From: a virus
DNA length: 64,000 nt
Reading direction: 5' to 3' (one strand)
Virus record (IMG/VR): IMGVR_UViG_3300033553_000478
Span: 1 to 64,000 of that record
The position numbers and the translations under genes are program-made. Shown here piece after piece: positions 1 to 64,000 of the stretch; the first letter of the stretch is position 1; every line of letters starts with the position of its first letter. The notes beneath the pieces are model-generated. The model did no database searches and had not been told where the DNA came from. It saw only the letters and a list, made by a program, of their open reading frames with translations.

Positions 1-1074
1 CAATCCAGAAACCTCAGCTGAGGTTTCTGGATTGATAAGATTGATTTTAATCTTAGCCATTTTCCCGGTAGTTTCTCCGTAGTTACCACCTCTAAACCTG
101 ATATCTTCATTTTCAGGAAGAATATCAGCATAAAAAGAGGAAGGGGAAAATTCAGATACCTGTCCTTGCTCTGAAATGATGCGATAGATATACATCACCT
201 TCATAGCTTTTAGCTGTCCACCATTTAAGATAGCGGTTACCTCTGCCTGCAGCAGGATATTATTTAAGATCTGGTTAAACTCTTCCGGATTCCTATTTGA
301 AAGGGAAGTGTCTTTACGGTTCATCACCCTTCGGGGATTCACCGCATCAGAATAGTATACTCTTTTGTAAAATTCATTTTCCTCTACTCCCTCTGCAGTG
401 ATCTTTCCTTCCAGTGGCCAATTTTGTGCCCCGGTCCATATTCTTTGTCCGGAAAGAACGCCCTCATCATTTAAGGTGAAGCTAATGATCGTGTCGTAAT
501 ACACCAGGTTATTAATTGGAACTTCATTAAGATTGATGTTACACAATCCAAATTCAGCCACATTAACCCTCTCATCGTAATATTCCCCAAAGTCAACCGA
601 AGAACTTTCTGATACTACTTCAGAATAAGGAACCTGAAATTCCGTAGGATCCACTACAGGAGTTATAATGGTATATGTGCTTTCAATTATACTGGAGTTG
701 GCTAATATCACTCCAGGAGTATTTTCTATAATAAGTCCGGCTGTTACATCAGAAGTCAAAGCAGATCCTTCAGAAGAAATTATCTTCTCTGTAATTTCCT
801 GCTCTACACCTTCTCCTGCTCCGGCAGGTTTTCTGCATTTAGCAAATACGATCGCTTCATCTCTGAATGAAAAGAAGCCCAGGTATTTTACAATATCAGC
901 GTTCTGGTAAGCTAATTTACTTCCATCAATAGCGGTAAAAGAAAAAACTCCATTCTTGGAGTAGATTCTACCATTAAGACCTCTGGTGAATGTATTTTTC
1001 TTTTCTACATTCTCGGTAAGGTCCTTTGAATTCCCACCTTCAAAAGTATTTAAAGTAGTGAAATTGATACTCAT
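1..1074 (-). CDS. crAss-like tail stabilisation/muzzle protein (P22 gp10-like), N-terminal part; runs off the window edge
   Basis: Not in the ORF track. ATG at 1074 reads MSINFTTLNTFEGGNSKDLTENVEKKNTFTRGLNGRIYS, resembling the crAss muzzle N-terminus (NTFxxG..kD..N.ri). The same frame is open at the window edge. Confidence 0.7.
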   Translation of the reverse strand, partial: MSINFTTLNTFEGGNSKDLTENVEKKNTFTRGLNGRIYSKNGVFSFTAIDGSKLAYQNADIVKYLGFFSFRDEAIVFAKCRKPAGAGEGVEQEITEKIISSEGSALTSDVTAGLIIENTPGVILANSSIIESTYTIITPVVDPTEFQVPYSEVVSESSSVDFGEYYDERVNVAEFGLCNINLNEVPINNLVYYDTIISFTLNDEGVLSGQRIWTGAQNWPLEGKITAEGVEENEFYKRVYYSDAVNPRRVMNRKDTSLSNRNPEEFNQILNNILLQAEVTAILNGGQLKAMKVMYIYRIISEQGQVSEFSPSSFYADILPENEDIRFRGGNYGETTGKMAKIKINLINPETSAEVSGL

Positions 1075-1076
1075 TC

Positions 1077-2078
1077 TTAGAAGTTTGAAACGATTGATAC
1101 TGTGTTGGCTGTTCCGGAAACTAAGGCCGGATCCTGATTGATACTTAAAAGCGTGACATCTATTTGACCTGTCTCGCTGGCATCATCTTTTACAATTTTA
1201 CTTGTAACTTTTACTTGAGCATACCCATTTTCATTTAAATTGGCTGCGGCATTAACTGTCCCATTAGCCACATTTAAATATTCAATTCCATTAACTTCAA
1301 TGCTAACTTCGCTTTGTTTATCTACAGAAGTTGATGTAAGAAAAGGAGCATTGATTACAAAGCTTAATTCTGCAGTACCTCCCTGATATCCTTTTTTGAT
1401 ATCAATTAAAGTTGTTTCATAAATAACAGGTAATTCTTCAATACCTCCTGCCCCATTATCAAATTGCTCGATAAAGGTTTCTGATGTTTGAGATATACTG
1501 ATCATTTCAGCTATAGATATAACATTGACTGTTAAAGTATATTCTACAGCTTCAGAAATATTATTTCTTCCGGCTTTATAAGTGATCACTGCATACGGAA
1601 AACCACCACCTTCAAGATTTGTTTCATAAATTGCTTCAAGCATTTCTTTTGGTTCCAGCCTTTGGCCTGGTGCCAAAAGAGAACCTTTATGAAATAAATT
1701 ATTTACTCCGGAGATTGATACTATTTCTATAAATTCCACAGCTCCATTAATTGGAAGTGTAGGAAGTAGGTTTACAGATTGATCATTCAACATTTCTAAA
1801 ATGATAACCCCGGAAGTCGGCAAGATGCCCAGATCGTTTTCTTTCCAAGTCAGATCTATTTGAGCTTCATTGCCGTACTTCTGAAGGGATTCATCATAGG
1901 CTTTAAATTTGACATTCTCAGAAACATAAAGACCGTCTAATGACGGTATTCTCTCAAACTTCAAATTGCTTTCCATTGCGATATCATAAAGCTGATTAAT
2001 CGCTAATGACATTAAACCAATTTTAGGAGTAACAGATGTGTCTGGTAAACGGGTAATTATGAAATGAGATATTGCCAT
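1077..2078 (-). CDS. putative virion protein with cadherin/Ig-like beta domains
   Basis: 333 aa, beta-rich, within the tail region. Confidence 0.45.
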   Translation of the reverse strand: MAISHFIITRLPDTSVTPKIGLMSLAINQLYDIAMESNLKFERIPSLDGLYVSENVKFKAYDESLQKYGNEAQIDLTWKENDLGILPTSGVIILEMLNDQSVNLLPTLPINGAVEFIEIVSISGVNNLFHKGSLLAPGQRLEPKEMLEAIYETNLEGGGFPYAVITYKAGRNNISEAVEYTLTVNVISIAEMISISQTSETFIEQFDNGAGGIEELPVIYETTLIDIKKGYQGGTAELSFVINAPFLTSTSVDKQSEVSIEVNGIEYLNVANGTVNAAANLNENGYAQVKVTSKIVKDDASETGQIDVTLLSINQDPALVSGTANTVSIVSNF

Positions 2079-2084
2079 GGTATT

Positions 2085-2507
2085 TTATTCGTTTTCTACT
2101 GCGGTTGCTCCGGCTAATGTAGGTTTTAATAATCCTTTGATAGCGGTCTGAGCAGCTGCGAATAATGCTGATGCTGTAACTTCTGTAAAATCGGATTCTG
2201 TAATTGTTTCGAGTACCGGTTTGAGCATTGGAACAAAAGCCAGGATAAAGTACATCGCGATTGATAACACTACTGTTAACCCAAATGGTAAGGCATTACT
2301 TTTTAAAAATAGATTCCAATCCCAGTCAGGAGATTTCCAGTGCTTTTTCGCCTGAACGAAAAGCAACCCTATACCACTAAGTATGGCCGGGAGGAATAAT
2401 GATTTGACTGCGCTGAAGGAAGTGTCGAGTTCTATCTCTGCTGTTTCCTGGGAGAAGCCGAAGCTTACTGCGAATAATGCGATAAAAATGGTAAGGACTG
2501 TTTTCAT
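2085..2507 (-). CDS. membrane protein of the lysis cassette (holin/antiholin-like)
   Basis: Likely start MKTVLTIFIALF at 2507; signal-like N-terminus and 2-3 hydrophobic helices. Confidence 0.5.
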   Translation of the reverse strand: MKTVLTIFIALFAVSFGFSQETAEIELDTSFSAVKSLFLPAILSGIGLLFVQAKKHWKSPDWDWNLFLKSNALPFGLTVVLSIAMYFILAFVPMLKPVLETITESDFTEVTASALFAAAQTAIKGLLKPTLAGATAVENE

Positions 2508-2526
2508 ATTTATAATTATTAAGGGG

Positions 2527-3213
2527 TTAAAATTCTGTGAGTTTAAATCCGAAGAATGGACCAAAGTACCAACCGTGAACAGGGTTCCATCCACCACCAA
2601 GGGAAACTACCCAATGCTTCTTAGGCATTTCAATCACTTGGCCCTCTAAATTTTCGGTAACGATGAACGGATTTGAATTTGTTATCGTTGCGGTAGCCCT
2701 TCCTTTCACGTAACCGACTACCAGTCTTTGTTCGTTTGGAAATGAGGGCGAATTTAATTTTACTCCAAATTTGTTCACTTCTCCGCTGATCGAATACCAT
2801 GGGTGTTGTTTATTAAAGGTTCGTACAAAATCCATTTCTAAAGGCCCCTCTGCATAAGGGAAGAATACTGTATCAAATACAGTTCGGGTTTTCCACTTAA
2901 TTACCGCTACGGGGTTTTTAATTTTTTCGAGCAAAACTTTAATAGTATCATCCTTCATATAGATCTGCTGGCGAAGCTGTTTTTCTGTACTTACCAAAAT
3001 AGCTTTCTGAGTAGCCAGTTCTCCATTTTTCAAATTCAAATTGTACTGTTTGCTATTCATAGCCACCAGATTGTTTTCGTACGTTTTTTCAGCTTTAGCT
3101 CCATCTGTACAGCTTTCAACATATAAAAGCATAAAAACCACTAATAGAATTAATGGTAGAATCCGGAATATCGTTTGCTTGTAAGTATCCCAATAACTTT
3201 TTATTGTACTCAT
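2527..3213 (-). CDS. putative spanin-like lysis protein (Bacteroidota phage type)
   Basis: N-terminal TM segment, coiled coil and a C-terminal Gly/aromatic-rich beta segment; directly downstream of the endolysin. Confidence 0.55.
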   Translation of the reverse strand: MSTIKSYWDTYKQTIFRILPLILLVVFMLLYVESCTDGAKAEKTYENNLVAMNSKQYNLNLKNGELATQKAILVSTEKQLRQQIYMKDDTIKVLLEKIKNPVAVIKWKTRTVFDTVFFPYAEGPLEMDFVRTFNKQHPWYSISGEVNKFGVKLNSPSFPNEQRLVVGYVKGRATATITNSNPFIVTENLEGQVIEMPKKHWVVSLGGGWNPVHGWYFGPFFGFKLTEF

Positions 3214-3268
3214 TTGTTTGGTTTTTTAGGTTTCTGCCATCTGGCAGGAATATCTACTCTTGGCGCTG

Positions 3269-3940
3269 TCATTGTGCTGTAAGTATTTTATAAAACTTTT
3301 CAGTTTGTATAATTCTTTCTTTTAAGTGATTAGGTTTCCCTTTGGAATACGCATTTCCTAAATTCACTGCCCTGGAAACAGCAAGTATTGTAGAAGCGTT
3401 AACCCGGTCGCAATGCTTCCAGATGTTATTTGCATTGAAGAAAAACAAAGCGCTTTCAAAATAATATTTGGTAATGATCAAGTTTGGATTTTCTACAACA
3501 CAAGGATCATTTACAAATTCAGCAAAAGCTTCAAAGTTTCCTCTACCGGTTAAGTGCAATGGTCCGTGGCCACGAAATTTATAACCATCACCTGGTTCAG
3601 TATTTCCAAGATTTATTCTTCCCCATTCGCCACCATAAATAATATTTCCGATAGCTACCTGATCAGCTCTTTGCTTTGAAGTGCGGCCATATTTTACACA
3701 GTCAGCTTCACTTATCCTATGGCGACCGAAAGTCGCCATTAAACCCTCTACACTATAATTCAGGTTTTCTTTTGATTTGGTAAACTGAGAAGATTCGTGA
3801 GCACACTGTCCAACATAATGAGCTAAATGCTCCTTTTTAGGAATATTTAGGACCACCTTCATTTTATCTAAGGTGAACCGTCCAAGATCTCCATCAGGAC
3901 TCAAGCCATTTACTTTTTGAAAATCTATTAGCTTGCTCAT
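3269..3940 (-). CDS. endolysin, glycoside hydrolase family 19
   Basis: Motifs QCAHES, ENLNYS and DGYKFRGHGPLHLTGRGN; short N-terminal PG-binding-like segment FQKVNGLSPDG. Confidence 0.9.
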   Translation of the reverse strand: MSKLIDFQKVNGLSPDGDLGRFTLDKMKVVLNIPKKEHLAHYVGQCAHESSQFTKSKENLNYSVEGLMATFGRHRISEADCVKYGRTSKQRADQVAIGNIIYGGEWGRINLGNTEPGDGYKFRGHGPLHLTGRGNFEAFAEFVNDPCVVENPNLIITKYYFESALFFFNANNIWKHCDRVNASTILAVSRAVNLGNAYSKGKPNHLKERIIQTEKFYKILTAQ

Positions 3941-3942
3941 TA

Positions 3943-4602
3943 TTACTGGGGATTTTTAGGATTATGTCCATCTGTAGGAGTAGTGTTTCCATACATCTTT
4001 AAAATCTTAGGCTCTACAATCCTTTCTATTATTCTGAAAATGGAAGCTTTTTGATTAAAAATATATTCTGAATTTTCTCCAATACTTTTGAATTCGTAGT
4101 ACCAGAATAAAAATATGGGGATCCTGATTAGTGATTCTGTACCAAAAGACAAAGCCAGAATAAACCATTCAGCTCCTGTAGGGTGATCACTGGTTAAAGC
4201 TTTTACTACTAACAGATAACTGAGAAATGCAAAAGATTTAAAGAATACGAAATACAGTTTCTTTATATCAAACTCATGAGCTTTCCAACGCATGGTGTTA
4301 AGTTTCCATTCTTTAGTATTTGGCTCATACTGCTGAGAACGACAAAAAAAGATATTTGCTTTCTTTTTGTTTTTCACTACTCCGGAAACAGCATTGGCGA
4401 ATAGTGTTAAGTGTACTAATAGTAAAACTAAGTAAGTTGTTCCGAACCAACTTTGATCAAGTAGAACTTGTGATATTACAGCAGTACCGCTTATAAATCC
4501 GGATGTAATTATTGCGGTGCCTCTATTATTCAGAGCTAATTCTATAAAATCCGTAGTCCAAGTCTTGAAGGCGCAGAAGATAAAGGTAGATTTGAAGTCC
4601 AT
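3943..4602 (-). CDS. holin (phage holin family 4-like)
   Basis: Several TM helices and an EFKSIGEN motif; adjacent to the endolysin. Confidence 0.65.
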   Translation of the reverse strand: MDFKSTFIFCAFKTWTTDFIELALNNRGTAIITSGFISGTAVISQVLLDQSWFGTTYLVLLLVHLTLFANAVSGVVKNKKKANIFFCRSQQYEPNTKEWKLNTMRWKAHEFDIKKLYFVFFKSFAFLSYLLVVKALTSDHPTGAEWFILALSFGTESLIRIPIFLFWYYEFKSIGENSEYIFNQKASIFRIIERIVEPKILKMYGNTTPTDGHNPKNPQ

Positions 4603-4649
4603 TTAAGGAGTTGTTTTTAGGGGGTAAAACAATATTTTGGGCAAACAGA

Positions 4650-5264
4650 TTAAAGCCGCTTTTCCAGCGGCTTTTCATCTGCAAGTAATAAGAAGAATCT
4701 GGACCTTTGTTCCGGGTGTGTGCGGATCCTCTTAGCCAGTACTTCGTGTTTTTCGTCAAGATCCCAACAAGGACTCATTATTTCGTGGGAATGTTTATTG
4801 CCAGACTTTACAGTATATAGTTTTCCCATTTGCCTGAGAAACACTATCCGGGCAAGATTGGGATATTTGAGTAGTTCACTGTTAAGCCTGATCACGGATC
4901 CATCTTTGGAAACATCACCTAAGAAACCATAATTATCAGTATCTATAAAAATGACTTCCTTAAGCTTATTGAATTCGGGAGTATAATTTACTTTGTAATA
5001 AATAGCTCCGTCTTGGAATTCTTTAAGAAATGCTTTAAGGATTTCATCATTTATGTTGATGATATCGTTTTGGTTTCTGGTAAGAGCAGCTGGAAAAGTT
5101 CTGCCTGGGAGGTTTGATCCTTTAGCTCTTGCATAAGCAGCATAAGCATCTGCTTCAAGTTGAATTCTTTCTTCGTAGTCAATTTTGACCATTTTTTTAG
5201 AAGATTGAGCGAATGAGAGAGAGAAACAAAAAAGGGCGATGAGCAGGGTGAATTTTTTCATCAT
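4650..5264 (-). CDS. secreted protein with degenerate zincin/matrixin-like fold
   Basis: Signal peptide; IVFLRQMGK...HEIMSP resembles HExxH plus Met-turn with the metal ligands lost. Confidence 0.4.
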   Translation of the reverse strand: MMKKFTLLIALFCFSLSFAQSSKKMVKIDYEERIQLEADAYAAYARAKGSNLPGRTFPAALTRNQNDIININDEILKAFLKEFQDGAIYYKVNYTPEFNKLKEVIFIDTDNYGFLGDVSKDGSVIRLNSELLKYPNLARIVFLRQMGKLYTVKSGNKHSHEIMSPCWDLDEKHEVLAKRIRTHPEQRSRFFLLLADEKPLEKRL

Positions 5265-5300
5265 TTCAGGGGGTGTTAAAATTGGTTAAAAATCTCTTAA

Positions 5301-5888
5301 TTAATACACAATAAAAGTAAACAAAAATATTAACGCTATCACAAAACTTATTTCTCCTTTGAATTCTTTCCACCATATTCTTGGGAATTTGTGATTTAAA
5401 ACAGTTAATATGCCGTCAACACTGATTTTTTCACAATGATTCATTTTCCTTCTTTTGAAAAGCCAACAATAAGGAGTATGCGGAAAAGAAGCTATTACCA
5501 GTAGTATAAACCTTACAGTTCGATGCCAACTGCCTTTATGCTGCCGATGCATTTCGTTTCTGAATAACTGATCAACTCTCCACCGATATGCAAGATTTCC
5601 GGCACAGTTATAATTGATATACAGATAATCGTGAAGCATTGCACACAATTCAAGTCTGCCGATATCCGGAAGATCCTCAGTCATTGTCGCACCATCAAAC
5701 TCAAGAGGGAAGTTTACAAAGTAGTCATAGGCTCCCAGATAGATTGAAACCTGTGCGGAGTTGTATCTCTTCATATTTGTGAGATACTGGCGTATGTGTT
5801 CACGGTTTACCTGAAGAACTTCACGGGGCTGATCAAAATAATTATTCTCGCTGTTGAACAGCTTCAGGAAGGGGAGTGATGTTGTCAT
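5301..5888 (-). CDS. DUF1353-like protein with C-terminal TM segment
   Basis: Motifs FDGAT...AMLHDYLY...VDQLF. Confidence 0.6.
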   Translation of the reverse strand: MTTSLPFLKLFNSENNYFDQPREVLQVNREHIRQYLTNMKRYNSAQVSIYLGAYDYFVNFPLEFDGATMTEDLPDIGRLELCAMLHDYLYINYNCAGNLAYRWRVDQLFRNEMHRQHKGSWHRTVRFILLVIASFPHTPYCWLFKRRKMNHCEKISVDGILTVLNHKFPRIWWKEFKGEISFVIALIFLFTFIVY

Positions 5889-5916
5889 AAAATGGGAGGA
5901 TCATAAAGGTTAGGTT

Positions 5917-6303
5917 TTATTCAATATTAATATCAGCTTCCCAGTCACCGGGAAGAGTGCCGTAATTTTGTCCTGTTTCCTGTTGCTGTTGTAATTCAAA
6001 AAATTCTTCTAAGCGTTGCATTACATTTTCATATAGGTTAGCAGAAGAAGCCAAAGGAGCAACCATTTGGTTGTTTTCTATCTGAATAATAACATCCCAC
6101 AACTGATAAGCTTTAGGGCCTATATCGCAAAGTTTTACAACCAACCCATTTTCATTTAAATAATAGTAATAACCTTTAGGAGTAATTCCATTTTTATCTA
6201 TCTCAATTTTATCTATAATAATACGGAGAATAATATCAACAGTTCCTCTCAAAGGAAGTTGAGCAGGTACTGTCTTGACTGTTTTGGTTCTTAGTTTTAG
6301 CAT
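5917..6303 (-). CDS. hypothetical protein, possible tail-fibre chaperone
   Basis: 128 aa, immediately downstream of the fibre genes. Confidence 0.35.
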   Translation of the reverse strand: MLKLRTKTVKTVPAQLPLRGTVDIILRIIIDKIEIDKNGITPKGYYYYLNENGLVVKLCDIGPKAYQLWDVIIQIENNQMVAPLASSANLYENVMQRLEEFFELQQQQETGQNYGTLPGDWEADINIE

Positions 6304-6310
6304 AGTTATT

Positions 6311-7936
6311 TTATATTAAATGTTCTCCATTAATTAATTTGTTGTGTATCTCTAAAGCTTGATCATCTGTTAAATCTGTGGTTATTAACACGAATTCATC
6401 CAGATCACCCTTCGTTCTTGTGGTAGTTCCAGCACCTCTTACTCCACCTAATGTGTTTCCTGCAATTCCCGGATTTCCAAATGCGCCCATTGCTTTAGTG
6501 CTAACTAAAATTCCTTGGAAATAAACTTTATAATGTAAATTTTGGGTGACAGAAAGAATCAGTGTGAATTTATTAGTAAGAGTGTAACCCGTTACTAAAA
6601 CTTGATTTGAAGACGGACTCCAAATATCTATAACCATTCTGTTAGCTCCCCCTGAATTTGCTCTTACTGAAACATAGGGAAAACCTCCTGCGTTTAATTC
6701 TAAATTCCTATACTCCGCTAAAGTGTCTGTCATTTTTCCAACATAAGCCACAGCGAAATTTGTTGGATTATTAATTATGGTTTGCGGTAAAGCTACTGAT
6801 CCAGTTCCGGGAAAATTCAAGGATTTATTAACCAGTACATTGTTTACATAATTTAATCCTGAACCTTGAAAACTTGAGTTATCAAAATTTGAAAAACTAT
6901 CATTCAGATTGTCTTCAAGTTTAAGATACATCGCGATTTTACCTGTGGGGTATAATTCTGTTGAGGCTGTAGTAATTGAAACAGTTTGTAAATCAGATTT
7001 ACTTTCAAAAATATCAACTTTTTTACAAGTTATTTGATAGGTAGTATTTAATGTCAACCCTCCAATAAACCTATTAACTTTCACATCTGGTCTTGCTACT
7101 CCATCAACTTTAACTTCTGTAAATCTTACAATTGAATTAACACTACTATTATCATCAATTAATTGAATTGAAGTACCATAAATACTGCCAACATTTGAAA
7201 CTGAAAATTCATTAGGCGGGGTTATAAAATCAGGAATTACACCGCTATAATCAATATTCGCCAGCTTTGTAGAACGCGCATAAGCTAAATCCCCTTCCTC
7301 TGCTCCAGCGTTCGAGGTTTGCAGGAAAATATTAGCCCAAATATTTACTCCATTAGGGCAGTTACTAAAGTGGTTATTATTACCAGTTGTACCTCCAATT
7401 TCAATAGCCTCTGGAATAATAATATTTTTAGCACCTCCAAAAATTGGACTGGAGCTTCCTGCATTTGTGTGATATTTATATTTTGGTAAATAAATAAGTT
7501 CAGCATTGGTTCCTCCAAACGGATGGAAATTCTCCATATACTGAGAATTTCTAAATAAGGCTCTTTTTAATCCTGAATTCAAAAACATTGATTGTCTTAT
7601 TACAATATCATTTTGAAATTCAGCCCTTATAAAATTGGAAGCACCCCAGAAAATATGGGTTCCAGTACTTATACACTTGCCTTCTGAAGTTTCAATAAAA
7701 GAAGTAATACTTAAATCATCCTTAAAGGCATCATTTGGGATTGAATAATTCACATCAATCTTAGCTTCAATGTTAGTTCCTTCAATATTAAAATAAGAAA
7801 TGTTAGAACTTGAAATATTTAATTTCGCAGCTAAAGTCTCTTTATTAGGAATAGAAGTTGCCACACCTCCTATAAAGGTGTTTGGGGTAAGATTACCACG
7901 CTTTCTACCATATTCAAAAAACTGTATAGGATTCAT
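6311..7936 (-). CDS. tail fibre/receptor-binding protein (BspA-like LRR, FN3-like and LamG/concanavalin-like domains)
   Basis: LRR-like repeats (IPNDAF, IRQSMF, IYLPK); GGLTLNTTY; C-terminal YLKLEDN...GDLDEF LamG pattern. Confidence 0.65.
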   Translation of the reverse strand: MNPIQFFEYGRKRGNLTPNTFIGGVATSIPNKETLAAKLNISSSNISYFNIEGTNIEAKIDVNYSIPNDAFKDDLSITSFIETSEGKCISTGTHIFWGASNFIRAEFQNDIVIRQSMFLNSGLKRALFRNSQYMENFHPFGGTNAELIYLPKYKYHTNAGSSSPIFGGAKNIIIPEAIEIGGTTGNNNHFSNCPNGVNIWANIFLQTSNAGAEEGDLAYARSTKLANIDYSGVIPDFITPPNEFSVSNVGSIYGTSIQLIDDNSSVNSIVRFTEVKVDGVARPDVKVNRFIGGLTLNTTYQITCKKVDIFESKSDLQTVSITTASTELYPTGKIAMYLKLEDNLNDSFSNFDNSSFQGSGLNYVNNVLVNKSLNFPGTGSVALPQTIINNPTNFAVAYVGKMTDTLAEYRNLELNAGGFPYVSVRANSGGANRMVIDIWSPSSNQVLVTGYTLTNKFTLILSVTQNLHYKVYFQGILVSTKAMGAFGNPGIAGNTLGGVRGAGTTTRTKGDLDEFVLITTDLTDDQALEIHNKLINGEHLI

Positions 7937-7937
7937 A

Positions 7938-10900
7938 TTATACCGCGTTTGAAATTCTTAATGAAACTACATTACCTACAACAGAAACAGTGGCGGTACT
8001 GCCTACTGCCCCATTTAAAACTGCCGTTGCATCAACAGCTCTTATCGTCTTTCCTGAACTTGCTAAAAATGTAATCGCTCCTGTTCCCTCCTTTTGATAA
8101 CTCGCCACAAAATTTGCGGTGGCTCCTACTGTGATATTAATTGCATTTGTACTGTTGGCTATAAGCACGTTCTTTCCATTCTGTGAATATCCTCCATCGC
8201 TTAATGTTTCAGAAGTAAAAGAAGTAGTAGTGGTCTTGGTTACTTGTGTTGGTTCTGCTACTGTAGCTGAGGGGGTATCAATCCATTCTATTGCACCACC
8301 AGCTAAAGTGCGTGGCATCTTTCCTGCTGTAGTAGGAGTAACCCACTTTGTTAAATGATTAAGAACATTCTGCCCGTTGGTTGTTACCCAAGTTGAAGCG
8401 TTGTCATACGCTGTTTTTAATGCTGTGGTGAAAATAGCTGTGATGCTATCCAACTTATCTTTATAAGCTGTAGTAAATTCTTCAGTTCCAGCATTACTTA
8501 AATACTTTGTACGAATGCTTTCTGCTGTTTCTCCGGCAATAGTTCCTGTAGAAGAAACCCATCCTTCCTGGGCATCCCATATATATCTCTTAGCTGGTAC
8601 TCCTGCTCCTGCATCAACATCAGCATACCAACCCGCTTGACCAGATGGCCACGCAGTATTTAAAGCTGTAGTGTTTAAAAAGGTTCCTTTGAATTTGGTA
8701 CCTTCCATCGTAGCCAGCTTGTCTTTTTCAGCCTGGGTATAGTTAGTATCTGAAAGACCTTTTCCAGCCACCTTATCTACCTTCGTATCAAGTCCAGACT
8801 GCAATTGGGCTGGTGTCACATAATTACCTGTAGGTTGTGGAGCTGCTACGCCTCCGGATAATTTTATATTGTCCAGATAAAAACCATAACCGTTTTTAGT
8901 AGGAGCAAAAGTTAAGAACCTGATCTTAGTAACATTCACAATTAGTGAAGCTGGAATCTTGGCAATTAAATTTTGATAGGTACTGGTGTTCGCTAAATCA
9001 AACGTAGGATCATCCTGTAGATAAATAAATTGAAAAGAGCCCTGAGCATCTGTACCATGGAATTGAATTCTATGAGTAGGGTTTTTCATTCCTCCATAGC
9101 TTCCAGGCTTTTGCCTGAAATCATAAAGCATTCTTTCGTAATTGGCTATAGGGAATGGTGCGGCTGGTATAAATTCTACAGCATCGTATAATTGAAGGTT
9201 TGTACCTTCAATTACTTTAGTGCCTAAAGAAGGAATAGTTTGAGCAGCCAGATTAAATCTGGTACTTGATGCCGGATAATTTGAAGTATTAAATTCTCCG
9301 CCGGCTACCTGAGTATTTTCATTATAGACTAAAGCAGAAGTTACTCCCGAAGGTTGAGTAGTAGCAGCTTCTATAATTATAAAAGTACCTTCAATTTGAG
9401 TGGTAGGATCTATCGCTGCCTTAATCGGGTTTGCTGCTGGTCCTTCCGTAAGAGCCAAAATATCTCCAGTATCGGTTAAAGCATATACAATGATCGTATC
9501 ATTAGTAGCATCAGCCGGACCGTGATTAAACCTCTTTTTTAAAGTAAATGTATTTCCATTTATAATCCAGGAAGCTGTAACATCATATTCGTGGTTTTGA
9601 ACGTGAGCTACATCAATACTAAAAACTTTGTTTTCAAGTGATGTATTACCACCTCCCAATAAAGCTACATTTAAAAATGGACGCAGATCAGTACCTATTG
9701 TAAGTGCGTTATTTGGATCCCAGGAAACCTGACTATCACCTTTAATATTTACAATATCATCATCACCAGTAATGTGATAAACTTTATTGAACATATATGA
9801 TTCAACAAATCTGTTCGCTCCAAAATATCCTTTGGCAGTTACTATTCTTGGATTCTGAAGGAAATAACTTAAAGTAGCCGGATCATATTCATAGGTTTCA
9901 TAATATGCTCCATGATCCCAGAAAATATAATCTATCAATCCTGTAAAGACGATATCTGAAAAGTAAGCATCCTGTTGAGATTTTGCAGCAAAAGCTACTT
10001 TACTTGCTACTTTAAAATCCTGAAGCGTAGGATAATCATCAAGATTTACATTAAGGATTGTATTGTTATCTAAAATTTCACTTCCAAATTGACTTGTTTT
10101 GATTACATAATTATTGAAAGTTCTTACAATAGATACTCTTGTTGGACCATTAGTGTTCCATCCTCCTGCAGATCCTGGAGCAATTGGAGCAAGTGGAGTT
10201 GCATCTATAATTACCTCTTCAGTCATTTGACTAAAGTTTCTTACCAAGGCATAATTATACTTTCCTTGACCAGATAATGTAGCCATTGTTCTAACTACCG
10301 AAAGAGTATGCTCATAACCGGTAACAGGATCTACCCAAAAACCGATAACAAGTGCCATCCAATCATCATCACTGTTTGGAGAACTGAATGTGGCTTCAAA
10401 AGTATAATTAGAAAATTCCCTTGGAGAAAGGAAACCTGTATAAGGATCGTAATTCTTAGATAAGAATATACGATCGTTTACAGAGTCATAACCCCAAGCT
10501 GTTCTATTGTAAAATTCATCTGCAGTAAGTAACTGAGAAGGAATATTGATATCGGTGTTTAAAGCCGGGAAATATGGTGGAGATACATATTGTGATGGAG
10601 CGTGTTTACCATTATGGTGAGAAAACATTTGCCAGCTTTTAAATACTTCTTCAAGATTTACAGCTGCAGTAGAAGCTACTACATATTCTTTTTCAGTTTG
10701 AACGATAACACCTCTACGCATCATCCAATCTGGAACAACTTCATTGGTTCCCTCTTCAGTAATATAATAGATCTGATCTTTCCTTCCAGGAGGAAGAATC
10801 TGTCCAAGTGAGGGGAGATTTATTAAGTCATTATAATTATTTGTAATTGCTACTTTTGACAGATTCAATATCAAAGTATCTCCCTGAAACAGATCTACGG

Positions 10901-11948
10901 AACCATCAGGATTAACTACGGCAGAATTTTGATATTGTGCAAAGCTTACTTCGTGAACAGTATTATCTGTTTCAACCAGGAATAAAATATTTGGATCCAC
11001 AAGATCCCAATAGAAATCATCAATATTTATATCGGTATCTGCAGGAAGTAATGGAGTAAGGTTCAAGGAAACTTCCTGAACGATACCAGCTTCATTTTGG
11101 TACTTCCAGATTATAGTGTTTGGATTGACAGGATCTATTACAGGCTGTACTAAAGCTGTAAGTGTTTCAAATATCTGCTGAGCGTTTACCGCAGCAATAG
11201 CTTTCCTGTTAGGGTAAGTGTTGAGGTCTTCTACATTTACTACAGCTTCAGCTGCTACTTCCCAACTTTGAGTAAGTTCAATATTATCTGACCTTCTTAT
11301 TACAGCTGTCCGTGTAGTTCCTACCGTTGAAACTGTAAATCCAGAAATATATACATCACCTGCTTCTGGGGCCGGGGCTGCAGTAGTAAGAATATAATTT
11401 GGTTTCAGGTTTACATTCTCCCATGGAAGAAGTGAAAATATAGCTTCATTACTTTCAAGTCCGGACTGAGTAGAAGTAACTGTAAATTTAAACTGCAGAT
11501 CTTCTTCTCTTATTCCTGTTCCGTGAATAGCTATAAGATCGCTGAGGTTATTGGGATCCAGAAAAACTAAAACTCCTTGCCAGTTATCAATAAGCCTTCT
11601 TCCAAGGGCAAGCTGTTCTGCTATAATAGCATCAATGCTTTGAGTGAATTCGTAAAGTACGCCATTGTGGATGGCGTACTTATCTTCGAGAACTATCCCT
11701 ACATTTTGAGCTGTGATCGCATTGAAAGTATCTCCAATGTTTAAAAGAATTTCACCTCCCTGCAGCAGTGGCAAATAAGGAAGACTTATTAATTTCACTA
11801 ATCCCGGGTTTCCTTTCATAGGATCCACGAACATATTAGTGAACGAGTCAGAATTAAACTGGAAAACTTGAGTGTTTAACAGTTTTGAATTTCCTTTTAC
11901 TGAAGGTCTGTATATACTACCCTGCGATATCGCGTTTAATTTTGCCAT
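7938..11948 (-). CDS. long tail fibre protein
   Basis: 1336 aa; lectin-like segment (DDDWMALVIG); fibre motifs KVDKVAGKGLSDTNYTQAEKDKL and VAITNNYNDLINLP. Confidence 0.75.
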   Translation of the reverse strand: MAKLNAISQGSIYRPSVKGNSKLLNTQVFQFNSDSFTNMFVDPMKGNPGLVKLISLPYLPLLQGGEILLNIGDTFNAITAQNVGIVLEDKYAIHNGVLYEFTQSIDAIIAEQLALGRRLIDNWQGVLVFLDPNNLSDLIAIHGTGIREEDLQFKFTVTSTQSGLESNEAIFSLLPWENVNLKPNYILTTAAPAPEAGDVYISGFTVSTVGTTRTAVIRRSDNIELTQSWEVAAEAVVNVEDLNTYPNRKAIAAVNAQQIFETLTALVQPVIDPVNPNTIIWKYQNEAGIVQEVSLNLTPLLPADTDINIDDFYWDLVDPNILFLVETDNTVHEVSFAQYQNSAVVNPDGSVDLFQGDTLILNLSKVAITNNYNDLINLPSLGQILPPGRKDQIYYITEEGTNEVVPDWMMRRGVIVQTEKEYVVASTAAVNLEEVFKSWQMFSHHNGKHAPSQYVSPPYFPALNTDINIPSQLLTADEFYNRTAWGYDSVNDRIFLSKNYDPYTGFLSPREFSNYTFEATFSSPNSDDDWMALVIGFWVDPVTGYEHTLSVVRTMATLSGQGKYNYALVRNFSQMTEEVIIDATPLAPIAPGSAGGWNTNGPTRVSIVRTFNNYVIKTSQFGSEILDNNTILNVNLDDYPTLQDFKVASKVAFAAKSQQDAYFSDIVFTGLIDYIFWDHGAYYETYEYDPATLSYFLQNPRIVTAKGYFGANRFVESYMFNKVYHITGDDDIVNIKGDSQVSWDPNNALTIGTDLRPFLNVALLGGGNTSLENKVFSIDVAHVQNHEYDVTASWIINGNTFTLKKRFNHGPADATNDTIIVYALTDTGDILALTEGPAANPIKAAIDPTTQIEGTFIIIEAATTQPSGVTSALVYNENTQVAGGEFNTSNYPASSTRFNLAAQTIPSLGTKVIEGTNLQLYDAVEFIPAAPFPIANYERMLYDFRQKPGSYGGMKNPTHRIQFHGTDAQGSFQFIYLQDDPTFDLANTSTYQNLIAKIPASLIVNVTKIRFLTFAPTKNGYGFYLDNIKLSGGVAAPQPTGNYVTPAQLQSGLDTKVDKVAGKGLSDTNYTQAEKDKLATMEGTKFKGTFLNTTALNTAWPSGQAGWYADVDAGAGVPAKRYIWDAQEGWVSSTGTIAGETAESIRTKYLSNAGTEEFTTAYKDKLDSITAIFTTALKTAYDNASTWVTTNGQNVLNHLTKWVTPTTAGKMPRTLAGGAIEWIDTPSATVAEPTQVTKTTTTSFTSETLSDGGYSQNGKNVLIANSTNAINITVGATANFVASYQKEGTGAITFLASSGKTIRAVDATAVLNGAVGSTATVSVVGNVVSLRISNAV

Positions 11949-11949
11949 T

Positions 11950-13146
11950 TTAATTTACCCAATTACCGTTAACAGAATCCCTTACTGAGAAGTACAATAC
12001 ATCGTGATTGAAGTCGCTCTCATTCCAGGCTATATGAATTAATTCTCCAGCATCGAAATTTGCTTTGAATAGAATTTCTCCGAATTCAAGTTCGATGCCC
12101 ACTTCTTTCCCTTGATAGAACCATTTCCCTTTATTATCGAATTTCAATCCATCCAATCTCACTGCATCCATAAGATCATTCTCAGTATCGTTGTAAGGTG
12201 CCGGAGCTCCTTCAACAAACATTGCCCAAGTGATAGGAGTAGTGAATCCAGATGTAGTGTAGAAAGTGATATCGTCGATTGTTGGGGGTTGATTAACTGG
12301 TTCAGTTGGATCTGTAGGATCAGTTGGCTCATTAGGATCAACTACGATAGGTGGTTCGTAAGAACCATTACCATCTGTACCTCCGCCACCATCACCAGAA
12401 CCACCTCCACCGGGTGCGCCTGTAGCTGGTCCTGTATATCCTCCGCCACCGCCAGTAGTTCCTCCAGGATCTACCACAGAAGTAAGAATGCTTTCAGGGA
12501 CTTCACAGAAACATCTTTCTGTTTCAGAATAAAGTAAAGTGTCTCTGGAAGACCAACGAAGCATTGAAGCAGCTCTGGACCATTCCTCTATTGTAGATGG
12601 CCAGAAATCATCACCACGAGCTTCACCTATTCGATCATGGTAATACTCTTCCATATCTTTATAAGTGGCTCGGCTTCCTTTGTCGTTGAACCTCTTTGCT
12701 CGATATAAATACATAGATACTCCTGAGGCGACAGCCTCGAAGTGGTTTTCCGTGGTAACCGGGTTTCCTTCTCCATCAGTCAGTAGGGTGTAATAAAGCA
12801 GTGAAAAACCAGTAATTTTATGACCTTTGCAAAAGAACATCCAGTTTCCTTGTATACGGTAATCTCCGGGGCAGACCTGATCCTCTTGGCACATTCCTAT
12901 TGCTTCAAGGTGGACCACATCATTTGGAAGTTTTAATTTGTATTGATAGCCATCAAAAAGAATTGTTCCGGCTTCTACTGAATATTTAACCCGGCGAAGT
13001 AATACACTTCCACCGTACCCTATCTCGTGCTCAACTCTATAGATCAGTCGGCGAATTTTGGGGAGTAAATTTCTAAGGCTGGTTATTCCGGTATCGTCTT
13101 TAATTCGTTCCAGAATATTTTCAAAAGGCACTATGTTAGAGTACAT
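11950..13146 (-). CDS. tail tubular/ring protein with Gly-rich linker and C-terminal cadherin-like domain
   Basis: Follows the IHF-like gene as in crAss gene order; YRIQGNW...YYTLLTDGEGNP ring-protein pattern. Confidence 0.7.
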   Translation of the reverse strand: MYSNIVPFENILERIKDDTGITSLRNLLPKIRRLIYRVEHEIGYGGSVLLRRVKYSVEAGTILFDGYQYKLKLPNDVVHLEAIGMCQEDQVCPGDYRIQGNWMFFCKGHKITGFSLLYYTLLTDGEGNPVTTENHFEAVASGVSMYLYRAKRFNDKGSRATYKDMEEYYHDRIGEARGDDFWPSTIEEWSRAASMLRWSSRDTLLYSETERCFCEVPESILTSVVDPGGTTGGGGGYTGPATGAPGGGGSGDGGGGTDGNGSYEPPIVVDPNEPTDPTDPTEPVNQPPTIDDITFYTTSGFTTPITWAMFVEGAPAPYNDTENDLMDAVRLDGLKFDNKGKWFYQGKEVGIELEFGEILFKANFDAGELIHIAWNESDFNHDVLYFSVRDSVNGNWVN

Positions 13147-13673
13147 AAATAGAGGGTTTTATTATCCTTCGCCTTCCTAAGTTCCTGGTTAAAGATAGGT
13201 AAAAGATCCTTGTTAAAATTATTAACATAAACTTTTTCGATATCAGGTATTCTATTGGACGAACCGGTTAATTTTTTGATTGAAACGAGATAGTACATTT
13301 TCATACTTGGCCTAACAAACCAGAAGAGTCCGAGAGCATTATTACCTCCGGAAATTCTCTTTTCAGATTTTCCTTTGGCCATAAATCTTACCCATTTTGG
13401 ATATGTTACTTTTTTCATAAAACCACCCAAAGGAAAGTATATTGGAAATGGCTTCATATAGAAATCCCAGAAGTACAATTTCAGATACTCCAGGACAATT
13501 TTTTTATATAGGGAAAGTGAAACAGGTTTAGGCCTTTTGCGTTTGGTCTTTTCCCCAACGCAAAAAAGAGAAGGGGCGTACCTTCTCTTTTCGTGCTCGA
13601 ATTTTTCATACAAAGCTCCGATGTTGATTACCTCAACTTCAGAACTCCTGGCTTGTATCTTGTGCCTTCGCAT
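13131..13673 (-). CDS. crAss structural-module IHF-like protein
   Basis: Basic protein with FPLGGFM motif; conserved position between the head-tail genes and the ring gene. Confidence 0.55.
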   Translation of the reverse strand: MRRHKIQARSSEVEVINIGALYEKFEHEKRRYAPSLFCVGEKTKRKRPKPVSLSLYKKIVLEYLKLYFWDFYMKPFPIYFPLGGFMKKVTYPKWVRFMAKGKSEKRISGGNNALGLFWFVRPSMKMYYLVSIKKLTGSSNRIPDIEKVYVNNFNKDLLPIFNQELRKAKDNKTLYLCTLT

Positions 13674-14349
13674 CGTTTCTTAGATCTGCTGTTTCATCAG
13701 ATTTTACTCTAAGAAACAAGTTAAACTCTCTGGCATTCACAGAATTTATCAAGTCCTCTACTAATTCGTCTGGGAGGGGGTAGGGGGAGCTGGTAAAATC
13801 ATAACCTGGTTCATCATCCGGATCTACTAAAACTGCCTGAACATTTATAGGGATTGTAGATTCAATGGCTACATTTCCTAAAAGGTTCACTACAGTATTC
13901 AATTCAGATCCTTCAAAATTATCAAGTTGGTTCGGTTGGTTTAACCCGGGGGAAAGTACCATATGATTATTTATAAATTTAATCAATGGGTGATGGCGGT
14001 TAAACCTATCTTTTCTGGCATTACGCCAAGATTCAGAATTTACTACAGAAACAGGGTAGCCTTGAATATCTACCATAAATCCAAAGTTATCTCTGAACCG
14101 GTGTGTTTTTGGTAACATAGGAGATAGAAACTCCCCTTCAGCTTTAGCAGTAAAGGGAATGGCACCCAAGTACTGGAAAACCTCATCAGGGAGTTCTGCT
14201 CCTTCAGTATATGATCTAAATAGCAATTTCCCTCGGTGTATCCGAAGGAATGCTCTAAGTAATCTTTCATTTGCCGGATCGTCCTGGTTGAATTCTCCAC
14301 CGCGAACTATATCCCAGATGCTATAAATGATATCTTCTTCCGTTCTCAT
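13639..14349 (-). CDS. conserved crAss-like head-tail (ring) protein
   Basis: Synteny downstream of the MCP; YDF..SPYPLP motif. Confidence 0.65.
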   Translation of the reverse strand: MRTEEDIIYSIWDIVRGGEFNQDDPANERLLRAFLRIHRGKLLFRSYTEGAELPDEVFQYLGAIPFTAKAEGEFLSPMLPKTHRFRDNFGFMVDIQGYPVSVVNSESWRNARKDRFNRHHPLIKFINNHMVLSPGLNQPNQLDNFEGSELNTVVNLLGNVAIESTIPINVQAVLVDPDDEPGYDFTSSPYPLPDELVEDLINSVNAREFNLFLRVKSDETADLRNDAKAQDTSQEF

Positions 14350-14996
14350 TATTTGCTAAATTTTCTAAAAGCTTCCTGCAGCTGATAGTTGGATTGTGTT
14401 CTTTGATCTCCAGTGCTGTTAAACAATCTGGTAACAACGCTCAGCATAATCTTTTCAATAGCTTCGTCCGGAAGGTTTACGACTCTCACTTCTTTATTGG
14501 CCACAGTTGCAAAACTTGGCTTTTTACAATAAGTGATCTTTAAAAATTCAGGAATGTTACCTGTCCCGGAGTCTATCTGGAACAGGTTGTTTTCCTGCAA
14601 AATAATTGGGTAGTGTTTAGTTGGCCTTTTATTGGGATTTAATACAGCCGCACTATATTCACCGTGTCTAAGTAGGTCAGCTCTCCTGCAGCGAGTGTTA
14701 TCGTCATAAAGGACATCATAGCTCACTAATCGGAAATACTTCAAAGGAAGGGCTGCAATCCATCGTGTGGCATCATTAGGATCCTTAGCGATAGGCAGCT
14801 TCCCATTCGTAATAAGTGGCCGAATATCATCGACCACCTCTTGCGTTTTTTCAATTTCTTTCACTCTCTCTGCTACAAAGTCCAGAGTACAAGTATGAAA
14901 GTAGTTCAATAAAACCGGCAACGGGAAATAGTCGGAACCCATTTTGTCGGTAAATTGCTTTAATTTACGATCGACTTCTGATAGCTTATAGTCCAT
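14349..14996 (-). CDS. conserved crAss-like head-tail (ring) protein
   Basis: Synteny; ITYCKKP...NLPDEAIEKI pattern. Confidence 0.65.
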   Translation of the reverse strand: MDYKLSEVDRKLKQFTDKMGSDYFPLPVLLNYFHTCTLDFVAERVKEIEKTQEVVDDIRPLITNGKLPIAKDPNDATRWIAALPLKYFRLVSYDVLYDDNTRCRRADLLRHGEYSAAVLNPNKRPTKHYPIILQENNLFQIDSGTGNIPEFLKITYCKKPSFATVANKEVRVVNLPDEAIEKIMLSVVTRLFNSTGDQRTQSNYQLQEAFRKFSK

Positions 14997-15026
14997 TGCC
15001 GGAGTATTAGGGGGATAGGGGGTTTA

Positions 15027-15854
15027 TTAAATTTCAGATTTCAGTTTCTTATACAGCTGGCTGGATAGCTCAGCATAAAATTCTGGATCATTTTTAAAGA
15101 AACCTATAATGCTATCAAAAGAAATTCCAAGGCCATTTCCATTGTAACGGTACATACCATCACTTACAGAAACAATACCTGTTCTAACCATTTCTTTGAT
15201 CTCATAAGTGTACTTGGCATTCTCGATATTATCAAGGATCCTGTTCACTTCTTTAGCATTATCGTAAGAAGATCTTACGTGGTTTTTCAACTTACTACGA
15301 AGCTTGGAAATTTCAATCTCCGGCTTAGTGATCAGTCTTTCATCACGGTAATCTAAATGCAATGCAGATAATATGAATCTCAGCTTTTCAAGGCTGAAAG
15401 CTCCTTTACCTGAATCGTCAGCAATCTTACCGATTAATTTATCGATGTAGTCTTCTTCTACAAGATCTACAACACTTTGATGGTCTAAATTCACAAGGGT
15501 AATCCTTGGGTTTTTGTCCTTACGTTCAAAATATCTGCTATCAGCTTTTGTTTGTTCCTGTAGAACTCCAACCAGTGGATGCCCTACAAGGAAATCTATG
15601 ATAAGCCTGTGAGAAGGATTTCTGGAGTCAAGATTGGTTACTTGCTTTTCGATCATATAACCGGCAAGTCTTTGACCATTCACGTTAACCAGGCATCGTT
15701 CTTTTAATGTGATTGCATCGGGATAATCACCTAACATACGGCCGCTGAAACCTTCAACGCCTAAGTCATTAACCAATGTGTACTTTAATTGCCAAATACC
15801 ATCAATGAGCCCTTCCGCTTTCATTACTGGTACATACTTTTCTGTTGTTTCCAT
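15027..15854 (-). CDS. conserved crAss-like protein downstream of the major capsid gene
   Basis: Synteny; C-terminal GIV...YRYNG..LG...IIGFFKN pattern. Confidence 0.6.
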   Translation of the reverse strand: METTEKYVPVMKAEGLIDGIWQLKYTLVNDLGVEGFSGRMLGDYPDAITLKERCLVNVNGQRLAGYMIEKQVTNLDSRNPSHRLIIDFLVGHPLVGVLQEQTKADSRYFERKDKNPRITLVNLDHQSVVDLVEEDYIDKLIGKIADDSGKGAFSLEKLRFILSALHLDYRDERLITKPEIEISKLRSKLKNHVRSSYDNAKEVNRILDNIENAKYTYEIKEMVRTGIVSVSDGMYRYNGNGLGISFDSIIGFFKNDPEFYAELSSQLYKKLKSEI

Positions 15855-15871
15855 ATACTGATTTGAATAAT

Positions 15872-15902
15872 AAAAAGGCTACCCGCGTAGTGCGGGTAGC
15901 CT
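15872..15902 (-). terminator. rho-independent terminator after the major capsid gene
   Basis: AGGCTACCCGC-ACTAC-GCGGGTAGCCT followed by a T tract on the minus strand. Confidence 0.85.
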
Positions 15903-15911
15903 AAATTTAAC

Positions 15912-17585
15912 TTAGAAAGTGAATGATGTTGCTTTTTGAGTAGCAAGTGTATGACCTACAAGGTCTCCACCAGCCCAAGCTGCAGACGCTTTCAAGATAC
16001 CACAAGAGCGAGTATCGTAAAGAACTGCCATAAGCTCAGAAAGCATATGGATAGAACATCCATCAAAACCAGAAGAGGCAGAGTTACCATTCTCATTAGC
16101 TGGGTTGAAAGAAGTCATACCGTCTACAAACTTACGTTTGAAGCCTCTGTCTTGACGAGAGAATACTTCAAAGTTTGGCACACCATCCACAGGAGTAGTG
16201 TTCAAGATGTAGATGTTTCCAGTACCTACCAATCCACCATTTGTTGGGTATAACCCTGGGTGGTTGAATAGTTCGTCTTCGATAAGTACAAACTTGTTTC
16301 CAAGGTACTCATAGGTAGTCACTTCGAAACCAAGAGTCATGTTCTGACCAGTAGTAACGTTGTAAACAATGTTAGACGCTCCACCAGCGGTAGAGTCATA
16401 CTGCATCAACTTTTTCATACCGGCATCAAAAGCAGTACGGCCGATACGGTCAGTAATTGCTAAAAATGTGTTTCCGGAAGAACCTTCAGGAGATCTTACC
16501 GCCAATGTGTTGGTGATAGCCTCGATCATTGTATGAGCCAAACCGTTGTTTGGGTTATAATCGAAAGTGGCGTTATCCTGAATTTCAGGAATCCAACCGT
16601 TTCCGATTACCGGCGCAGCAATACCAGACTCTTGTTGGAATCCATCAAGAGTAAGTTTGTTGGTACCGTAATTCTCATACCAAGCGTGAGAGCTTGGATC
16701 CATAGAAGAACGAGAGAATCTAAGAGCCTGCTCATTCAACATTCTGAAGATACGCTCACCTCTTAAAACTTCAGCGAATTCCCAAGCAGAGTTGGACTGA
16801 TCACCACCGTTGTAGATGTTAGCGATTTTCTGCTTCTGAGCAGAACCTGTCATTGTAAGGGTGTAACGAGTAATGAAAGAGTAGTTAATTCTCCATTTGT
16901 TTCTCGCAGTCCTTTGGTAACCTTTCAAAGATCCCTCTCCGAAAGCAGAACCACCTTCACCGAAAACTACACCATTGGCGAAGTCTGTTTCAGCAAAAAG
17001 GGCCTTGTTACCGATAGTCTTACCATCGTACACGAAGTGATCTCCAGTACTGGCTTTTCTACCTGGACGGGTGATGATCACGTTCAAACCAAGACCGTTT
17101 CCTAATGGAATCTTGTCGTTAGGGTTGTACTTATCACCGAAAATACCATTCACTGGATCGTGCTGAACAGAAACAGATATCAAAGTATCAGTCTCAATAG
17201 TCAACGCTGTTTTCCCATTTGCATAGGTAACTCCAGCTAAGGCCGTCATGTTAGGAGTCGGGTTTGCTCCGTCGTGCCATCCACCTACAACCGCTTTACC
17301 AAAAGAGTATGCCGGTAGGATATCCATACCTTCATAAGAAATTCGGTAAGCATTGTCGTTGATAGAAGTGTCGGAATTCGACTTCTTCATTTTTCCTTTT
17401 CTTACTCCCTGGTTCACACGTCCAGTGTAATACATCCAAGATTGGAACTTGTTGTATTTTTTGAAAAGGTCGAAAGACTTTCTTTCGATTTCGAAGTGTT
17501 TCTTCATCAACGTGGTCAATGAATTAGCTTCAGTGTGGATTTGAGGGTTGAAACGCTCTTCAGCGCCTCTTAATAGTAATCCCAT
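15912..17585 (-). CDS. major capsid protein (crAss-like)
   Basis: 557 aa; follows portal and scaffold; GEGSLKG, RYTLTMTGSA and SSGFDGCSIH patterns; highly expressed-type codon usage; own terminator. Confidence 0.85.
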   Translation of the reverse strand: MGLLLRGAEERFNPQIHTEANSLTTLMKKHFEIERKSFDLFKKYNKFQSWMYYTGRVNQGVRKGKMKKSNSDTSINDNAYRISYEGMDILPAYSFGKAVVGGWHDGANPTPNMTALAGVTYANGKTALTIETDTLISVSVQHDPVNGIFGDKYNPNDKIPLGNGLGLNVIITRPGRKASTGDHFVYDGKTIGNKALFAETDFANGVVFGEGGSAFGEGSLKGYQRTARNKWRINYSFITRYTLTMTGSAQKQKIANIYNGGDQSNSAWEFAEVLRGERIFRMLNEQALRFSRSSMDPSSHAWYENYGTNKLTLDGFQQESGIAAPVIGNGWIPEIQDNATFDYNPNNGLAHTMIEAITNTLAVRSPEGSSGNTFLAITDRIGRTAFDAGMKKLMQYDSTAGGASNIVYNVTTGQNMTLGFEVTTYEYLGNKFVLIEDELFNHPGLYPTNGGLVGTGNIYILNTTPVDGVPNFEVFSRQDRGFKRKFVDGMTSFNPANENGNSASSGFDGCSIHMLSELMAVLYDTRSCGILKASAAWAGGDLVGHTLATQKATSFTF

Positions 17586-17719
17586 TTTTTAAAGATTTTT
17601 TGTTGTTAAATTGTTTTTCAAAAATCTTTAACCTCATTACCATTGGGCTGTTCAGTTAAAGGGGGGCAATATGACTTTGGCTTCTGTGTCGTTGGCTCTT
17701 CCACCATTATCGGGCAAAC

Positions 17720-18754
17720 TTATTTTCCTGGTTCTTTATCTGACAATAAAGATCCAAGTAATCCTTTGGAACCATCTGAGCCCCCAGACGTGCCTCTTTT
17801 TTGGGCCTTAGTCATGGGCGAACCAGAATCTTTACTCTTAGAGTCGAAATCTTCGGTGGCCGCTTTTAATCCATCACTAAATGTTAATCCGGTTGCTTTT
17901 TTGTAAACCTGAGGTTTATATGCCAGCAACACAGCTAACTCTGCTTGAGCTTTTTTATCAGATCCAAGTTTCCTTAGGAACTCACCAGAACTTACATCTT
18001 TGTAAACCTGAGAAAGTACTTTCTTTTCGGTTTTTACACCGAAGTAATCTTTTTGAAATATTTCAGCCAGGGTAGATTCAAGAACCTCCCTGTCTGTTTT
18101 TTCAGCTGCAGCTTTCGCCTCAGCTCTTTGATTGTCAATAGAAGTCTTTTTGTTAAGGGCCGGAGAGATCAACTTATTGTTGATCTCATCCCTTAAATTT
18201 TTCGCGTGAAGAGATATTGTTCTGGAATCGATAAGGTCCTGAACCTGATCTTCGATCTCAGCGGCAACTTCCTCATCATTGATATCCTTACCTTTTTGAA
18301 TGGCAATAGTTTCAAACTGCCTGCGCATTAAAGGTTCATCATCAAGTTTTACAATGGCCGTAAACTGATCAACAGTATCTGAAGCAGTTTGATATTCATC
18401 TTCTTCAGCTTTGGCATCTTTTGGATCAACAGCATCTTTCTTCAAAAAGTCTTTCAGTTCCTGAGCTGTTTTGAAATCGGTATCGAGTTTTTTATTGAAA
18501 CTTTTCAGTTCCTCATCGGTTATTTCATCTTCTTCCTCTTCCTCTTCACCAAATTTCAAAGTTTCCGCTTTTTCTTCTTCCTCTTCATTTTCTTCTTCCT
18601 CTTCAGCGTCTTCAGTATCTTCGGAACCTTCTGAATCACCCCGGAATAACTTCTGGGCTAAATCATCATCAGCTTCCTGCTCATCATTAAGATTAGAACT
18701 AAAAAGTTCATTCTCATCAATTCTGTTTTCGTCTTCTTGTGTTTCTGTTGCCAT
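17720..18754 (-). CDS. putative capsid scaffolding/assembly protein
   Basis: Very acidic N-terminus and coiled coil; between portal and MCP. Confidence 0.65.
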   Translation of the reverse strand: MATETQEDENRIDENELFSSNLNDEQEADDDLAQKLFRGDSEGSEDTEDAEEEEENEEEEEKAETLKFGEEEEEEDEITDEELKSFNKKLDTDFKTAQELKDFLKKDAVDPKDAKAEEDEYQTASDTVDQFTAIVKLDDEPLMRRQFETIAIQKGKDINDEEVAAEIEDQVQDLIDSRTISLHAKNLRDEINNKLISPALNKKTSIDNQRAEAKAAAEKTDREVLESTLAEIFQKDYFGVKTEKKVLSQVYKDVSSGEFLRKLGSDKKAQAELAVLLAYKPQVYKKATGLTFSDGLKAATEDFDSKSKDSGSPMTKAQKRGTSGGSDGSKGLLGSLLSDKEPGK

Positions 18755-18775
18755 TTATGTAAAAATTATGTTAAA

Positions 18776-18783
18776 CAAATCTA
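18776..18783 (-). promoter_or_regulatory. Bacteroidota sigma-A -7 element upstream of scaffold-MCP
   Basis: TAGATTTG (TAnnTTTG) on the minus strand in the intergenic gap. Confidence 0.6.
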
Positions 18784-18798
18784 TATAAAAAATTCTTA

Positions 18799-21036
18799 TC
18801 ATTCTGATGCTGAGGTCTGTTTTTGTGCGGCAACCTCTAATTCAGCTGCTTTTATCTTCTCTGCGGAGGTTACTTTTAATCCCTCTGTCAGGGCCTTATT
18901 GTTAGCGTAAATAGTGGCTACAACTTTTTCAGTTTCATTGCCTTCTCTGGCCTTCAACATATCCTGATCTCTCAATTCTTTCTCTGCAGCGGCTTGTGCT
19001 TCAGCTTGCTTAGCAGCATTTTCAGCAGCTTCAGCACGAAGTTTCTCTAAAGCATTAAGCATTCTCTGGAATACAGCTTTTTTCTCAGAAGCAGATTCTC
19101 CCTCAAAAACTTCAATCAATCCCATTATCATATCTGGGGCAGATTGTCCGGCATTACCCAGGGCAACTTCAGCTGCGGCATCAATACGATCAGAGGCCTC
19201 TTTATCTTTCCTACCATCGGAAAGATAAAGTCCGTAATCAGAATCAAAGAATTCCTTGAACATCTTCATGAACTTGGTCTTCATTTCTCCGAAAACGAAT
19301 TGAATCAATTCACCTTCTTCATAATCATATTTGCCTTTCATTATCACAGCTTCGCACAGAGCCTGTACAAAATCATCGAAAGGACCATAGATTATTTCTG
19401 TTCTGGCAGTACTTCCGCGGATAGCTTTATCTGTACCGGTAGCAGTTTGATACTGCCCGATCTGTCCTTCCCTCTCCGGAGAAATACCAACAAACTTTGC
19501 AGCAAGATCTTCTATAATGGCAAGTCCATTAAACAAATCCTGAATAGATCCCTTTTGAGATAAGTCAAGGGAAGTAAATTGGTTAAAGGTGTGCTTATTG
19601 GATTTTTTCTCTGCAGAGTTAATGATCATCAACTTATCTTTTTTGATGTGATGCATTACCCTGTTCAATCCATTTTCATAGGATCCTTTTGAAAATGCTT
19701 TCGGAGTCTGGGCAGCATCGTACACGAGTACCCGGCTATTTCCCGCAGACTTTAAAGCAAGACGTATTTCAAAAAGAACCTCCGAAGCAATTTCCTGCAG
19801 TTGATATAATTTAGCAGCTACAGATTTTATGTGAGAAGTACCGGTAGTATTATCCCTGATAATTGATATTACAGGAAGTTTACACTCATACGGATTTAGT
19901 TTGGTAGAATATCTGTGAGGCATTAACCCCCAATCCAGGCAAATATCTGGACCAATCATAATACAGAAACGTGGCATTTCGCCATCGATATGTTTTACGG
20001 TATCTGTCTTGCGGATCTCCTTTTCACTTTTCAGTTTTCGGTAAACCTTTTCTCCAGTTTTTTTGTTCTCGGCAATTTTAATGGAAACTCTTTTTCTGGA
20101 CTTCCACATTGCGTTAACCACTCTGATACGGCCAACCTTATTTGAAGTCTGGAACCATCCATTAGCTTTAGAAGTAACTCCCAGAGCTGAAGAGTCCATA
20201 TCTCCCTCGGTAGGAGTAGATAAGGTTTCAAAGTGTTTTTTTATTTTAGCTTTTTTATCTGCATCTAAAGTGAAGCTGTTGTAAACTTCATTTTCAGTAA
20301 GCCAATAATTCTCAAAGAAATATTCGTGATTCGCCTGTACAACACTGTAAGGATCTATATCGTAATCGGCATCTAAAGGATGCACGTTACGAGCTGTAGT
20401 GTAACCGTGCTTTTTGTCAAGGATCGCGTGGCATCTATCAGTAATACAGTAATTGATAAAAAGCTGAGGTAGCTTTTGCTTTTCCTTGCGAACGTCCAGG
20501 AATAATGAAAGCAGATTGTCCGCTACTTCCTCACCCAACATTTTGAAGTCTTTTTCAAAGAATTCTTCAATGTCTTTTGGTAATGGAACTTCAGGGTTTT
20601 CAGTTTCCGGAGTATACCCAAGATCTGCCTGCATCTTTTTGGTAAGATCCCGCATAATTTCTTCGCTGATCAGCTTTAGCTTTTCCTCGAATTTTGCGTT
20701 CATAGACTTCTTATCCACTACATAAGCCTTTCTCCGGATTGGACGTAACAGATATTCCCCAACGATCTGTTCCACCTTATTCTGAATAAGTGGGTAAACT
20801 ACATACTCAATCCCAAGGTCAGTACCATTAGGACAGGTAATAGCTTTTATTTTTGCCTGTTCCTCAGGACTCAACTCGCAGTTGTAGGCCCTGTAGTACT
20901 TGAGCATATTTGCTTTCTCGCTGTTATAATCTTGTGATAAAGAGAATTGAGCATACTGCAGCGGGTGTAACATATGCCATACTTCATCCTTTTCTGTTTC
21001 AGGAATGGTTTGATCGGGGAGAGAAAGAAGACTCAT
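18799..21036 (-). CDS. portal protein
   Basis: 745 aa directly after TerL; YPLIQNKVEQIVGEY and GISPEREGQI motifs; C-terminal coiled coil. Confidence 0.88.
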   Translation of the reverse strand: MSLLSLPDQTIPETEKDEVWHMLHPLQYAQFSLSQDYNSEKANMLKYYRAYNCELSPEEQAKIKAITCPNGTDLGIEYVVYPLIQNKVEQIVGEYLLRPIRRKAYVVDKKSMNAKFEEKLKLISEEIMRDLTKKMQADLGYTPETENPEVPLPKDIEEFFEKDFKMLGEEVADNLLSLFLDVRKEKQKLPQLFINYCITDRCHAILDKKHGYTTARNVHPLDADYDIDPYSVVQANHEYFFENYWLTENEVYNSFTLDADKKAKIKKHFETLSTPTEGDMDSSALGVTSKANGWFQTSNKVGRIRVVNAMWKSRKRVSIKIAENKKTGEKVYRKLKSEKEIRKTDTVKHIDGEMPRFCIMIGPDICLDWGLMPHRYSTKLNPYECKLPVISIIRDNTTGTSHIKSVAAKLYQLQEIASEVLFEIRLALKSAGNSRVLVYDAAQTPKAFSKGSYENGLNRVMHHIKKDKLMIINSAEKKSNKHTFNQFTSLDLSQKGSIQDLFNGLAIIEDLAAKFVGISPEREGQIGQYQTATGTDKAIRGSTARTEIIYGPFDDFVQALCEAVIMKGKYDYEEGELIQFVFGEMKTKFMKMFKEFFDSDYGLYLSDGRKDKEASDRIDAAAEVALGNAGQSAPDMIMGLIEVFEGESASEKKAVFQRMLNALEKLRAEAAENAAKQAEAQAAAEKELRDQDMLKAREGNETEKVVATIYANNKALTEGLKVTSAEKIKAAELEVAAQKQTSASE

Positions 21037-21062
21037 TTTGTGATAATTTTAAGTTAAAAGTA

Positions 21063-23249
21063 TTAATTAATATTCATATTCCGCTTATGCTCTTCCAGAA
21101 TGAATGCGAAAGTATCATTCCCATACTTGGCCATTATCTCATCACGTTCCTCTTTTACTTTCTGTACAGCACTATTTTTAGATTCCTGGTATTGGCGTTT
21201 TTCATCACCTTCCAGATCATATTCCGGATCAAATATTGATCTCGACTCATTGTAATCATAAGGGTTATTATCCCGGTAATCTTCAGCGTAACTTTTAAAT
21301 TTATATTCTCCATTCTCAATTACCCAAGTTCCCATATCATCGATAATATCTCCATCTCTGGAGTCTTCATCAATACCATCGGAAATTTCACCAAACATTT
21401 CCAACTTATAGAACATACACATTGCATAAGCAGAACCTAAATCCGAGTTCTTATCACCGAAATCAATAAGGTGGTCTAAGATCTCTTCAAACCAAATATT
21501 GTTGAAGTTCTGGTTCACCTCTTTTTTCATTAGCCTGGTGGCAAAATTGAAAGCATACTGGTTCGGCATTTTTAAACCATACTGGTTTACAGCTCTGGAA
21601 TTATAACCGTGCTCCCCAAGATCTGGCCGAGCTTTCAAATGCTTCTCTCCATTGATATCAAGGAAATAATTTTTTATGGAAATTTTGGTATGCTCCAGTA
21701 ACATTTCAGAATCGTAGTAGACAGATAGCCTGAAAGTATTTGAGTAAAATTCATCGTCATTATCTGAGCTTCCCCTATCAAGGATATATGCTACTGGTAA
21801 ATCAAATTCTTTATTTGGACCACTGAATAATCGATATACAATAGTTGCCCCCAGCGATCCTGTTCCTTCGATCACATCATCATCATAACTATCACAACCA
21901 ATAATATCCGGATTGAATGGTAATCTTGAGTGGTCGATAGGATCCAGGATTTTTTTAATAGTTCCAAACTTCTCATTCTCCATAAATTTTATTGAAGAAC
22001 CTCTGTTGAAATGTATCTTATCAATTTCCTTTAAATCTTTTGCCCTGGAAACAAGCATTTTTGTTTGACTATCCTTAGGTACCCATTCCAAAGTTCCGGT
22101 TACGATTGGATAAGGACAATTTTCTAAATTGTTCTTTTGAGCATTAAGCTTTTTACGGTTTAATAAACCTCCGGAGTTTTTAATGAAGATATCAGACTCT
22201 TTCAGCGGATAGGATTGAATGTGTTTTACATATCCTTCCGCTCCCTCTTTTTCAGCACGTTCTTTTAGAATGTGCTTCAAAGCAGCCTCTTTGTTTGTAC
22301 GTCCGGTTTTGAAATCAAAGAATGAAATCTTCTTTCCGGTTTTTTCATCAGCAACACCATCCCCAGGATAGAAATCTGTAGAAGAAACGAATATCTTCTT
22401 CAGGTTATATTTCTCCGGGTTATCCCACATAATTTTATAACCCTTGGATCCTTTTTCAATTTCTCCACCGGTACCATAAATAAGCGGAGTTCCAAACTGA
22501 TCAGCTCCGTTTCTAAAACAAGGTTCAGTCGATTTGTAGGCAGCAATGATATCATCGAACAAACCGGCTTCCTCAAATACAGCCATTGAAAGAGTCTTAC
22601 CCTCGAATCCTGTTGGCTTGGCATACATCGTCTTCATATACATTGAAGACATAAGGCCACCCTCTTTCTGCTGTTTGTTCTCGGTATACCAGTAGCTTAA
22701 ACGAATTTCATCTTTGTTTTTTACACTGGTAGCTGCGCGATATTCTTCGCGAACATTGTCAAGGATATACCGAACTTTCTCATAGAAATCCTGAGCTTTA
22801 TCATCCTGTCCGGCAGCTACTCCAATCCTGTTGCCTTTGTAAAAAAGCAATTCGTATGCGCAAGCAGAGGATCCGAACCAGGACAATCCCACTCGACGTG
22901 GCTTACCTATGATCAGTCCATACATTCCACGCTTGGCATCATCCAGCGCATTGTACAAAACCCTGTCAAGTTCCCTGTAAAAAGGAGAACCCATAGTTTT
23001 CCGAGTTGCCCCGGGTTCCATGAGTTCTATATTACAGTTATTCAGGTAAAAATAATGCACCCCTGTTATCGACGGCATAAATGGCTTAGGCCGATATCCA
23101 GTAATACATCTGAGATCTTGTAAATCCCAGAAATCATCGTATGCTATAGTCCCTGGATTATAGTCAGGAATCTCCATATGAACCAATGGTTTATAGAGAT
23201 TACTGTCAAATTTATTCCAGTCAATGTTAACTTGCATATTGGGGGGCAT
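21063..23249 (-). CDS. terL: terminase large subunit
   Basis: ITGVHYFYLN; Walker A-like KPRRVGLSW; Walker B FEEAG; GTGG; nuclease motif IGCDSYD. Confidence 0.92.
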   Translation of the reverse strand: MPPNMQVNIDWNKFDSNLYKPLVHMEIPDYNPGTIAYDDFWDLQDLRCITGYRPKPFMPSITGVHYFYLNNCNIELMEPGATRKTMGSPFYRELDRVLYNALDDAKRGMYGLIIGKPRRVGLSWFGSSACAYELLFYKGNRIGVAAGQDDKAQDFYEKVRYILDNVREEYRAATSVKNKDEIRLSYWYTENKQQKEGGLMSSMYMKTMYAKPTGFEGKTLSMAVFEEAGLFDDIIAAYKSTEPCFRNGADQFGTPLIYGTGGEIEKGSKGYKIMWDNPEKYNLKKIFVSSTDFYPGDGVADEKTGKKISFFDFKTGRTNKEAALKHILKERAEKEGAEGYVKHIQSYPLKESDIFIKNSGGLLNRKKLNAQKNNLENCPYPIVTGTLEWVPKDSQTKMLVSRAKDLKEIDKIHFNRGSSIKFMENEKFGTIKKILDPIDHSRLPFNPDIIGCDSYDDDVIEGTGSLGATIVYRLFSGPNKEFDLPVAYILDRGSSDNDDEFYSNTFRLSVYYDSEMLLEHTKISIKNYFLDINGEKHLKARPDLGEHGYNSRAVNQYGLKMPNQYAFNFATRLMKKEVNQNFNNIWFEEILDHLIDFGDKNSDLGSAYAMCMFYKLEMFGEISDGIDEDSRDGDIIDDMGTWVIENGEYKFKSYAEDYRDNNPYDYNESRSIFDPEYDLEGDEKRQYQESKNSAVQKVKEERDEIMAKYGNDTFAFILEEHKRNMNIN

Positions 23250-23318
23250 TTAAAAAGGTAAAGACACCGGCTCTTTCGAACCGATGCCTCTACAGGAAAC
23301 AAAGAAGGATCGTAATCA

Positions 23319-23942
23319 TCATCGTTTTTCCTTATAAAATGAGTTTTTCTTCTCTATTTTCTGCTCAAGCCTGGATAGCTTATATCCATTTCTCACAGGA
23401 GATTTTTCATAAACATCTTTACCTTGAATTATTTTTTCATATTCTTTGATATCATTGTTTACATCTCGGAGACTGGCAGCTACATTTTTCGGATTTTCAA
23501 AAAGGATTTCTTTTCCATTTTCATCCTTAATCCCTTTATTATATTTTTCTTCAGCTTCTCTAAGCCGCTCCATCATAGTGACTTTTCGCTGGTAATGGAT
23601 TTTTCCTTCTTCTAAAGTAGGATCATACTGCAGTTCATCATATCGTTTTAGAGCAATCTGTATTGGATCGTAAGGCCAATTAAAAGCTTCACGTTTCCCG
23701 GTAACTTCTTCCATGGCAGCTTTAGGTCTATCCTTCTCACTATAAAACCTGACCACTGAAAGGTTATCTACCACAAGTGCAATAGCAGTCATACAATGAA
23801 TTCCGGGGTATTCTTCTTTAGAATCAAACCTTAATGACTCATCCATAAGCACATCACGAAAAGCTTTGACGGCAAAAATACCGTCATACTCTCCTTCGTA
23901 ATAAAGAAGTCCTGTTTTCTTGTTAATTTCTGTTAAATACAT
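23319..23942 (-). CDS. putative terminase small subunit / packaging-associated protein
   Basis: Helical 207-aa protein directly upstream of terL with its own promoter element. Confidence 0.45.
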   Translation of the reverse strand: MYLTEINKKTGLLYYEGEYDGIFAVKAFRDVLMDESLRFDSKEEYPGIHCMTAIALVVDNLSVVRFYSEKDRPKAAMEEVTGKREAFNWPYDPIQIALKRYDELQYDPTLEEGKIHYQRKVTMMERLREAEEKYNKGIKDENGKEILFENPKNVAASLRDVNNDIKEYEKIIQGKDVYEKSPVRNGYKLSRLEQKIEKKNSFYKEKR

Positions 23943-23947
23943 CTTAA

Positions 23948-23955
23948 CAAATGTA
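23948..23955 (-). promoter_or_regulatory. Bacteroidota -7 element of the packaging operon
   Basis: TACATTTG on the minus strand, 5 nt before the ATG at 23942. Confidence 0.55.
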
Positions 23956-23988
23956 AAAAAAAAGAGATAGCGTTAACTATCTCTTTTT
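23955..23988 (-). terminator. intrinsic, probably bidirectional terminator ending the GroEL operon
   Basis: AAAAAGAGATAG-CGTTAA-CTATCTCTTTTT. Confidence 0.75.
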
Positions 23989-24002
23989 CAATTCTTATGA
24001 AA

Positions 24003-24305
24003 TTAATTTTCAAGGAACTTTTTTACGTGCCTTTCGATCTGTCTACGGCTCAGAAATATGAGGTATCTTTTCTCAAGTATTTCATATATCTCTTGCCGGG
24101 TTTTATTGGGGTAAAGTTTTTTTAGGAATTCTGTGAGAAACCCAATTCGATAAGTCTGTTTACCCTCTATTCTTTCCGGAATTCTGAATTGAAGTTTCAT
24201 TTCTTCTTCAAGATCAATGAGGACTTCTAAATGTTCAGGCCGTAAATCACCAAGTTCAGGCTTATCAAATCGTAATGTTATTTCTCCTTTCTCTCCGAAT
24301 ATCAT
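24003..24305 (-). CDS. hypothetical protein, possible C-terminal HTH
   Basis: IYEILEKRYLIFLSRRQIERHV is HTH-like. Confidence 0.4.
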   Translation of the reverse strand: MIFGEKGEITLRFDKPELGDLRPEHLEVLIDLEEEMKLQFRIPERIEGKQTYRIGFLTEFLKKLYPNKTRQEIYEILEKRYLIFLSRRQIERHVKKFLEN

Positions 24306-24697
24306 ACCCTTTTTTCCTTTGAACGTTTGTTCAATTTCATAACTTTCTTTTCCTCCTTAGGCGTTAGAGGTTCTTTCTCTTTAGGAGCATGCTCAACTTT
24401 TTCATTTTCAAAAGCTGTCACCAAAGAAAGCATAACCTTAGGAGTGGTACCGCCAAAATCTCTTTCAATTCTACCGAAGATCTCTTTATCAAGCTCATCT
24501 ACAATTTCATTGTTCTTAGTGATTTTACCTCTCAGATTCATTTCAAGTCGAGATTTATAACTCAAACTCACTTTACCTTCCTGGTAAGCTTTTTCTACGG
24601 ATCCAAAGAAACCGTGCATTTGCTCACTACCCATTTGAATAATCTGCTGAGCAGATATCAGTAATGTAGTTGGCTGATCTTTTAGTTGTTTTCCCAT
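24302..24697 (-). CDS. hypothetical protein
   Basis: Translationally coupled ORF within the operon. Confidence 0.55.
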   Translation of the reverse strand: MGKQLKDQPTTLLISAQQIIQMGSEQMHGFFGSVEKAYQEGKVSLSYKSRLEMNLRGKITKNNEIVDELDKEIFGRIERDFGGTTPKVMLSLVTAFENEKVEHAPKEKEPLTPKEEKKVMKLNKRSKEKRV

Positions 24698-24948
24698 TAG
24701 ATAGATTTGTATTTAATTTTCTTATTTCCTTTAATGTGCTTGACAAAGTACCCGCTTGAGCTGGGTGCATCGTACATAGTTTTCCATTGTCCTGCAGATA
24801 CAGGAATATAACTGTAAACACTATCATTCGTTTTGAAATGAACATATAATGTTTGTGCTGCAGGGTTGTAAACTACCTCTTCAATAAGAGAGCTTTCAGG
24901 TGTCTTTTTACGTGGCCAGTCAGGGTTCACGGGTACTTTATGGTCCAT
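24697..24948 (-). CDS. KTSC domain protein
   Basis: SSLIEEVVYNP..QTLYVHF...VYSY..V......APSSSGYFVKHIKG. Confidence 0.85.
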   Translation of the reverse strand: MDHKVPVNPDWPRKKTPESSLIEEVVYNPAAQTLYVHFKTNDSVYSYIPVSAGQWKTMYDAPSSSGYFVKHIKGNKKIKYKSI

Positions 24949-26597
24949 TAATAACCAGGGGGATTTTGAAATTTCTTATATACTTCAGGATCTACGATAA
25001 CACATTCCGTAGTAAGTAGCATTCCGGCTATAGAGGCAGCACTTTCCAGCGCAACTCTTGTAACCTTTACAGGATCCATAATGCCGGAAGCGATCATATC
25101 ATCGCAAACTTTCCCGGTTCTGGCATCATAACCAGCACTGAAATTATCTGCAATTTTCCTGAAATCCATTTCCTCTAAATCTACTCCAACATTTTCAATG
25201 ATCATTCCGAAAGGTTCGCGTATAGCTCTAAGAACAATATTTGCTCCATACATTTTACTGGCATTTCTTTCTTTGGTGTCAAACTCAATAGTCGAAAGAG
25301 TTAATAATGCAGCTCCACCTCCAGGAATAATCCCTTCTTCATTTGCGGACTTTACCGCGTACAAAGCATCCTGAATCCTTCCTTGTTTCTCGATATATTC
25401 AGAATCGGAACGAGCGCCTATATTGATATAAGCAATTCCGTCTGATATCCTGGAGATACGAGTCTGCAATTGTGACTTCTCAAACTGCTGAGTAGTATTT
25501 TTCAAAACTTCCCGTAAATGATCAGCACGATCGGCCATTCTTTTCTGAATAACCTCATCCTCTTCATCGGAAACTCCAAAGGCACCTTTGATAGAAGTTA
25601 CCTGTTCCTGAACAGTAACTTCTTCAGACTGGGGAAGGTAATTGAAAATCTCTGCCGTAGGAAGATCTTCAAACTGTGTTCCTTCATTTTCAATGAAAGG
25701 ATCCTTACCCAATACAGCTCCTAAATCCCGAAGTAATTCCTCAGTTTCATTTCCGAAACCTGGGGCCCTTACTACACAACATTTGAAACCAGCTCTGGTA
25801 ACATTGTAGATAAGCATATCCTGAATGAGATCGTCAATGCCTGGGCAAATGATCAGTAAAGCTTTTTGAGTTCTACCACATTCCATTATCAGATGTTCCA
25901 AATTTGGCTCCATTTTGGAAAGCTTCTTATTGGTCATAAACACATAAGGCTCTTCCAAAATACAAGTTTCCTCTTTGTGGTTGTTTATGTAATATCTGGA
26001 ACGGTACCCGGTAGGTAAGGTCATACCTTCGATACTTGTCATATGCGTGACATAATCATTCGACCGCTTAATGTTTACAATTCCTTGTCTTCCTGCTACC
26101 TTAAAAGCTCTGGTCACAATATCTGCAGCTTCCTCATCATTGTTGGAAGCAACCAGGGCAACCTTTTTGAGCATTTCCAAATCATTCTCAACCGGCTTTG
26201 CTTTTTCAAGAAGCTGTTGAACGATTAATTCTACCGCTTCGTCGATACCCTTCTTAATATCGAGTAGGTTCAGTTCCTCAGGGAAATTTAATCCCTGTTG
26301 CAATATAGCTTCAGCAATAACAGTGGCGGTGGTAGTTCCATCTCCGGCTTTATTGTCGGTATTGTTGGCGATATCCTGCAGCGACTCAATGGCCACCATC
26401 TCAATAGGATCATCAGACCAAACCTGTCCGGCAACCGTTACTCCATCCTTGGTTGAGAATGGGCGGCTTTCCTGTCCGTTTCTAATTAAAACATTACGGC
26501 CAGATGGTCCTAATGTTACTTTTACTGCTCGGGCTATTTTATTGGCGCCCGCCAATAGGTTTTGGCGGGCCTCCAATGAATACATTGTTTTTTTCAT
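24948..26597 (-). CDS. groEL: chaperonin GroEL
   Basis: VKVTLGPSGRNV, TKDGVTVA, AGDGTTTATV, GIIPGGG, DPVKVTRVAL; lacks the GGM tail. Confidence 0.95.
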   Translation of the reverse strand: MKKTMYSLEARQNLLAGANKIARAVKVTLGPSGRNVLIRNGQESRPFSTKDGVTVAGQVWSDDPIEMVAIESLQDIANNTDNKAGDGTTTATVIAEAILQQGLNFPEELNLLDIKKGIDEAVELIVQQLLEKAKPVENDLEMLKKVALVASNNDEEAADIVTRAFKVAGRQGIVNIKRSNDYVTHMTSIEGMTLPTGYRSRYYINNHKEETCILEEPYVFMTNKKLSKMEPNLEHLIMECGRTQKALLIICPGIDDLIQDMLIYNVTRAGFKCCVVRAPGFGNETEELLRDLGAVLGKDPFIENEGTQFEDLPTAEIFNYLPQSEEVTVQEQVTSIKGAFGVSDEEDEVIQKRMADRADHLREVLKNTTQQFEKSQLQTRISRISDGIAYINIGARSDSEYIEKQGRIQDALYAVKSANEEGIIPGGGAALLTLSTIEFDTKERNASKMYGANIVLRAIREPFGMIIENVGVDLEEMDFRKIADNFSAGYDARTGKVCDDMIASGIMDPVKVTRVALESAASIAGMLLTTECVIVDPEVYKKFQNPPGY

Positions 26598-26598
26598 A

Positions 26599-27486
26599 TT
26601 ATACTTTCTGGGCTCCTAAGATTACTCCAAGGTGGAATTTTGCCTGTTGTGCGTGCACATAGGCCTGGGTTCTACAAATGGCTGCATTTCTGGAATTGTA
26701 ACCAAGATCGAAATAGTTCAAATCTACAGAGTCGATCCAATCAATGATTTTATCAAGATCTTTTCTCAGCTGAATAGTAGCTTTGAAAGTATCAACCAGG
26801 TTAAAGCGATTAAGCTCTGCCTTGAAGTGATTGCTATCATCGTGATCTGCAGTAGCAGGAATTTCATTTCTTCCCTGAATTTTATCCTCTCCGGAGTAAG
26901 GGTTCTCAGAACCAAATGCTGCAAGGAGTTTACCCAACCAGGCTTTAGCTAAGAAAATATCTGTTTCCGGAGTGGCATTAATCCTGTGATGCGCCTGAAG
27001 GAAATGAAATAATTTGTCAAGATCCAGCCTATAGCCTTTTATCTCAGCAATCATTTCCTGCTTAGCTTCTTCATTTGCCTGGTCAATCGCAGCCTGCTCT
27101 TCCTCAGTAATCTCTTCATCATTTACCTGAAGCTGCTGCTGATCTGCAACCACATTAGGATTGGCGAATTTTGATTCGTCGTCCTCGGTACCAGGATTAG
27201 CATCTTTGATATCCTGAATACGTTTGTCGATCATTTCAAATGCACCTTTACGGTGATCATCACGAAGTTCAATCTCACGAAGCTGCTCAAGTTGAGCTAT
27301 ATCATTGATATCATCTACTTCTTTTTGAAACTCCGGAAGGAAATTATCTTGAATCTCTTCAAGATCTTTCTTCTCTGGCTGCTCATCGCCCGCAAGGACT
27401 TTAGCATCACTTGATGGTTGAACTTCTTTAGTAGCTTCTACCTTTGCGGGAGCTGGGGTTGTGGTTTTCTTAGTGGCTTTGGCCAT
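26599..27486 (-). CDS. hypothetical acidic protein between groES and groEL
   Basis: 295-aa ORF with a low-complexity N-terminus. Confidence 0.55.
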   Translation of the reverse strand: MAKATKKTTTPAPAKVEATKEVQPSSDAKVLAGDEQPEKKDLEEIQDNFLPEFQKEVDDINDIAQLEQLREIELRDDHRKGAFEMIDKRIQDIKDANPGTEDDESKFANPNVVADQQQLQVNDEEITEEEQAAIDQANEEAKQEMIAEIKGYRLDLDKLFHFLQAHHRINATPETDIFLAKAWLGKLLAAFGSENPYSGEDKIQGRNEIPATADHDDSNHFKAELNRFNLVDTFKATIQLRKDLDKIIDWIDSVDLNYFDLGYNSRNAAICRTQAYVHAQQAKFHLGVILGAQKV

Positions 27487-27504
27487 CGTTTTTGAATTTA
27501 AAGA

Positions 27505-27804
27505 TTAATGATTGTTTTTATCCTGGTCCATACGCACCAGATATTTGTAGGCATCAGCAACCAATTCATATTTGCCAATGCCTTTAATCTCAATTTTATC
27601 GGAAAGATCAGTCTTGTAGTAAATGATCTTTCCTTCCCTGTCCTGGGGCAGATCTTCACCTACTTTTTCGATAATTCCAACGTGAACCGGCATAGTTTCA
27701 AGTATACGGGTTGAAAATTCTCCTTCCGGAACAGCGAAATAGTCCTTCAGGCGAGTAACTAAGTACTCTTTTGGGTTGATAACAATTTGCGAAACGTCTG
27801 GCAT
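27505..27804 (-). CDS. groES: divergent co-chaperonin GroES-like protein
   Basis: About 99 aa from ATG 27804; GIIEKVG...GKIIYY...IEIKG..YELV pattern; near groEL. Confidence 0.6.
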   Translation of the reverse strand: MPDVSQIVINPKEYLVTRLKDYFAVPEGEFSTRILETMPVHVGIIEKVGEDLPQDREGKIIYYKTDLSDKIEIKGIGKYELVADAYKYLVRMDQDKNNH

Positions 27805-27814
27805 TAATTTAAGT

Positions 27815-28273
27815 TTATTGGTTATAATTAAATTCAATAATAGTCCAATCATCAGCAATCATATCTGTCTGAGAAGCCAGCCAACCATTTACTATGGTGT
27901 TATCTGCAGCTTTCATGCAGATATAAGCTGTAACCTTTACCTCTGTTTCCTCGCTTCCGTGAACGAAAAACTCTTTCACTTTCCTTGGAATAGAAACAGC
28001 TCTTTCAACTATTGACATTGGAAGAGTATCTTCTGGCCGAATAAACAGGAACATATTTTTCCCATTCCATCCAGATCTTTTAACCATACAGCCATCTTTT
28101 AAAGCTGCAATAGCTTCACCGAAATTACCCCGGCCAAGGTGTAATGATCCGTAAGGACCAGGAGAAGCTTGAGAGTCTAAATGATCAATAGCTTCTTGAA
28201 CTAAATCAAGGGCGTTACCTCCATCGCCCGGAGATCTTAATGCGTGTCGAATGTCTAACAGTCTTTGTTTCAT
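27815..28273 (-). CDS. DUF2829 / Thoeris anti-defence Tad2-like protein
   Basis: NFGEAIAALKDG..VKRSGWNGKNMFL...GWLASQTDMIADDW. Confidence 0.85.
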   Translation of the reverse strand: MKQRLLDIRHALRSPGDGGNALDLVQEAIDHLDSQASPGPYGSLHLGRGNFGEAIAALKDGCMVKRSGWNGKNMFLFIRPEDTLPMSIVERAVSIPRKVKEFFVHGSEETEVKVTAYICMKAADNTIVNGWLASQTDMIADDWTIIEFNYNQ

Positions 28274-29070
28274 AATGTTGAAAATTGAAGTTTATTTAAA
28301 AATTTATGTAAAGCTTTATTCCACCTGGCATCAGCCAGCGCGTTATGTTCATCTTTTTGTTGGGGATAATCAGGTAATGTTTTTACCCATTTATGGTGAT
28401 CCTCCCGGGATATTGGAAAAGTTCCATTTTCGTGCATTCTCGCTCTTTCTGGCATTTCAATATGCCACATAGTAGCTTGAAGGGTAATTTCATCTTGCAG
28501 CTGCTTCAAGTCCAAGCAATACATAGGAAAACCCTTAGGCAGATCCATCATTGTACCGAATAACTGGCAGAAAACAACCCAATCATAATCGGCATAATAC
28601 GCCCAGAACTCAGGTTCAGCAGGTATCTTAATCTCTTCCGGTGGATTCACAAACATCAACACTTCTGTAGCAATTTTCTTATTGCTTTTCCCGTAAAAAT
28701 TGATCAATAATTTCAGGTGATATTTAGTAAAACCTGCACCAGCTGTACCAAAATACCTTCTAACAAAATTTTGATCGTGAATTGATTCTGCTTTAAACTC
28801 CCGAAATATTGGAAGCAGTACATTCTTCCGGATCCATTTGTTTTTCCAGGCGTGGTCCAGATTAAAATCTTTGGAAACAGCATAATACTCTCTGGAAGAT
28901 TTATACTTATCAGAAGTATGTCCCTCCCGGGTACTAAACAGAGGCGCTTCCTCTGAAACAATCCCTATACTTATCAGATCAATAGTTGGTTTGGTCTTGC
29001 CATAAGTGTAACCAAAAAACTTTTTAGGTTGGGGCCCCTCAATAAATTCAGTGTCTAAATAATATCTCAT
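28270..29070 (-). CDS. DEDDh 3'-5' exo(ribo)nuclease, Rv2179c-like
   Basis: YYLDTEF, LISIG, ADYDW, HNALADAR. Confidence 0.85.
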   Translation of the reverse strand: MRYYLDTEFIEGPQPKKFFGYTYGKTKPTIDLISIGIVSEEAPLFSTREGHTSDKYKSSREYYAVSKDFNLDHAWKNKWIRKNVLLPIFREFKAESIHDQNFVRRYFGTAGAGFTKYHLKLLINFYGKSNKKIATEVLMFVNPPEEIKIPAEPEFWAYYADYDWVVFCQLFGTMMDLPKGFPMYCLDLKQLQDEITLQATMWHIEMPERARMHENGTFPISREDHHKWVKTLPDYPQQKDEHNALADARWNKALHKFLNKLQFSTL

Positions 29071-29241
29071 TTTTCTTCTTTGTTACGCAAACCAAATCAC
29101 TACCAGTCCTACACCGATAGCACATATAATTACAAAATACAAGTAAGTAATCCTCTCAAGATTGCGACGCCAGAATTTCTCCCAATTCATTTTCATTACA
29201 TCATCTATCTTAAGTTCCACTTCTTTACTTCTTCTCATTCT

Positions 29242-29484
29242 TTACTTTTTTTCCTTCCCCACAAAAGAGTTGAATAGATTTGATGTTATCTGTGGGTACT
29301 GGTACTCTAAAAACTCTACCTCTGGGGTAGAGTTTAAGAGGATAATACCTTGGGTTTTCCAGCGTTTCATAAATTCATCCACGTCGAAGTCTTCTGGTAT
29401 TTGAGCTACAGGATAAACCAATATACTTGCATCCTCAAAGGTTAGATACTGCAGTCCTAAAATCGGGTGATAGTGAAAGAACAT
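29242..29484 (-). CDS. hypothetical protein
   Basis: Coupled ORF in the minus-strand operon. Confidence 0.45.
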   Translation of the reverse strand: MFFHYHPILGLQYLTFEDASILVYPVAQIPEDFDVDEFMKRWKTQGIILLNSTPEVEFLEYQYPQITSNLFNSFVGKEKK

Positions 29485-29771
29485 TAATGCCTCGGCTTAA
29501 TTAAAATGGATCCCTCGTGATTTTTATTTGTGATAAATCCGCGATGCTCAGCCAAAAGCCTACGAATAATCGTATCTCTTAAGTGGTCTTGACAGTGATT
29601 TCCGTATTCTGCGTCAGGATCAATAAATACTTGGTCTTTTTTGAAGCCATATACTTTTGCTTCATTATTTCTATCCAAATGTGGCACTATAATTAGCCCT
29701 TTATTCTCAGGCTTGAAAATAGCTTGAATAGCTTCATCTACTGTTCTGGTAGTTTTTCCGTCTCTGCGCAT
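29484..29771 (-). CDS. hypothetical protein
   Basis: Coupled ORF starting RRDGKTTR. Confidence 0.5.
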   Translation of the reverse strand: MRRDGKTTRTVDEAIQAIFKPENKGLIIVPHLDRNNEAKVYGFKKDQVFIDPDAEYGNHCQDHLRDTIIRRLLAEHRGFITNKNHEGSILIKPRH

Positions 29772-29883
29772 TTATTTAAGTTTGTATTGGTTGATTTTCT
29801 TACGCATATCTGAAGCCACACCCAGCTTCAATCTCCAATCCTTAGATAGTTTCACCCCCAGTTTAAACTTGCTGAGCAGCTTT

Positions 29884-30081
29884 TTAAACTTTCTCATTGT
29901 CCAGACAGTATACTAATTTGTTAATACAGTTTTGCACAGACTTCAGATCATCTACAGAAACTTCTTTGTTTCTGAAAGCAATATCGAATCTTAATTGATT
30001 CTTATCGTAAAATAGAACCGCATTGCCATGATCAAATCTATAGAGGCCAACACCTCTTTCCAATGAATTGTCCTCAGCCAT
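29884..30081 (-). CDS. hypothetical protein
   Basis: Coupled ORF. Confidence 0.45.
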   Translation of the reverse strand: MAEDNSLERGVGLYRFDHGNAVLFYDKNQLRFDIAFRNKEVSVDDLKSVQNCINKLVYCLDNEKV

Positions 30082-30230
30082 TACTTACGCTTCTTTTTCT
30101 TAGGAGTAGTATTTGAACCGCGGCGATACTTCCCGTATTTAGCATCATTAGATTCCTTTTCGACTTCATTTTTGTAATCTTCTTCTTCTGTAAAGATCTC
30201 AGGATTATTATAGCCTCTATTTGTATTCAT
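30081..30230 (-). CDS. small protein (49 aa) with basic C-terminus RGSNTTPKKKKRK
   Basis: Read from the sequence; TAATG-coupled to the next gene; promoter-like TACATTAG upstream. Confidence 0.5.
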   Translation of the reverse strand: MNTNRGYNNPEIFTEEEDYKNEVEKESNDAKYGKYRRGSNTTPKKKKRK

Positions 30231-30299
30231 AACTTAACAATGTTTTGGCTAATGTAGTTAAAAACGTCATAATGTCGCAAGGGCAAGTGTAAAAATTTC

Positions 30300-30334
30300 A
30301 AAAAAAAATGCCCGTAGCAATAACTACAGGCATT
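30300..30334 (-). terminator. terminator directly after the tRNA-like gene
   Basis: GCCTGTAG-TTATTG-CTACGGGC followed by a long T run on the minus strand. Confidence 0.8.
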
Positions 30335-30335
30335 G

Positions 30336-30440
30336 TGCAGAGGGCAGGGATCGAACCTACACGATAAATTTGTCTATTGCTACCTATCAAGCCAACCGTT
30401 GCGACCGGTACACTGCGGCTTCCACTTTCGCCACCTCTGC
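30336..30440 (-). tRNA. atypical tRNA-like RNA (class II/Leu-like body, aberrant anticodon arm, identity undetermined)
   Basis: Acceptor stem GCAGAGG/CCTCTGC with discriminator A; D arm GCG-AAAGTGGAAGC-CGC; T arm GTAGG-TTCGATC-CCTGC; 105 nt; no encoded CCA. Confidence 0.7.
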
Positions 30441-30519
30441 CATATATCGTTTTAACCCTTTAGCTTCGATCGAATTCGATTTCGTGAGCTAAGGTACTCT
30501 GCGACAGATTGACGCGCAA

Positions 30520-30667
30520 GAAAAATCTCGAAAAATTTCAAAAAAAATTTCCAGAATTTGTACGGGCGAGTGGTTAATAGTGAATTATCCCCCACCCTTC
30601 TTTCGTTTTTGGGGTGCCCCCGGCTTCGCCGGAAACTCAAAAAAGAGAGTCCGATAGGGTATCGGGC
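30520..30667. other. strand-switch region with phased A-tracts and clustered GC-rich hairpins (candidate genome end / early promoter)
   Basis: A-tracts about 10-11 bp apart; GGGG-TG-CCCC; CCGGC-TTC-GCCGG; CCGATA-GGG-TATCGG; gene orientation flips here. Confidence 0.45.
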
Positions 30668-30693
30668 GATATAATCTCATAAACATAAATCAA

Positions 30694-30963
30694 ATGAGAA
30701 ATCCATTCACTTCCAGCGCCATTAGGCGCAACACTGCAACTGTAATCTCTACGGTTGCCAAGCACTCACACTTCATAGTTCAGTCTTCAGCTGATGCTAT
30801 TGCACACACTGAGGGCTACCTCAACAGCAAGCTCACAGCTATCAACGCTGAGCAATCTGTCAACCATCGCAGGTTATCTACCAAGATCACCCAAGCAGCC
30901 ATCCAACAGAGGGCAGCTAAATTGACTAATAACCTTACCTCACGCTTCACAGCAGCTGAGTAA
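30694..30963 (+). CDS. early hypothetical protein, paralog of 34127..34441
   Basis: Shared pattern M[RK]NPF..VIS..HF...SAD..A..E...KLT. Confidence 0.6.
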   Translation: MRNPFTSSAIRRNTATVISTVAKHSHFIVQSSADAIAHTEGYLNSKLTAINAEQSVNHRRLSTKITQAAIQQRAAKLTNNLTSRFTAAE

Positions 30964-30994
30964 ACTCAATAACAAATCACTTAAATCATTTATT

Positions 30995-31144
30995 ATGACA
31001 ACTATCTATCAAGTATTGAAAGCATTCGCCCTATTAACATTCGTATTCATCTGTCTATGGACAGGATACCTGTATGTTCCACTCATCGTAATGATGTGCC
31101 TTGGCATCTGGGCAATAGTATTAACCTTCAAAACTTCCAAGTAA
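30995..31144 (+). CDS. small membrane protein (49 aa)
   Basis: Read from the sequence: MTTIYQVLKAFALLTFVFICLWTGYLYVPLIVMMCLGIWAIVLTFKTSK; A-rich leader. Confidence 0.5.
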   Translation: MTTIYQVLKAFALLTFVFICLWTGYLYVPLIVMMCLGIWAIVLTFKTSK

Positions 31145-31331
31145 TGGACCAACATCTATTCTCCGCACCAAGCTATCCTGAAAGGATCATCACCACTGTT
31201 CGAGCTGTTCACAAGTTCGACACACGTGAAGAGGCAATTGCGTGGCTCGCAAGCAAACCAGCCGATAAAACTCAAGAAGAGGCATAGCCTCATTAATAAA
31301 CTCAAGAATAATAACTATTAAATTCAAGATT

Positions 31332-31754
31332 ATGAAAACTTCAAGACCGCGTATCAATCGTTATGACCACATCAACGTACTTCACGAAGATGCACCCATC
31401 TACATTCTGGACAACACCAAGCGCAAGCGCAGGATCCCAGCTGTAGTAGTAGCATCACTACGTGATAACCAACGTATGCCATCATACACCAAGGCCTGCA
31501 ATGATCTATTCCCATATCGCAAGATATCTGCAATGATCATCAGAGCCATCAACAAAGGCAAAGCCTTCACCTATCGTAATGATAACCTCAGCGATGAGGT
31601 AGCACTCGATACCACTCCTGTTCACAGAACAGCAAACATCACCCAGGAGTTCATCGAGCGGCAACGCGAGAGCATCAAGAACTACGGCAAGCGACTTCCC
31701 AAGAATGAAGAAAGCCAGGCATCAGCCCAGCTTCCTATTCTTCAAGTTGCGTAA
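31332..31754 (+). CDS. early hypothetical protein
   Basis: 140-aa basic ORF with an A-rich leader. Confidence 0.55.
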   Translation: MKTSRPRINRYDHINVLHEDAPIYILDNTKRKRRIPAVVVASLRDNQRMPSYTKACNDLFPYRKISAMIIRAINKGKAFTYRNDNLSDEVALDTTPVHRTANITQEFIERQRESIKNYGKRLPKNEESQASAQLPILQVA

Positions 31755-31829
31755 CCAGCGCCAGAAAATCAGATGTCGAAGACAATGAATTAAACAGGAA
31801 CCAGTAAAGAAGAGCAACAAATATAATGA

Positions 31830-32228
31830 TTATTTATAATCAAGCTGGCCCATATTAACAGGTTTTTCACGCTTTAGCTTAAACAATCTGTGCAAATAAT
31901 CCAGCTGCCTTCTACTGGTGTATCTAATCCGCAACGGACTAACATAATGGTCCTTGCCCTGATACACTATGAAGCCTGTATCTACAAGCTCCTTCCTATA
32001 CTTAGAGAAATGCTGAGATCTTTCGAAGCCAAAATCACTGTAATCACCTGTAACTATCAGGTCTTGCACATCAAGGCCAGCTCCAATACGCTGTATAATA
32101 TCCATTAGGAGCTTACGAGCAGCCTTGCTGAGGTTCGCATAAGCCTCAAGGCTATCAGCACATAACTCAAAAGTTCTCTTGCGGTTTATTAAGTCTGAGG
32201 TAACTCTGTTCTTAATCATATCGACCAT
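31830..32228 (-). CDS. RepL-like winged-HTH replication initiator/regulator
   Basis: LSKAARKLLMDII...FSKYRKELVDTGFI...HYVSP pattern; antisense to its neighbours; next to a repeat-rich intergenic region. Confidence 0.6.
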   Translation of the reverse strand: MVDMIKNRVTSDLINRKRTFELCADSLEAYANLSKAARKLLMDIIQRIGAGLDVQDLIVTGDYSDFGFERSQHFSKYRKELVDTGFIVYQGKDHYVSPLRIRYTSRRQLDYLHRLFKLKREKPVNMGQLDYK

Positions 32229-32319
32229 AATTTAGCGGGGGAGGAAATTTCCTATTTAATTATTAATATTCATTTGTCTTCATTTCAATTAATCTTCATC
32301 TTGTCTGATTACGCAGTAG

Positions 32320-32352
32320 CAAATATAGAATTATTTAATTCATATCTGCAAA
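32320..32352 (-). promoter_or_regulatory. Bacteroidota sigma-A promoter of the repL-like gene
   Basis: TTTG-N21-TATATTTG on the minus strand. Confidence 0.75.
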
Positions 32353-32366
32353 TCAATTAAAAAAAA

Positions 32367-32455
32367 GTTACACAAATCTATGTAACTATTGCAAAAAAAA
32401 AGTTACACACATCTGTGTAAGTCCTGAATATAAAAGTTACACACATCTGTGTAAC
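32367..32455. repeat. three 20-bp palindromic operator/iteron-like repeats, consensus GTTACAC-ACATCT-GTGTAAC
   Basis: Copies start at 32367, 32402 and 32436 (spacing 35 and 34 bp), each preceded by an A tract. Confidence 0.85.
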
Positions 32456-32580
32456 CGATATCGCCGCAATCGACTGACAATCAATACATTCTAAAAATAA
32501 ATTTGAACGTATTACTATATATGTCTGTCAAGGACAGGATAAATCTTGTACACACAAGCTCAAATCAATCTCAATAAATA

Positions 32581-32740
32581 CATCTTGAGAATATCTGTAG
32601 AATGTCTGTAAACAAACGGTAAGCGCTACACGCTTTTCTCTTGGGGAATTCTCTTGAGAAACACCTTGAGAAGTATCTTGAGATAACTCTTAAGAACATC
32701 GGTTGCAACATCTATCAAGCATCTATCGAAATATCTATGA
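32581..32740. repeat. 11-13 bp-period degenerate tandem repeats (CTTGAGA and ATCTAT cores), putative origin
   Basis: CTTGAGA-like cores at 32584, 32640, 32653, 32665, 32677, 32689; ATCTAT at 32710, 32721, 32733. Confidence 0.65.
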
Positions 32741-32816
32741 TAATTCGGTAATCAATCTCGTATGGCTATAGTAGTCATACGCTCAAAAATTGTTGAATCA
32801 TTTAAGTTAAAACGTT

Positions 32817-33278
32817 ATGAACAATTCAGTAAGCATCCACGAAGTAGTAATTGGTTACAAGGTTACATCTGTAAACTTTGCTAAGCAAGTCTGTAATGTC
32901 ACTGTCTTCGTAGACAGGGATAAGTCTGGTACTGGTAAGGAGCAGAACTTTAAGAAAGTGAAGCTATCAAGTCTATTGGCTTGGAGGCTTCAACACCAAG
33001 AAGATCGTTACACGATCGGGAAATGGTATTGTGGTTACAATACCTCTGAGAACAGGAAAGAGAATCCTTTCCAAATAATTAAATATACTGATAAGGTCAC
33101 CTTTGAAGAATGTTTAATGATCGCTCCTGTGGAACAAAGGAGCAAATACACTCCTGTCAGCTATGATGCCTTTGGCAACAAGATGGTAGGAGATATTAAG
33201 TACAGATTTCATAAACGAGAGTTTTATACTCGATGGAGAAATTTAGTACGAACAAATAAAAAGTTTGAGAAAGCTTAA
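32817..33278 (+). CDS. hypothetical protein
   Basis: 153-aa ORF followed by a terminator. Confidence 0.55.
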   Translation: MNNSVSIHEVVIGYKVTSVNFAKQVCNVTVFVDRDKSGTGKEQNFKKVKLSSLLAWRLQHQEDRYTIGKWYCGYNTSENRKENPFQIIKYTDKVTFEECLMIAPVEQRSKYTPVSYDAFGNKMVGDIKYRFHKREFYTRWRNLVRTNKKFEKA

Positions 33279-33290
33279 ATAAATAACAAT

Positions 33291-33327
33291 GCCCTTCACC
33301 CCTTACGGGGGTGAGGGCTTTTGTTTT
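33291..33327 (+). terminator. rho-independent terminator
   Basis: GCCCTTCACCCC-TTACG-GGGGTGAGGGC-TTTTGTTTT. Confidence 0.8.
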
Positions 33328-33439
33328 ACTTCCCTTTAATAAACTCATAAACACCTATCCTCTGTGACATATCGCAGTGGATCCTATTACCAATCAATAA
33401 TTATTCTATAAGCTGGCGAGCATAGTACGCCTCAAGATT

Positions 33440-34099
33440 ATGAAAACTACAATCCTTGTATCCGCTAAATTCATTGAAGTAACAATCTCTGGTATCACTA
33501 TCGTGATCAATCCAAAGAATCTATTCAAAGATCTGCAAACTCTCAAAGCATTCTGGAATAACATTATTCCGGAAGAGCGCAAAGAGAGTGTAGCTGGTTT
33601 TGGCTTCGATGAGTTCCTTGAGAACATCGAGAAATACAAACCATTTGTTGAGACCTTTATGGAATGCTTCACATTCCAGGACGGGGCCAAATCAACAATG
33701 ATCATAAATGAAGATGGCACAGTTAATATGCATAGCACTGCTCAGTCAGCCACATTCAACTTCAAAAAATACATCCAGCTGCTATCTGATATCAGTAAGC
33801 TGCAGGAGGAATCATTCAAAGCTAAATACGAAGCTGAGGAATCCGAAGAAGAAGAGCACAGGTACTGGTTCCAAGTGGAATCTTGTACTCAACCTGTAAC
33901 AGCTCATAACCTTGCTGAAGCATTAGAGTTTGACGTAGATCAAATCCTCGAAGCTGTAACAGAATTCGCTGATGAGAATGTACATCCTCACGAGCATTTA
34001 ACCAGAACTAAAATACATATGTTCTCTGAAGCATTCAGATGGAAATGCATTATACAACGTGATGGTGAGGTAACAATCATTAACACCTCAGCTGAATAA
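33440..34099 (+). CDS. acidic early hypothetical protein
   Basis: 219-aa ORF. Confidence 0.55.
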   Translation: MKTTILVSAKFIEVTISGITIVINPKNLFKDLQTLKAFWNNIIPEERKESVAGFGFDEFLENIEKYKPFVETFMECFTFQDGAKSTMIINEDGTVNMHSTAQSATFNFKKYIQLLSDISKLQEESFKAKYEAEESEEEEHRYWFQVESCTQPVTAHNLAEALEFDVDQILEAVTEFADENVHPHEHLTRTKIHMFSEAFRWKCIIQRDGEVTIINTSAE

Positions 34100-34126
34100 T
34101 AACTATTAATCCTTAATTCAATTCAA

Positions 34127-34441
34127 ATGAAAAATCCATTTAAAAAAGGCACTAAGCTTGCCACCGTTACCAGTAAAGTTATATCTCACGTAATGGGAGA
34201 TTTTCACTTCTTATTCAAAACCTCAGCTGACATAACAGCCAGGGCTGAATCAAAGATCGTGAACAAACTTACCGGACGTGCACCTTCCTCAGTCATTGAG
34301 GACAGGCACAATCGTACTGAGGCCACTCAGACGATGATCATTGACAAGTCTAAACAACTTGGCAAAACCCTCACCTCATTCTTCCACGCAGTGGATGATG
34401 CAGCTGTGGACGCAGTTCAACAAACTGAATTCAATAACTAA
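34127..34441 (+). CDS. early hypothetical protein, paralog of 30694..30963
   Basis: Shared motifs with 30694..30963. Confidence 0.6.
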   Translation: MKNPFKKGTKLATVTSKVISHVMGDFHFLFKTSADITARAESKIVNKLTGRAPSSVIEDRHNRTEATQTMIIDKSKQLGKTLTSFFHAVDDAAVDAVQQTEFNN

Positions 34442-34797
34442 TGAAGAAGTCAACTAAAGGTGGCCTGATGTTCCTTGGAATAATCGTGGCTGCCTTTATG
34501 ATTGGCGACTATATCCTATCAGCAACATTCTTTGGAATCGTTATGCTGGTAGGCTTAGTCGTCCTCGTAGAATCAATGAGCCCATTAAAATGGTTCGTAA
34601 GAAAAACATCAAAAATAATTGATGTATTAATCTTCGGAGTAACCGCAATATCAATGGCCTCTTTCGGACTCAATATGACCGCCGCTCTAACAATAGCAGG
34701 GGTGGGATATACTTTAGTCTATGCACCCTACTTGCGTGAGCAATCACCTAAGAAACAGCCAAGAGCTGATTACAGTCAAAACTTCAATCGTAAATAA
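34441..34797 (+). CDS. membrane protein
   Basis: About four hydrophobic segments; coupled to the upstream gene. Confidence 0.6.
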   Translation: MKKSTKGGLMFLGIIVAAFMIGDYILSATFFGIVMLVGLVVLVESMSPLKWFVRKTSKIIDVLIFGVTAISMASFGLNMTAALTIAGVGYTLVYAPYLREQSPKKQPRADYSQNFNRK

Positions 34798-34799
34798 TT

Positions 34800-35039
34800 A
34801 TGTATACAGACAGTAGCACAACTGACCAATTTCCTAAAACACTGCTTATTCATAACACCAAGGGTGGAGCAGTATGGCAAGTGTATCACGTTCAAGCTGA
34901 ACACGAAGCTGAAAAACTATCCAGCAATGCTGATAAGAATGGCTTTCAGTACAGGGAACTTGTAGACCATACCAACGAAGAAGAAACATTTCCTGACTGG
35001 AGAGAAACACCAGGAGGGAAAGAAATAATTCAACCGTAA
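34800..35039 (+). CDS. hypothetical protein
   Basis: ORF in the early operon. Confidence 0.5.
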   Translation: MYTDSSTTDQFPKTLLIHNTKGGAVWQVYHVQAEHEAEKLSSNADKNGFQYRELVDHTNEEETFPDWRETPGGKEIIQP

Positions 35040-35208
35040 ATAAAATGGGAGATAGAATTCAAGTCCAGTTTAACAATGATAAACTGATCAAGAAAACAGG
35101 ATATATAGATGGTTACATCTTCATTCCTTTCAAAGGTATTCACGCTCTTGTAATATCTGAAAATCTAATCGTCGAAGTCCATATCGACGCAATAATAGTT
35201 TACTAATT

Positions 35209-35484
35209 ATGGCAAATGAAGATAACAAGAAGCCTCTGAATATATCAGTGGCTTACATCACAAAGGAGCTCAAGAAAGACAACAGGATCTATCGCGGAGT
35301 TATGTATTACGGCGAAGATAATCGCCCCAAATATATGCGAGCAGTAGAATTCAAGACCGATGGCTACGGCCAATTCGTAAAGCATTGCTTCGATGAAGCA
35401 TTCAGGTTTGTAGGTGGAGAAGATAAATACTATCTCGGAACCTCAGACTTTCACAACATTGAAACCTTTAATCCCGGAACATAA
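35209..35484 (+). CDS. hypothetical protein
   Basis: ORF coupled to the radC-like gene. Confidence 0.5.
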   Translation: MANEDNKKPLNISVAYITKELKKDNRIYRGVMYYGEDNRPKYMRAVEFKTDGYGQFVKHCFDEAFRFVGGEDKYYLGTSDFHNIETFNPGT

Positions 35485-35936
35485 TGATCACTTACCAAAC
35501 ACCTTGTTACAAATTCAGGATTATAAAAGAGCCTAATATGAAAGCTGCAAGATGCAAAATACAAAGCTCTTCCTGCATTTCAGAATATATGAAGGCATAT
35601 CATTATGCCGATGATATCTCAGTATATGAATCCTTCTGGATCATACTTCTGAATAACGCGAATAATACAATGGGATCCCATTTAATCTCAAGCGGTTCAA
35701 TAACAGGATGCCTGGTGGATATAAGACTTATAGCGAAATATGCGCTGGAAGTTCTGGCCACCTCAATCATTCTGGTGCACAATCACCCAAGTGGTAATTT
35801 GCACCCCAGTGAAGCTGACAAGCAAATCACCAAGAAAATAATGACTGGTCTCGAAAATTTAGACATAAAAGTTCTGGACCACATCATTGTAACTGATGAA
35901 AGCTATTTCAGCTTTGCAGATGAAGGCTTACTTTAG
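35484..35936 (+). CDS. radC: RadC-like JAB/MPN domain protein
   Basis: ESFWIILLN, ILVHNHPSGNLHPSEAD, VLDHIIV, YFSFADEGLL. Confidence 0.92.
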   Translation: MITYQTPCYKFRIIKEPNMKAARCKIQSSSCISEYMKAYHYADDISVYESFWIILLNNANNTMGSHLISSGSITGCLVDIRLIAKYALEVLATSIILVHNHPSGNLHPSEADKQITKKIMTGLENLDIKVLDHIIVTDESYFSFADEGLL

Positions 35937-36021
35937 CAGAATGAAAAGAGAAGATGTAATCTTTGTGGCTGCCATCTACATAGGTTTGTGGATACTGAAC
36001 TTAATGTGTTAAATATTTCTA

Positions 36022-36029
36022 TATATTTG
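36022..36029 (+). promoter_or_regulatory. Bacteroidota -7 element
   Basis: TATATTTG upstream of ATG 36066. Confidence 0.6.
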
Positions 36030-36065
36030 TTACTCATTGAATTCAATAACTCAAATCTATTAATT

Positions 36066-36422
36066 ATGGGAGCCTCTCCAAGAAAAGATTACGGCGCTGC
36101 TGCAGTAGTGCCGTTATCAAATCCAACCGTTAAGCGTGTAATGACGCAAAACGCCCCCTTCTCAATTCAGGCAACAGGTCACGATCTTGTACCAGGGAAA
36201 CATATTCCCCTGACAAGCGAGAATCTTGACGCCTTGGTAACAGGTACGCGAGTACTTGATGTACCTCAAGAGAAGTATGTCAAAGCTGTAACCTCAAACT
36301 TAGGGGTGTTAACCTCTGCAGATATTGGGCACAGAAATGACAAAGGTGAAGAAGTCGTAAAGACTTATACCAAAGCAGAATTATTAGCATCTACGACAAT
36401 ATTTTTGGCGAAGGTTATATAA
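36066..36422 (+). CDS. monocistronic hypothetical protein
   Basis: Likely start MGASPRKDY; flanked by its own promoter and terminator. Confidence 0.6.
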   Translation: MGASPRKDYGAAAVVPLSNPTVKRVMTQNAPFSIQATGHDLVPGKHIPLTSENLDALVTGTRVLDVPQEKYVKAVTSNLGVLTSADIGHRNDKGEEVVKTYTKAELLASTTIFLAKVI

Positions 36423-36440
36423 TTCTTAAATCAATTATTC

Positions 36441-36468
36441 AAGGGAGCTGTATCAACAGCTCCCTTTT
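36441..36468 (+). terminator. rho-independent terminator
   Basis: AAGGGAGCTG-TATCAA-CAGCTCCCTT-TT. Confidence 0.8.
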
Positions 36469-36483
36469 AATTTAATTAAAACT

Positions 36484-36918
36484 ATGACTACAATTCAAGT
36501 TGCACCAACAAAATTCAATAGCAGAATCCTACACCTATACTCACAGGGATTACCATATCACAAGATCCAGAAAATTCTCAAAGTAGAATTCGATGAAGAT
36601 CTTGATGCGAAATGCCTGGGAGAAATAATGGGAGAGATCAAAAAAGAAATGGGATGCGCTACGCAATTCCAGATGGGTTGGCAGTATGCCCACCAGACAA
36701 TACAGGGAATCTTCGAAAGTATGAAAGAAGATCATGCACGGAAGCTTCAAGAGGAAGTGCAAGAAAGCTATCTTAGAGGAACTACATTCGGAAGAGATCA
36801 GGCTTTAATAATGCTCTCAGGTAGAGACCTCAACAAAGGAGTAATTGCTGGCCTTGTGGCAGCAACATTCTTTTGGGTAGTAATGATCATTGCATACTAC
36901 TACGTTTACCTGACCTAA
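36484..36918 (+). CDS. HTH-like protein with C-terminal TM anchor
   Basis: ILHLYSQGLPYHKIQKIL is LuxR-like; hydrophobic C-terminus. Confidence 0.45.
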   Translation: MTTIQVAPTKFNSRILHLYSQGLPYHKIQKILKVEFDEDLDAKCLGEIMGEIKKEMGCATQFQMGWQYAHQTIQGIFESMKEDHARKLQEEVQESYLRGTTFGRDQALIMLSGRDLNKGVIAGLVAATFFWVVMIIAYYYVYLT

Positions 36919-37033
36919 AATAAGCCGCTCTAAGCGACGATCTCCCCTTCCCACTACATAGGAGTAGGGAAACCCAAGAACATCAAGATTTCAATAACGT
37001 CTGAGTCAGCTCAGGCATAAATTCAAGTTGCAA

Positions 37034-37375
37034 ATGGTTTACCAATTCACAGTACACGGCAATCTACCAAAAGGTAGTGCGTGTCCTCAGCACGAAATGT
37101 TCACTCTTTACGGAAAGCTGTTAAAGGGTGACAAGATATCCAGTCACGATAAGCAATATATAGCTGATCACCTCTGGGGAACCTTTGGCGCAAACTCCAG
37201 TACATATAGACTCGGTGGTTTCGCAGCACATTTTTCCGAAGTTCTTCCAAGGATCCTTGTAAAACAACATGGAGATTGGAGAGAATATGTAGCTCCAAAT
37301 AAATCAACATTAAGAAATGCCCTATATGGCCACATCGATGAGATGCACTATGTAGGCAAAATCCAAGCAGTATGA
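37034..37375 (+). CDS. hypothetical protein
   Basis: ORF with likely ATG at 37034. Confidence 0.5.
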   Translation: MVYQFTVHGNLPKGSACPQHEMFTLYGKLLKGDKISSHDKQYIADHLWGTFGANSSTYRLGGFAAHFSEVLPRILVKQHGDWREYVAPNKSTLRNALYGHIDEMHYVGKIQAV

Positions 37376-37782
37376 AATACTTACAAGATTATATGGACAA
37401 TAAACAATCAGCTTTGTTTCAGGAGTCCTCAGCGTTCTTTGCTTTTAGCAATGAACAATTAAAAGAAGGACTTCAAAAGTTCGATTTGAAAGACACGAAA
37501 GCCATTGTCTCAATGGGAGCTGGCTTATATGTCAAGCGTGAAAATGCAAAATCATTATCTGAAGGATTAGATAAAATCTGGAATGATGCTGTTGCACAGG
37601 ATATCGCTGATCACGGACTTGAAAGAATTATTCTTAGAGAGCTTGGCAATCACGAAGCCTGGTATACCGGTGACACCGAATCTACTTGGGATGCCCTTGA
37701 GGGATATCCCGGGATTAAGAGAGAGTACGTCGATAAATTACATCGTAACCGTAACTACAAAATCCCAACAGATGAGCAGTAA
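37372..37782 (+). CDS. conserved phage/plasmid early protein (FFAFSNEQ...ELGNHE family)
   Basis: Motifs AFFAFSNEQLKEG, MGAGLY and RELGNHEA. Confidence 0.55.
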   Translation: MKYLQDYMDNKQSALFQESSAFFAFSNEQLKEGLQKFDLKDTKAIVSMGAGLYVKRENAKSLSEGLDKIWNDAVAQDIADHGLERIILRELGNHEAWYTGDTESTWDALEGYPGIKREYVDKLHRNRNYKIPTDEQ

Positions 37783-37926
37783 GCTTTATTATCGAGCCTA
37801 TAAGTTTCTTAAACTTCGGGCAAAAACGGAAGATCCGTTCAAAGCTATAACTGATTTGTCTTATACGAATCAAGGTAAAATCATTGATTTCCTGAAAAGG
37901 AACCATCAAGTTAAATTCCTGTAATT

Positions 37927-38316
37927 ATGAATAAAGGTGAATTAATGAAGCTTGTATATGGAAGCACATCAAATATAGATAGTGCTATCCCTTCAGCTTA
38001 CTGGAATAAACTTAATACCAGAATCCACGTAATGAATTACAGAGGCTTAGGACTCGGTGAAATTCAGAACCTTTATAAGCAGGCTATTAAAAAAGGCCTG
38101 CAGATAGATTACTCTGAAGAATATGCGAAATGCGTAGAATCTGACGAGTACTTCTACAACAATTATTGTTGGCAGGAAGGAATGGAATTCTATACTCCGG
38201 ATGTGTTTGAAAAATATATCACAGGCATCCGTGATATCCGGGACCAGGACTTCAAAGATCAAGCTGAGGATATGTTCAAAGCATATCCCATTAAACCACA
38301 AGACGCAAATGATTAG
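37927..38316 (+). CDS. hypothetical protein
   Basis: 129-aa ORF. Confidence 0.5.
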   Translation: MNKGELMKLVYGSTSNIDSAIPSAYWNKLNTRIHVMNYRGLGLGEIQNLYKQAIKKGLQIDYSEEYAKCVESDEYFYNNYCWQEGMEFYTPDVFEKYITGIRDIRDQDFKDQAEDMFKAYPIKPQDAND

Positions 38317-38320
38317 ACTT

Positions 38321-38674
38321 ATGAAAAAGTACGATATAAAGTTCAAGAATTGGAAATGTAATATTGAGTACGGACAGTACGGAACGGGAGCCACAGCTTT
38401 AAGCTTAATCGACCACGTAGATGGTGAGCCAGTGGCCACCGCTTCGGTAAACCTTATGAAGGAAGATATTGATCCACGTATCAGAGTAGATGTTCAATCC
38501 TCTGCAGAACTTCCCAAAGACCACGTTTATATAAAAACCTGGTCTGAAAATGAGGGAATGGTAGAAGCATTAATTGAAGCCGGAATTGTTGTTAGTCAAC
38601 ATAAGGTTGTGCCGGTAGGCCCATATGGTTCACAAGCTGTTGAAGTAAAAATTCTCAATATGCCTCAGCAATAG
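38321..38674 (+). CDS. DUF4313-like protein
   Basis: GEPVATASVNL...YIKTWSENEGMVEALIEAGI. Confidence 0.6.
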   Translation: MKKYDIKFKNWKCNIEYGQYGTGATALSLIDHVDGEPVATASVNLMKEDIDPRIRVDVQSSAELPKDHVYIKTWSENEGMVEALIEAGIVVSQHKVVPVGPYGSQAVEVKILNMPQQ

Positions 38675-38680
38675 ATAAAT

Positions 38681-41287
38681 ATGTCTAATATTGCTGAAAA
38701 AGTACAGCTTTTGTTTGATGTCGGAGAATTTGAGGTGAAACCCCCTAAGCCCGTAGTTCCTATTCCTAAGATGGAAATAGTAACCAGTGTTCCCTACATA
38801 GAGGTGGACATTGGTAACATCAGGCAAATGCTCCCAAAACTCTACGATCATCAGCAACAGGATGTGCTGAAAATAGAGAAACGATTTCAAGTAGGAAAAG
38901 GATATCTGTGTACCAACGGTACTGGTACAGGAAAAACATTCGTTGGACTCGGAACAGTTAAACGGTTCTGGGCAAAAGGATGTAGAAATATTCTTATTGT
39001 TACTCCTACTGAAACGAAGTGTGGTGACTGGATTGATGAAGGCAAGCACGTTAACCTGAAGCTTTATAAGCTGGAAGGTGTAAACGACAAAGGCCACAAT
39101 ATCCGCGTCACAACGTATGCTAACTATTATCAGAACGATGAGTTAGATACGGTTATATGGGATCTCGTAGTCTACGATGAATCTCATTACCTCAACCAAA
39201 ACTCCAAAGGAAATGAAACTGCTTATTTAACCAAGCATAAATTCATTACCAATCTGCCCTCTTCTGTAAAGAACAGAGCTGGAGATATTGTTGGTGATAA
39301 ACCCAAGTATGAACTTGGGAATGATTACGAACTATATCAATGGCAGCTCGATGCCTGGAGGAATCAAATGCGGACTTACATATTTGATACAGTCGGCAAG
39401 ACCAAAGTGTTATTCCTTTCAGCTACTCCATTCGCTTACCATAAATCAATCAAGTATGCGGATGGCTGTTTGTTCGATATCACAGAGTGTATAGAGGAAC
39501 AGGAAAACCCGAGATCTGGTTATTATAATGAACCATCTCCCTGGGAGAAGTTTATGATGGAGCATTTCGGTTACCGAATGAAACATAATAAGCTGACCAT
39601 TCCAGAAACAGGAGTAGATCAAAACCTTTTAGAACGTGCGTTCTTTGAGAACCACGTTCAAAAGGGTGTAATGTCAACCAAAATATTGGAATTGGATTAC
39701 GATTACTCCCGCGACTTCTTCCTTGTAGATAGTGAGCTTGGTCACTTCATAAACTCAGGAATTGAGATGTGGTGGAATAAGGATGTTTACGAGAAATATC
39801 CTCTTATGGCTAAAGTGGTACCGAAGAAATACCGGTACCTCTACATCAATCAACTTCTGGAAGCTATTAAAGCTAAGGAGATACTTGACAGGATCCAGCA
39901 ACATCTGGACCTTGGCCGCAAGGTTGTAATCTTTCATAGTTACAATCACGCTACCGTAGAGCATCCCTTCAGGTTCAATGAAGATAAGCTTACTACAGCA
40001 GACGAAGAATGGTGGAGATCTGACCTTCGGGATGAGATACAGAAATGGTATCAGCAATTCCCGCAGTATGCAAACCTCAGCTTAAAAGGATTGAATAACT
40101 GCAGGGCTACAATCCGTGAACGCTTTCCGGATGCATTAGAATTCAATGGTACCATATCCAAGAAAAAGAAGAAGCAAAATATTGAGCTCTTCAATGATGA
40201 TAACTCCGGATATGATATAATCATTGTTCAATCTAAGGCTGGCCGTGAGGGGATATCCCTTCACGACAATAAAGGTGGCAAGCCAAGGGTATTGATCAAT
40301 CAATCATTACCAGTGGCACCAACTGAAGCTATCCAAACTGAAGGTAGAATCTACCGAAGTGGTTTGCAGAGTAACGCGATGTTTGAATATCCTGTTATTC
40401 ACACAAGCTTTGAAATGGTAGCTTTCGCAACCACGATAGCATCAAGAGCCAAGACTGCAGAAAACCTGGCAATGGGCAATTACGCCCGAGATCTGGAAAC
40501 TGCATTCAAGGAAGGCTATATGAATGCGACAATTGAAGCTCCAAGCTTGGAGCAAGGAGTTGGCGGTAAAGAGAGTGATCGTAAGCTTCTGGAAATATCT
40601 GAGTTCGACAAAGCCAAAACATATTACTGGTCCAGAGCGAAAAAGAATTCCAAGAATAAGGCAGCTGAAGGAGTTGACTACTTCGCTACGCCTGAGCCGT
40701 TAGGTATGAAGATGGTAGAGTGGTTGGATCCACAACCAGACGAGCACGGTTTAGAACCTTCGGTTGGTCACGGAGCAATCGGAAGATGGTTCCCCGGATT
40801 TAGCAACAATGTATTCGTTGAGCCAAGTTTAAAGCTATTCGGAGAAATGGCAATAAACTGTACAGGCCGTCACGAGAATGTCACCTTTGAAGAATTTAAA
40901 ATAATAAACAAAGCTGACTTCATTGCAATGAATCCACCATTCGGACACCAGGGCAGGACTGCTATTGAGCATATTCAAAAAGCTCTGATACATATGAATC
41001 AGAGATCGATGAAAGGCGCAAGACTTCTGGCCATTATTCCTAATGGTCCAGCTATGGAAAAGAAACTTGATATCCTTATGGAGCATAAAATATTCAATAG
41101 CTTCAGGTATACAGGTGAGATCTTACTCCCAGAGGTTACTTTCAAGAGAGCCGGTACCGGTGTAATGTGTAGGATTATTAAAATCGAGCACGTCAACACA
41201 GGTAACGAGCAATTCAGGAGAATTGACTTATCACGTTGCTCAACTATCGAAGAGTTCTTCGACGAGATTGAGCATTTAAATTTCTAA
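38681..41287 (+). CDS. SF2 helicase - N6-adenine methyltransferase fusion (DarB/strawberry-notch-like)
   Basis: Helicase motifs GTGTGKT, DESH, LSAT, EGISL, QTEGRIYR; MTase motifs FATP, LEPSVGHG, NPPF. Confidence 0.85.
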   Translation: MSNIAEKVQLLFDVGEFEVKPPKPVVPIPKMEIVTSVPYIEVDIGNIRQMLPKLYDHQQQDVLKIEKRFQVGKGYLCTNGTGTGKTFVGLGTVKRFWAKGCRNILIVTPTETKCGDWIDEGKHVNLKLYKLEGVNDKGHNIRVTTYANYYQNDELDTVIWDLVVYDESHYLNQNSKGNETAYLTKHKFITNLPSSVKNRAGDIVGDKPKYELGNDYELYQWQLDAWRNQMRTYIFDTVGKTKVLFLSATPFAYHKSIKYADGCLFDITECIEEQENPRSGYYNEPSPWEKFMMEHFGYRMKHNKLTIPETGVDQNLLERAFFENHVQKGVMSTKILELDYDYSRDFFLVDSELGHFINSGIEMWWNKDVYEKYPLMAKVVPKKYRYLYINQLLEAIKAKEILDRIQQHLDLGRKVVIFHSYNHATVEHPFRFNEDKLTTADEEWWRSDLRDEIQKWYQQFPQYANLSLKGLNNCRATIRERFPDALEFNGTISKKKKKQNIELFNDDNSGYDIIIVQSKAGREGISLHDNKGGKPRVLINQSLPVAPTEAIQTEGRIYRSGLQSNAMFEYPVIHTSFEMVAFATTIASRAKTAENLAMGNYARDLETAFKEGYMNATIEAPSLEQGVGGKESDRKLLEISEFDKAKTYYWSRAKKNSKNKAAEGVDYFATPEPLGMKMVEWLDPQPDEHGLEPSVGHGAIGRWFPGFSNNVFVEPSLKLFGEMAINCTGRHENVTFEEFKIINKADFIAMNPPFGHQGRTAIEHIQKALIHMNQRSMKGARLLAIIPNGPAMEKKLDILMEHKIFNSFRYTGEILLPEVTFKRAGTGVMCRIIKIEHVNTGNEQFRRIDLSRCSTIEEFFDEIEHLNF

Positions 41288-41288
41288 A

Positions 41289-41576
41289 ATGAGAAATAGA
41301 GAAAAGGACAGCATCAACTGGTTAATGAATCAGGAAGATGCCAGAGCCCTTATTCAGGTAATTAATCCAAGGGATTTTACTATTATCGAAGCGGTAACAC
41401 TTCACGTTGGAGCCGTAGATCAAGAGGAAGTAATTTCCGAAACCAGTGAAATGGTTCAATGGAAAAGAGAAGAAGCCGAACAAAAGCTTCGTATCTGGAT
41501 CAATAAAGTGAATGATATTCACGGTCATAAAGTTGGAGAGAAATACATATACTTCCGATTTAAAAAATGGAACTAA
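41289..41576 (+). CDS. hypothetical protein
   Basis: ORF in operon. Confidence 0.5.
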   Translation: MRNREKDSINWLMNQEDARALIQVINPRDFTIIEAVTLHVGAVDQEEVISETSEMVQWKREEAEQKLRIWINKVNDIHGHKVGEKYIYFRFKKWN

Positions 41577-41821
41577 TGAAAAAAATAATCTTAGTGCTAT
41601 TCATAGTAATTAGCTGTGCTTGGCAAACTCCGGATTTAAGTAAAGCCTGGCAATCAGGTTACATTGTTGGATGGTGTTACCACCAAGAGTATTGCATTGA
41701 GCCAATACCACCAGTGGCACCAATCCCGCGGATACAGGACACAACATATAAAATGATGTACAACCGCGGGTTTATAACAGGACTCAAAGCTTATGAAAAG
41801 CAAAGAACAGGTAGAAAATAA
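41576..41821 (+). CDS. putative lipoprotein
   Basis: MKKIILVLFIVISC signal/lipobox-like N-terminus. Confidence 0.5.
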   Translation: MKKIILVLFIVISCAWQTPDLSKAWQSGYIVGWCYHQEYCIEPIPPVAPIPRIQDTTYKMMYNRGFITGLKAYEKQRTGRK

Positions 41822-41962
41822 GATCGCCATTCTAAAATCAGAACTTGAAACCCTTGACGCTATTGCGGCCAAGGGTTTTTCATTTCCTGCAGACAGGAAA
41901 CATAATGTAGAGCAGCGCCAAGTTAGGCAAGCTCTTATTGTTGGACTTAAATGGGTATTAAA

Positions 41963-42193
41963 ATGAGCAATACAATTGAATGGCACGATGCCTACGACAA
42001 AAATTCCAAGGCTGAACAAGAACGCCTGGAGAGAGAGGAAAGAGATCGTAAGGAATACGATGAAAACCTCGATAGAGCAAAAGACGAAATGTGGGATGCT
42101 CTTGGAACAGATGATTTCAGAACTTCAGATTTTGATGATATCTGTTCAAATTACGGTATAGATCCTGACGATCTAATTGACGAATTAATTTAA
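41963..42193 (+). CDS. small, highly acidic protein
   Basis: D/E-rich helical sequence. Confidence 0.55.
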   Translation: MSNTIEWHDAYDKNSKAEQERLEREERDRKEYDENLDRAKDEMWDALGTDDFRTSDFDDICSNYGIDPDDLIDELI

Positions 42194-42197
42194 AGCT

Positions 42198-42488
42198 ATG
42201 ATTAAATTTGAAGAGCTCCGACCGGAGCTGGTAGAAATCCTCAAAGAAAACAGTATTGAGGAAAAGGATCTGGAGAATAACTATTCAGATCTATACATTG
42301 GCTGCAGTTCTTTTGACCAGGCTGGAAAAATAAGATCTAAAATTCCGAAGCACGCAGCCCTAACAAGTACCTTCTTTCCGCAGGAAGGTAGCAGTATGGA
42401 CCACCACAAAATATGTGTAGAGGTGGCATTCGGCTATATGGATGGGTACTTTGATAAAAAATATGGAAAGCGCAATAAATCCACTTAG
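42198..42488 (+). CDS. hypothetical protein
   Basis: Contains NYSDLY. Confidence 0.5.
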   Translation: MIKFEELRPELVEILKENSIEEKDLENNYSDLYIGCSSFDQAGKIRSKIPKHAALTSTFFPQEGSSMDHHKICVEVAFGYMDGYFDKKYGKRNKST

Positions 42489-42493
42489 AATGT

Positions 42494-42501
42494 TATATTT
42501 G
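42494..42501 (+). promoter_or_regulatory. Bacteroidota -7 element heading the PRTRC-dnaB operon
   Basis: TATATTTG just upstream of ATG 42511. Confidence 0.6.
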
Positions 42502-42510
42502 TAACTTCTT

Positions 42511-42735
42511 ATGGAAGAAAATGAGAAGCCTACCAGAATTTATCTGGTAGATGGAAAACGAGTTGCGATAATCAAGTCAAACACACATACATATAATGTG
42601 CGCTTTGTCAAGTCTGGAATATTTATGGAAGTGTATAAAAAATATGTGATTAGTTGGTTTCCAAAACCCACTAAAAAATCTTCCACACCTATTCCCAAGA
42701 AACCAAAAAATTCACAAACCTCGCTGGACTTTTAG
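42511..42735 (+). CDS. small beta-barrel (SH3/Tudor-like) protein ending QTSLDF
   Basis: Alternating beta pattern RVAIIK..TYNVRF..G....V. Confidence 0.4.
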   Translation: MEENEKPTRIYLVDGKRVAIIKSNTHTYNVRFVKSGIFMEVYKKYVISWFPKPTKKSSTPIPKKPKNSQTSLDF

Positions 42736-42756
42736 TCCGGCATAATACAATTCAAT

Positions 42757-44709
42757 ATGGAACAAATGACCAAAGAGCAGTATATGGAAATGCTTAACTG
42801 GGATCAATCCCTTTACAAAATCATATCTGGTGAGGAAGCCGAACCTTTGTTAAAAATCGGTGGCCACCAGAATTATGTTTATGCTGTTTCGCCTAAAGGT
42901 GAGAAAGCATTTGGTAAAGGATCCAAGGTTGTCAAGATTGATTGGGCAGAAAAGCATTCAGCCCCAGCCGTAGAGCAAACTCCTGCTGCAGCAATTCCAC
43001 CGCCACCGGCAAACATACCACCCGCCCCGGCCGCTGCAAGCATACCACCTCCACCAGCTACGGAAGCTGCTATTCCACCGCCTCCGGCACAGGAAGAAAA
43101 GCCAGTAGAAGATAACTCCGTTTATGAATTGAGATTGGCGCAGCTGAAATCAATTGGATGGAATCAGGTAAGTGATAATGTCCTTGAACGTAAAGACGGT
43201 AAGAGGGTAAGTAATGATTACCTGAAGATGATGAATGATGATGCATTTATGGATCTTATGAAAGCTCCCCTGGAAACTCCTAAAGAGGAACCAGTGAAGG
43301 AAGAAGTTAAACAGGCTGAGCCTGCTTGGGAACCATACATAAAAACCCGAGTGGCTAATTTAATTAGCCAAGGCTGGAAAGCCGATCAGAACGGCAATTC
43401 CGTTGTTATTTCCCCTGAAGGGAAATACTACGGATTTATGGAGATAGGTGAGCTCAGCAATAAAGATTACACCGATCTTATCAAAAAGCCGGAAGTTCCT
43501 GCAGAGATCAAAGAGATCGCAGATGCCTCTCCGAATGTGCATATAGTTACTATGCCTAAGGATGATGAACCTACGGCTGAAGATATCGCGAAAGAGAAAG
43601 CTAATAAGCTTTTACAAATTCGCAGAATTGCACTTTCAGCACTTGGTTTTACCAATGCTCCTGGAGCTGCTATGTGGCAATCTGATATCAATCACAACGT
43701 GAGCGATAAAGAAGTGATCGCAATGGGAGAAGATGAATTCAAAGACTTCCTGAAACTTATGGATGGTAAAATAGTTACCGTCAAAGCTCAGAAAGCCAGT
43801 GAAGATCGTCAGGCCAAAAATGAAGAAATCCGGAAGCAGAAAGAAGCTGAACAGTCTAATCCTGATGTAGGAGTTGAAATAGCAAATGAAGCTGCTGAGG
43901 TTGCCGAGAAGTCAATAAATGAAATGGCAAATGAAACCGAAGGTATGTCAGCTGTAGAATTGGATGAACACGATGTTCGTAAACTTGCTATTGAGCAAGC
44001 TCAGAAACGTGATGATGCCGAGATCGATAAGTATGAGGCTGAGAAGAAAATGGATGAATTGATGGAGAAGCTTCAAAAAGAGAATGATGCTCACAAGGAG
44101 CAATTCGAGAAATGGAAGCAAGATCTCATTGCTGAAACTGAAGCGGAGAAAAAGAAAATCCGTGAAGAGTATCAGCAAAAAGAATCTCCAATGACCACCG
44201 GAGATGCTGGTGGCTTCTTCGGTTTGCTTGCAGAGCTGGGTTTTGGGCAGCTGAATTTATCAGTGACAAAGTTGGAAAGCAATAAGTTCAGCGTTATCGT
44301 GAAGCCTCAAAACTTCTCAGGCGATCCAGCGTTGGATGAAATTCGTCCAATGACTTTAAGCGGTTCTCCTGCAGAATTAGATGAAGGTTTCTTCGCTGCT
44401 ATCAGCCAGCCATTACAGAAAGTCCACGGTGTTATGAGTAACGCCCAGGCTGTGATCGCTGATCTGGAAGAGAAAGCCAAGAAAACCAAGGCTGCAGAGG
44501 AAGAGAAAAAGAAAGTCACCAAAGCTGTAGAAAAAGCTAAGAAGCATCATGATGATAAAGATTTTGATGCAAAAAGTGATGCCTCTCTGAAAACTGCAAA
44601 GAAGAATTGGGATGCTGTACTGGCATTGGATCCTGGTAATAAGGATGCAAAGGCCGGACTTGATAAGCTGGAGAAGCAAATCAAGGAGAATGCTGAAACT
44701 CTTCTTTAA
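42757..44709 (+). CDS. PRTRC system protein E domain fused to a long repeat and proline-rich N-terminal region
   Basis: C-terminal FF..L...LNLSV...SVIV...GDPA...PMTLSGSPAELDEGFF..I..P matches Bacteroidota PRTRC-E. Confidence 0.8.
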   Translation: MEQMTKEQYMEMLNWDQSLYKIISGEEAEPLLKIGGHQNYVYAVSPKGEKAFGKGSKVVKIDWAEKHSAPAVEQTPAAAIPPPPANIPPAPAAASIPPPPATEAAIPPPPAQEEKPVEDNSVYELRLAQLKSIGWNQVSDNVLERKDGKRVSNDYLKMMNDDAFMDLMKAPLETPKEEPVKEEVKQAEPAWEPYIKTRVANLISQGWKADQNGNSVVISPEGKYYGFMEIGELSNKDYTDLIKKPEVPAEIKEIADASPNVHIVTMPKDDEPTAEDIAKEKANKLLQIRRIALSALGFTNAPGAAMWQSDINHNVSDKEVIAMGEDEFKDFLKLMDGKIVTVKAQKASEDRQAKNEEIRKQKEAEQSNPDVGVEIANEAAEVAEKSINEMANETEGMSAVELDEHDVRKLAIEQAQKRDDAEIDKYEAEKKMDELMEKLQKENDAHKEQFEKWKQDLIAETEAEKKKIREEYQQKESPMTTGDAGGFFGLLAELGFGQLNLSVTKLESNKFSVIVKPQNFSGDPALDEIRPMTLSGSPAELDEGFFAAISQPLQKVHGVMSNAQAVIADLEEKAKKTKAAEEEKKKVTKAVEKAKKHHDDKDFDAKSDASLKTAKKNWDAVLALDPGNKDAKAGLDKLEKQIKENAETLL

Positions 44710-44873
44710 TGCTGGTATTAAAAGGCATTATCGTAGAGCAAAAGATCGAGTTCGGTAGGGGAGAGTCCAGAAACTTCTCCCCTGTCCTCGATACTTTAGA
44801 GAAAACTTATGAGCTGTCCGAAGAATTCAGACCGCACATTGGAAGAAAAATGACAATTATAATACAAGATTAA
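44709..44873 (+). CDS. small protein (54 aa) inside the PRTRC operon
   Basis: Read from the sequence; TAATG-coupled to PRTRC-E; stop lies 1 nt before the Ubl ATG. Confidence 0.45.
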   Translation: MLVLKGIIVEQKIEFGRGESRNFSPVLDTLEKTYELSEEFRPHIGRKMTIIIQD

Positions 44874-44874
44874 T

Positions 44875-45081
44875 ATGGCTTTAGAAACCGCAGAATTAAA
44901 GAGAGTATTCAAACACAAAGATGTTGAATTGGAAGATGTACCAGGTGCATCTTTGAAGGAAGTTTCAAAGATCTATTCAGGTGTATATCCTGAATTACTC
45001 AATACGATGCCTACATATAAGGATATCGTTGATGGAGTAGAGATTTATGAGTTCAATGCCAAAGTTGGCCTGAAAGGTTAA
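44875..45081 (+). CDS. PRTRC system protein C (prokaryotic ubiquitin-like)
   Basis: LKRVF...LED.....EV...YS..YPEL.....YEF..KVGLKG; ends in Gly. Confidence 0.9.
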   Translation: MALETAELKRVFKHKDVELEDVPGASLKEVSKIYSGVYPELLNTMPTYKDIVDGVEIYEFNAKVGLKG

Positions 45082-45083
45082 TT

Positions 45084-45278
45084 ATGTCATTTCTCAAAAA
45101 GTTCAGAGAATTATCAAAAGAGTCCGATTGGGGTAACCCCATCGGACTTTTAAATGATGAACAATCCAGAGAGTTATGCGAAGTAATAATAAGAAATCAG
45201 CAGAAAAAAGTCCAAAGCCAAAGCCGGCAGAAACGAGTAGATCCTACACAAATATCACGGAATATCTTTCTCACTTAG
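45084..45278 (+). CDS. small hypothetical protein of the PRTRC cassette
   Basis: 64 aa directly after the Ubl gene. Confidence 0.45.
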   Translation: MSFLKKFRELSKESDWGNPIGLLNDEQSRELCEVIIRNQQKKVQSQSRQKRVDPTQISRNIFLT

Positions 45279-46339
45279 CGCCAATACATCATTATAGTAA
45301 GCTTGAGGTAATGGAGCAATTCGAGCCATTTAATTTCAATGGCATATCGAAAGAAGATTTTGAAAAGTTCCTCGAGAAGTTTGATGTAATGCTAAAGAAC
45401 AGTGGCTACGATCTGGATGATGATATAGAGAATATAGACTGCTTCAGTGACTTCTACAAATATCTTGGGCAATTCGCAAATAAGCTGAATTGTCATTATG
45501 ATATTGAGTATGAAGAATTGATGAGGTTCACTGGTGATTTACCTATTCAAGAAACAAACATTCAATCTATAAATACATATTGGGTTGAGAAGCTGATAGA
45601 TATTTTACCGCCAGACATAGCGCTGTATTTGGATTACACTTGTTTTGTAATCCTTCAGAGAGCTACCAAAGTTATGCATTATGATTACCACCTTGCGGAA
45701 GAACCTCTGGAGTATAAGTACGATGAAGAGGAAGAATATGCCGATCAAATACAGATGTGGCATAAGCTTAATAGTTACACTATTGTCCTGTACAAGAAGT
45801 TTATCAAGGACAAAAAAACCATAGTTTCACCTTGCCCGGTTATGAAAGGCAGGCCAGAGAAGGAGCAGCAAATAATTAAGATCTGCAAGTTCCTGGTGAA
45901 TCATAATGAATATATGGCACTTCAATTTATGCCGGTAAAATTCTACTTGCAGTGTTGCGGAGAGTCGCATGACGAAGATAGTGAGGAAATGAGCCATATA
46001 GCTACACAGCTTATTGATGGCGACGGAGAGTATGCCGTAGATGCATATTACAATGCTTATTACGTGCTGACTTATGATAACGGGAACAGCTCATTAATAG
46101 ATGATTATTGTGAGTTCCTGAACCAGGCATATCAAATGAATGAATGGTACCACGAAATGAGCAAGATTGTCAAGGTCAATCACAAGAATGAATTTATTCC
46201 TGTAAACAAGAAAGCCGCCAGAACAGTTGTAAAATATCACGACTCATTTGGCGATTTAAACGAACTTTTAAAAGCATATTACGATGAGAGAGTTGGTGCA
46301 AACAATGAAGCCTGTATCGCTGTTGACAGTGTACGATAG
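45176..46339 (+). CDS. PRTRC-associated protein (protein F position)
   Basis: Acidic 387-aa ORF between Ubl and E2; assigned from synteny only. Confidence 0.5.
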   Translation: MRSNNKKSAEKSPKPKPAETSRSYTNITEYLSHLAPIHHYSKLEVMEQFEPFNFNGISKEDFEKFLEKFDVMLKNSGYDLDDDIENIDCFSDFYKYLGQFANKLNCHYDIEYEELMRFTGDLPIQETNIQSINTYWVEKLIDILPPDIALYLDYTCFVILQRATKVMHYDYHLAEEPLEYKYDEEEEYADQIQMWHKLNSYTIVLYKKFIKDKKTIVSPCPVMKGRPEKEQQIIKICKFLVNHNEYMALQFMPVKFYLQCCGESHDEDSEEMSHIATQLIDGDGEYAVDAYYNAYYVLTYDNGNSSLIDDYCEFLNQAYQMNEWYHEMSKIVKVNHKNEFIPVNKKAARTVVKYHDSFGDLNELLKAYYDERVGANNEACIAVDSVR

Positions 46340-46907
46340 TGGCTATATAGATTACCGAGATGTATTGGAAGCGGGAAAGGTTTCAGCTTCCAGACCATTA
46401 TACCAGGAAACCATAAATGATATTTTCGCAAATCTGAGAGGTGATCATAACCTTAAAAGATTTGAAGGTGTCATTCCAAACAAAATGGTTTATGTGGATC
46501 CAATGAGAGATCTATTTGTCTGGACCAGAAAAGCGGAAGTCCGGGAACTTCTACATACAACAAAGAAACATTCCGGAAAATATGCTATTCCTACTCTTGT
46601 ATTTCGCATTGAGAAGGGCAGTGTGAGTGTTGTGGCCATAAAGAAATTGGCTATCAATTCTCCTGTATATATTCCCCCGTTTACAAACACAGCAAATGGC
46701 GATGTTTGTATGGGTTCCGCTTCTCTGAAAACCGAGACTTGCGACTGCATTGAAGATCTGGTTGAATATGCCGAAAACCAATTCTACAATTCCTATTTCA
46801 CTCATTCCCCGACTGAGTACCAGCTTTTGGGAAAAGGTAAATCTACCTTCCCCAAAAAGGAACTGAAGGCAATGGGTATTAACCTAAAGCAATTTATAAA
46901 TGGATAG
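46284..46907 (+). CDS. PRTRC system protein B (prokaryotic E2 family D)
   Basis: GVIP..M, FVW, IPTLVF, PFTNTANGDVCMGS (candidate catalytic Cys), FYNSYFTH. Confidence 0.85.
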   Translation: MRELVQTMKPVSLLTVYDSGYIDYRDVLEAGKVSASRPLYQETINDIFANLRGDHNLKRFEGVIPNKMVYVDPMRDLFVWTRKAEVRELLHTTKKHSGKYAIPTLVFRIEKGSVSVVAIKKLAINSPVYIPPFTNTANGDVCMGSASLKTETCDCIEDLVEYAENQFYNSYFTHSPTEYQLLGKGKSTFPKKELKAMGINLKQFING

Positions 46908-47682
46908 CTTGAAAGTTGATCCGTATTTAATAAACGGACAGCACAGAATAACTGTGCTCGTAGTGGGAGCTGGTGGAACTGGTGGAAAGGTACTTACCAA
47001 GCTTATAGCTTTACACGAAGCTTTGACAAGAATGGACCATCCTGGTCTATACGTTACAATGGTGGATCCTGACATAGTAGAGGATCACAATGTAGGCCGG
47101 CAATCAAATTTCAGTGCTGCAGATGTAGGCTACTACAAAGCTGATGCGCTGATTAGCAAAGTGAATGCCGCTTTCGGATATGATTGGGATTGTGAGAATG
47201 TACCATATAGCAATGCTCACGCTGCCAACATAGTATTTTCCTGTGTAGATAATGCTGAAGCCAGAGCCAAAATATTGGATGCATTTTTCAAAAGGCAGCA
47301 GATGTATGATACCAGGAAAGGCTTTTACATATTTGATTGCGGTAACGCCCGGGATTATGGCCAAGTCATTCTGACTGACCAGAAGCACACCCTGAAGCAT
47401 ATTGGTGATATTGTCCCGGATTGGGATAAGCAAGATACTGTAGAGCAGCAGGGAGAATCCTGTAGCTATGCTGAAAGCTTACGAAAGCAAGACCTATTCA
47501 TTAATGATTGGGTTGCTCTGTATGCAGTGAATCTCTTCAAAGAATTACTATTCAAAAAGGAGATTGATTACCAAGGAGTATTTTTCAATACTGCAGATTT
47601 TGATGCAGTTAAAATCAAGATTAACAATGGCAGTAAGAAACGGAGAAAGACTCGTAACAAATTGGTGGACCGAAAAAACTGA
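46900..47682 (+). CDS. PRTRC system ThiF/E1-like activating enzyme
   Basis: VVGAGGTGG, DPDIVEDHNVGRQ, SCVDN, DCGN..GQV, SCS.AESL..QDLFIN. Confidence 0.9.
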   Translation: MDSLKVDPYLINGQHRITVLVVGAGGTGGKVLTKLIALHEALTRMDHPGLYVTMVDPDIVEDHNVGRQSNFSAADVGYYKADALISKVNAAFGYDWDCENVPYSNAHAANIVFSCVDNAEARAKILDAFFKRQQMYDTRKGFYIFDCGNARDYGQVILTDQKHTLKHIGDIVPDWDKQDTVEQQGESCSYAESLRKQDLFINDWVALYAVNLFKELLFKKEIDYQGVFFNTADFDAVKIKINNGSKKRRKTRNKLVDRKN

Positions 47683-47836
47683 TTTGATCAATCCTGAAAT
47701 ATATGATAGGATTGATGGGAATGCAAGACGTAGAATTTATACAAGAATAGCCAAAGGAGAGTCCTTTGGAAATGAAACAGATGAAATCGATGGCTTTAAA
47801 TACGAATGCCATTGGTCTATTAGAAAATCGTAAACA

Positions 47837-48091
47837 ATGGCTGAAACATTGGAAGATTTGAAGAAGCTTAAACAAGAATATGTTGAAGCTGAGGCTCAGA
47901 AGATCGTTGATTATATGGTCAAAAGAGAGCTGATTGAAACTCAGGAACAAACTTGTGATCATAGAAATTGGGATACGAAGAAACATACTCACTTCCCCGA
48001 GATAGCTGAAAGACTTAGGAAAGAATATGGGTTGCTGGTACTCAGCAAAGTTCGCCACGGCGTAACTGAATGGGATATAAGAATTAGATAA
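47837..48091 (+). CDS. hypothetical protein
   Basis: Coupled to dnaB. Confidence 0.5.
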   Translation: MAETLEDLKKLKQEYVEAEAQKIVDYMVKRELIETQEQTCDHRNWDTKKHTHFPEIAERLRKEYGLLVLSKVRHGVTEWDIRIR

Positions 48092-49545
48092 TGGATGCAG
48101 AAAATGAGGAATTTCAAATACCGCCACCACCGGTAGATATTCCTAAACCCCCACTTCCGGAAATAATATATCGGAAGGATCCTGAATATCCACCGCTTGA
48201 CAAAGGCAAAATACCGCCTCAAGCGGTAGACTTAGAGGAAGTGGTAATTGGAGCTCTTATGATTGACAAGCGGGCAGCGCCCGAGATAATGGGGTTTATG
48301 ACTCCAGATGTTTTCTATAAGAATGCACACCAAAATGCTTTTCAAGCCATACAGACCTTGTACGAGAAGGAATTACCCATCGACTTACTTACAGTCGTTG
48401 AGGAACTAAGACGTACAGGGAAGCTTGCTATTGTAGGTGGAGAGTATTATTTGATACAGCTTACTCAAAAGGTAAGTTCTGCAGCTCATATAGAATTTCA
48501 TTCTCGAATTATTTTACAGAAGTATGTACTTCGTAGAATGATACAGCTGGGAAATGTAGTCATTGAAGAAGCTTACAATCAAGATCCGGACATATTCGAT
48601 CTGATGGATAAGTTTGAAAATGATGTGCTGGATATTTCCAATACTGCCCAGAAAGGCAAAAAGGAATCCGGCCCTGCAGATCCTGGAGAGGAACTTCGAG
48701 AAAAGGTTAGACTTAAGAGAGAAGGAAAGACAATTGGATATCCTTCGGGAATTGAAGAGTTCGATAATTGGGCGGGTGGCTTCCTGAAAAGGTGGCTTTT
48801 CATATTGGGAGCCCGACCAGGTATGGGAAAGACTTCATTCATTGTTGCAGTCATATATCACTTAGCTTTCGAGAGAGGTGTAAAGGTTGCATTCTTTTCC
48901 CTTGAAATGGCAGCTATCGATATTAAGTATCGATTAGCTGCCAGGATCCTCGATATTCCATTCAGTAGAATAAATCTTGGAGAGCTCACAGATGAAGAAC
49001 TTGAAGAGGTAACTGAGATAGTATCAAAAATTGAGGACTATGGAATCAACATAATTGACAACGTAAGGAACCTCAGCAAGATTACTGTTGAAACCAAGAA
49101 GCTGAAAGAAGAAGGTTTTGAAATCTTCTTTTTGGATTATTTACAGCTGGTAGAGATATCCGGAACTTCCAAGGATTTAACTGGAGAGATGGTGATCATT
49201 ACCAGAACATTCAAATCACTTAAAAACGATTTAAACATTCCGTTCATTGCGCTATCACAGATTGACAGAATAGTGGATAAGCGGCCCGGTCATAGACCAT
49301 TAATTTCAGATCTTAAACAGGCAAGTTCTATAGAGCAGGATGCTGATATAGTAGCTTTCATTGTGAGGCCAGAGTATTATAATGAGAATAAAAGCAAGAT
49401 ACCTTTGCCACCAGGCAAACCGAATCCTGAATTTATTGCTCAGTTTATTATTGCAAAAGGAAGGAGTACCGGACTGAAAGATTTTGATATATATCTGGAT
49501 CTTTCAAAATTTATTTTGAAATCTGGTCATTCAGTACCTTTTTAA
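48091..49545 (+). CDS. dnaB: replicative DNA helicase DnaB
   Basis: GKIPPQAVDLEE N-domain, GARPGMGKT, FSLEM, DYLQL, ALSQ, SIEQDAD. Confidence 0.95.
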   Translation: MDAENEEFQIPPPPVDIPKPPLPEIIYRKDPEYPPLDKGKIPPQAVDLEEVVIGALMIDKRAAPEIMGFMTPDVFYKNAHQNAFQAIQTLYEKELPIDLLTVVEELRRTGKLAIVGGEYYLIQLTQKVSSAAHIEFHSRIILQKYVLRRMIQLGNVVIEEAYNQDPDIFDLMDKFENDVLDISNTAQKGKKESGPADPGEELREKVRLKREGKTIGYPSGIEEFDNWAGGFLKRWLFILGARPGMGKTSFIVAVIYHLAFERGVKVAFFSLEMAAIDIKYRLAARILDIPFSRINLGELTDEELEEVTEIVSKIEDYGINIIDNVRNLSKITVETKKLKEEGFEIFFLDYLQLVEISGTSKDLTGEMVIITRTFKSLKNDLNIPFIALSQIDRIVDKRPGHRPLISDLKQASSIEQDADIVAFIVRPEYYNENKSKIPLPPGKPNPEFIAQFIIAKGRSTGLKDFDIYLDLSKFILKSGHSVPF

Positions 49546-49548
49546 TTT

Positions 49549-49556
49549 TATATTTG
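49549..49556 (+). promoter_or_regulatory. Bacteroidota -7 element upstream of the HU-SSB operon
   Basis: TATATTTG in the intergenic gap. Confidence 0.6.
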
Positions 49557-49589
49557 TTAACGATAAATACATCTACAAAGTATAAAATT

Positions 49590-49877
49590 ATGGTCAAAAA
49601 ACAATTAGTATCTGAAGTCGCAAAGCAATCAGGTGTTAGTAAAAAGGACACTGCCCTGGTCATTGATACAATGATCGAAACAATTAAGAGGCAATTATTG
49701 ATTGGAGTGAATGTCAAAATAACTGACTTCATAGACTTCAAGAGAGAAATTTCCCCGGAGAGAAAAGGCTTCAACCCGAACACTAAGGAAGAAATAATCA
49801 TTCCTAAAAAGTGGAGGGTGAAGGTTACTCTTCCGAAAGCTTTCGTTGAAAAGATTAAGGCAAAACCTATTCACTAA
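49590..49877 (+). CDS. HU/IHF-like DNA-binding protein
   Basis: MVKKQLVSEVAKQSGVSKKD...RKGFNPNTKEEIIIP. Confidence 0.9.
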   Translation: MVKKQLVSEVAKQSGVSKKDTALVIDTMIETIKRQLLIGVNVKITDFIDFKREISPERKGFNPNTKEEIIIPKKWRVKVTLPKAFVEKIKAKPIH

Positions 49878-50161
49878 TGAAAGCAGCAAGGAAGTACATA
49901 TTTAGAAATCCTCTTAAAAATATTTCAAGGGAGAGTATAGATCAGTACTTGCACACGAATGTATTCAGCACGCCTGAATTTGGCATTCACGTTAAACAAG
50001 TTGCGTTAAACCTCAGACTCGACGATCGTATTGTGAGGGATGTTCTCATAAGCTATTTCAGCAATGTGATGTACATTATCAATACCGTCAGGAAATTAAG
50101 AACCAAAATCAACATCTATGGTTTCTTTTCCATTATAGTGGAAAAGGGAGATAGGTACTAA
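49877..50161 (+). CDS. truncated/divergent HU/IHF-like protein
   Basis: VKQVALNLRLD...V..V.....KINIYGFFS. Confidence 0.5.
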   Translation: MKAARKYIFRNPLKNISRESIDQYLHTNVFSTPEFGIHVKQVALNLRLDDRIVRDVLISYFSNVMYIINTVRKLRTKINIYGFFSIIVEKGDRY

Positions 50162-50173
50162 TTCATTTTTATT

Positions 50174-51214
50174 ATGGAAAATTTTCAATTTACCGCCCCG
50201 GTTGGAGGCGACAGCAAGAGAATTGATGATGTTGCATTAATCCCTTCAGGGATGCGACTTTGTACGTTCTATGGACTTGCAGATCTTGGTACCCAAGACA
50301 GTAAAAACTTTGGGCCAAAACACAGATGCCAGCTGGCATTTGAATTCCCTCAAGAATTGAGGATATTTTATGAAGGTGATATTCATAAGCCTTCAGTGAT
50401 CTGGAGTGAGGAAACTTTCTCAATGGCACCAAAAGCCAATTTGAGAAAGCATTACGTTCACGGTATGCTTGGCCGTAATCTTAGTGATGAAGAAGCGGCG
50501 AAATTCAACATAGCTTCCCTATTAGGAAAGCCATTTGTTGCCACCATTTCTCATACTGCAGATGGTAAGTATGCGAACATCACTTCTATTACTCCATTGA
50601 GTGATCAGAACAGATTGATGTTTGGATTGCAGGATATGAATGTACCTGTGATCAATGATATCTTTGCATATCATATGAGCCAGGGCTTTATTAGTGAGAA
50701 CTTCAAGAAGCTTCCAAAATTCATTAGAGAAAAAATAAAAAACTCTGAGGAAGGTGAAGCTCACAAAAAGTCTGGAGGAACATTCCTTGAACCGGATCCA
50801 AGTGATTTCAAAAATGCTGGCAAAAAACTTAAGATGCTGCCTAATGCAGAGTTCACATACGAACAGTATAAAGCAGCAGAGTGGACTGACCAGATGTTGG
50901 TTGATAACGGTAAAGCAGTATGGGAAGCTCCCGTTGCTCCACCAGCTCCGGTAGGTGCACCAGCAGCTCCACAGGCACCAATCGCCCCAGCTGCTCCGGT
51001 TGCTCCACAAGCAATGCCAGCTGCACCGTCAGCAATACCACCTGCAATGCCAGCTGCTACACCGCCAGCTCCCGCATTGAATCCTCAGGACACCAATGGT
51101 AGAATTACCCTTGTACCTGAATGGAGAGGGAAGCAGTCTGTTGCTGAATGGTTAGCTTCAGGATGGACTGAGGAAGCAATGTTAGCCAAGGGCTACGCTG
51201 TTCCAGTAAAGTAG
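50174..51214 (+). CDS. SSB-like OB-fold protein (short form; extended to 51348 by a predicted -1 frameshift)
   Basis: G...C..YGLADLGTQ, FEFP, KANLRK, LLGKP, YANI; two YEQY/W..GW-type C-terminal repeats; DDLPF tail lies in the -1 frame. Confidence 0.75.
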   Translation: MENFQFTAPVGGDSKRIDDVALIPSGMRLCTFYGLADLGTQDSKNFGPKHRCQLAFEFPQELRIFYEGDIHKPSVIWSEETFSMAPKANLRKHYVHGMLGRNLSDEEAAKFNIASLLGKPFVATISHTADGKYANITSITPLSDQNRLMFGLQDMNVPVINDIFAYHMSQGFISENFKKLPKFIREKIKNSEEGEAHKKSGGTFLEPDPSDFKNAGKKLKMLPNAEFTYEQYKAAEWTDQMLVDNGKAVWEAPVAPPAPVGAPAAPQAPIAPAAPVAPQAMPAAPSAIPPAMPAATPPAPALNPQDTNGRITLVPEWRGKQSVAEWLASGWTEEAMLAKGYAVPVK

Positions 51215-51267
51215 AAGGAGTAGGGGAATCAACTCAGCAGCCTACTGCTCCACCCGCACCAGCTGAG
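51206..51267 (+). other. predicted -1 ribosomal frameshift signal (GTA-AAG-TAG plus H-type pseudoknot)
   Basis: Stem 1 AGTAGG(51219-24)/CCTACT(51241-46); stem 2 CTCAGC(51233-38)/GCTGAG(51262-67). Confidence 0.7.
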
Positions 51268-51347
51268 AAAATTGAAGATCAATTTCCTGCTAACTTCAGC
51301 GTGGCTCAAGACGAGCCAGATGAAGAGCACGATGATCTTCCATTCTA

Positions 51348-51692
51348 ATGCACCAGTTTATTTGTAAGGCGAAGTCCGGAGAGCCAATCCCGACTTCGCC
51401 TAATAAACTGGAACTTCTGAAAAAGCTTTTAGATCATTATGAGAAAACAAATATGTCTTTCAAGTTATCGATCGAACCTATTCAGAAGAATATAAATGAA
51501 CAGCAGGAATCTTTATACAAGGCGTTCATTTTAAAAGCAGCAAATCATTTTGGCAACACCTTCCCAGAAATGGAAAACATACTTCGAAATTTAATGCCGG
51601 AAGGTCCCAGAGAAAGGTGGAGCACTAATCAATTAGATGATTTTATAACCAAGTCCACTGCCTATTTAGGGCAGCACGGATTTCATTTTTAA
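51348..51692 (+). CDS. NinB-like recombination-associated protein
   Basis: NEQQESLY...AANHFGN pattern; follows the SSB-like gene. Confidence 0.45.
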   Translation: MHQFICKAKSGEPIPTSPNKLELLKKLLDHYEKTNMSFKLSIEPIQKNINEQQESLYKAFILKAANHFGNTFPEMENILRNLMPEGPRERWSTNQLDDFITKSTAYLGQHGFHF

Positions 51693-51855
51693 TTTATGAT
51701 ATACTTAATAATGGCGCAGATCTGTAGGATCGGAGTCGTATGGACAACGAGTATGGTTTTCCGAAAAATATTTCGGACAGCTGCTATTTCATTTGTCGGT
51801 ATGTACCTGGTTGAAAGAGTTCACCGTCAACAAAAAAGAGAGCAACAATATATAG

Positions 51856-53217
51856 ATGGAGACAGCAGCAGACATAGACTTAACTAAAAGTCAGGAACAG
51901 CTTTTACCAAAATTTAAAGCGTTCCTTGACGGTCCTGAGAAATTCTTTCTCTTGACCGGCAAGCCTGGTGTTGGAAAAACATTCATAACCAAATTACTTC
52001 TGAAAGCATACATAGATGCTGATAGGGAGAATGGAGGTCACGGAATGGATATTAACGTTGCAGGGATTTGTTTAGCACACCAAGCCAAGAATGTACTTGG
52101 TGTGCACATCCCGCGCGTTTTTACTTTCGCTAAGGCGTATGGATTGAAGGAGCATACCGATGATTATACTGGAAAAAGGACATTCGTTTACGATAAATTC
52201 CACGATGGAGTTATTATAGGCGACCAGCCAATACCGGTATTTGTTCACGATGAAGTTTCTCAATATACCGAAGAGATGCTGGAGATTGTGTTCTCACGAA
52301 CATCAATGTTTAGTAAGATCATATTTATTGGAGATAGGGCACAGCTCCCGCCAATCGATCCTGAAAATAAATTAGGAAAGGATGCGGACTCCCCAATATT
52401 TATGTATGATATACCAGATAACTGTAAGCACGAACTTACGGAGAGGGTAAGACAGGAGGAAGGAAATAAGATCCTGCAGCTTTCAGATGTAATCCGGGAA
52501 GAGATATTCGGACTCCAGAGAGTCGGTCTTGTGCGTGAAGCTATGGCTAAGCCTCAAATGGAGGGAGGAATGGGATATGATTGGGTAACCAAGAGTGAAC
52601 TGATGTTCGATTTAGAACGAAGGAATGTACTTGATACCAAAGTGATCGCTCATACAAATGATGCGGTTAACAGGCACAATCCTGATATAAGGAATTTCCT
52701 TATGCAGAATCCGGATAATTTCTTAGTTGAAGATGATATTGTAGCAATGACAGATAGCTTCTATAGTATGGATGAATTTGGATTTGTGAAGTATGTACTT
52801 TTTAATTCAGAGGTATTCAGAATAAAGGAGATCTACACTACTGTAATTCAGTATGAGGCATTCAGTAAAAAATATAAGATTGATGCTATGGTAGCCAATA
52901 TCGAGAATAAGGTAGGACAATTCATTATTCCTTCGGAGTATGGCTATGAATTACTGCAGGAGTATTTGAGAGAGATTGCAGATGCCTGTAAATCTCATAG
53001 GAACTGGGGGCCGTTCTGGGACTTCAGGAAGAAGTTCTGTGAATGGACTTACGGTTATGCCACAACTTGCTACAAAGCGCAGGGAGGCACGTATGAGACT
53101 GTTTATGTAGATGTGAATGATATATTCGGCTGTAGGCCATTATCACGTAAGAGGCAACTGCAGACAGTTTACACCGCTATTACCAGAGCGAAGAAAGATG
53201 TTTACTTTATAAAGTAA
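51856..53217 (+). CDS. SF1 helicase, Dda/RecD-like
   Basis: LTGKPGVGKT, HDEVS, IGDRAQLPPI, LTERVRQ, KAQGGT, YTAITRAK. Confidence 0.9.
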   Translation: METAADIDLTKSQEQLLPKFKAFLDGPEKFFLLTGKPGVGKTFITKLLLKAYIDADRENGGHGMDINVAGICLAHQAKNVLGVHIPRVFTFAKAYGLKEHTDDYTGKRTFVYDKFHDGVIIGDQPIPVFVHDEVSQYTEEMLEIVFSRTSMFSKIIFIGDRAQLPPIDPENKLGKDADSPIFMYDIPDNCKHELTERVRQEEGNKILQLSDVIREEIFGLQRVGLVREAMAKPQMEGGMGYDWVTKSELMFDLERRNVLDTKVIAHTNDAVNRHNPDIRNFLMQNPDNFLVEDDIVAMTDSFYSMDEFGFVKYVLFNSEVFRIKEIYTTVIQYEAFSKKYKIDAMVANIENKVGQFIIPSEYGYELLQEYLREIADACKSHRNWGPFWDFRKKFCEWTYGYATTCYKAQGGTYETVYVDVNDIFGCRPLSRKRQLQTVYTAITRAKKDVYFIK

Positions 53218-53373
53218 TATTATGAGAGATAATATTTATTACCGATGGTTCAAAAAAAGTCTTAGGGATGATCAAGAAAAAGATTATCGAGAAATGAGTA
53301 TCAATCAACAAAAAGATTGGTATATCTCATATTTAGAAGAACATTTTGATGCCAAGAAAATAAAATCTTAACT

Positions 53374-53595
53374 ATGGCATATTCAACTTCAGGTGAAACC
53401 TTCCACTTTATATGTAAAGTGGAAGACACCATTAACGATAATCGCATTGTGGCCAATCCATATTGTGATGTTAGAACCCGCAGGCAAGCGGAGATAGAAT
53501 TTCGGAGAATGCCCCAGGTAAAGAAATACCTTGGAAACCCGAGATACAGGATTTCCTTCAGGGAAAATTCAGTATTAATTCAAGACAAAGAGTAA
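53374..53595 (+). CDS. hypothetical protein
   Basis: Coupled to the exonuclease gene. Confidence 0.5.
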   Translation: MAYSTSGETFHFICKVEDTINDNRIVANPYCDVRTRRQAEIEFRRMPQVKKYLGNPRYRISFRENSVLIQDKE

Positions 53596-54452
53596 TGGAA
53601 ATAGTACCATTTATAGCGCCATCATATCACGATGAGCATTTCGCTACGAAACGCTTTCCGAATAAGGTTGCGCTAATCGACGCAGACCGTTACAAGCACG
53701 TTGTAACGTATAGAGTATTTCAAGAATTAGAAAAAGGAAGGGAGCACGGTAAGGAGCTGTTAGATGAATTGATCAGCGAGTACCTGCATACCGATATCTT
53801 TTCCAAGTTTGAGGCTAAAGCATACATATTCTGCTTTTCCTCACCTTCAAAAGATGTATTCCGGAACTTTATAACTCAGGAGAAAGAGTATAAGGGAAAC
53901 CGGAAAGGCCGTGATGATGCTTACTTCTACGAAGGGAAGTATCAGGATATGGCTTATGTTTTCAAATATTGTGAAAGCAGATATCCAACTTTGAACTTTT
54001 CAGATTTGGAAGCAGATGATATTTTATCGATGCTGCAGGATCCTGAAGATACATTCATTTTCTCTCACGATAAGGATTTGAAACAGGTGGTAGGATTTCA
54101 TTATAATATGAACCGCCATATGTTAGAGTATACCTCGGAAAGTGAAGGGTTCTGTATGTTACTGAACCAGATGCTCACCGGAGATAGCACAGACAACATA
54201 CCTGGTCTTGCTGGCTTCGGTCCTAAAGCTTTGGAGAAGTTTCAGGAGAAGTGTACCAATATGGGAGATATGGAGCGCCTGATTATGTGCATCAAGGAGT
54301 ATGTAGATAAAAAGGGTATCCTTCACGGAATGGATGTGTTTGCAGAAATGTGGACTCTTTTATCAATGAGATTGAATCGCGGAGAATATTGCCAGCTTAA
54401 ATATAAGAAGGGCTTTGATCTGGTGCGATCATTCATAGAAAGGGAAGAGTAA
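53595..54452 (+). CDS. 5'-3' exonuclease / flap endonuclease (T7 gp6-like)
   Basis: LIDAD, YKGNRK, EADD, DKDLKQ, GDSTDNIPG..GFGPK. Confidence 0.92.
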   Translation: MEIVPFIAPSYHDEHFATKRFPNKVALIDADRYKHVVTYRVFQELEKGREHGKELLDELISEYLHTDIFSKFEAKAYIFCFSSPSKDVFRNFITQEKEYKGNRKGRDDAYFYEGKYQDMAYVFKYCESRYPTLNFSDLEADDILSMLQDPEDTFIFSHDKDLKQVVGFHYNMNRHMLEYTSESEGFCMLLNQMLTGDSTDNIPGLAGFGPKALEKFQEKCTNMGDMERLIMCIKEYVDKKGILHGMDVFAEMWTLLSMRLNRGEYCQLKYKKGFDLVRSFIEREE

Positions 54453-54712
54453 TGGAGCAAGCGGAATTCAGAATGTTAGATGCATACAAGATCTTTCCTT
54501 TCTATCCGGATAGAGTTTTACTCTCGCCTCTTTATGATGATTTCAGTGGCAAATATGCTATGATGATCAATGAGATGCTTCCGAGTGGTAGACCAGGACA
54601 AACATTATTCGCTACCACAAAAGCCGTATTTGATAATGAAGAACAGGCAGTATTTTCAACATCGAAAATGCTGAAAATGACAATGCAAGTTGTAAAAATA
54701 TCTATGAACTAA
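54452..54712 (+). CDS. hypothetical protein
   Basis: Coupled ORF. Confidence 0.5.
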   Translation: MEQAEFRMLDAYKIFPFYPDRVLLSPLYDDFSGKYAMMINEMLPSGRPGQTLFATTKAVFDNEEQAVFSTSKMLKMTMQVVKISMN

Positions 54713-55623
54713 TGGAATTAGATTTTGAAAAATATGGACAGCAGTTAACCGTCCTGTCCTTTGGAGCAGGACAGGACAGTACCGCAATACTTGTGCGTAT
54801 AATTGAAGATGCTCGCTTTAAAAGAGATTATGTGGTAGGTCAACTTATAGTTGTATTTGCCGATACCAAGAATGAGCACGCTCATACCTATGCTTATATC
54901 AGCTACATAAAGATGATTTGCAAGGTGGCTAAAATACCATTCGTTGTGGTAGAGCCTGAGAAGTGGGCAGGAGGAAAATGGAAGCAAGGTCTGGTTGGGT
55001 TCTGGAAGCAAAATAAAGCTGTAGGATCCAAAGCCTTTCCAAAAACCTGTACTGATCAATTAAAGATTAGGCCAATTTATAAGTGGCTGGAAGAGTTCAT
55101 TCATATCACTTTTGAAACCAAGAGTGTTGGGAAGAAGAAAGCTTTTTACGAGTACTTCTATAAATATGGAAAAGTTCGCGTACTGATCGGTATAGCATCC
55201 GGAGAGGAAAGCAGAGCTTCAAATGAACCTACCGGAATGAAATGGTTCGATGAGTGTGTTGAGAAGATCTACCCACTTATAGAGCAGAAAATGGATAGGG
55301 AAGCTTGTCAGCAGACAATTAACGCGTATGGGTATGTAGTGCCGAAACCGTCAAATTGTATGTTCTGCCCATTCCTATCGCTTCAGGAGTTACTTTATTT
55401 ATCAATGAAGGATCCCGGAGCATTTTTAGAATGGGTTGAAATAGAAGCTGAGAAGCTGAAAAACAATGAGCATAAAGGAGAAAAGAATCTTACAGTCTGG
55501 GGAACCAGAAAGACTCTTCCTGAAATGCGTGAGATAGCAATGGAAAAATATGGCCATTGGACTATGGAACAATTAGAAGAATATAAAATGTCACATGGAC
55601 ATTGTGTAAAAAGTAAATACTAA
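54712..55623 (+). CDS. PAPS-reductase/PP-loop family protein with Cys cluster
   Basis: LSFGAGQDS, FADTKNE, CTDQLKIRP, YPL, SNCMFCPF. Confidence 0.85.
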   Translation: MELDFEKYGQQLTVLSFGAGQDSTAILVRIIEDARFKRDYVVGQLIVVFADTKNEHAHTYAYISYIKMICKVAKIPFVVVEPEKWAGGKWKQGLVGFWKQNKAVGSKAFPKTCTDQLKIRPIYKWLEEFIHITFETKSVGKKKAFYEYFYKYGKVRVLIGIASGEESRASNEPTGMKWFDECVEKIYPLIEQKMDREACQQTINAYGYVVPKPSNCMFCPFLSLQELLYLSMKDPGAFLEWVEIEAEKLKNNEHKGEKNLTVWGTRKTLPEMREIAMEKYGHWTMEQLEEYKMSHGHCVKSKY

Positions 55624-55793
55624 TTATGTCAAGATACAAAACCACAAAAGTCTTTAAAAAGACTGGTTACCGTAAAACCATTGAAACAGGACTCACTAAA
55701 GATGAGGCACAAAAAGCTGTAGACAAAGACCTTGAGAATAATCCCAAGGCTCTTAGATATATGCTTGTTTATGACGAACAATAATTAACACTT

Positions 55794-56030
55794 ATGGAAG
55801 TAATATTGAATATACTTTGGTTTGGCTCAATAGGATTACTCTTTTTGGGTGGATTGAGATTGGTTTTAATTGCCTTGGCCAAAGCATCATATAAAGGATC
55901 CAGAGAAGAAATGTTTCATTTAATGCAAGGGAAACGTCGGAATTTTATAAAGTCGACTTCCAATTCTTTATGGATGATCGCTGTAGGAGGTTTAGTGCTT
56001 TTGGCATTTGCTATTTCTAATGGGTTTTGA
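55794..56030 (+). CDS. small membrane protein
   Basis: Two hydrophobic segments. Confidence 0.5.
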   Translation: MEVILNILWFGSIGLLFLGGLRLVLIALAKASYKGSREEMFHLMQGKRRNFIKSTSNSLWMIAVGGLVLLAFAISNGF

Positions 56031-56487
56031 ATTACCAGATAAAGTATTCTATTTCGCTATAAAAGCTCACTCTAAATATAGAGCGCTTCCGCCGGATGAA
56101 TTTTATCTATGGGAAGATGCAAACCCTGAAAGGTTTTTTCGCTGGATGTGGTACTTTAAATATAGAGCTGCATTACTCACTGTGAAATATCCAAGAGGAA
56201 CCATTATCGTAGACCAGGGAAGTAGACAGCCTAAATGCGAAGAAGAAGTGAACTTTATTGCAATCACTAAGCTCAGAAATAGAGTGAGAGCGAAGAAAGG
56301 GAAAATTACAGAGTACCGGAATAAGATAAAGCAATTTGAAGAAGGCTGGAAGGAAAGGTACCCGATAGCCGGATTGGTCCCTATCGATAACGATGAGGGA
56401 TATAATAATGCCAGAGAAAAAGTATTTCGCCTGCAGGGAGAATTACTATCGATGGAGCACGAACTTAAAATTTTAGAAGATGAGTGA
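56008..56487 (+). CDS. hypothetical protein
   Basis: RWMWYFKYRAAL motif and coiled coil; true start probably at MGFELPD. Confidence 0.55.
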   Translation: MLFLMGFELPDKVFYFAIKAHSKYRALPPDEFYLWEDANPERFFRWMWYFKYRAALLTVKYPRGTIIVDQGSRQPKCEEEVNFIAITKLRNRVRAKKGKITEYRNKIKQFEEGWKERYPIAGLVPIDNDEGYNNAREKVFRLQGELLSMEHELKILEDE

Positions 56488-56914
56488 TCAAAAATATGTG
56501 TTTTTCAAAAGTCGCGAAGGAGGTAAATCTGAGCGAATTGAAAAAACTGAAGATGAATTAACCAAGGAGGAAAAGGATCTGATTTATGGTAATCTGATCA
56601 ATACTTGGAATAATTGTCCTAAAGAAATTCAAATGAAATTTATGCAGGAATGTATAAGCATTGCTGGAGAAGATTTTGAATTACGTTTCCAAAGTACCAG
56701 AAATGCTTTTGAAGAAAGGATTGAGCTTGATGCTCGTATCACAGATATGGTGAATGAATGGCGCAAGGACAGATCTGGAACAGAATTATTTCATACAATG
56801 ATGAAGGTGTTACATAAAAACTATTCATATGTAGAGATAACCACTGTTGGTGGACCTTTTAAACAACCAACCCTGTACGTGAAAATTCACGATGGATTAC
56901 AAACTTTTAATTAA
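56480..56914 (+). CDS. hypothetical protein
   Basis: Coupled ORF. Confidence 0.5.
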   Translation: MSDQKYVFFKSREGGKSERIEKTEDELTKEEKDLIYGNLINTWNNCPKEIQMKFMQECISIAGEDFELRFQSTRNAFEERIELDARITDMVNEWRKDRSGTELFHTMMKVLHKNYSYVEITTVGGPFKQPTLYVKIHDGLQTFN

Positions 56915-56931
56915 CCCTTAATTATAAATCA

Positions 56932-58044
56932 ATGTCAAACAAAGAAGAACAAATCGAAGAAGTAGAAATCGTAATCATTACCGATGAGCAAGTTGATGCT
57001 CTTCCTCAAAAAGCTGTAGCTACGGTAAGGAGTCTTAAAGGATCCTTACCTCACGCTCAGCTGCAAATTTTTATACCGGTAGTTCAAAAATATATTGAGC
57101 TTCGGGAAATGGCTTCCAAATTGAAATTGGAGCGTGATGAAAATGGAGAGATAAAAAAGGAATGTATCGAATCCTATAAAGAAGTAAAAAAATCTATTGG
57201 CTCTTTCAATGGTGATTTGAAACGTGAAATCAAGAAAATTAAGGATCCTTTGAATTCTATTAAATCAGATGTAATTTCTGTGGAAAATACATTTAAGGAA
57301 GAGTCTGACGAAATAAAAGAAGCTGTTCTGGAAGAGTTTAAGGAATATGAAGATGCTGAAACCAAGAGAAAAGAGGAAGCCAAAAAGAAAAAAGATGCGG
57401 CCCTGTTAGCTCAGATTGAAGAAGCTAATGAGGAAACTGAAGCTTTGAAACTGCAGCAGGATAAAATGAATATCTATAATGAGATCCGGGTAAACAGAAT
57501 TACCAAGGATATTACAGATGCTACTGCAGATGCTCTGGATGAAATGAATGAACTATCCCTGGAAAGATTGAAAGCTGGTATTGCCCAAAAGACTTGGGAA
57601 ACGATCACAGCTAATCAAAAGGTGGAACTTCTGGATGAGGATGTTCAGTCCGAGCTTATCACTGCTTTTGATAAAGCCAAGCAAAGAGCAATCGCTTCTA
57701 TTGATGATAAGCTTCAAAAATATGAGGATGAGAGAGAGAAGGAAGTTACCGAGAGAGTTGAGAAAACTTCAATTCCACCGGCACCAAGCTCCAATCATAT
57801 TGGAGGCTTTGGAGGTCCAAGCATTCCACCGCCACCTTCTCCGGAAGAAGAACAGCACATTCAGACTGTGGCCACCAACGTTGTGGAAATTCACAAGAGA
57901 TCTGAGCCCGATTTCATTAAGTATATCGTGGATAAGATTGCAGCCTATGAAATGGCCGTTGATATTAAAGTTCAACAGGATGGGGCAACGCCTGGTCTTG
58001 TTACTTTGAAGAATAGATTTGTCAAATTTAACTCTGAACTGTAA
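56932..58044 (+). CDS. coiled-coil protein, DUF1351-like, with Pro-rich segment
   Basis: Long coiled coil (REIKKIKDPL); IPPAPS and IPPPPSP. Confidence 0.5.
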   Translation: MSNKEEQIEEVEIVIITDEQVDALPQKAVATVRSLKGSLPHAQLQIFIPVVQKYIELREMASKLKLERDENGEIKKECIESYKEVKKSIGSFNGDLKREIKKIKDPLNSIKSDVISVENTFKEESDEIKEAVLEEFKEYEDAETKRKEEAKKKKDAALLAQIEEANEETEALKLQQDKMNIYNEIRVNRITKDITDATADALDEMNELSLERLKAGIAQKTWETITANQKVELLDEDVQSELITAFDKAKQRAIASIDDKLQKYEDEREKEVTERVEKTSIPPAPSSNHIGGFGGPSIPPPPSPEEEQHIQTVATNVVEIHKRSEPDFIKYIVDKIAAYEMAVDIKVQQDGATPGLVTLKNRFVKFNSEL

Positions 58045-58889
58045 TGCTGAAAGACGTTAAGTTAACTCTGAAATTTCCGAAGCTTGATAAAGCTTTGGCG
58101 AAAGACAAGGATATGAGAGCCGATGATCCCCGCAAGGGTATCATCGTGCTCAATAATAATGCGATTGTAATGAATTACAATTTCTGTATTGTTATTGACC
58201 TTATGGATTATTTTACGATCGACTGTGGTATCGACGATGATCAGGAGATTGCCGAATTAAAGAAGATCTTGTTTTATATGGATGAGAAGGTTTTCAATAA
58301 GGAATATTGGGGAGAGCTCACCAATGGAGCAAATATGAAAATGAATGGTGACTCCCTGTTTATTGAAACCCCGAAGTACTCCAAGGATCTTCATTACAAA
58401 CATCTGGAGGTAGATTTACTTGAGCCGTTGGAAAACATCAAAGCTGTATCTGAATCTGATCAGAATCTTGTAAGTACTATCGCTTTGCCGTTTGCCGCAA
58501 TCAGTCAGATATACAATGTGCTATCTGCAGACTTCAAAGGTGATTATATCATATTTGAATTTGCGGACCAGACAAGGCCTGTGAAGTTTACTTTCAGGAA
58601 TCGTAAGCACGTATACGGGTACATATATCCGCATTATGATGCAGCTCAGGAAGGTTTCAAGTTTGAAACTATGAAGGAGTTCATAAGGGATGAGTATGTG
58701 CGTGATGTTCTTTCTGAACTTCAGGAGAAAAAGAAAAAGTCTTTAGCTCCACCGCCACCACCGCCAACGGAATTGATTGAGATCCCTGCAGACGAGAACC
58801 AGACAGATATGTTTGGAGGTGATATCCTTTCAGGAAAGTCCTGGCAGAGAGTTAATATGACTGTTGTAAAACCAGATGATAATGACTAA
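58044..58889 (+). CDS. possible divergent beta-clamp-like domain protein
   Basis: IIFEF..QTRPVKF...VYGYIYP resembles the end of a clamp domain; poly-Pro and QTDMF tail. Confidence 0.35.
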   Translation: MLKDVKLTLKFPKLDKALAKDKDMRADDPRKGIIVLNNNAIVMNYNFCIVIDLMDYFTIDCGIDDDQEIAELKKILFYMDEKVFNKEYWGELTNGANMKMNGDSLFIETPKYSKDLHYKHLEVDLLEPLENIKAVSESDQNLVSTIALPFAAISQIYNVLSADFKGDYIIFEFADQTRPVKFTFRNRKHVYGYIYPHYDAAQEGFKFETMKEFIRDEYVRDVLSELQEKKKKSLAPPPPPPTELIEIPADENQTDMFGGDILSGKSWQRVNMTVVKPDDND

Positions 58890-59601
58890 TATTTCTGCCA
58901 ATACAAATAGCACGAAAGAAAATCCGGATGAACTATATTTCACCTGGTACTTAGATGAATTAATGCATTATGGTTTCCTGAAAAATTATGACAGGGAGCC
59001 AGAAACATTAATTGTACTCCCTGCCTATGAGCATTTAAGGCAGAAGCATTTTCAGACAAAGGCAAATGAGAATGAGAACTTTAATTTGACTCAGCCTTTG
59101 ACATATACTTATGATTTCAGATTGATCTGGGAGGAAGCTGCTATTCATATTTTCACTGAAGCATTCAGGAAGGGTTTACCCTTTAAATATGGAGAACCTA
59201 CATTCGTTTCGCATTACATAAAACTGCATGGCGGAGTAGAGCTGGTATCTTTTGTAGATGTAAAGCCACACGTTTCAGCTGCTAATTTTGGTGGAGGTAA
59301 ATTATCTACATATTACACTTTTCCATTAATTCAGAAATTCTTAATGGCCACAAGGAACCTTTATATAAATAAGGTTATTCCGAAGAACCAAGGGAAACAC
59401 GGAATCAATACTTGTCTATTTGCCAAGACGTTCACGCCGAACCGGTATGAGTATACAGATGAAGCTAGAACCTTCAGGAAAATTCCCTGGAAGAAAACTT
59501 CAATAACTTCTTATGTAAATAAACAGAGGAATGTTCTTGATATGTTGGAGGCACAGGAAAATAAAAAGAACGCTAAAAATAATCAGCAAACTTTATTGTA
59601 A
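58876..59601 (+). CDS. PD-(D/E)XK endonuclease (T7 endonuclease I-like)
   Basis: ELYF...YTYDF...FVDVK. Confidence 0.6.
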   Translation: MIMTNISANTNSTKENPDELYFTWYLDELMHYGFLKNYDREPETLIVLPAYEHLRQKHFQTKANENENFNLTQPLTYTYDFRLIWEEAAIHIFTEAFRKGLPFKYGEPTFVSHYIKLHGGVELVSFVDVKPHVSAANFGGGKLSTYYTFPLIQKFLMATRNLYINKVIPKNQGKHGINTCLFAKTFTPNRYEYTDEARTFRKIPWKKTSITSYVNKQRNVLDMLEAQENKKNAKNNQQTLL

Positions 59602-59828
59602 TGAAGATAGTCCACAATGCTCGGCCGAGAATTGCCGGAATGACAAGGGCAGCAGTTATGAGTGTAGCATTAACGTTGTATGGTACCAACCGTACAGCGT
59701 TAATTATCACTAAAGGAGATCCTTTCCTTTACCTTAGATTGCTCAAAGAGTATGGAGTTCAGGCGAAAGCTATTCCAATTCGTAGAGATCAAAGATTAAT
59801 CGGTTATAAATTCAAAAACGTATCATAA
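59601..59828 (+). CDS. hypothetical protein
   Basis: Coupled ORF. Confidence 0.45.
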   Translation: MKIVHNARPRIAGMTRAAVMSVALTLYGTNRTALIITKGDPFLYLRLLKEYGVQAKAIPIRRDQRLIGYKFKNVS

Positions 59829-60250
59829 TGAAAAACAAATTTTCCTCCGCATTGTATATTCCTTCAGGATTGATTGTAGGATATATAATATTATTTCTAT
59901 TCTTATTTCTTTCCTGTTCAGTTAATGATCATCCACCTGAAAATAAACATAGCGTGATTATTGACCTGGACAATCTTGAAACATATCAATTCGCAGATCT
60001 TAATGAAACTGATTTTGACGATATGATCAAAGAGAATGGAGCAAAATTATTCAATGGCCATAGTTACAGCTATACCATTGAAGGAGATCGTATCACTTTA
60101 GAAACTGGATTGAGGCCCCTTGAAATAAGGTTGTTTACAAATGCCATTACTCCAGAGTATAGATTGTTAGAAATAAGTGATAATAACACTGTCACTTACA
60201 GGCGCACATTGTATGAATATGTTGTGCCTGTTTATCCCTGGAGTAATTAA
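59828..60250 (+). CDS. putative lipoprotein/membrane-anchored protein
   Basis: Hydrophobic segment ending LFLSC. Confidence 0.5.
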   Translation: MKNKFSSALYIPSGLIVGYIILFLFLFLSCSVNDHPPENKHSVIIDLDNLETYQFADLNETDFDDMIKENGAKLFNGHSYSYTIEGDRITLETGLRPLEIRLFTNAITPEYRLLEISDNNTVTYRRTLYEYVVPVYPWSN

Positions 60251-60261
60251 AAATTATAAAA

Positions 60262-60894
60262 ATGAAAAAACAAAAACCGCCTATAGGATTGTTCCCTCGA
60301 AAACTTCACGAAGAAGATAGGTACAAAAAAGTATCTGATGCTATTTTAAGACGTATTTCAGCTGGATTGGAAGTATCTGAAGATTGGCTACAGGAATACA
60401 ACGAGCTTGTAGTGAAAATGGAATTTAAGGAAGAAGAAGATGGAGAATTGATAATTCACGATCATCCCTTGAAGCCATCTGAATCAGCTAAGTTGAATCG
60501 TGGAGAATCTTTAAATGAAGAATCTGAATGGACTCCTAAGAAACATCGAGAAAATTTGTTGTTTGCTATTAGGAACGATTTTGGCCCCGGGTGCGAAGCA
60601 ATCTGTAAAGAACGCGCCAGACAGAAAGAGGTGAAAAATTTTCACGTTCATAGGGATGAGCAGCTTTATAAAAATGAACAGCTTGCTCAGGCAGCAGTAT
60701 CATATGCATTGCATCCAAATCATTTGTATTTGGAAGAAAATCATACTGATAGAATGAGTCAATTTTGGCCTTGGGATCAAAAATATTGGAAGCCTACTCC
60801 TGAAGATCGCTATACAGAATTTAAAAAAGCCGGCGCTTTATTGGCTGCGCAAATTGATGTAACCATAGCTCAGAAAAGTGAAGGCCGTAATTAA
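60262..60894 (+). CDS. phage protein with MazG-like all-alpha domain
   Basis: ERARQ...LAQAAVSYA...WPW...WKP...KAGALLAAQID. Confidence 0.6.
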   Translation: MKKQKPPIGLFPRKLHEEDRYKKVSDAILRRISAGLEVSEDWLQEYNELVVKMEFKEEEDGELIIHDHPLKPSESAKLNRGESLNEESEWTPKKHRENLLFAIRNDFGPGCEAICKERARQKEVKNFHVHRDEQLYKNEQLAQAAVSYALHPNHLYLEENHTDRMSQFWPWDQKYWKPTPEDRYTEFKKAGALLAAQIDVTIAQKSEGRN

Positions 60895-61017
60895 TCCGGA
60901 AACAGGAATCTTAGAGATTACTCCGGAGAATAAAGCAGAAAAATATTTATTAAATGGGTGGCATTCTGAGAACAAATCAAATCTCTTAAGTCACCACGTA
61001 ACTATAATTGATAAGAA

Positions 61018-61419
61018 ATGAATAAAGATAAATCACAATTGCATTCAGAAGTTTTAGCTTCTCAAGGAATAAAAGAATTAATGGAAATCTGTCACTTAGC
61101 TTCCCGAAATGGAGGTTGGTGGCACGATCTCAAAACAGGTGAGAAGCTTCAGCGAAATAAAGGTGAAATGCTTTGCCTTATTCATAGCGAGATATCCGAA
61201 GCTATGGAGGGAGAGCGCAAGGGCCTTATGGATGATAAACTTACCCACCGCCCAATGGCTGAGGTAGAACTTGCTGATGCTGTAATCAGAATTATGGATT
61301 ATGCTGCAGGGTTTAATTATGATCTGGCCGGAGCAATCATTGAAAAAATAGAATTCAATGCTCACAGAGCTGATCATAAACCTGAGAACAGATCAAAGGA
61401 AGGAGGTAAGAAGTTCTAA
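61018..61419 (+). CDS. MazG-like nucleotide pyrophosphohydrolase
   Basis: LIHSEISEAMEG...EVELADAVIRIMD...KIEFN. Confidence 0.85.
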   Translation: MNKDKSQLHSEVLASQGIKELMEICHLASRNGGWWHDLKTGEKLQRNKGEMLCLIHSEISEAMEGERKGLMDDKLTHRPMAEVELADAVIRIMDYAAGFNYDLAGAIIEKIEFNAHRADHKPENRSKEGGKKF

Positions 61420-61558
61420 TGAAAAGAGTAAAACTAACTCACGGGACAGCTCGGGTATCTGAGGATTGTCCTGATGAGGTAATTGATATGCTGGACAAAT
61501 TGTCCAGATTAGTCTATATGAAAAATATAGAAACCGTAGAATTTGATAATAAAAAAGA

Positions 61559-61915
61559 ATGACTACAGGAGAAAAAAGATTGGTACTGGAGAATATAATC
61601 AGTGCCACCCACACACTTCATAAAATTCAAGAGCTGCAAATTTTACCCCCTTGGCAGAAACAAATGAAGAATTATGGAAATTTATTTCTTAAAGAACTTC
61701 TTAGAGTTGAAGGATATTTTAATCAACTTGATAATGAAACTCCGGAAGCTGTAGAACTTTATGAAGATTACTTTGATGTAATGAAGATTATTTCCAGAGT
61801 AAATATCCATCGTATGGATGATCTGCTGAAAGTGCTTCAGGCCTTTGAGAAAGAGCCCGCAATACTCACAGGAATTTGCCACAACATAATTGAGGAAAAA
61901 CCTGAAGAGTCTTAA
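61559..61915 (+). CDS. hypothetical protein
   Basis: Last ORF of the plus-strand module. Confidence 0.5.
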   Translation: MTTGEKRLVLENIISATHTLHKIQELQILPPWQKQMKNYGNLFLKELLRVEGYFNQLDNETPEAVELYEDYFDVMKIISRVNIHRMDDLLKVLQAFEKEPAILTGICHNIIEEKPEES

Positions 61916-61963
61916 ATGTTTGTTAAGTCATTGATAATTATATAATTAGATGAATTAAATTTG

Positions 61964-62088
61964 ACCACGTTGAAGGTTGCTGGGGGGCATACCAAGACGT
62001 GGTTTCTACCCTTCGGATCTTATACATAAATAAGCTTCCGAAGGTTTTAGAAAGGAAAAACCCGCTGCGTAGGGGTCAGCGGGTTTTT
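61964..62088 (+). ncRNA. candidate structured small RNA (three consecutive hairpins)
   Basis: TAAATTTG at 61956; stems ACCACGT/ACGTGGT and CCTTCGGA/TCCGAAGG, then a terminator; strand uncertain. Confidence 0.4.
62056..62088. terminator. bidirectional terminator between the converging modules
   Basis: AAAAACCCGCTG-N9-CAGCGGGTTTTT. Confidence 0.85.
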
Positions 62089-62130
62089 ATTAATGTCTAT
62101 TTAAACTTAGCCTTGCGAATATAACAAAAT

Positions 62131-64000
62131 TTAAAAGATACTTCCAAGTAAATTATTGGTTGTTTGTATCGCAGGCGCAACCATCTTATTCTCTAACTTT
62201 TCCAAATTCATATAATAATTTGAATCCCAAAACAAGTCGTTCGCCGTATCGCTGGCTAAACTGGCGCCAGCTAATCCAATTATTGTTGTCATTGCCATTC
62301 CTTTCAGACCGCTATCAAGGCGTGCTCTTTGATCTGGTGACAAACTCTTTCTGTACTCAACGAATCCCTGTGGATCATTCATTACGTGACGGACCATTTT
62401 ACCGACGGAGCGCAAGCTACCAATGTGCTGCTTTCCGTAGATATTGATATCCTCTTTTGAGAATCGATCGTGTACCATTGTTGGCAGAAACTTACTAAAC
62501 TGCAGCATCATATTACCCCAGGAGTACATTTGTGCTACTCTCTGGTCAGTAGGCTGATAGCCTCTACCATGGGAAGCTTTTACTTTATCTTCAAGTTCGA
62601 TGAGTCTGTGATTATCTATTGGCCATTCGCCTTCGTGATAGTTTCCATTCTCGTCGAATTTATTTAATTCTTCTTCAGTCAGCAGTCCTATCATATGCAC
62701 TTGCTGAATCCACTTTTCTGAATAGATCATTGGTGATAGAGCCAGATCAGAAAATACCGCATCTAAGCCGTTTTTCTTTTCCATATTTACCTCATCATAT
62801 ACATTGATCTCCATAAAGTTCAGACTCTTCATTATCCCGGCCATTCTTCGCTTCCTTGCGAGTACACCATTCAGGCCACCTTCCAAACCTTTATCCAATC
62901 CCCAGAATCTCTTTTCGCCTTCAATCCATTTTTTACCACCAAGATCTTTGATGTTGTGGTATTTCCCAACCAGTATGTTACCAATGGAATACAATCCGTA
63001 GGTGTTTTTGTTAGCCTGGTAACCCAGAGCATAAAATAAATTGAACCTCGTTAGAGCATTCAGTATTTTATCTCCATCCTTTCCTAAAGCAGACTCTTGC
63101 CTTTCCCCTTTCGTGAAATAATCTTTCCAGACTTTCTGAACGTGGATATTCATATTAGGCAAGTTGTTCTCCCTATTAAATGCAAGTACACCATCGATGT
63201 AACCTTGCAACTTTTCCATTCCTTTAAAATTCTTATTCCCGTTGACAAACAGCGTAGAATGTATGTAATCCCCAAGGGCCTTATTCAAGTCCATTGTGGG
63301 AAGCTCCGTAGCTTTTACAGATCTGTTATTGACAAATCTGTTTATTGCTCCGAATCCTAAAGCTGTTTCCATTCCAACAGTACCGTGAATGATCTTGGAT
63401 CCATCTTCATTCTTTCCAGTTTTCAAAAGCTGTAAAGCTTTTTTCTTCATTTTACGGTATTCCATAATCCTGTTAATGTCATTTTTCCTATGAACATCTG
63501 CAGAATCTCTCTTGAATATATCTTCAATATGTTTGAAGTTCATCAATTTAGTTTCTCCGGAACGTGGATCCTTGTAATTCATTTTCACATCGTAGATAGC
63601 TTCATCATCTCCCCTGGAGTTTACCATTAGTCCCAGAAGTCCTCTTGCTGAGAAAGCTTCAAGCTTGCTCATTGCCGTATGAGGGATGTAATCTTCTTTT
63701 CGCTTCTTAGCCGCTTTAGGCGGCATAAGCTCATTGGTAGTTTTCCTGAAGAAATCATAAAAATCTTTTTCTGTTGCAGAAATATAACCTGCTTTAAATT
63801 CCCTCTCCATTTCATCCTGAGGACGTAATTTGAAATTATAGGTTAGATTGCCCTGCTTGTCTAAAACTTCCTCTCTGGTCACCAAATTGCCATACAGCCT
63901 ATCATAAATCTCAGATTGTCCTATAGTGAACATATCTCGGATCCTTCTGATAGTTCCCATAAAAGTACGCTTGGAGCCATAGCCCAATTTCTCTTTATAG
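62131..64000 (-). CDS. C-terminal part of a large protein, probably internal virion/cargo protein (start outside the window)
   Basis: Frame open to the window edge; helical with HGRGY...QF..F pattern; position at the end of a late-strand unit. Confidence 0.55.
   Translation of the reverse strand, partial: YKEKLGYGSKRTFMGTIRRIRDMFTIGQSEIYDRLYGNLVTREEVLDKQGNLTYNFKLRPQDEMEREFKAGYISATEKDFYDFFRKTTNELMPPKAAKKRKEDYIPHTAMSKLEAFSARGLLGLMVNSRGDDEAIYDVKMNYKDPRSGETKLMNFKHIEDIFKRDSADVHRKNDINRIMEYRKMKKKALQLLKTGKNEDGSKIIHGTVGMETALGFGAINRFVNNRSVKATELPTMDLNKALGDYIHSTLFVNGNKNFKGMEKLQGYIDGVLAFNRENNLPNMNIHVQKVWKDYFTKGERQESALGKDGDKILNALTRFNLFYALGYQANKNTYGLYSIGNILVGKYHNIKDLGGKKWIEGEKRFWGLDKGLEGGLNGVLARKRRMAGIMKSLNFMEINVYDEVNMEKKNGLDAVFSDLALSPMIYSEKWIQQVHMIGLLTEEELNKFDENGNYHEGEWPIDNHRLIELEDKVKASHGRGYQPTDQRVAQMYSWGNMMLQFSKFLPTMVHDRFSKEDINIYGKQHIGSLRSVGKMVRHVMNDPQGFVEYRKSLSPDQRARLDSGLKGMAMTTIIGLAGASLASDTANDLFWDSNYYMNLEKLENKMVAPAIQTTNNLLGSIF

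Follow-up and report, generated by a model that had tools for sequence, protein, structure and literature searches.

We report an intact gene cassette for a ubiquitin-like protein (Ubl), an E1-like adenylating enzyme and an E2-like protein in a phage genome (IMG/VR record IMGVR_UViG_3300033553_000478). The cassette lies in a stretch of 64,000 nucleotides, positions 1 to 64,000 of the record, hereafter called the window; all its open reading frames (ORFs) are whole, and its catalytic residues are retained. With moderate confidence, we interpret it as a PRTRC-type (operon type 6d) Ubl conjugation module in the Bacteroidota form, lacking JAB and ParB proteins, that is inherited vertically in a clade of phages distantly related to crAss-like phages and that probably acts at the replisome.

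An intact Ubl, E1 and E2 gene set

The cassette is encoded on the + strand and begins with a gene for a 650-aa PRTRC_E-family protein (42757..44709; PF19556, TIGR03741). After a putative 54-aa ORF (44709..44873) come the gene for the 68-aa Ubl (PRTRC protein C/Prok_Ub; 44875..45081; PF14454, TIGR03738), a 64-aa ORF (45084..45278) and the gene for a 387-aa protein in the F position (45176..46339), followed by those for the 207-aa E2-like protein (Prok-E2_D, PRTRC protein B type; 46284..46907; PF14460) and the 260-aa E1-like enzyme of the PRTRC ThiF family (46900..47682; TIGR03736). An 84-aa ORF (47837-48091) then precedes the gene for a DnaB-type replicative helicase (48091..49545, + strand; PF03796 at 3e-58, PF00772 at 8.8e-29, TIGR00665 at 7.1e-96), and the entire arrangement sits within a long block of co-directional + strand ORFs at approximately 30.7-61.4 kb. 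The original prediction described a tightly packed, promoter-led operon among replication genes. Its packing and location are confirmed by overlaps of 1 nt between the E gene and the 54-aa ORF, 56 nt between the F-position and E2 genes and 8 nt between the E2 and E1 genes, and by dnaB downstream. The data do not support a promoter, however: only 21 nt separate the start of the E gene from the upstream co-directional gene (42511-42735), and sigma-70-like sites occur at chance level (22 found versus 21.7 expected).

Profile searches identified four of the five cassette genes as members of the expected families (PRTRC_E, PRTRC_C/Prok_Ub, Prok-E2_D and PRTRC ThiF), and every motif previously quoted is present in the translations, in keeping with a complete-looking Ubl/E1/E2 set. 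First, the Ubl matches PF14454 (2.4e-11) and TIGR03738 (47.1 bits versus a cut-off of 45.95) and ends in NAKVGLKG, with the stop codon directly after KVGLKG. Glycine occupies this end in 87/87 homologues from related loci that lack JAB (85 KG, 2 HG). Second, residues 6-239 of the E1 match TIGR03736 (1.1e-55; 188.6 bits versus a cut-off of 144.75). This protein carries a GAGGTGG nucleotide loop, an NVGRQ motif, Cys188 within SCS and a basic C-terminal tail, and Cys188, like the ATP-site residues, is shared by all the sequences compared (23/23). Third, the E2 matches PF14460 (8e-17; 61.9 bits versus a cut-off of 25). Its Cys142, the candidate catalytic residue in NTANGDVCMG, and Asn135 are invariant in 103/103 sequences, and His174, downstream of Cys142, is retained in 94 of these. 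A profile of 38 E2 homologues gave no match to PDB sequences at E<=1.

We infer the catalytic steps, as well as the target, the timing and the link to the sliding clamp considered below, and for the former we draw on the established chemistry of E1/E2 families. By this analogy, the E1 would adenylate the free C-terminal Gly68 of the Ubl, which would then move as a thioester to Cys188 of the E1 and on to Cys142 of the E2, and would finally be joined to a lysine of some target. Because the Ubl is made already mature, no JAB processing peptidase would be needed.

The same E1/Ubl chemistry could equally yield a thiocarboxylate, and sulfur carriers likewise use a terminal Gly. The pair might accordingly act as ThiF/ThiS or TtuC/TtuB do, with the Ubl thiocarboxylate feeding a sulfur-inserting enzyme for nucleic-acid modification, for example the PAPS-reductase-like PP-loop protein encoded 7 kb downstream of the cassette (54712-55623; PF01507, 3.2e-5; phrog_424). 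Weak matches of the E1 to ThiF and MoeB models would fit such a role. We nevertheless consider it quite unlikely, since 77/80 IMG/VR loci pair the E1 with an E2-like protein whose Cys is invariant, PAPS_reduct is absent from all 137 proteins that flank 17 related loci, and the best PDB matches of the E1 family profile are protein-conjugating eukaryotic E1s (NEDD8 E1 at 5.9e-8, UBA6, UBA1, UBA5 and SAE2), which rank above Cap2 and ThiF.

The carrier phage and its relatives

The record is a complete genome of 82.8 kb encoding a portal, TerL, an MCP-like protein and tail proteins (PHROG matches including portal, TerL and MCP-like). A 3901-aa ORF occupies positions 62131-73836. The genome had been called that of a crAss-like phage. 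That it is a phage is evident from the hallmark genes, and crAss-like phages are the top TerL matches among those listed from a search of 50,697 phage records, but identity to their TerL proteins is only 23-26% (best 20 of 30 matching records). The TerL matches and PHROG hits by which we place the phage are thus suggestive of a distant relative of crAss-like phages.

PRTRC cassettes had been regarded as typical of plasmids and ICEs. They are not confined to these elements, as 281 IMG/VR contigs carry a gene for a protein related to the window E1, and available portions of two reports already describe PRTRC-type cassettes in prophages (PMC13366799; bioRxiv 10.64898/2026.10.01.756045). The window E1 falls within a clade of 25 sequences (support 0.95) from phages and metagenomes, with no bacterial-genome sequence among them, and this clade includes the three IMG/VR records whose TerL proteins are related to that of our phage (47%, 42% and 28% identity). 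Furthermore, the contig L084 is syntenic with the window, in the order E-Ubl-64aa-F-E2-E1-...-DnaB-HU-...-346aa homologue-...-Dda.

Since the named sequences most closely related to the cassette genes come from annotated bacterial chromosomes and plasmids, we also weighed whether an ICE fragment had been joined to a phage contig during assembly, or whether the genes are decaying passengers. Mis-assembly is unlikely because the window E1 belongs to a purely viral and metagenomic clade and L084 is independently syntenic, as are TerL-related IMG/VR records. GC content and depth are even over the cassette region, and contigs from two runs, which may represent the source sample, span the junctions at 42757, 44709-45084, 46284-46907 and 47682-48091 with 0 differences. 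Together with intact ORFs and retained catalytic residues, these observations leave both the chimera and the passenger reading close to refuted.

Relation to described Ubl systems

Among PRTRC cassettes (NCBIfam TIGR03734-03742), that of Ralstonia phage Dina (NC_055026) reads E, C, F, B, A, ThiF, which is the order in the window except that the latter has no A; Burkholderia phage BgVeeders33 carries a PRTRC cassette that is unannotated. The window E, C and ThiF proteins exceed the curated cut-offs, and the Ubl domain ends in KG as in these two phages. The window cassette is without protein A (JAB), ParB and protein D, its F-position protein has no TIGR03742 match, its B protein stays under the TIGR03737 cut-off (56.3 bits versus 131.45), and its E protein bears a 485-residue N-terminal extension. 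In both JAB-bearing phage cassettes (Dina and BgVeeders33, 2/2), the PRTRC_C domain (residues 3-67) continues into a 62-residue extension past the Gly, unlike the window Ubl. The carriers differ as well, the window cassette residing in an integrase-less phage of approximately 83 kb and the Dina type in a temperate-type phage of roughly 35 kb or a plasmid.

The absence of PRTRC ParB, D and A had been noted beforehand, and model searches of the 82.8-kb genome agree. ParB (TIGR03734), ParB_N (PF02195) and protein D (TIGR03739) have no match at E<=1. Protein A (TIGR03735) likewise has none at E<=1, with a model that is also silent on control genomes, and the 8-nt overlap leaves no space for a gene between E2 and E1. 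The only match to PF14464 (13.8 bits) lies inside a RadC-like gene of the JAB superfamily (35484-35936), for which we see no link to the cassette. The further proposal that the cassette was trimmed to its conjugation core is not upheld as an event specific to the phage, because the order E-C-F-B-ThiF with no A is the norm among Bacteroidota genome loci (46/63). Protein A was detected in 0/80 IMG/VR loci, where the five-gene form without JAB and ParB is usual; this form is not special to the window phage.

The PRTRC family name, and the view that a 'ParB/ThiF partitioning cassette' in a Burkholderia gladioli prophage acts in segregation (PMC13366799, in the portion available), would suggest a partition or maintenance module. 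For the window phage we find this scarcely credible, given that no ParB_N domain or PRTRC ParB is encoded anywhere in the genome, that ParB is found in 0/137 flanking proteins of related loci, that the genome has no tyrosine integrase and that a Ubl/E1/E2 set includes no partition function.

In the accessible text of Iyer, Burroughs and Aravind (2006, Genome Biol 7:R60, PMC1779556), operon type 6d combines a JAB protein bearing a JAB-N domain with E1-like and E2-like proteins, a small Ubl whose C-terminal Gly is conserved and a 'rapidly diverging alpha-helical protein'. The E2-like member has a conserved Cys and, further towards the C terminus, a conserved His; phages are not discussed for this type in that text. 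Cys142 and His174 of the window E2 fit the Cys/His description, and the F-position protein, with its helical model and its scarcity of homologues, fits the diverging alpha-helical protein. Unlike type 6d as so defined, neither the window operon nor the flanks of 17 related loci contain a JAB protein with JAB-N. A close counterpart is the Bacteroidota-type five-gene cassette of chromosomes and IMG/VR contigs, which has the same five genes in the same order, a KG-ended Ubl and no JAB. Even so, the window E1 is at most 45% identical to those E1s and belongs to a separate, phage-only clade, and the window E lacks their GSLF peptide and acidic tail and has no adjoining dnaN.

By analogy, the cassette also resembles Bil (BilABCD), type II CBASS Cap2/Cap3 and the other experimentally demonstrated bacterial ubiquitination-like operons, whose E1 and E2 proteins, separate or fused, make thioesters with a protein ending in Gly. 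Whereas those systems belong to the host and act against phages, the window cassette is phage-encoded and has no deconjugating peptidase. In PADLOC-DB 2.0, the Rossmann region of the E1 (residues ~15-120) matches 'E1-E2' (Cap2-type) models at 12.9-22.3 bits, and the Ubl, E2, E and F proteins have no match at E<=0.01. We rejected membership in the Bil or Cap2 defence systems, as this Rossmann match is the only one. According to the part of a November 2024 preprint that was available (PMC11601603), experimental demonstration of bacterial ubiquitination-like systems is limited to CBASS Cap2, Bil and one additional operon family, and among the papers listed by our literature search none describes a biochemical or genetic test of a PRTRC member.

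Proteins E and F, the replisome and host defence

The F-position protein has no Pfam, NCBIfam, PHROG or PADLOC match and only 3 homologues among 1.84 billion representatives. The original prediction called it F-like. Its operon position supports this name, as does a profile-profile link to the Bacteroidota F-position family (hhalign probability 88%, E 2.8e-6, 279 columns), in which the window protein is barely recognizable. Canonical PRTRC_F (TIGR03742), however, gives no match at E<=0.1 among the proteins or at E<=1 in six frames of the genome, and comparison with Dina F (BLASTP E 0.29) and with the canonical F alignment (hhalign probability 0.1%) is equally negative. The predicted model is mostly alpha-helical (pLDDT 74.9, pTM 0.73); a fold search with it gave no Foldseek match at E<=0.001 and a top VIA Z of 4.1. 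We regard this protein as a candidate specificity or E3-like subunit.

In protein E, the conserved module is only the C-terminal 165 aa (PF19556 at residues 486-644, 3.9e-23, 82.5 bits versus a cut-off of 26; TIGR03741 1.9e-11, 43.9 bits versus 37.95). The N-terminal ~485 aa form an extension specific to the lineage, in which some stretches are rich in Pro and others in K/E. Compared with the L084 counterpart, residues 485-650 are 42% identical and residues 4-68 are 33% identical. Residues 480-650 are predicted to fold into a small alpha/beta head, a 60-residue helix and a helical hairpin (pLDDT 83.2), a model without PDB match at E<=0.001, whose top hit (Z 6.6) covers only the terminal helical hairpin. 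Both fast-evolving proteins, E and F, might serve as adaptor or specificity subunits of the conjugation machinery.

A clamp-binding-like GSLF motif, (E/Q)GSLFG, is present in 107/116 distinct E proteins, compared with 24.8 +/- 4.1 in 200 shuffles. A same-strand DnaN-like ORF occurs in 29/80 IMG/VR loci, in most of them immediately upstream of E or shortly after E1, as scored with a DnaN profile built from 13 of the same loci in which adjacency was counted; elsewhere, adjacency is seen in 6/80 genome loci and 2/28 metagenome loci. The 137 flanking proteins of the 17 related loci include FEN, DnaN, DnaG, helicases, RecT and SSB, with no JAB among them, and a DnaB homologue lies within the examined flanks of 14/80 IMG/VR loci. 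Because the cassette is always found in replication or recombination modules, and because most E proteins carry (E/Q)GSLFG beside an element-encoded DnaN, the replisome is the most likely place of action. In the window phage, this would be the host replisome, since the genome encodes no clamp (dnaN) and no recognizable DNA polymerase (no PolA or PolB). The clamp link itself is weak for this phage, because its E protein has no strict GSLF motif and ends only in ENAETLL; the L084 E protein ends in SKLL.

The same chemistry could instead act on defence proteins or other proteins of the host, or could swamp host Ubl immunity such as Bil, in which case the position in a replication module would reflect no more than joint expression with early and middle genes. 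Both E and F are evolving very rapidly, the F-position protein being 24% identical to its L084 counterpart where the E1s of both are 51% identical. In a Phocaeicola vulgatus prophage, PRTRC protein B recurs as a mutational hotspot, according to the portion available of bioRxiv 10.64898/2026.10.01.756045, and the characterized bacterial Ubl systems treated in the available part of PMC11601603 are anti-phage. The genome also holds other genes of anti-defence type, encoding a Tad2-like protein (27815-28273, 1.9e-22) and a fusion of SNF2 and methyltransferase (38681-41287). Set against these points, likeness to known defence or anti-defence proteins goes no further than the 22-bit Rossmann match, the genes consistently found next to the cassette serve replication and recombination, and the conserved clamp-like peptide and dnaN adjacency point elsewhere. 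A counter-defence or host take-over role is therefore possible but rather doubtful, and it would be compatible with conjugation at the replisome, the explanation that we prefer.

Two small ORFs accompany the five genes. The putative 54-aa ORF has no family match and no relative in related loci at E<=1, and it is absent from L084, in which a gap of 23 nt lies between the end of E and the start of the Ubl gene. The 64-aa ORF, which shares approximately 100 nt with the start of the F-position gene in another frame, has no family match and no relative in related loci besides L084. There, an ORF of the same length occupies the same position with 38% identity (pairwise E 4e-8), and the 64-aa ORF may be a small gene in its own right or an N-terminal segment attached through frameshifting.

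Gene content of the cassette and its likeness to type 6d operons

The cassette at window positions 42757-47682 (+ strand) consists of seven ORFs, five main and two small. A 650-aa PRTRC_E-family protein (protein E), which starts at 42757 and whose PRTRC_E match is confined to residues 486-644, is followed by a small ORF of 54 aa, a 68-aa ubiquitin-like protein (Ubl; Prok_Ub/PRTRC_C match), a 64-aa ORF directly after the Ubl (45084-45278), a 387-aa protein at the F position, a 207-aa E2-like protein (Prok-E2_D match) and a 260-aa E1 (PRTRC ThiF match) ending at 47682, all on the + strand. The cassette sits inside the replication genes of the phage, with an 84-aa ORF and then dnaB (48091-49545, +) directly after it. 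As originally predicted, the genes are tightly packed, with overlaps of 1 nt between E and the 54-aa ORF, 56 nt between F and E2, and 8 nt between E2 and E1. We no longer describe this operon as promoter-led, however, because a co-directional upstream gene stops 21 nt before E and sigma-70-like sites occur at chance level (22 versus 21.7 expected, in a scan run without Bacteroidota or phage-polymerase promoter models).

Searches with Pfam and NCBIfam models named four of the five main genes, the F-position gene being the exception, and none of the five proteins was placed in a PHROG family. The E1 scores 188.6 bits against the PRTRC ThiF model (cut-off 144.75), and the E2 scores 56.3 bits against PRTRC_B, which is under the cut-off of 131.45. 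Every motif quoted in the original prediction is present in the cassette translations. Furthermore, all 103 E2 sequences compared have Cys142 and Asn135, 94 of them also keep His174, and all 23 E1 sequences compared have Cys188; the E2 family profile matched no PDB sequence at E≤1. The gene set is intact, is conserved and inherited vertically, and carries E1, E2 and Ubl hallmarks, and the observation that drew attention to it is real apart from the promoter and a firm assignment of protein F.

A gene set of this kind was described by Iyer, Burroughs and Aravind (2006; PMC1779556) as operon type 6d, with five parts. The Ubl ends in a conserved Gly, the JAB protein bears a JAB-N domain, and an E1-like protein is joined by an E2-like protein in which a His C-terminal to the Cys is conserved and by a ‘rapidly diverging alpha-helical protein’. 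All parts in this description fit the window except the JAB protein, which is absent. A tblastn search with the window E1 retrieved eight phage records at E≤1e-3, none labelled as a crAss-like phage, and the cassette DNA has no nucleotide-level match among 50,697 phage records. Ralstonia phage Dina carries annotated E, C, F, B, A and ThiF genes, which is exactly the order of the window plus protein A (the JAB-type peptidase), and Burkholderia phage BgVeeders33 carries the same six genes, unannotated there. We therefore view the window as having the canonical order minus A. The predicted absence of PRTRC A, D and ParB agrees with the lack of any model match in the whole genome, although the protein A model (TIGR03735) gave no match in control genomes either; the PRTRC F model likewise found nothing in the genome.

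The label ‘F-like’ given originally to the third main gene product can be retained by operon position and by its fit to the 2006 description, but membership in TIGR03742 could not be demonstrated. The protein has no match in Pfam, NCBIfam, PHROGs or PADLOC, a word-based homologue search returned only the query itself, and only three homologues were found among 1.84 billion representatives. Its counterpart in L084, a related locus on a separate metagenome contig, is 24% identical over the full length. A five-sequence profile aligns with the F-position family of IMG/VR loci (hhalign probability 88%, E 2.8e-6, 279 columns), whereas no alignment was obtained between the window profile and the canonical PRTRC_F alignment (probability 0.1%). 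The IMG/VR family itself is weakly similar to canonical F (probability 15%, 44 columns), and none of 30 scanned F-position proteins matches TIGR03742 at E≤0.01. An ESM Atlas search gave no usable match (Atlas model pLDDT 0.37). An AlphaFold model built from 39 sequences is mostly helical (pLDDT 74.9, pTM 0.73), and searches of PDB folds with it produced no Foldseek hit at E≤0.001, a best VIA Z of 4.1 and no nameable family.

The phage genome and its relatives

The virus record from which the window takes the first 64 kb is 82,833 bp long, and CheckV estimates its completeness at 100%. This phage is uncultured and encodes a portal, a large terminase subunit (TerL), an MCP-like protein and tail proteins. 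The best TerL matches among 50,697 phage records (20 listed of 30 matching records) are crAss-like phages at 23-26% identity, and on this basis the phage can fairly be called distantly crAss-like. Its replication-type genes include those for DnaB, HU, a Dda-like helicase and a FEN-type exonuclease. Neither a family A nor a family B DNA polymerase was detected in the 82,833-bp genome at E≤1, and a genome-wide search for a tyrosine integrase, ParB and dnaN was negative at the same threshold. Probably, the phage relies on the polymerase and clamp of its host, or else has an unrecognised polymerase.

Several other characteristics of this genome were noted. A GroEL-type chaperonin is encoded at 24948-26597 (-; phrog_5725, 6.7e-123), and a 3901-aa ORF (positions 62131-73836 of the full record, G000:C1, -) lies partly beyond the window. 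An 868-aa fusion of a SNF2/ResIII helicase and a C-terminal methyltransferase-like region (38681-41287, +) aligns with the central part of very long PHROG profiles (phrog_10691, 5.9e-275), and just upstream of it is a DUF7659 gene (37372-37782). The final 30 nt of the record are found again near its beginning, at about 110-139; an exact terminal repeat starting at base 1 was not found, and IMG/VR classes the record as linear.

Four lines of evidence indicate that the cassette is at home in this phage lineage. Thirteen E1 homologues at 51-59% identity are encoded by contigs as long as 81.6 kb, and in L084, whose E1 is 51% identical to that of the window, the order E(621)-Ubl(68)-64aa-F(372)-E2-E1-three small ORFs-DnaB-HU-99aa-354aa repeats the order of the window, with a Dda homologue further along the contig. 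The cassette is also present on three IMG/VR records with related TerL proteins (47%, 42% and 28% identity). In a Dina-rooted FastTree phylogeny built from 212 distinct E1 sequences after dropping duplicates and ORFs outside 215-300 aa, the window E1 belongs to a 14-member clade (support 1.0) nested in a clade of 25 (support 0.95). The latter includes the three TerL-related records and locus L090, where a crAss001_48-like gene is present too, but no sequence from a bacterial genome. GC content is even across the cassette region. Logan contigs from two runs of one study cover 41000-49600 with no differences and bridge all gene junctions; the synteny with L084 weighs more heavily against a chimera, because these runs are possibly the source sample. 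The one RNA run of the same study contained hardly any of the search words and gave no contig.

The JAB-less form and the mature Ubl

A single-protein E1 scan of IMG/VR yielded one pattern match and no confirmed relative, whereas an alignment-based scan found 281 contigs that encode an E1 relative. Among the best 80 of these 281, phmmer detects E2 at 77 loci, Ubl at 74, E at 58 and DnaB at 14, and it detects Dina's protein A or F at none. Typically, E (~200 aa) comes first, followed by C (69-73 aa), an F-position protein (~370-415 aa), E2 and ThiF. Species-representative genomes hold at least 290 matching loci, and the best 80 carry 78 Bacteroidota names, one ‘bacterium’ only and one ‘Clostridium sp.’. 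Of the genome loci, 63 are at least 12 kb long; 46 of these have contiguous E-C-F-B-ThiF, and protein A was seen in none of the 63. Pfam assignments for 137 flanking proteins from 17 related loci include FEN, DnaN, DnaG, SNF2/DEAD helicases, VRR-NUC, RecT, NinG, SSB, methylases and one integrase, and neither JAB nor ParB is among them. The JAB-less cassette is therefore the ordinary form in Bacteroidota and phages and is not a peculiarity of this phage, and the inference of a ‘trimmed’ conjugation core needs correction.

Some cassette-bearing ‘viral’ contigs may be integrative elements rather than phages, as judged from the neighbors at three loci. Topoisomerase III replaces DnaN upstream of E in L064 and L065, and an integrase, SSB and DUF932 lie upstream in L142, a Flavobacterium genome locus. 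For 50 of the best 80 IMG/VR records, the assigned classes are provirus (19), terminal repeats (2) and linear (29).

The Ubl sequences differ between cassettes with and without the peptidase. All 87 Ubl homologues of JAB-less loci stop directly after Gly (85 at KG, two at HG), whereas in Dina and BgVeeders33 another 62 residues come after the PRTRC_C domain, whose end at residue 67 reads ...GRKG or ...GTKG. Thus, these two phages make their Ubl with a C-terminal extension and have a JAB, whereas the window Ubl is made mature and has none. This pattern fits a role for JAB in maturing a Ubl precursor in JAB-bearing cassettes (n=2 on the JAB side), and the correlation of JAB presence with an extended Ubl (2/2) and of JAB absence with a mature Ubl (87/87) provides a testable handle. 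Furthermore, given the conserved KG end, trypsin would be expected to leave a single Gly on each modified lysine.

The sole JAB-superfamily gene in the genome, located some 7 kb upstream of the cassette, encodes a 150-aa RadC-like JAB-domain protein (35484-35936, +; PF04002, 7.1e-39; HNHPSG...SEAD). We rejected it as the missing peptidase because such genes are rarely linked to the cassette, with RadC homologues near three of 80 IMG/VR loci and near metagenome locus L088, and because the Ubl requires no processing.

Protein E, a possible link to the sliding clamp, and rival functions

It is reasonable to propose that the phage runs its own conjugation pathway. By analogy with the known chemistry of E1/E2 families, Ubl Gly68 would be adenylated by the E1, thioesters would form on E1 Cys188 and then on E2 Cys142, and the Ubl would be transferred to a lysine. 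Proteins E and F might serve as adaptor or specificity subunits, and the machine might act at the host replisome or clamp.

The clue to a clamp comes from protein E. An alignment of 45 E proteins reveals a conserved head of ~75 residues, a long charged helix, a helical hairpin and a short conserved peptide with the consensus (E/Q)-G-S-(L/M)-F-G, after which comes a tail that is acidic or P/Q-rich. This peptide resembles the motif by which proteins bind the beta clamp, for which the consensus is QL(S/D)LF. A permissive pattern for the peptide is matched by 107 of 116 distinct E proteins, compared with 24.8 ± 4.1 (maximum 39) in 200 shuffles of the tails. Same-strand DnaN-like ORFs, counted with a profile built from 13 of the loci, occur at 29 of 80 IMG/VR, two of 28 metagenome and six of 80 genome loci, and most of them immediately precede E or closely follow E1. 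NCBIfam names DnaN for 11 of 16 tested upstream proteins, six of them above cut-off, and Pfam does so in L008, L087 and L124. Clamp-like peptide and frequent dnaN adjacency together offer a further testable handle. A model of the E module (pLDDT 83.2) gave no Foldseek hit at E≤0.001, and its best VIA match (Z 6.6) covers the terminal helical hairpin only, with no nameable family. For the window phage itself the clamp link is weak, because the strict motif is absent from its E protein and the phage has no dnaN. Its E ends in ...ENAETLL, with LL on the LF column, and that of L084 ends in ...SKLL.

If this clue is followed, then the cassette would be a counterpart of PCNA ubiquitination or SUMOylation, wherein E docks Ubl, E1 and E2 on the beta sliding clamp and the clamp or clamp-bound host proteins are tagged. 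A phage with a helicase but no clamp or polymerase would act on the clamp of its host, and the host Pol III replisome would be turned over to the DNA of the element. We consider this scheme unlikely. The main rival to a conjugation pathway acting at the replisome, the most likely site of action, is that conjugation serves counter-defence or host take-over, which is compatible with the fast evolution of E and F and with protein B hypervariation reported for a Phocaeicola vulgatus prophage in a preprint (bioRxiv 10.64898/2026.10.01.756045). A Tad2-like (Thoeris anti-defence 2) domain protein encoded in the same genome (27815-28273, -; PF11195, 1.9e-22) is also compatible with this rival and suggests that the phage carries counter-defence genes.

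Two other functions are weak candidates. The Ubl might be a sulfur carrier, and we considered a PAPS-reductase-like PP-loop protein (54712-55623, +; PF01507, 3.2e-5; phrog_424) as its sulfur acceptor, but the E2 is a near-constant companion of the cassette and no such PP-loop gene lies beside it in 17 related loci. A partition role, as suggested in PMC13366799, sits poorly with a genome that has no ParB.

A phage-run conjugation pathway would differ from the bacterial precedents. In the portion consulted of a November 2024 preprint (PMC11601603), three operon families are given as experimentally shown; type II CBASS and type I/II Bil are named and PRTRC is not, and the systems named are host-encoded anti-phage defences. 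In the window, a complete-looking E1/E2/Ubl set is instead carried and conserved by phages in replication modules. PRTRC/6d has been a catalogued family since 2006, and the literature searched, which excluded subscription journals and bioRxiv supplements, contained no functional study of it and no description of PRTRC in crAss-like phages. Two papers from 2026 mention PRTRC cassettes in prophages (PMC13366799; bioRxiv 10.64898/2026.10.01.756045).

Finally, three minor features of the cassette were evident. The 64-aa ORF (45084-45278) overlaps the start of the F-position gene by ~100 nt in another frame, and its L084 counterpart has the same length and position, 38% identity and the same NIFLT ending. 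It has no meaningful match to the F-position profile, and could be an overlapping gene or an N-terminus of F joined by frameshift. Residues 242-260 of the E1 (47623-47682) form a strongly basic C-terminal tail, NGSKKRRKTRNKLVDRKN, that may bind nucleic acid; similar K/R-rich tails exist in E1 homologues P0002, P0007 and P0016 and are absent from most relatives. Lastly, whereas E is ~200 aa in most relatives, the 650-aa window protein has a long N-terminal extension (residues 1-485; 42757-44211) with Pro-rich IPPPPA-type and K/E-rich segments, and conservation of this extension with L084 is limited to its first ~65 residues (33% identity).

Follow-up and report, generated by a model that had tools for sequence, protein, structure and literature searches.

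Programmed -1 ribosomal frameshifting has a known replication example in Escherichia coli dnaX, where an A_AAA_AAG site followed by a 3' stem-loop (PMC5009743) directs the production of the tau and gamma isoforms. Shorter sites can also suffice. Specifically, Z_ZZN has been described as the minimal -1 site, with A_AAG being shift-prone and C_CCA_AAG being highly shift-prone in E. coli, and minimal sites of this kind include G_CGA_AAG in IS1222, C_CA(A)_AAG in IS3, and A_CGA_AAG in Bacillus subtilis cdd (PMC5009743). In phages, the T7 gene 10A/10B pair, with its G_GU... site (PMC5009743), and the lambda G/GT tail-assembly chaperone (PMC10885494) use shifts of this type. In these systems, a fixed minority of products gains a C-terminal extension. 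Separately, bacterial SSBs carry an acidic C-terminal tip (SSB-Ct, D-D-D-[IL]-P-F) used to dock replication and repair proteins, and T7 gp2.5 has an acidic, Phe-terminated tail (for example, PMC7913777 and PMC10359462). Here, we examined a phage locus in which these two themes appear to meet, within a window comprising the first 64,000 nucleotides of IMG/VR record IMGVR_UViG_3300033553_000478. A probable single-stranded-DNA-binding protein stops just before an acidic DDLPF tail that lies one base out of frame, behind a slippery codon and a conserved predicted hairpin. The features are as follows.

50174..51214, + strand: 0-frame ORF of the SSB-like protein (346 aa), with a predicted OB-fold N-domain (aa ~20-200) and two ~35-aa helical-looking modules separated by a Pro/Ala linker, ending ...AVPVK-TAG.
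51208..51211, + strand: slip site A_AAG, at which tRNA-Lys on AAG can re-pair with AAA one base back.
51212..51214, + strand: 0-frame stop codon TAG, directly 3' of the slip codon.
51217..51251, + strand: putative stimulatory hairpin (stem 1), in which the 5' arm GGAGTAG(GGG) at 51217-26 pairs with the 3' arm at 51241-51 around one bulge, 5 nt after AAG.
51233..51267, + strand: possible pseudoknot stem 2, not established, pairing loop CTCAGC (51233-38) with GCTGAG (51262-67).
51211..51348, + strand: -1-frame tail of 45 codons (VEGVGE...QFPANF...EEHDDLPF) plus TAA, with the putative docking tip DDLPF at 51331-51345.
51348..51692, + strand: downstream gene (114 aa, no family hit), whose ATG overlaps the TAA of the tail as TAATG.

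The layout given in the preliminary description was correct: the ORF ends GTA (51206-08) AAG (51209-11) TAG (51212-14), and the -1 frame, which is open from 51172, 40 nt upstream of the stop, yields 45 codons when read from 51211 and terminates at the TAA at 51346-48. Its interpretation, that an H-type pseudoknot beginning 7 nt after the slip site stimulates a -1 shift at A_AAG, so that tailed (391-aa) and tailless (346-aa) SSB are made in a set ratio that tunes the recruitment of host enzymes, was only partly supported. The core of that reading, a -1 shift at A_AAG that adds the DDLPF tail, receives strong comparative support, whereas the structural support extends to a hairpin and not to a pseudoknot, and the set ratio and host-enzyme recruitment remain inferences. 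Both of the stems named there exist in the sequence (AGTAGG 51219-24 with CCTACT 51241-46, and CTCAGC with GCTGAG), but the minimum-energy fold and the relatives favor a different register for stem 1, in which GGAGTAG (51217-23) pairs with CTGCTCC (51245-51), such that the conserved stem starts 5 nt, rather than 7 nt, after AAG.

The arrangement is recurrent. Besides the window, eight distinct homologue sequences from separate IMG/VR and metagenome contigs (here numbered L005, L009, L010, L013, L019, L020, L022, and L025) have a 0-frame stop followed by a -1-frame tail ending D(D/P/C)(L/P/C)PF, and a further sequence, L026, carries the L009 cassette with a variant tail. Other relatives carry the tail in frame, including the proteins numbered P0010, P0011, P0016, P0017, and P0022, and, in total, 16 of the 41 long proteins examined, while L001, L027, and L028 have none, their stop being followed at once by the next gene. 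The -1 tail of the window aligned end-to-end with the in-frame C-terminus of P0011 (BLASTP, E 1e-4, aligned to the last residue), and the -1 tails share the motifs QFP(A/P)N(F/Y) and PH-acidic-[VL]PF with in-frame tails. The -1 ORF stays open for 38-69 codons in all nine sequences, and the TAATG overlap with the next gene is kept in 8 of 9. Three of the nine -1 ORFs have no ATG, GTG, or TTG at all, no start position is conserved, and in the window the only candidate is a GTG 15 codons before the end. Further, differences between tails favor third positions of the -1 frame; for example, L013 against L019 gives 9/7/16, with 11 synonymous and 10 non-synonymous codon differences. In a quick tree of 51 rows, the nearest kin of the window were the tail-less L001 and P0002 (support 93). 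This tree left out P0001, P0003, P0018, and P0026, which duplicate rows taken from loci, as well as P0020, P0023, and P0083, which have other architectures or garbled ends, and its deep branches are unresolved, such that we give no count of gains and losses.

All nine -1 sequences share one geometry, in which a Z_ZZN slip codon is followed, 5 nt later, by a stem starting at a conserved GGA, a spacing within the 5-9 nt downstream expected of a stimulatory structure. The slip codon is A_AAG in the window, C_CCA_AAG (a full heptamer) in L009, G_UUU_UUC in L025, and U_UUU in the six others, at the same alignment position. The 0-frame stop lies 0, 1, or 3 codons after the slip codon; thus, the slip codon rather than the stop is the fixed point. 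In L010 and L020, the stretch in which the shift must occur is only 19 nt, and in L010, the one read in detail, U_UUU is its only such motif. In the window itself, however, the site is only a tetranucleotide, and the P-site codon GTA cannot re-pair, since A_GTA_AAG would shift to AGT.

The 45 nt after the slip codon fold in the best 0.2-6.5% of each locus in 9 of 9 sequences, while three controls without a -1 tail gave P 0.55-0.85. The hairpin of the window is modest (-12.9 kcal/mol over 45 nt, empirical P 0.052), and the 85-nt fold of 51206-51290 is no better than shuffles (z -0.27). In the four-sequence group that includes the window, 92.9% of cells pair, against 25-61% when partners are slid, and 3 of 7 pairs change on both sides; in the second group, 100% of cells pair and 1 of 6 pairs changes on both sides, the slid values across the two groups being 13-61%. 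The shuffle controls were modest, given that 12 of 500 and 97 of 500 shuffles, respectively, reached the observed covariation score. The 3' arm sits 3 nt apart in the two groups, yet pairing is kept, and a covariance model built from the four sequences found the other five, all U_UUU-type sites, at the right place. On its alignment, 56 of 63 cells pair (for example, column 19 has UG 1, UA 2, and CG 6). Both arms also encode amino acids, so some of this conservation is due to coding, and because only nine related sequences were compared, with L019 and L022 being close, the combined P-values (Fisher 8e-8 for folding and 0.006 for stem 2) overstate independence. Regarding stem 2, the 6-bp run of the window is reached by 6.9% of shuffles and its loop-to-downstream duplex energy by 2.5%; L009 has the same letters at the same place, and hence shows no covariation, L025 has a shifted CAGUCU/AGACUG at nearly the same place, and the six other sequences are weak (duplex P 0.057-0.32), which is suggestive at best.

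That the protein is SSB-like is reasonably supported, although single-stranded DNA binding is inferred rather than shown. An AlphaFold2 (AF2) model of aa 1-210 is a confident OB-fold (pLDDT 91.5), for which the best structural matches are ssDNA binders at only middling scores (below Z 8), namely PrgE (Z 6.6, 119 aligned, rmsd 5.2), LEF-3 (Z 5.1-5.2), and RPA (Z 4.8), while Foldseek against PDB gave no match at E <= 1e-3 and a family-profile sequence search of solved structures gave nothing meaningful (best E 0.19). No Pfam model matched the protein or any of 23 family members, the bacterial SSB model PF00436 found nothing in the whole 82,833-bp phage record, and phrog_862 matched at E 2.9e-5. 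The protein belongs to a very large phage family, of which 94 of the 124 short members examined end in-frame in xPF, and it lies in a replication-gene neighborhood of a phage that has a DnaB-like helicase, an SF1 helicase, and a FEN nuclease and in which no other SSB was found. Phage GenBank records gave no blastn match and only two distant tblastn hits covering 38-54% of the query, no relative was found among prokaryote genome contigs, and thus no prophage context, and a second IMG/VR scan added no new long-form lineage. A DNA pattern scan of IMG/VR for the U_UUU cassette returned 15 stretches, of which only the L010 contig was real, the other 14 being chance matches. Our literature searches found no published case, including term look-ups in PMC10885494 and in roughly the first two-thirds of PMC5009743 (300,000 of 449,034 characters), where "SSB" and "single-stranded DNA" gave 0 hits.

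Together, these results lead us to favor, with a probability of roughly 0.8, a conserved programmed -1 ribosomal frameshift at the 3' end of the phage's only SSB-like gene. In this view, most ribosomes would read GTA-AAG and terminate at TAG, giving a 346-aa protein with an OB-fold domain and two small modules but no tail, while a fraction, which on present evidence could lie anywhere from near 0% to near 100%, would pause on the hairpin as tRNA-Lys slips back from AAG to AAA, and would then read 45 more codons, giving a 391-aa protein with the junction ...AVPVK-VEGVGE..., a Pro-rich linker, and an acidic tip. The phage would therefore make tail-less and tailed subunits from one gene in a ratio fixed by the RNA signal. 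Our computations establish the layout and its conservation, the slip-spacer-hairpin geometry and its covariation, and the -1 frame as the conserved coding frame; that slippage really occurs and is partial, that both products are made, that the protein binds ssDNA, and that the tail docks host or phage partners, of which host proteins would be the likeliest, are inferred from sequence and predicted structure, without protein, ribosome-profiling, or reporter evidence.

If correct, this would be a new use of recoding, given that programmed frameshifting in tailed phages is known mainly from tail-chaperone and capsid genes, whereas here it would decide whether the SSB-type docking peptide is present in a replication protein. 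It would also offer a direct way to ask how the number of SSB tails per oligomer matters, since nature would be titrating that number. In practical terms, gene callers truncate these proteins: of the 41 long homologues, 13 end at ...FQ just before the site (12 of these being known here from protein sequence alone), such that databases miss the tail and interaction predictions for these phages are wrong. Three homologues that end at ...K (P0004, P0007, and P0138) are likewise known here from protein sequence alone. The cassette is short (a tetranucleotide, 5 nt, and a hairpin of roughly 7-13 bp) and appears to work without a Shine-Dalgarno-like element, making it a compact candidate tool. Finally, phage SSBs are reported triggers of several defense systems (10.1101/2022.08.27.505566), and isoform control could, speculatively, bear on defense evasion. 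A more far-reaching possibility, which we regard as doubtful but not excluded, is that the cassette acts as a dual rheostat built on a true pseudoknot, in which the loop pairs with the GCUGAG-type segment downstream, as seen in the window, L009, and L025. Frameshift efficiency would then set both how many DDLPF tails each SSB oligomer carries, and hence how the phage shares or hijacks the host's SSB-interactome, and how much of the 114-aa protein is made through termination-reinitiation at TAATG, with lineages switching repeatedly between the frameshifted, in-frame, and tail-less states as an adaptive dial, for example, under pressure from defense systems that sense phage SSB.

Among the alternatives, the one that survives best, although still unlikely as the main role, is that the frameshift is real but chiefly meters translation of the downstream gene, with only shifted ribosomes reaching TAATG and re-initiating there. 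The overlap is also present in the in-frame relative L024 and the tail-less L027, and the downstream gene always follows directly. However, this does not explain why the tail keeps an SSB-type tip and conserved motifs, the downstream gene may have its own initiation signals, and the idea is compatible with, rather than exclusive of, our main reading. Transcriptional slippage, in which RNA polymerase adds or drops a base at the short A or U run so that a subset of mRNAs carries the tail in frame, is improbable. The slip codons do sit in short homopolymer runs (A3 in the window and U4-U5 in others), and the one metatranscriptome run of the same study as the cold-spring contigs described below yielded no sequence over the site, but known productive slippage needs longer runs, in keeping with the scope of PMC5009743, a covarying hairpin fixed 5 nt downstream is the signature of a ribosomal stimulator, and L009 has a textbook tandem-slip heptamer. 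Also improbable is that the tail is a decaying, untranslated remnant of an ancestral in-frame tail. The tail-less nearest kin indicate that the protein can work without it, but the open -1 frame in all nine sequences ends in the docking tip and, in 8 of 9, exactly on the next gene's ATG, the motifs TxFDGGPH and QFPANF are kept alongside the third-position bias, and drift would not preserve a slip codon and hairpin at a fixed spacing. Production of the tail as a separate small acidic protein by internal initiation is very unlikely, given the missing or unconserved start codons, the mere 15 aa that the window's GTG would give, and the relatives in which the homologous tail is fused in frame. Reassignment of TAG fails because the 0 frame beyond it gives an unconserved peptide with a second TAG two codons on, and because one lineage uses TAA, and slippage on CAR next to the stop in the ...FQ lineages was rejected because re-pairing would be poor and the shared 5-nt spacing would be broken. 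Least likely of all is a sequencing or assembly indel near the AAA run of what would really be a single 391-aa ORF, since, although L026 shows a probable sequencing frame break elsewhere in the gene and the evidence comes from assembled contigs rather than raw reads, eight other sequences have the same offset at the same position with different slip codons and a covarying hairpin, the run is only three A's, and no indel appears in Logan contigs of two cold-spring metagenome runs from one study (one of which may be the source of the window) or in a 255-nt soil metagenome contig from another study that covers 51035-51272 with 7 substitutions and 0 gaps.

Relative to the described systems, the -1 tail resembles the bacterial SSB-Ct and the T7 gp2.5 tail in having an intrinsically disordered Pro-rich linker followed by an acidic tip ending [LIV]PF, but here the tip is reachable only by recoding, and the OB domain matches no Pfam SSB model. 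As in dnaX, the proposed event is a -1 slip of tRNA-Lys on AAG in a replication gene, helped by a downstream hairpin and yielding two isoforms that differ in a C-terminal protein-interaction region. In dnaX, however, the shift truncates the protein, because the -1 frame stops almost at once, whereas here it would extend the protein by 45 residues, from a tetranucleotide rather than a heptamer, and with no Shine-Dalgarno-like element seen in 51185-51208. The minimal-site systems share the A_AAG slip after a non-slippery codon, with a 3' structure in the IS elements, and the C_CCA_AAG of L009 equals the heptamer called highly shift-prone, yet those cases fuse transposase domains or, for cdd, are called incidental (PMC5009743), while the cassette described here is conserved across diverged phages and its slip codon alternates between AAG and UUU/UUC at one fixed position. 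Finally, as in T7 gene 10A/10B and lambda G/GT, a phage gene carries at its 3' end a -1 site through which a minority of products would gain a C-terminal extension, but those are virion or assembly genes, whereas this is a replication-module SSB-like gene, and the extension is a short putative docking peptide rather than a folded domain.

The description of the locus from sequence alone is accurate, as the following layout, including both stems proposed in the preliminary description, is present in the sequence:

50174..51214, + strand: ORF of 346 aa, the SSB-like protein, ending GTA-AAG-TAG
51172 onward: -1 frame open
51208-11: A_AAG, the putative slip site
51211 onward: -1-frame tail of 45 codons, ending ...EEHDDLPF
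51217-23 with 51245-51: GGAGTAG and CTGCTCC, the conserved register of the hairpin
51346-48: TAA of the tail, overlapping the ATG of the next ORF
51348..51692: next ORF, 114 aa

The break in frame is not an error. A search of 5.8 billion proteins gave 19 homologues, and scans of IMG/VR and of public metagenomes gave 50 loci. All 50 loci (L-numbers herein) were read together with the window, except that three running off their ends (L002, L004, and L021) could not be evaluated and that the reading of L026 stopped early at an internal frame break. Specifically, 17 loci have a 0-frame stop followed directly by a -1-frame ORF, which in 16 of them ends in D(D/P/C)(L/P/C)PF and in L018 runs off the end of the locus, so that its end is not seen. 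As many of these loci are the same contig held in two collections, they reduce to eight distinct sequences (L005, L009, L010, L013, L019, L020, L022, and L025). L026 (330-1400), a relative of L009, has an extra frame break inside the N-domain, with a TGA at 537 after which the protein continues in the -1 frame for 262 aa. This is probably a sequencing error in an old metagenome, whereas its 3' cassette is that of L009 and intact, with a variant tail (...APAPPDDLPF). Further, the window stretch occurs without any gap in contigs of two cold-spring metagenome runs from one study, one of which may be its source, and a 255-nt contig from a soil metagenome of another study covers it with 7 substitutions and 0 gaps, although all of these are assembled contigs rather than raw reads.

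Three states of the tail coexist in this one family. Of 41 proteins of 280 aa or more (P-numbers herein), 16 end in an in-frame aromatic tip (for example, ...EDDVPF in P0011 and ...DDEVPF in P0016), 13 end in ...FQ, exactly where the DNA-verified lineages stop, and 12 end otherwise. The last group includes the window and truly tail-less forms; in L001, L027, and L028, the stop is followed at once by the next gene. The -1 tail of the window aligns to the very end of the in-frame tail of P0011, with 11 of 25 residues identical (E 1e-4), and shares QFPANF with the -1 tail of L025. A quick tree, in which deep branches are unresolved, interleaves the states: in-frame P0016 and ...FQ P0008 are sisters (support 100), while the window is sister to tail-less L001 and P0002 (support 93).

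When the nine sequences (the window and the eight distinct homologues) were anchored on the putative slip codon, the minimum-energy hairpin began 5 nt later in all nine, at a GGA that is a Gly codon of the -1 frame. The slip codon itself differs between lineages, being AAG preceded by A in the window (A_AAG), AAG within C_CCA_AAG in L009, UUC within G_UUU_UUC in L025, and UUU preceded by U in the other six. The 0-frame stop follows after 0, 1, or 3 codons; hence, the fixed element is the slip codon plus spacer plus stem, not the stop. In L010 and L020, the -1 frame is open for only 19 nt before the stop, and in L010, the one that was read through, U_UUU is the only slippery motif in that span. 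Z_ZZN is the minimal -1 site, A_AAG is shift-prone and used by IS1222, and C_CCA_AAG is highly shift-prone in E. coli (PMC5009743).

The 45 nt after the slip codon fold better than 93.5-99.8% of same-length stretches of the same locus in 9 of 9 sequences, whereas three relatives without a -1 tail give P 0.55-0.85; the combined Fisher value of 8e-8 overstates independence, because the lineages are related. For the window, L009, L025, and L005, 7 pairs give 92.9% paired cells, against 25-61% with slid partners, and three pairs change on both sides. For L010, L013, L019, L022, and L020, 6 pairs give 100% paired cells, against 13-60% with slid partners, and one pair changes on both sides. The shuffle controls are only modest, as 12 of 500 and 97 of 500 shuffles, respectively, reach the observed covariation score. 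The 3' arm lies 3 nt further downstream in the first group than in the second, yet pairing is kept, which argues for selection on structure rather than on the encoded residues. A covariance model built from the first group alone found all five sites of the second group as full-length matches at the right place, with E-values of 0.0017-0.82 in 113 kb, among nine chance matches of similar or weaker score. On its structure-fitted alignment, 56 of 63 cells pair (for example, column 18 has GC 2, AU 6, GU 1, and column 19 has UG 1, UA 2, CG 6). The AGTAGG/CCTACT pairing named in the preliminary description is an alternative register of the same arms. On its own, the fold of the window is unremarkable (z -0.27), so the case rests on comparison. 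In two lineages, L019 (1487-1525) and L022 (2585-2623), a second, strong hairpin of about 14 bp follows the stimulatory one within the tail-coding region.

The second stem of the proposed pseudoknot has weaker support. The pairing of the loop with downstream sequence (CUCAGC/GCUGAG) starts 10 nt after stem 1, with P 0.069 for the run and P 0.025 for the duplex energy. L009 has UCAGC/GCUGA at the same place, but these are the same letters, which encode a conserved Gln and Ala-Glu, so they provide no covariation. L025 has CAGUCU/AGACUG starting 11 nt after stem 1 (P 0.046), sharing the CAG/CUG core but extending it with different pairs, while the other six sequences give only weak or distant matches. 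A functional pseudoknot is possible but not shown.

The evidence further indicates that the tail is coding and not INDEPENDENTLY initiated. Three of the nine -1 ORFs contain no ATG, GTG, or TTG at all, the window has only a GTG 15 codons from the end, and no start position is conserved. Differences between tails favor third positions of the -1 frame (L013 against L019 gives 9/7/16, with 11 synonymous and 10 non-synonymous codon differences), while blocks such as T(V/I)FDGGPH and the tip are kept. In 8 of 9 sequences, the stop of the tail overlaps the ATG of the next gene as TAATG. This next gene (51348-51692 in the window), a conserved 114-aa gene starting MHQFICK..., always follows the SSB-like gene and gave no Pfam or PHROG hit.

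As to what the protein is, no Pfam family matches it or any of 23 aligned N-domains, and a search of PHROGs gave only phrog_862, of unknown function. A profile of the N-domain (50174-50803 in the window) finds 9,364 cluster representatives at E <= 0.001, making this a very large phage family without a Pfam model. Of the 124 shorter members examined, 94 end in frame in xPF and 112 end in F, the hallmark of SSB-type tails. The AlphaFold2 model of residues 1-210 is confident (pLDDT 91.5) and is an OB-fold. A Foldseek search against PDB gave no match at E <= 1e-3, although its weak top rows are almost all SSBs, and VIA-align gave PrgE at Z 6.6 (119 aligned residues, rmsd 5.2), LEF-3 bound to ssDNA at Z 5.1-5.2, and RPA at Z 4.8, values that are middling for this method. 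Predicted viral structures match strongly but are uncharacterized, with DUF669 proteins appearing at ranks 45-46. Beyond the N-domain, the protein carries two copies of a ~35-aa module (aa ~215-251 and ~305-346; pattern TYEQYK..GWT.EQLV.NG.A.W) with no Pfam match, separated by a Pro/Ala linker, and the frameshift site lies right after the second copy. P0020 has three copies behind an N-domain with a PF10991 hit.

The genomic context is one of replication, as the gene sits between a DnaB-type helicase, an HU-like protein, an SF1 helicase, and a FEN-type 5'-3' exonuclease. The upstream neighbors are:

48091-49545: DnaB-type helicase (PF00772 + PF03796), itself ending ...SGHSVPF, an aromatic VPF tip reminiscent of the SSB-type tails
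49554-49877: HU-like DNA-binding protein (PF00216, E 1e-19) with a TTG start
49877-50161: ORF of 94 aa with no family hit, which with the preceding gene lies directly upstream of the SSB-like gene

The phage record, of 82,833 bp and estimated complete, has no PF00436 SSB and only this one family member. We therefore accept "SSB-like" as the best functional guess, with ssDNA binding itself inferred.

In our best reading, to which we assign a probability of about 0.8, ribosomes reach A_AAG with the hairpin at the mRNA entrance, and a fraction slip tRNA-Lys from AAG to AAA and continue in the -1 frame, while the rest terminate at TAG. The result would be a tail-less 346-aa form and a 391-aa form carrying a Pro-rich linker and an acidic DDLPF tip, in a ratio that sequence alone does not give. 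By analogy with bacterial SSB and T7 gp2.5, the tip would dock partner proteins and may also compete with ssDNA for the OB cleft. Because only shifted ribosomes reach the TAATG, the shift may, by inference, also meter the downstream gene. What our comparisons show is the layout, its recurrence across lineages, the shared geometry and pairing of the signal, and the coding character of the tail; that ribosomes do slip here, that the protein binds ssDNA, and that the tip docks partners are inferred. The interpretation in the preliminary description is thus supported in part, strongly for the -1 frameshift, whereas its pseudoknot and its functional consequences remain possibilities.

Our literature searches and term look-ups in two papers (PMC5009743 and PMC10885494), which did not extend to supplementary files, found no published SSB frameshift, and we regard the locus as a new use of a known mechanism. 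The signal is a canonical bacterial-type -1 cassette, closest to dnaX and to the A_AAG sites of IS elements and of B. subtilis cdd. Three aspects differ from known cases: the gene is a replication-module SSB-like protein; the outcome is the addition of a short, putative docking peptide; and the slip codon alternates between AAG and UUU/UUC at one fixed position across lineages that also switch to in-frame or tail-less states.
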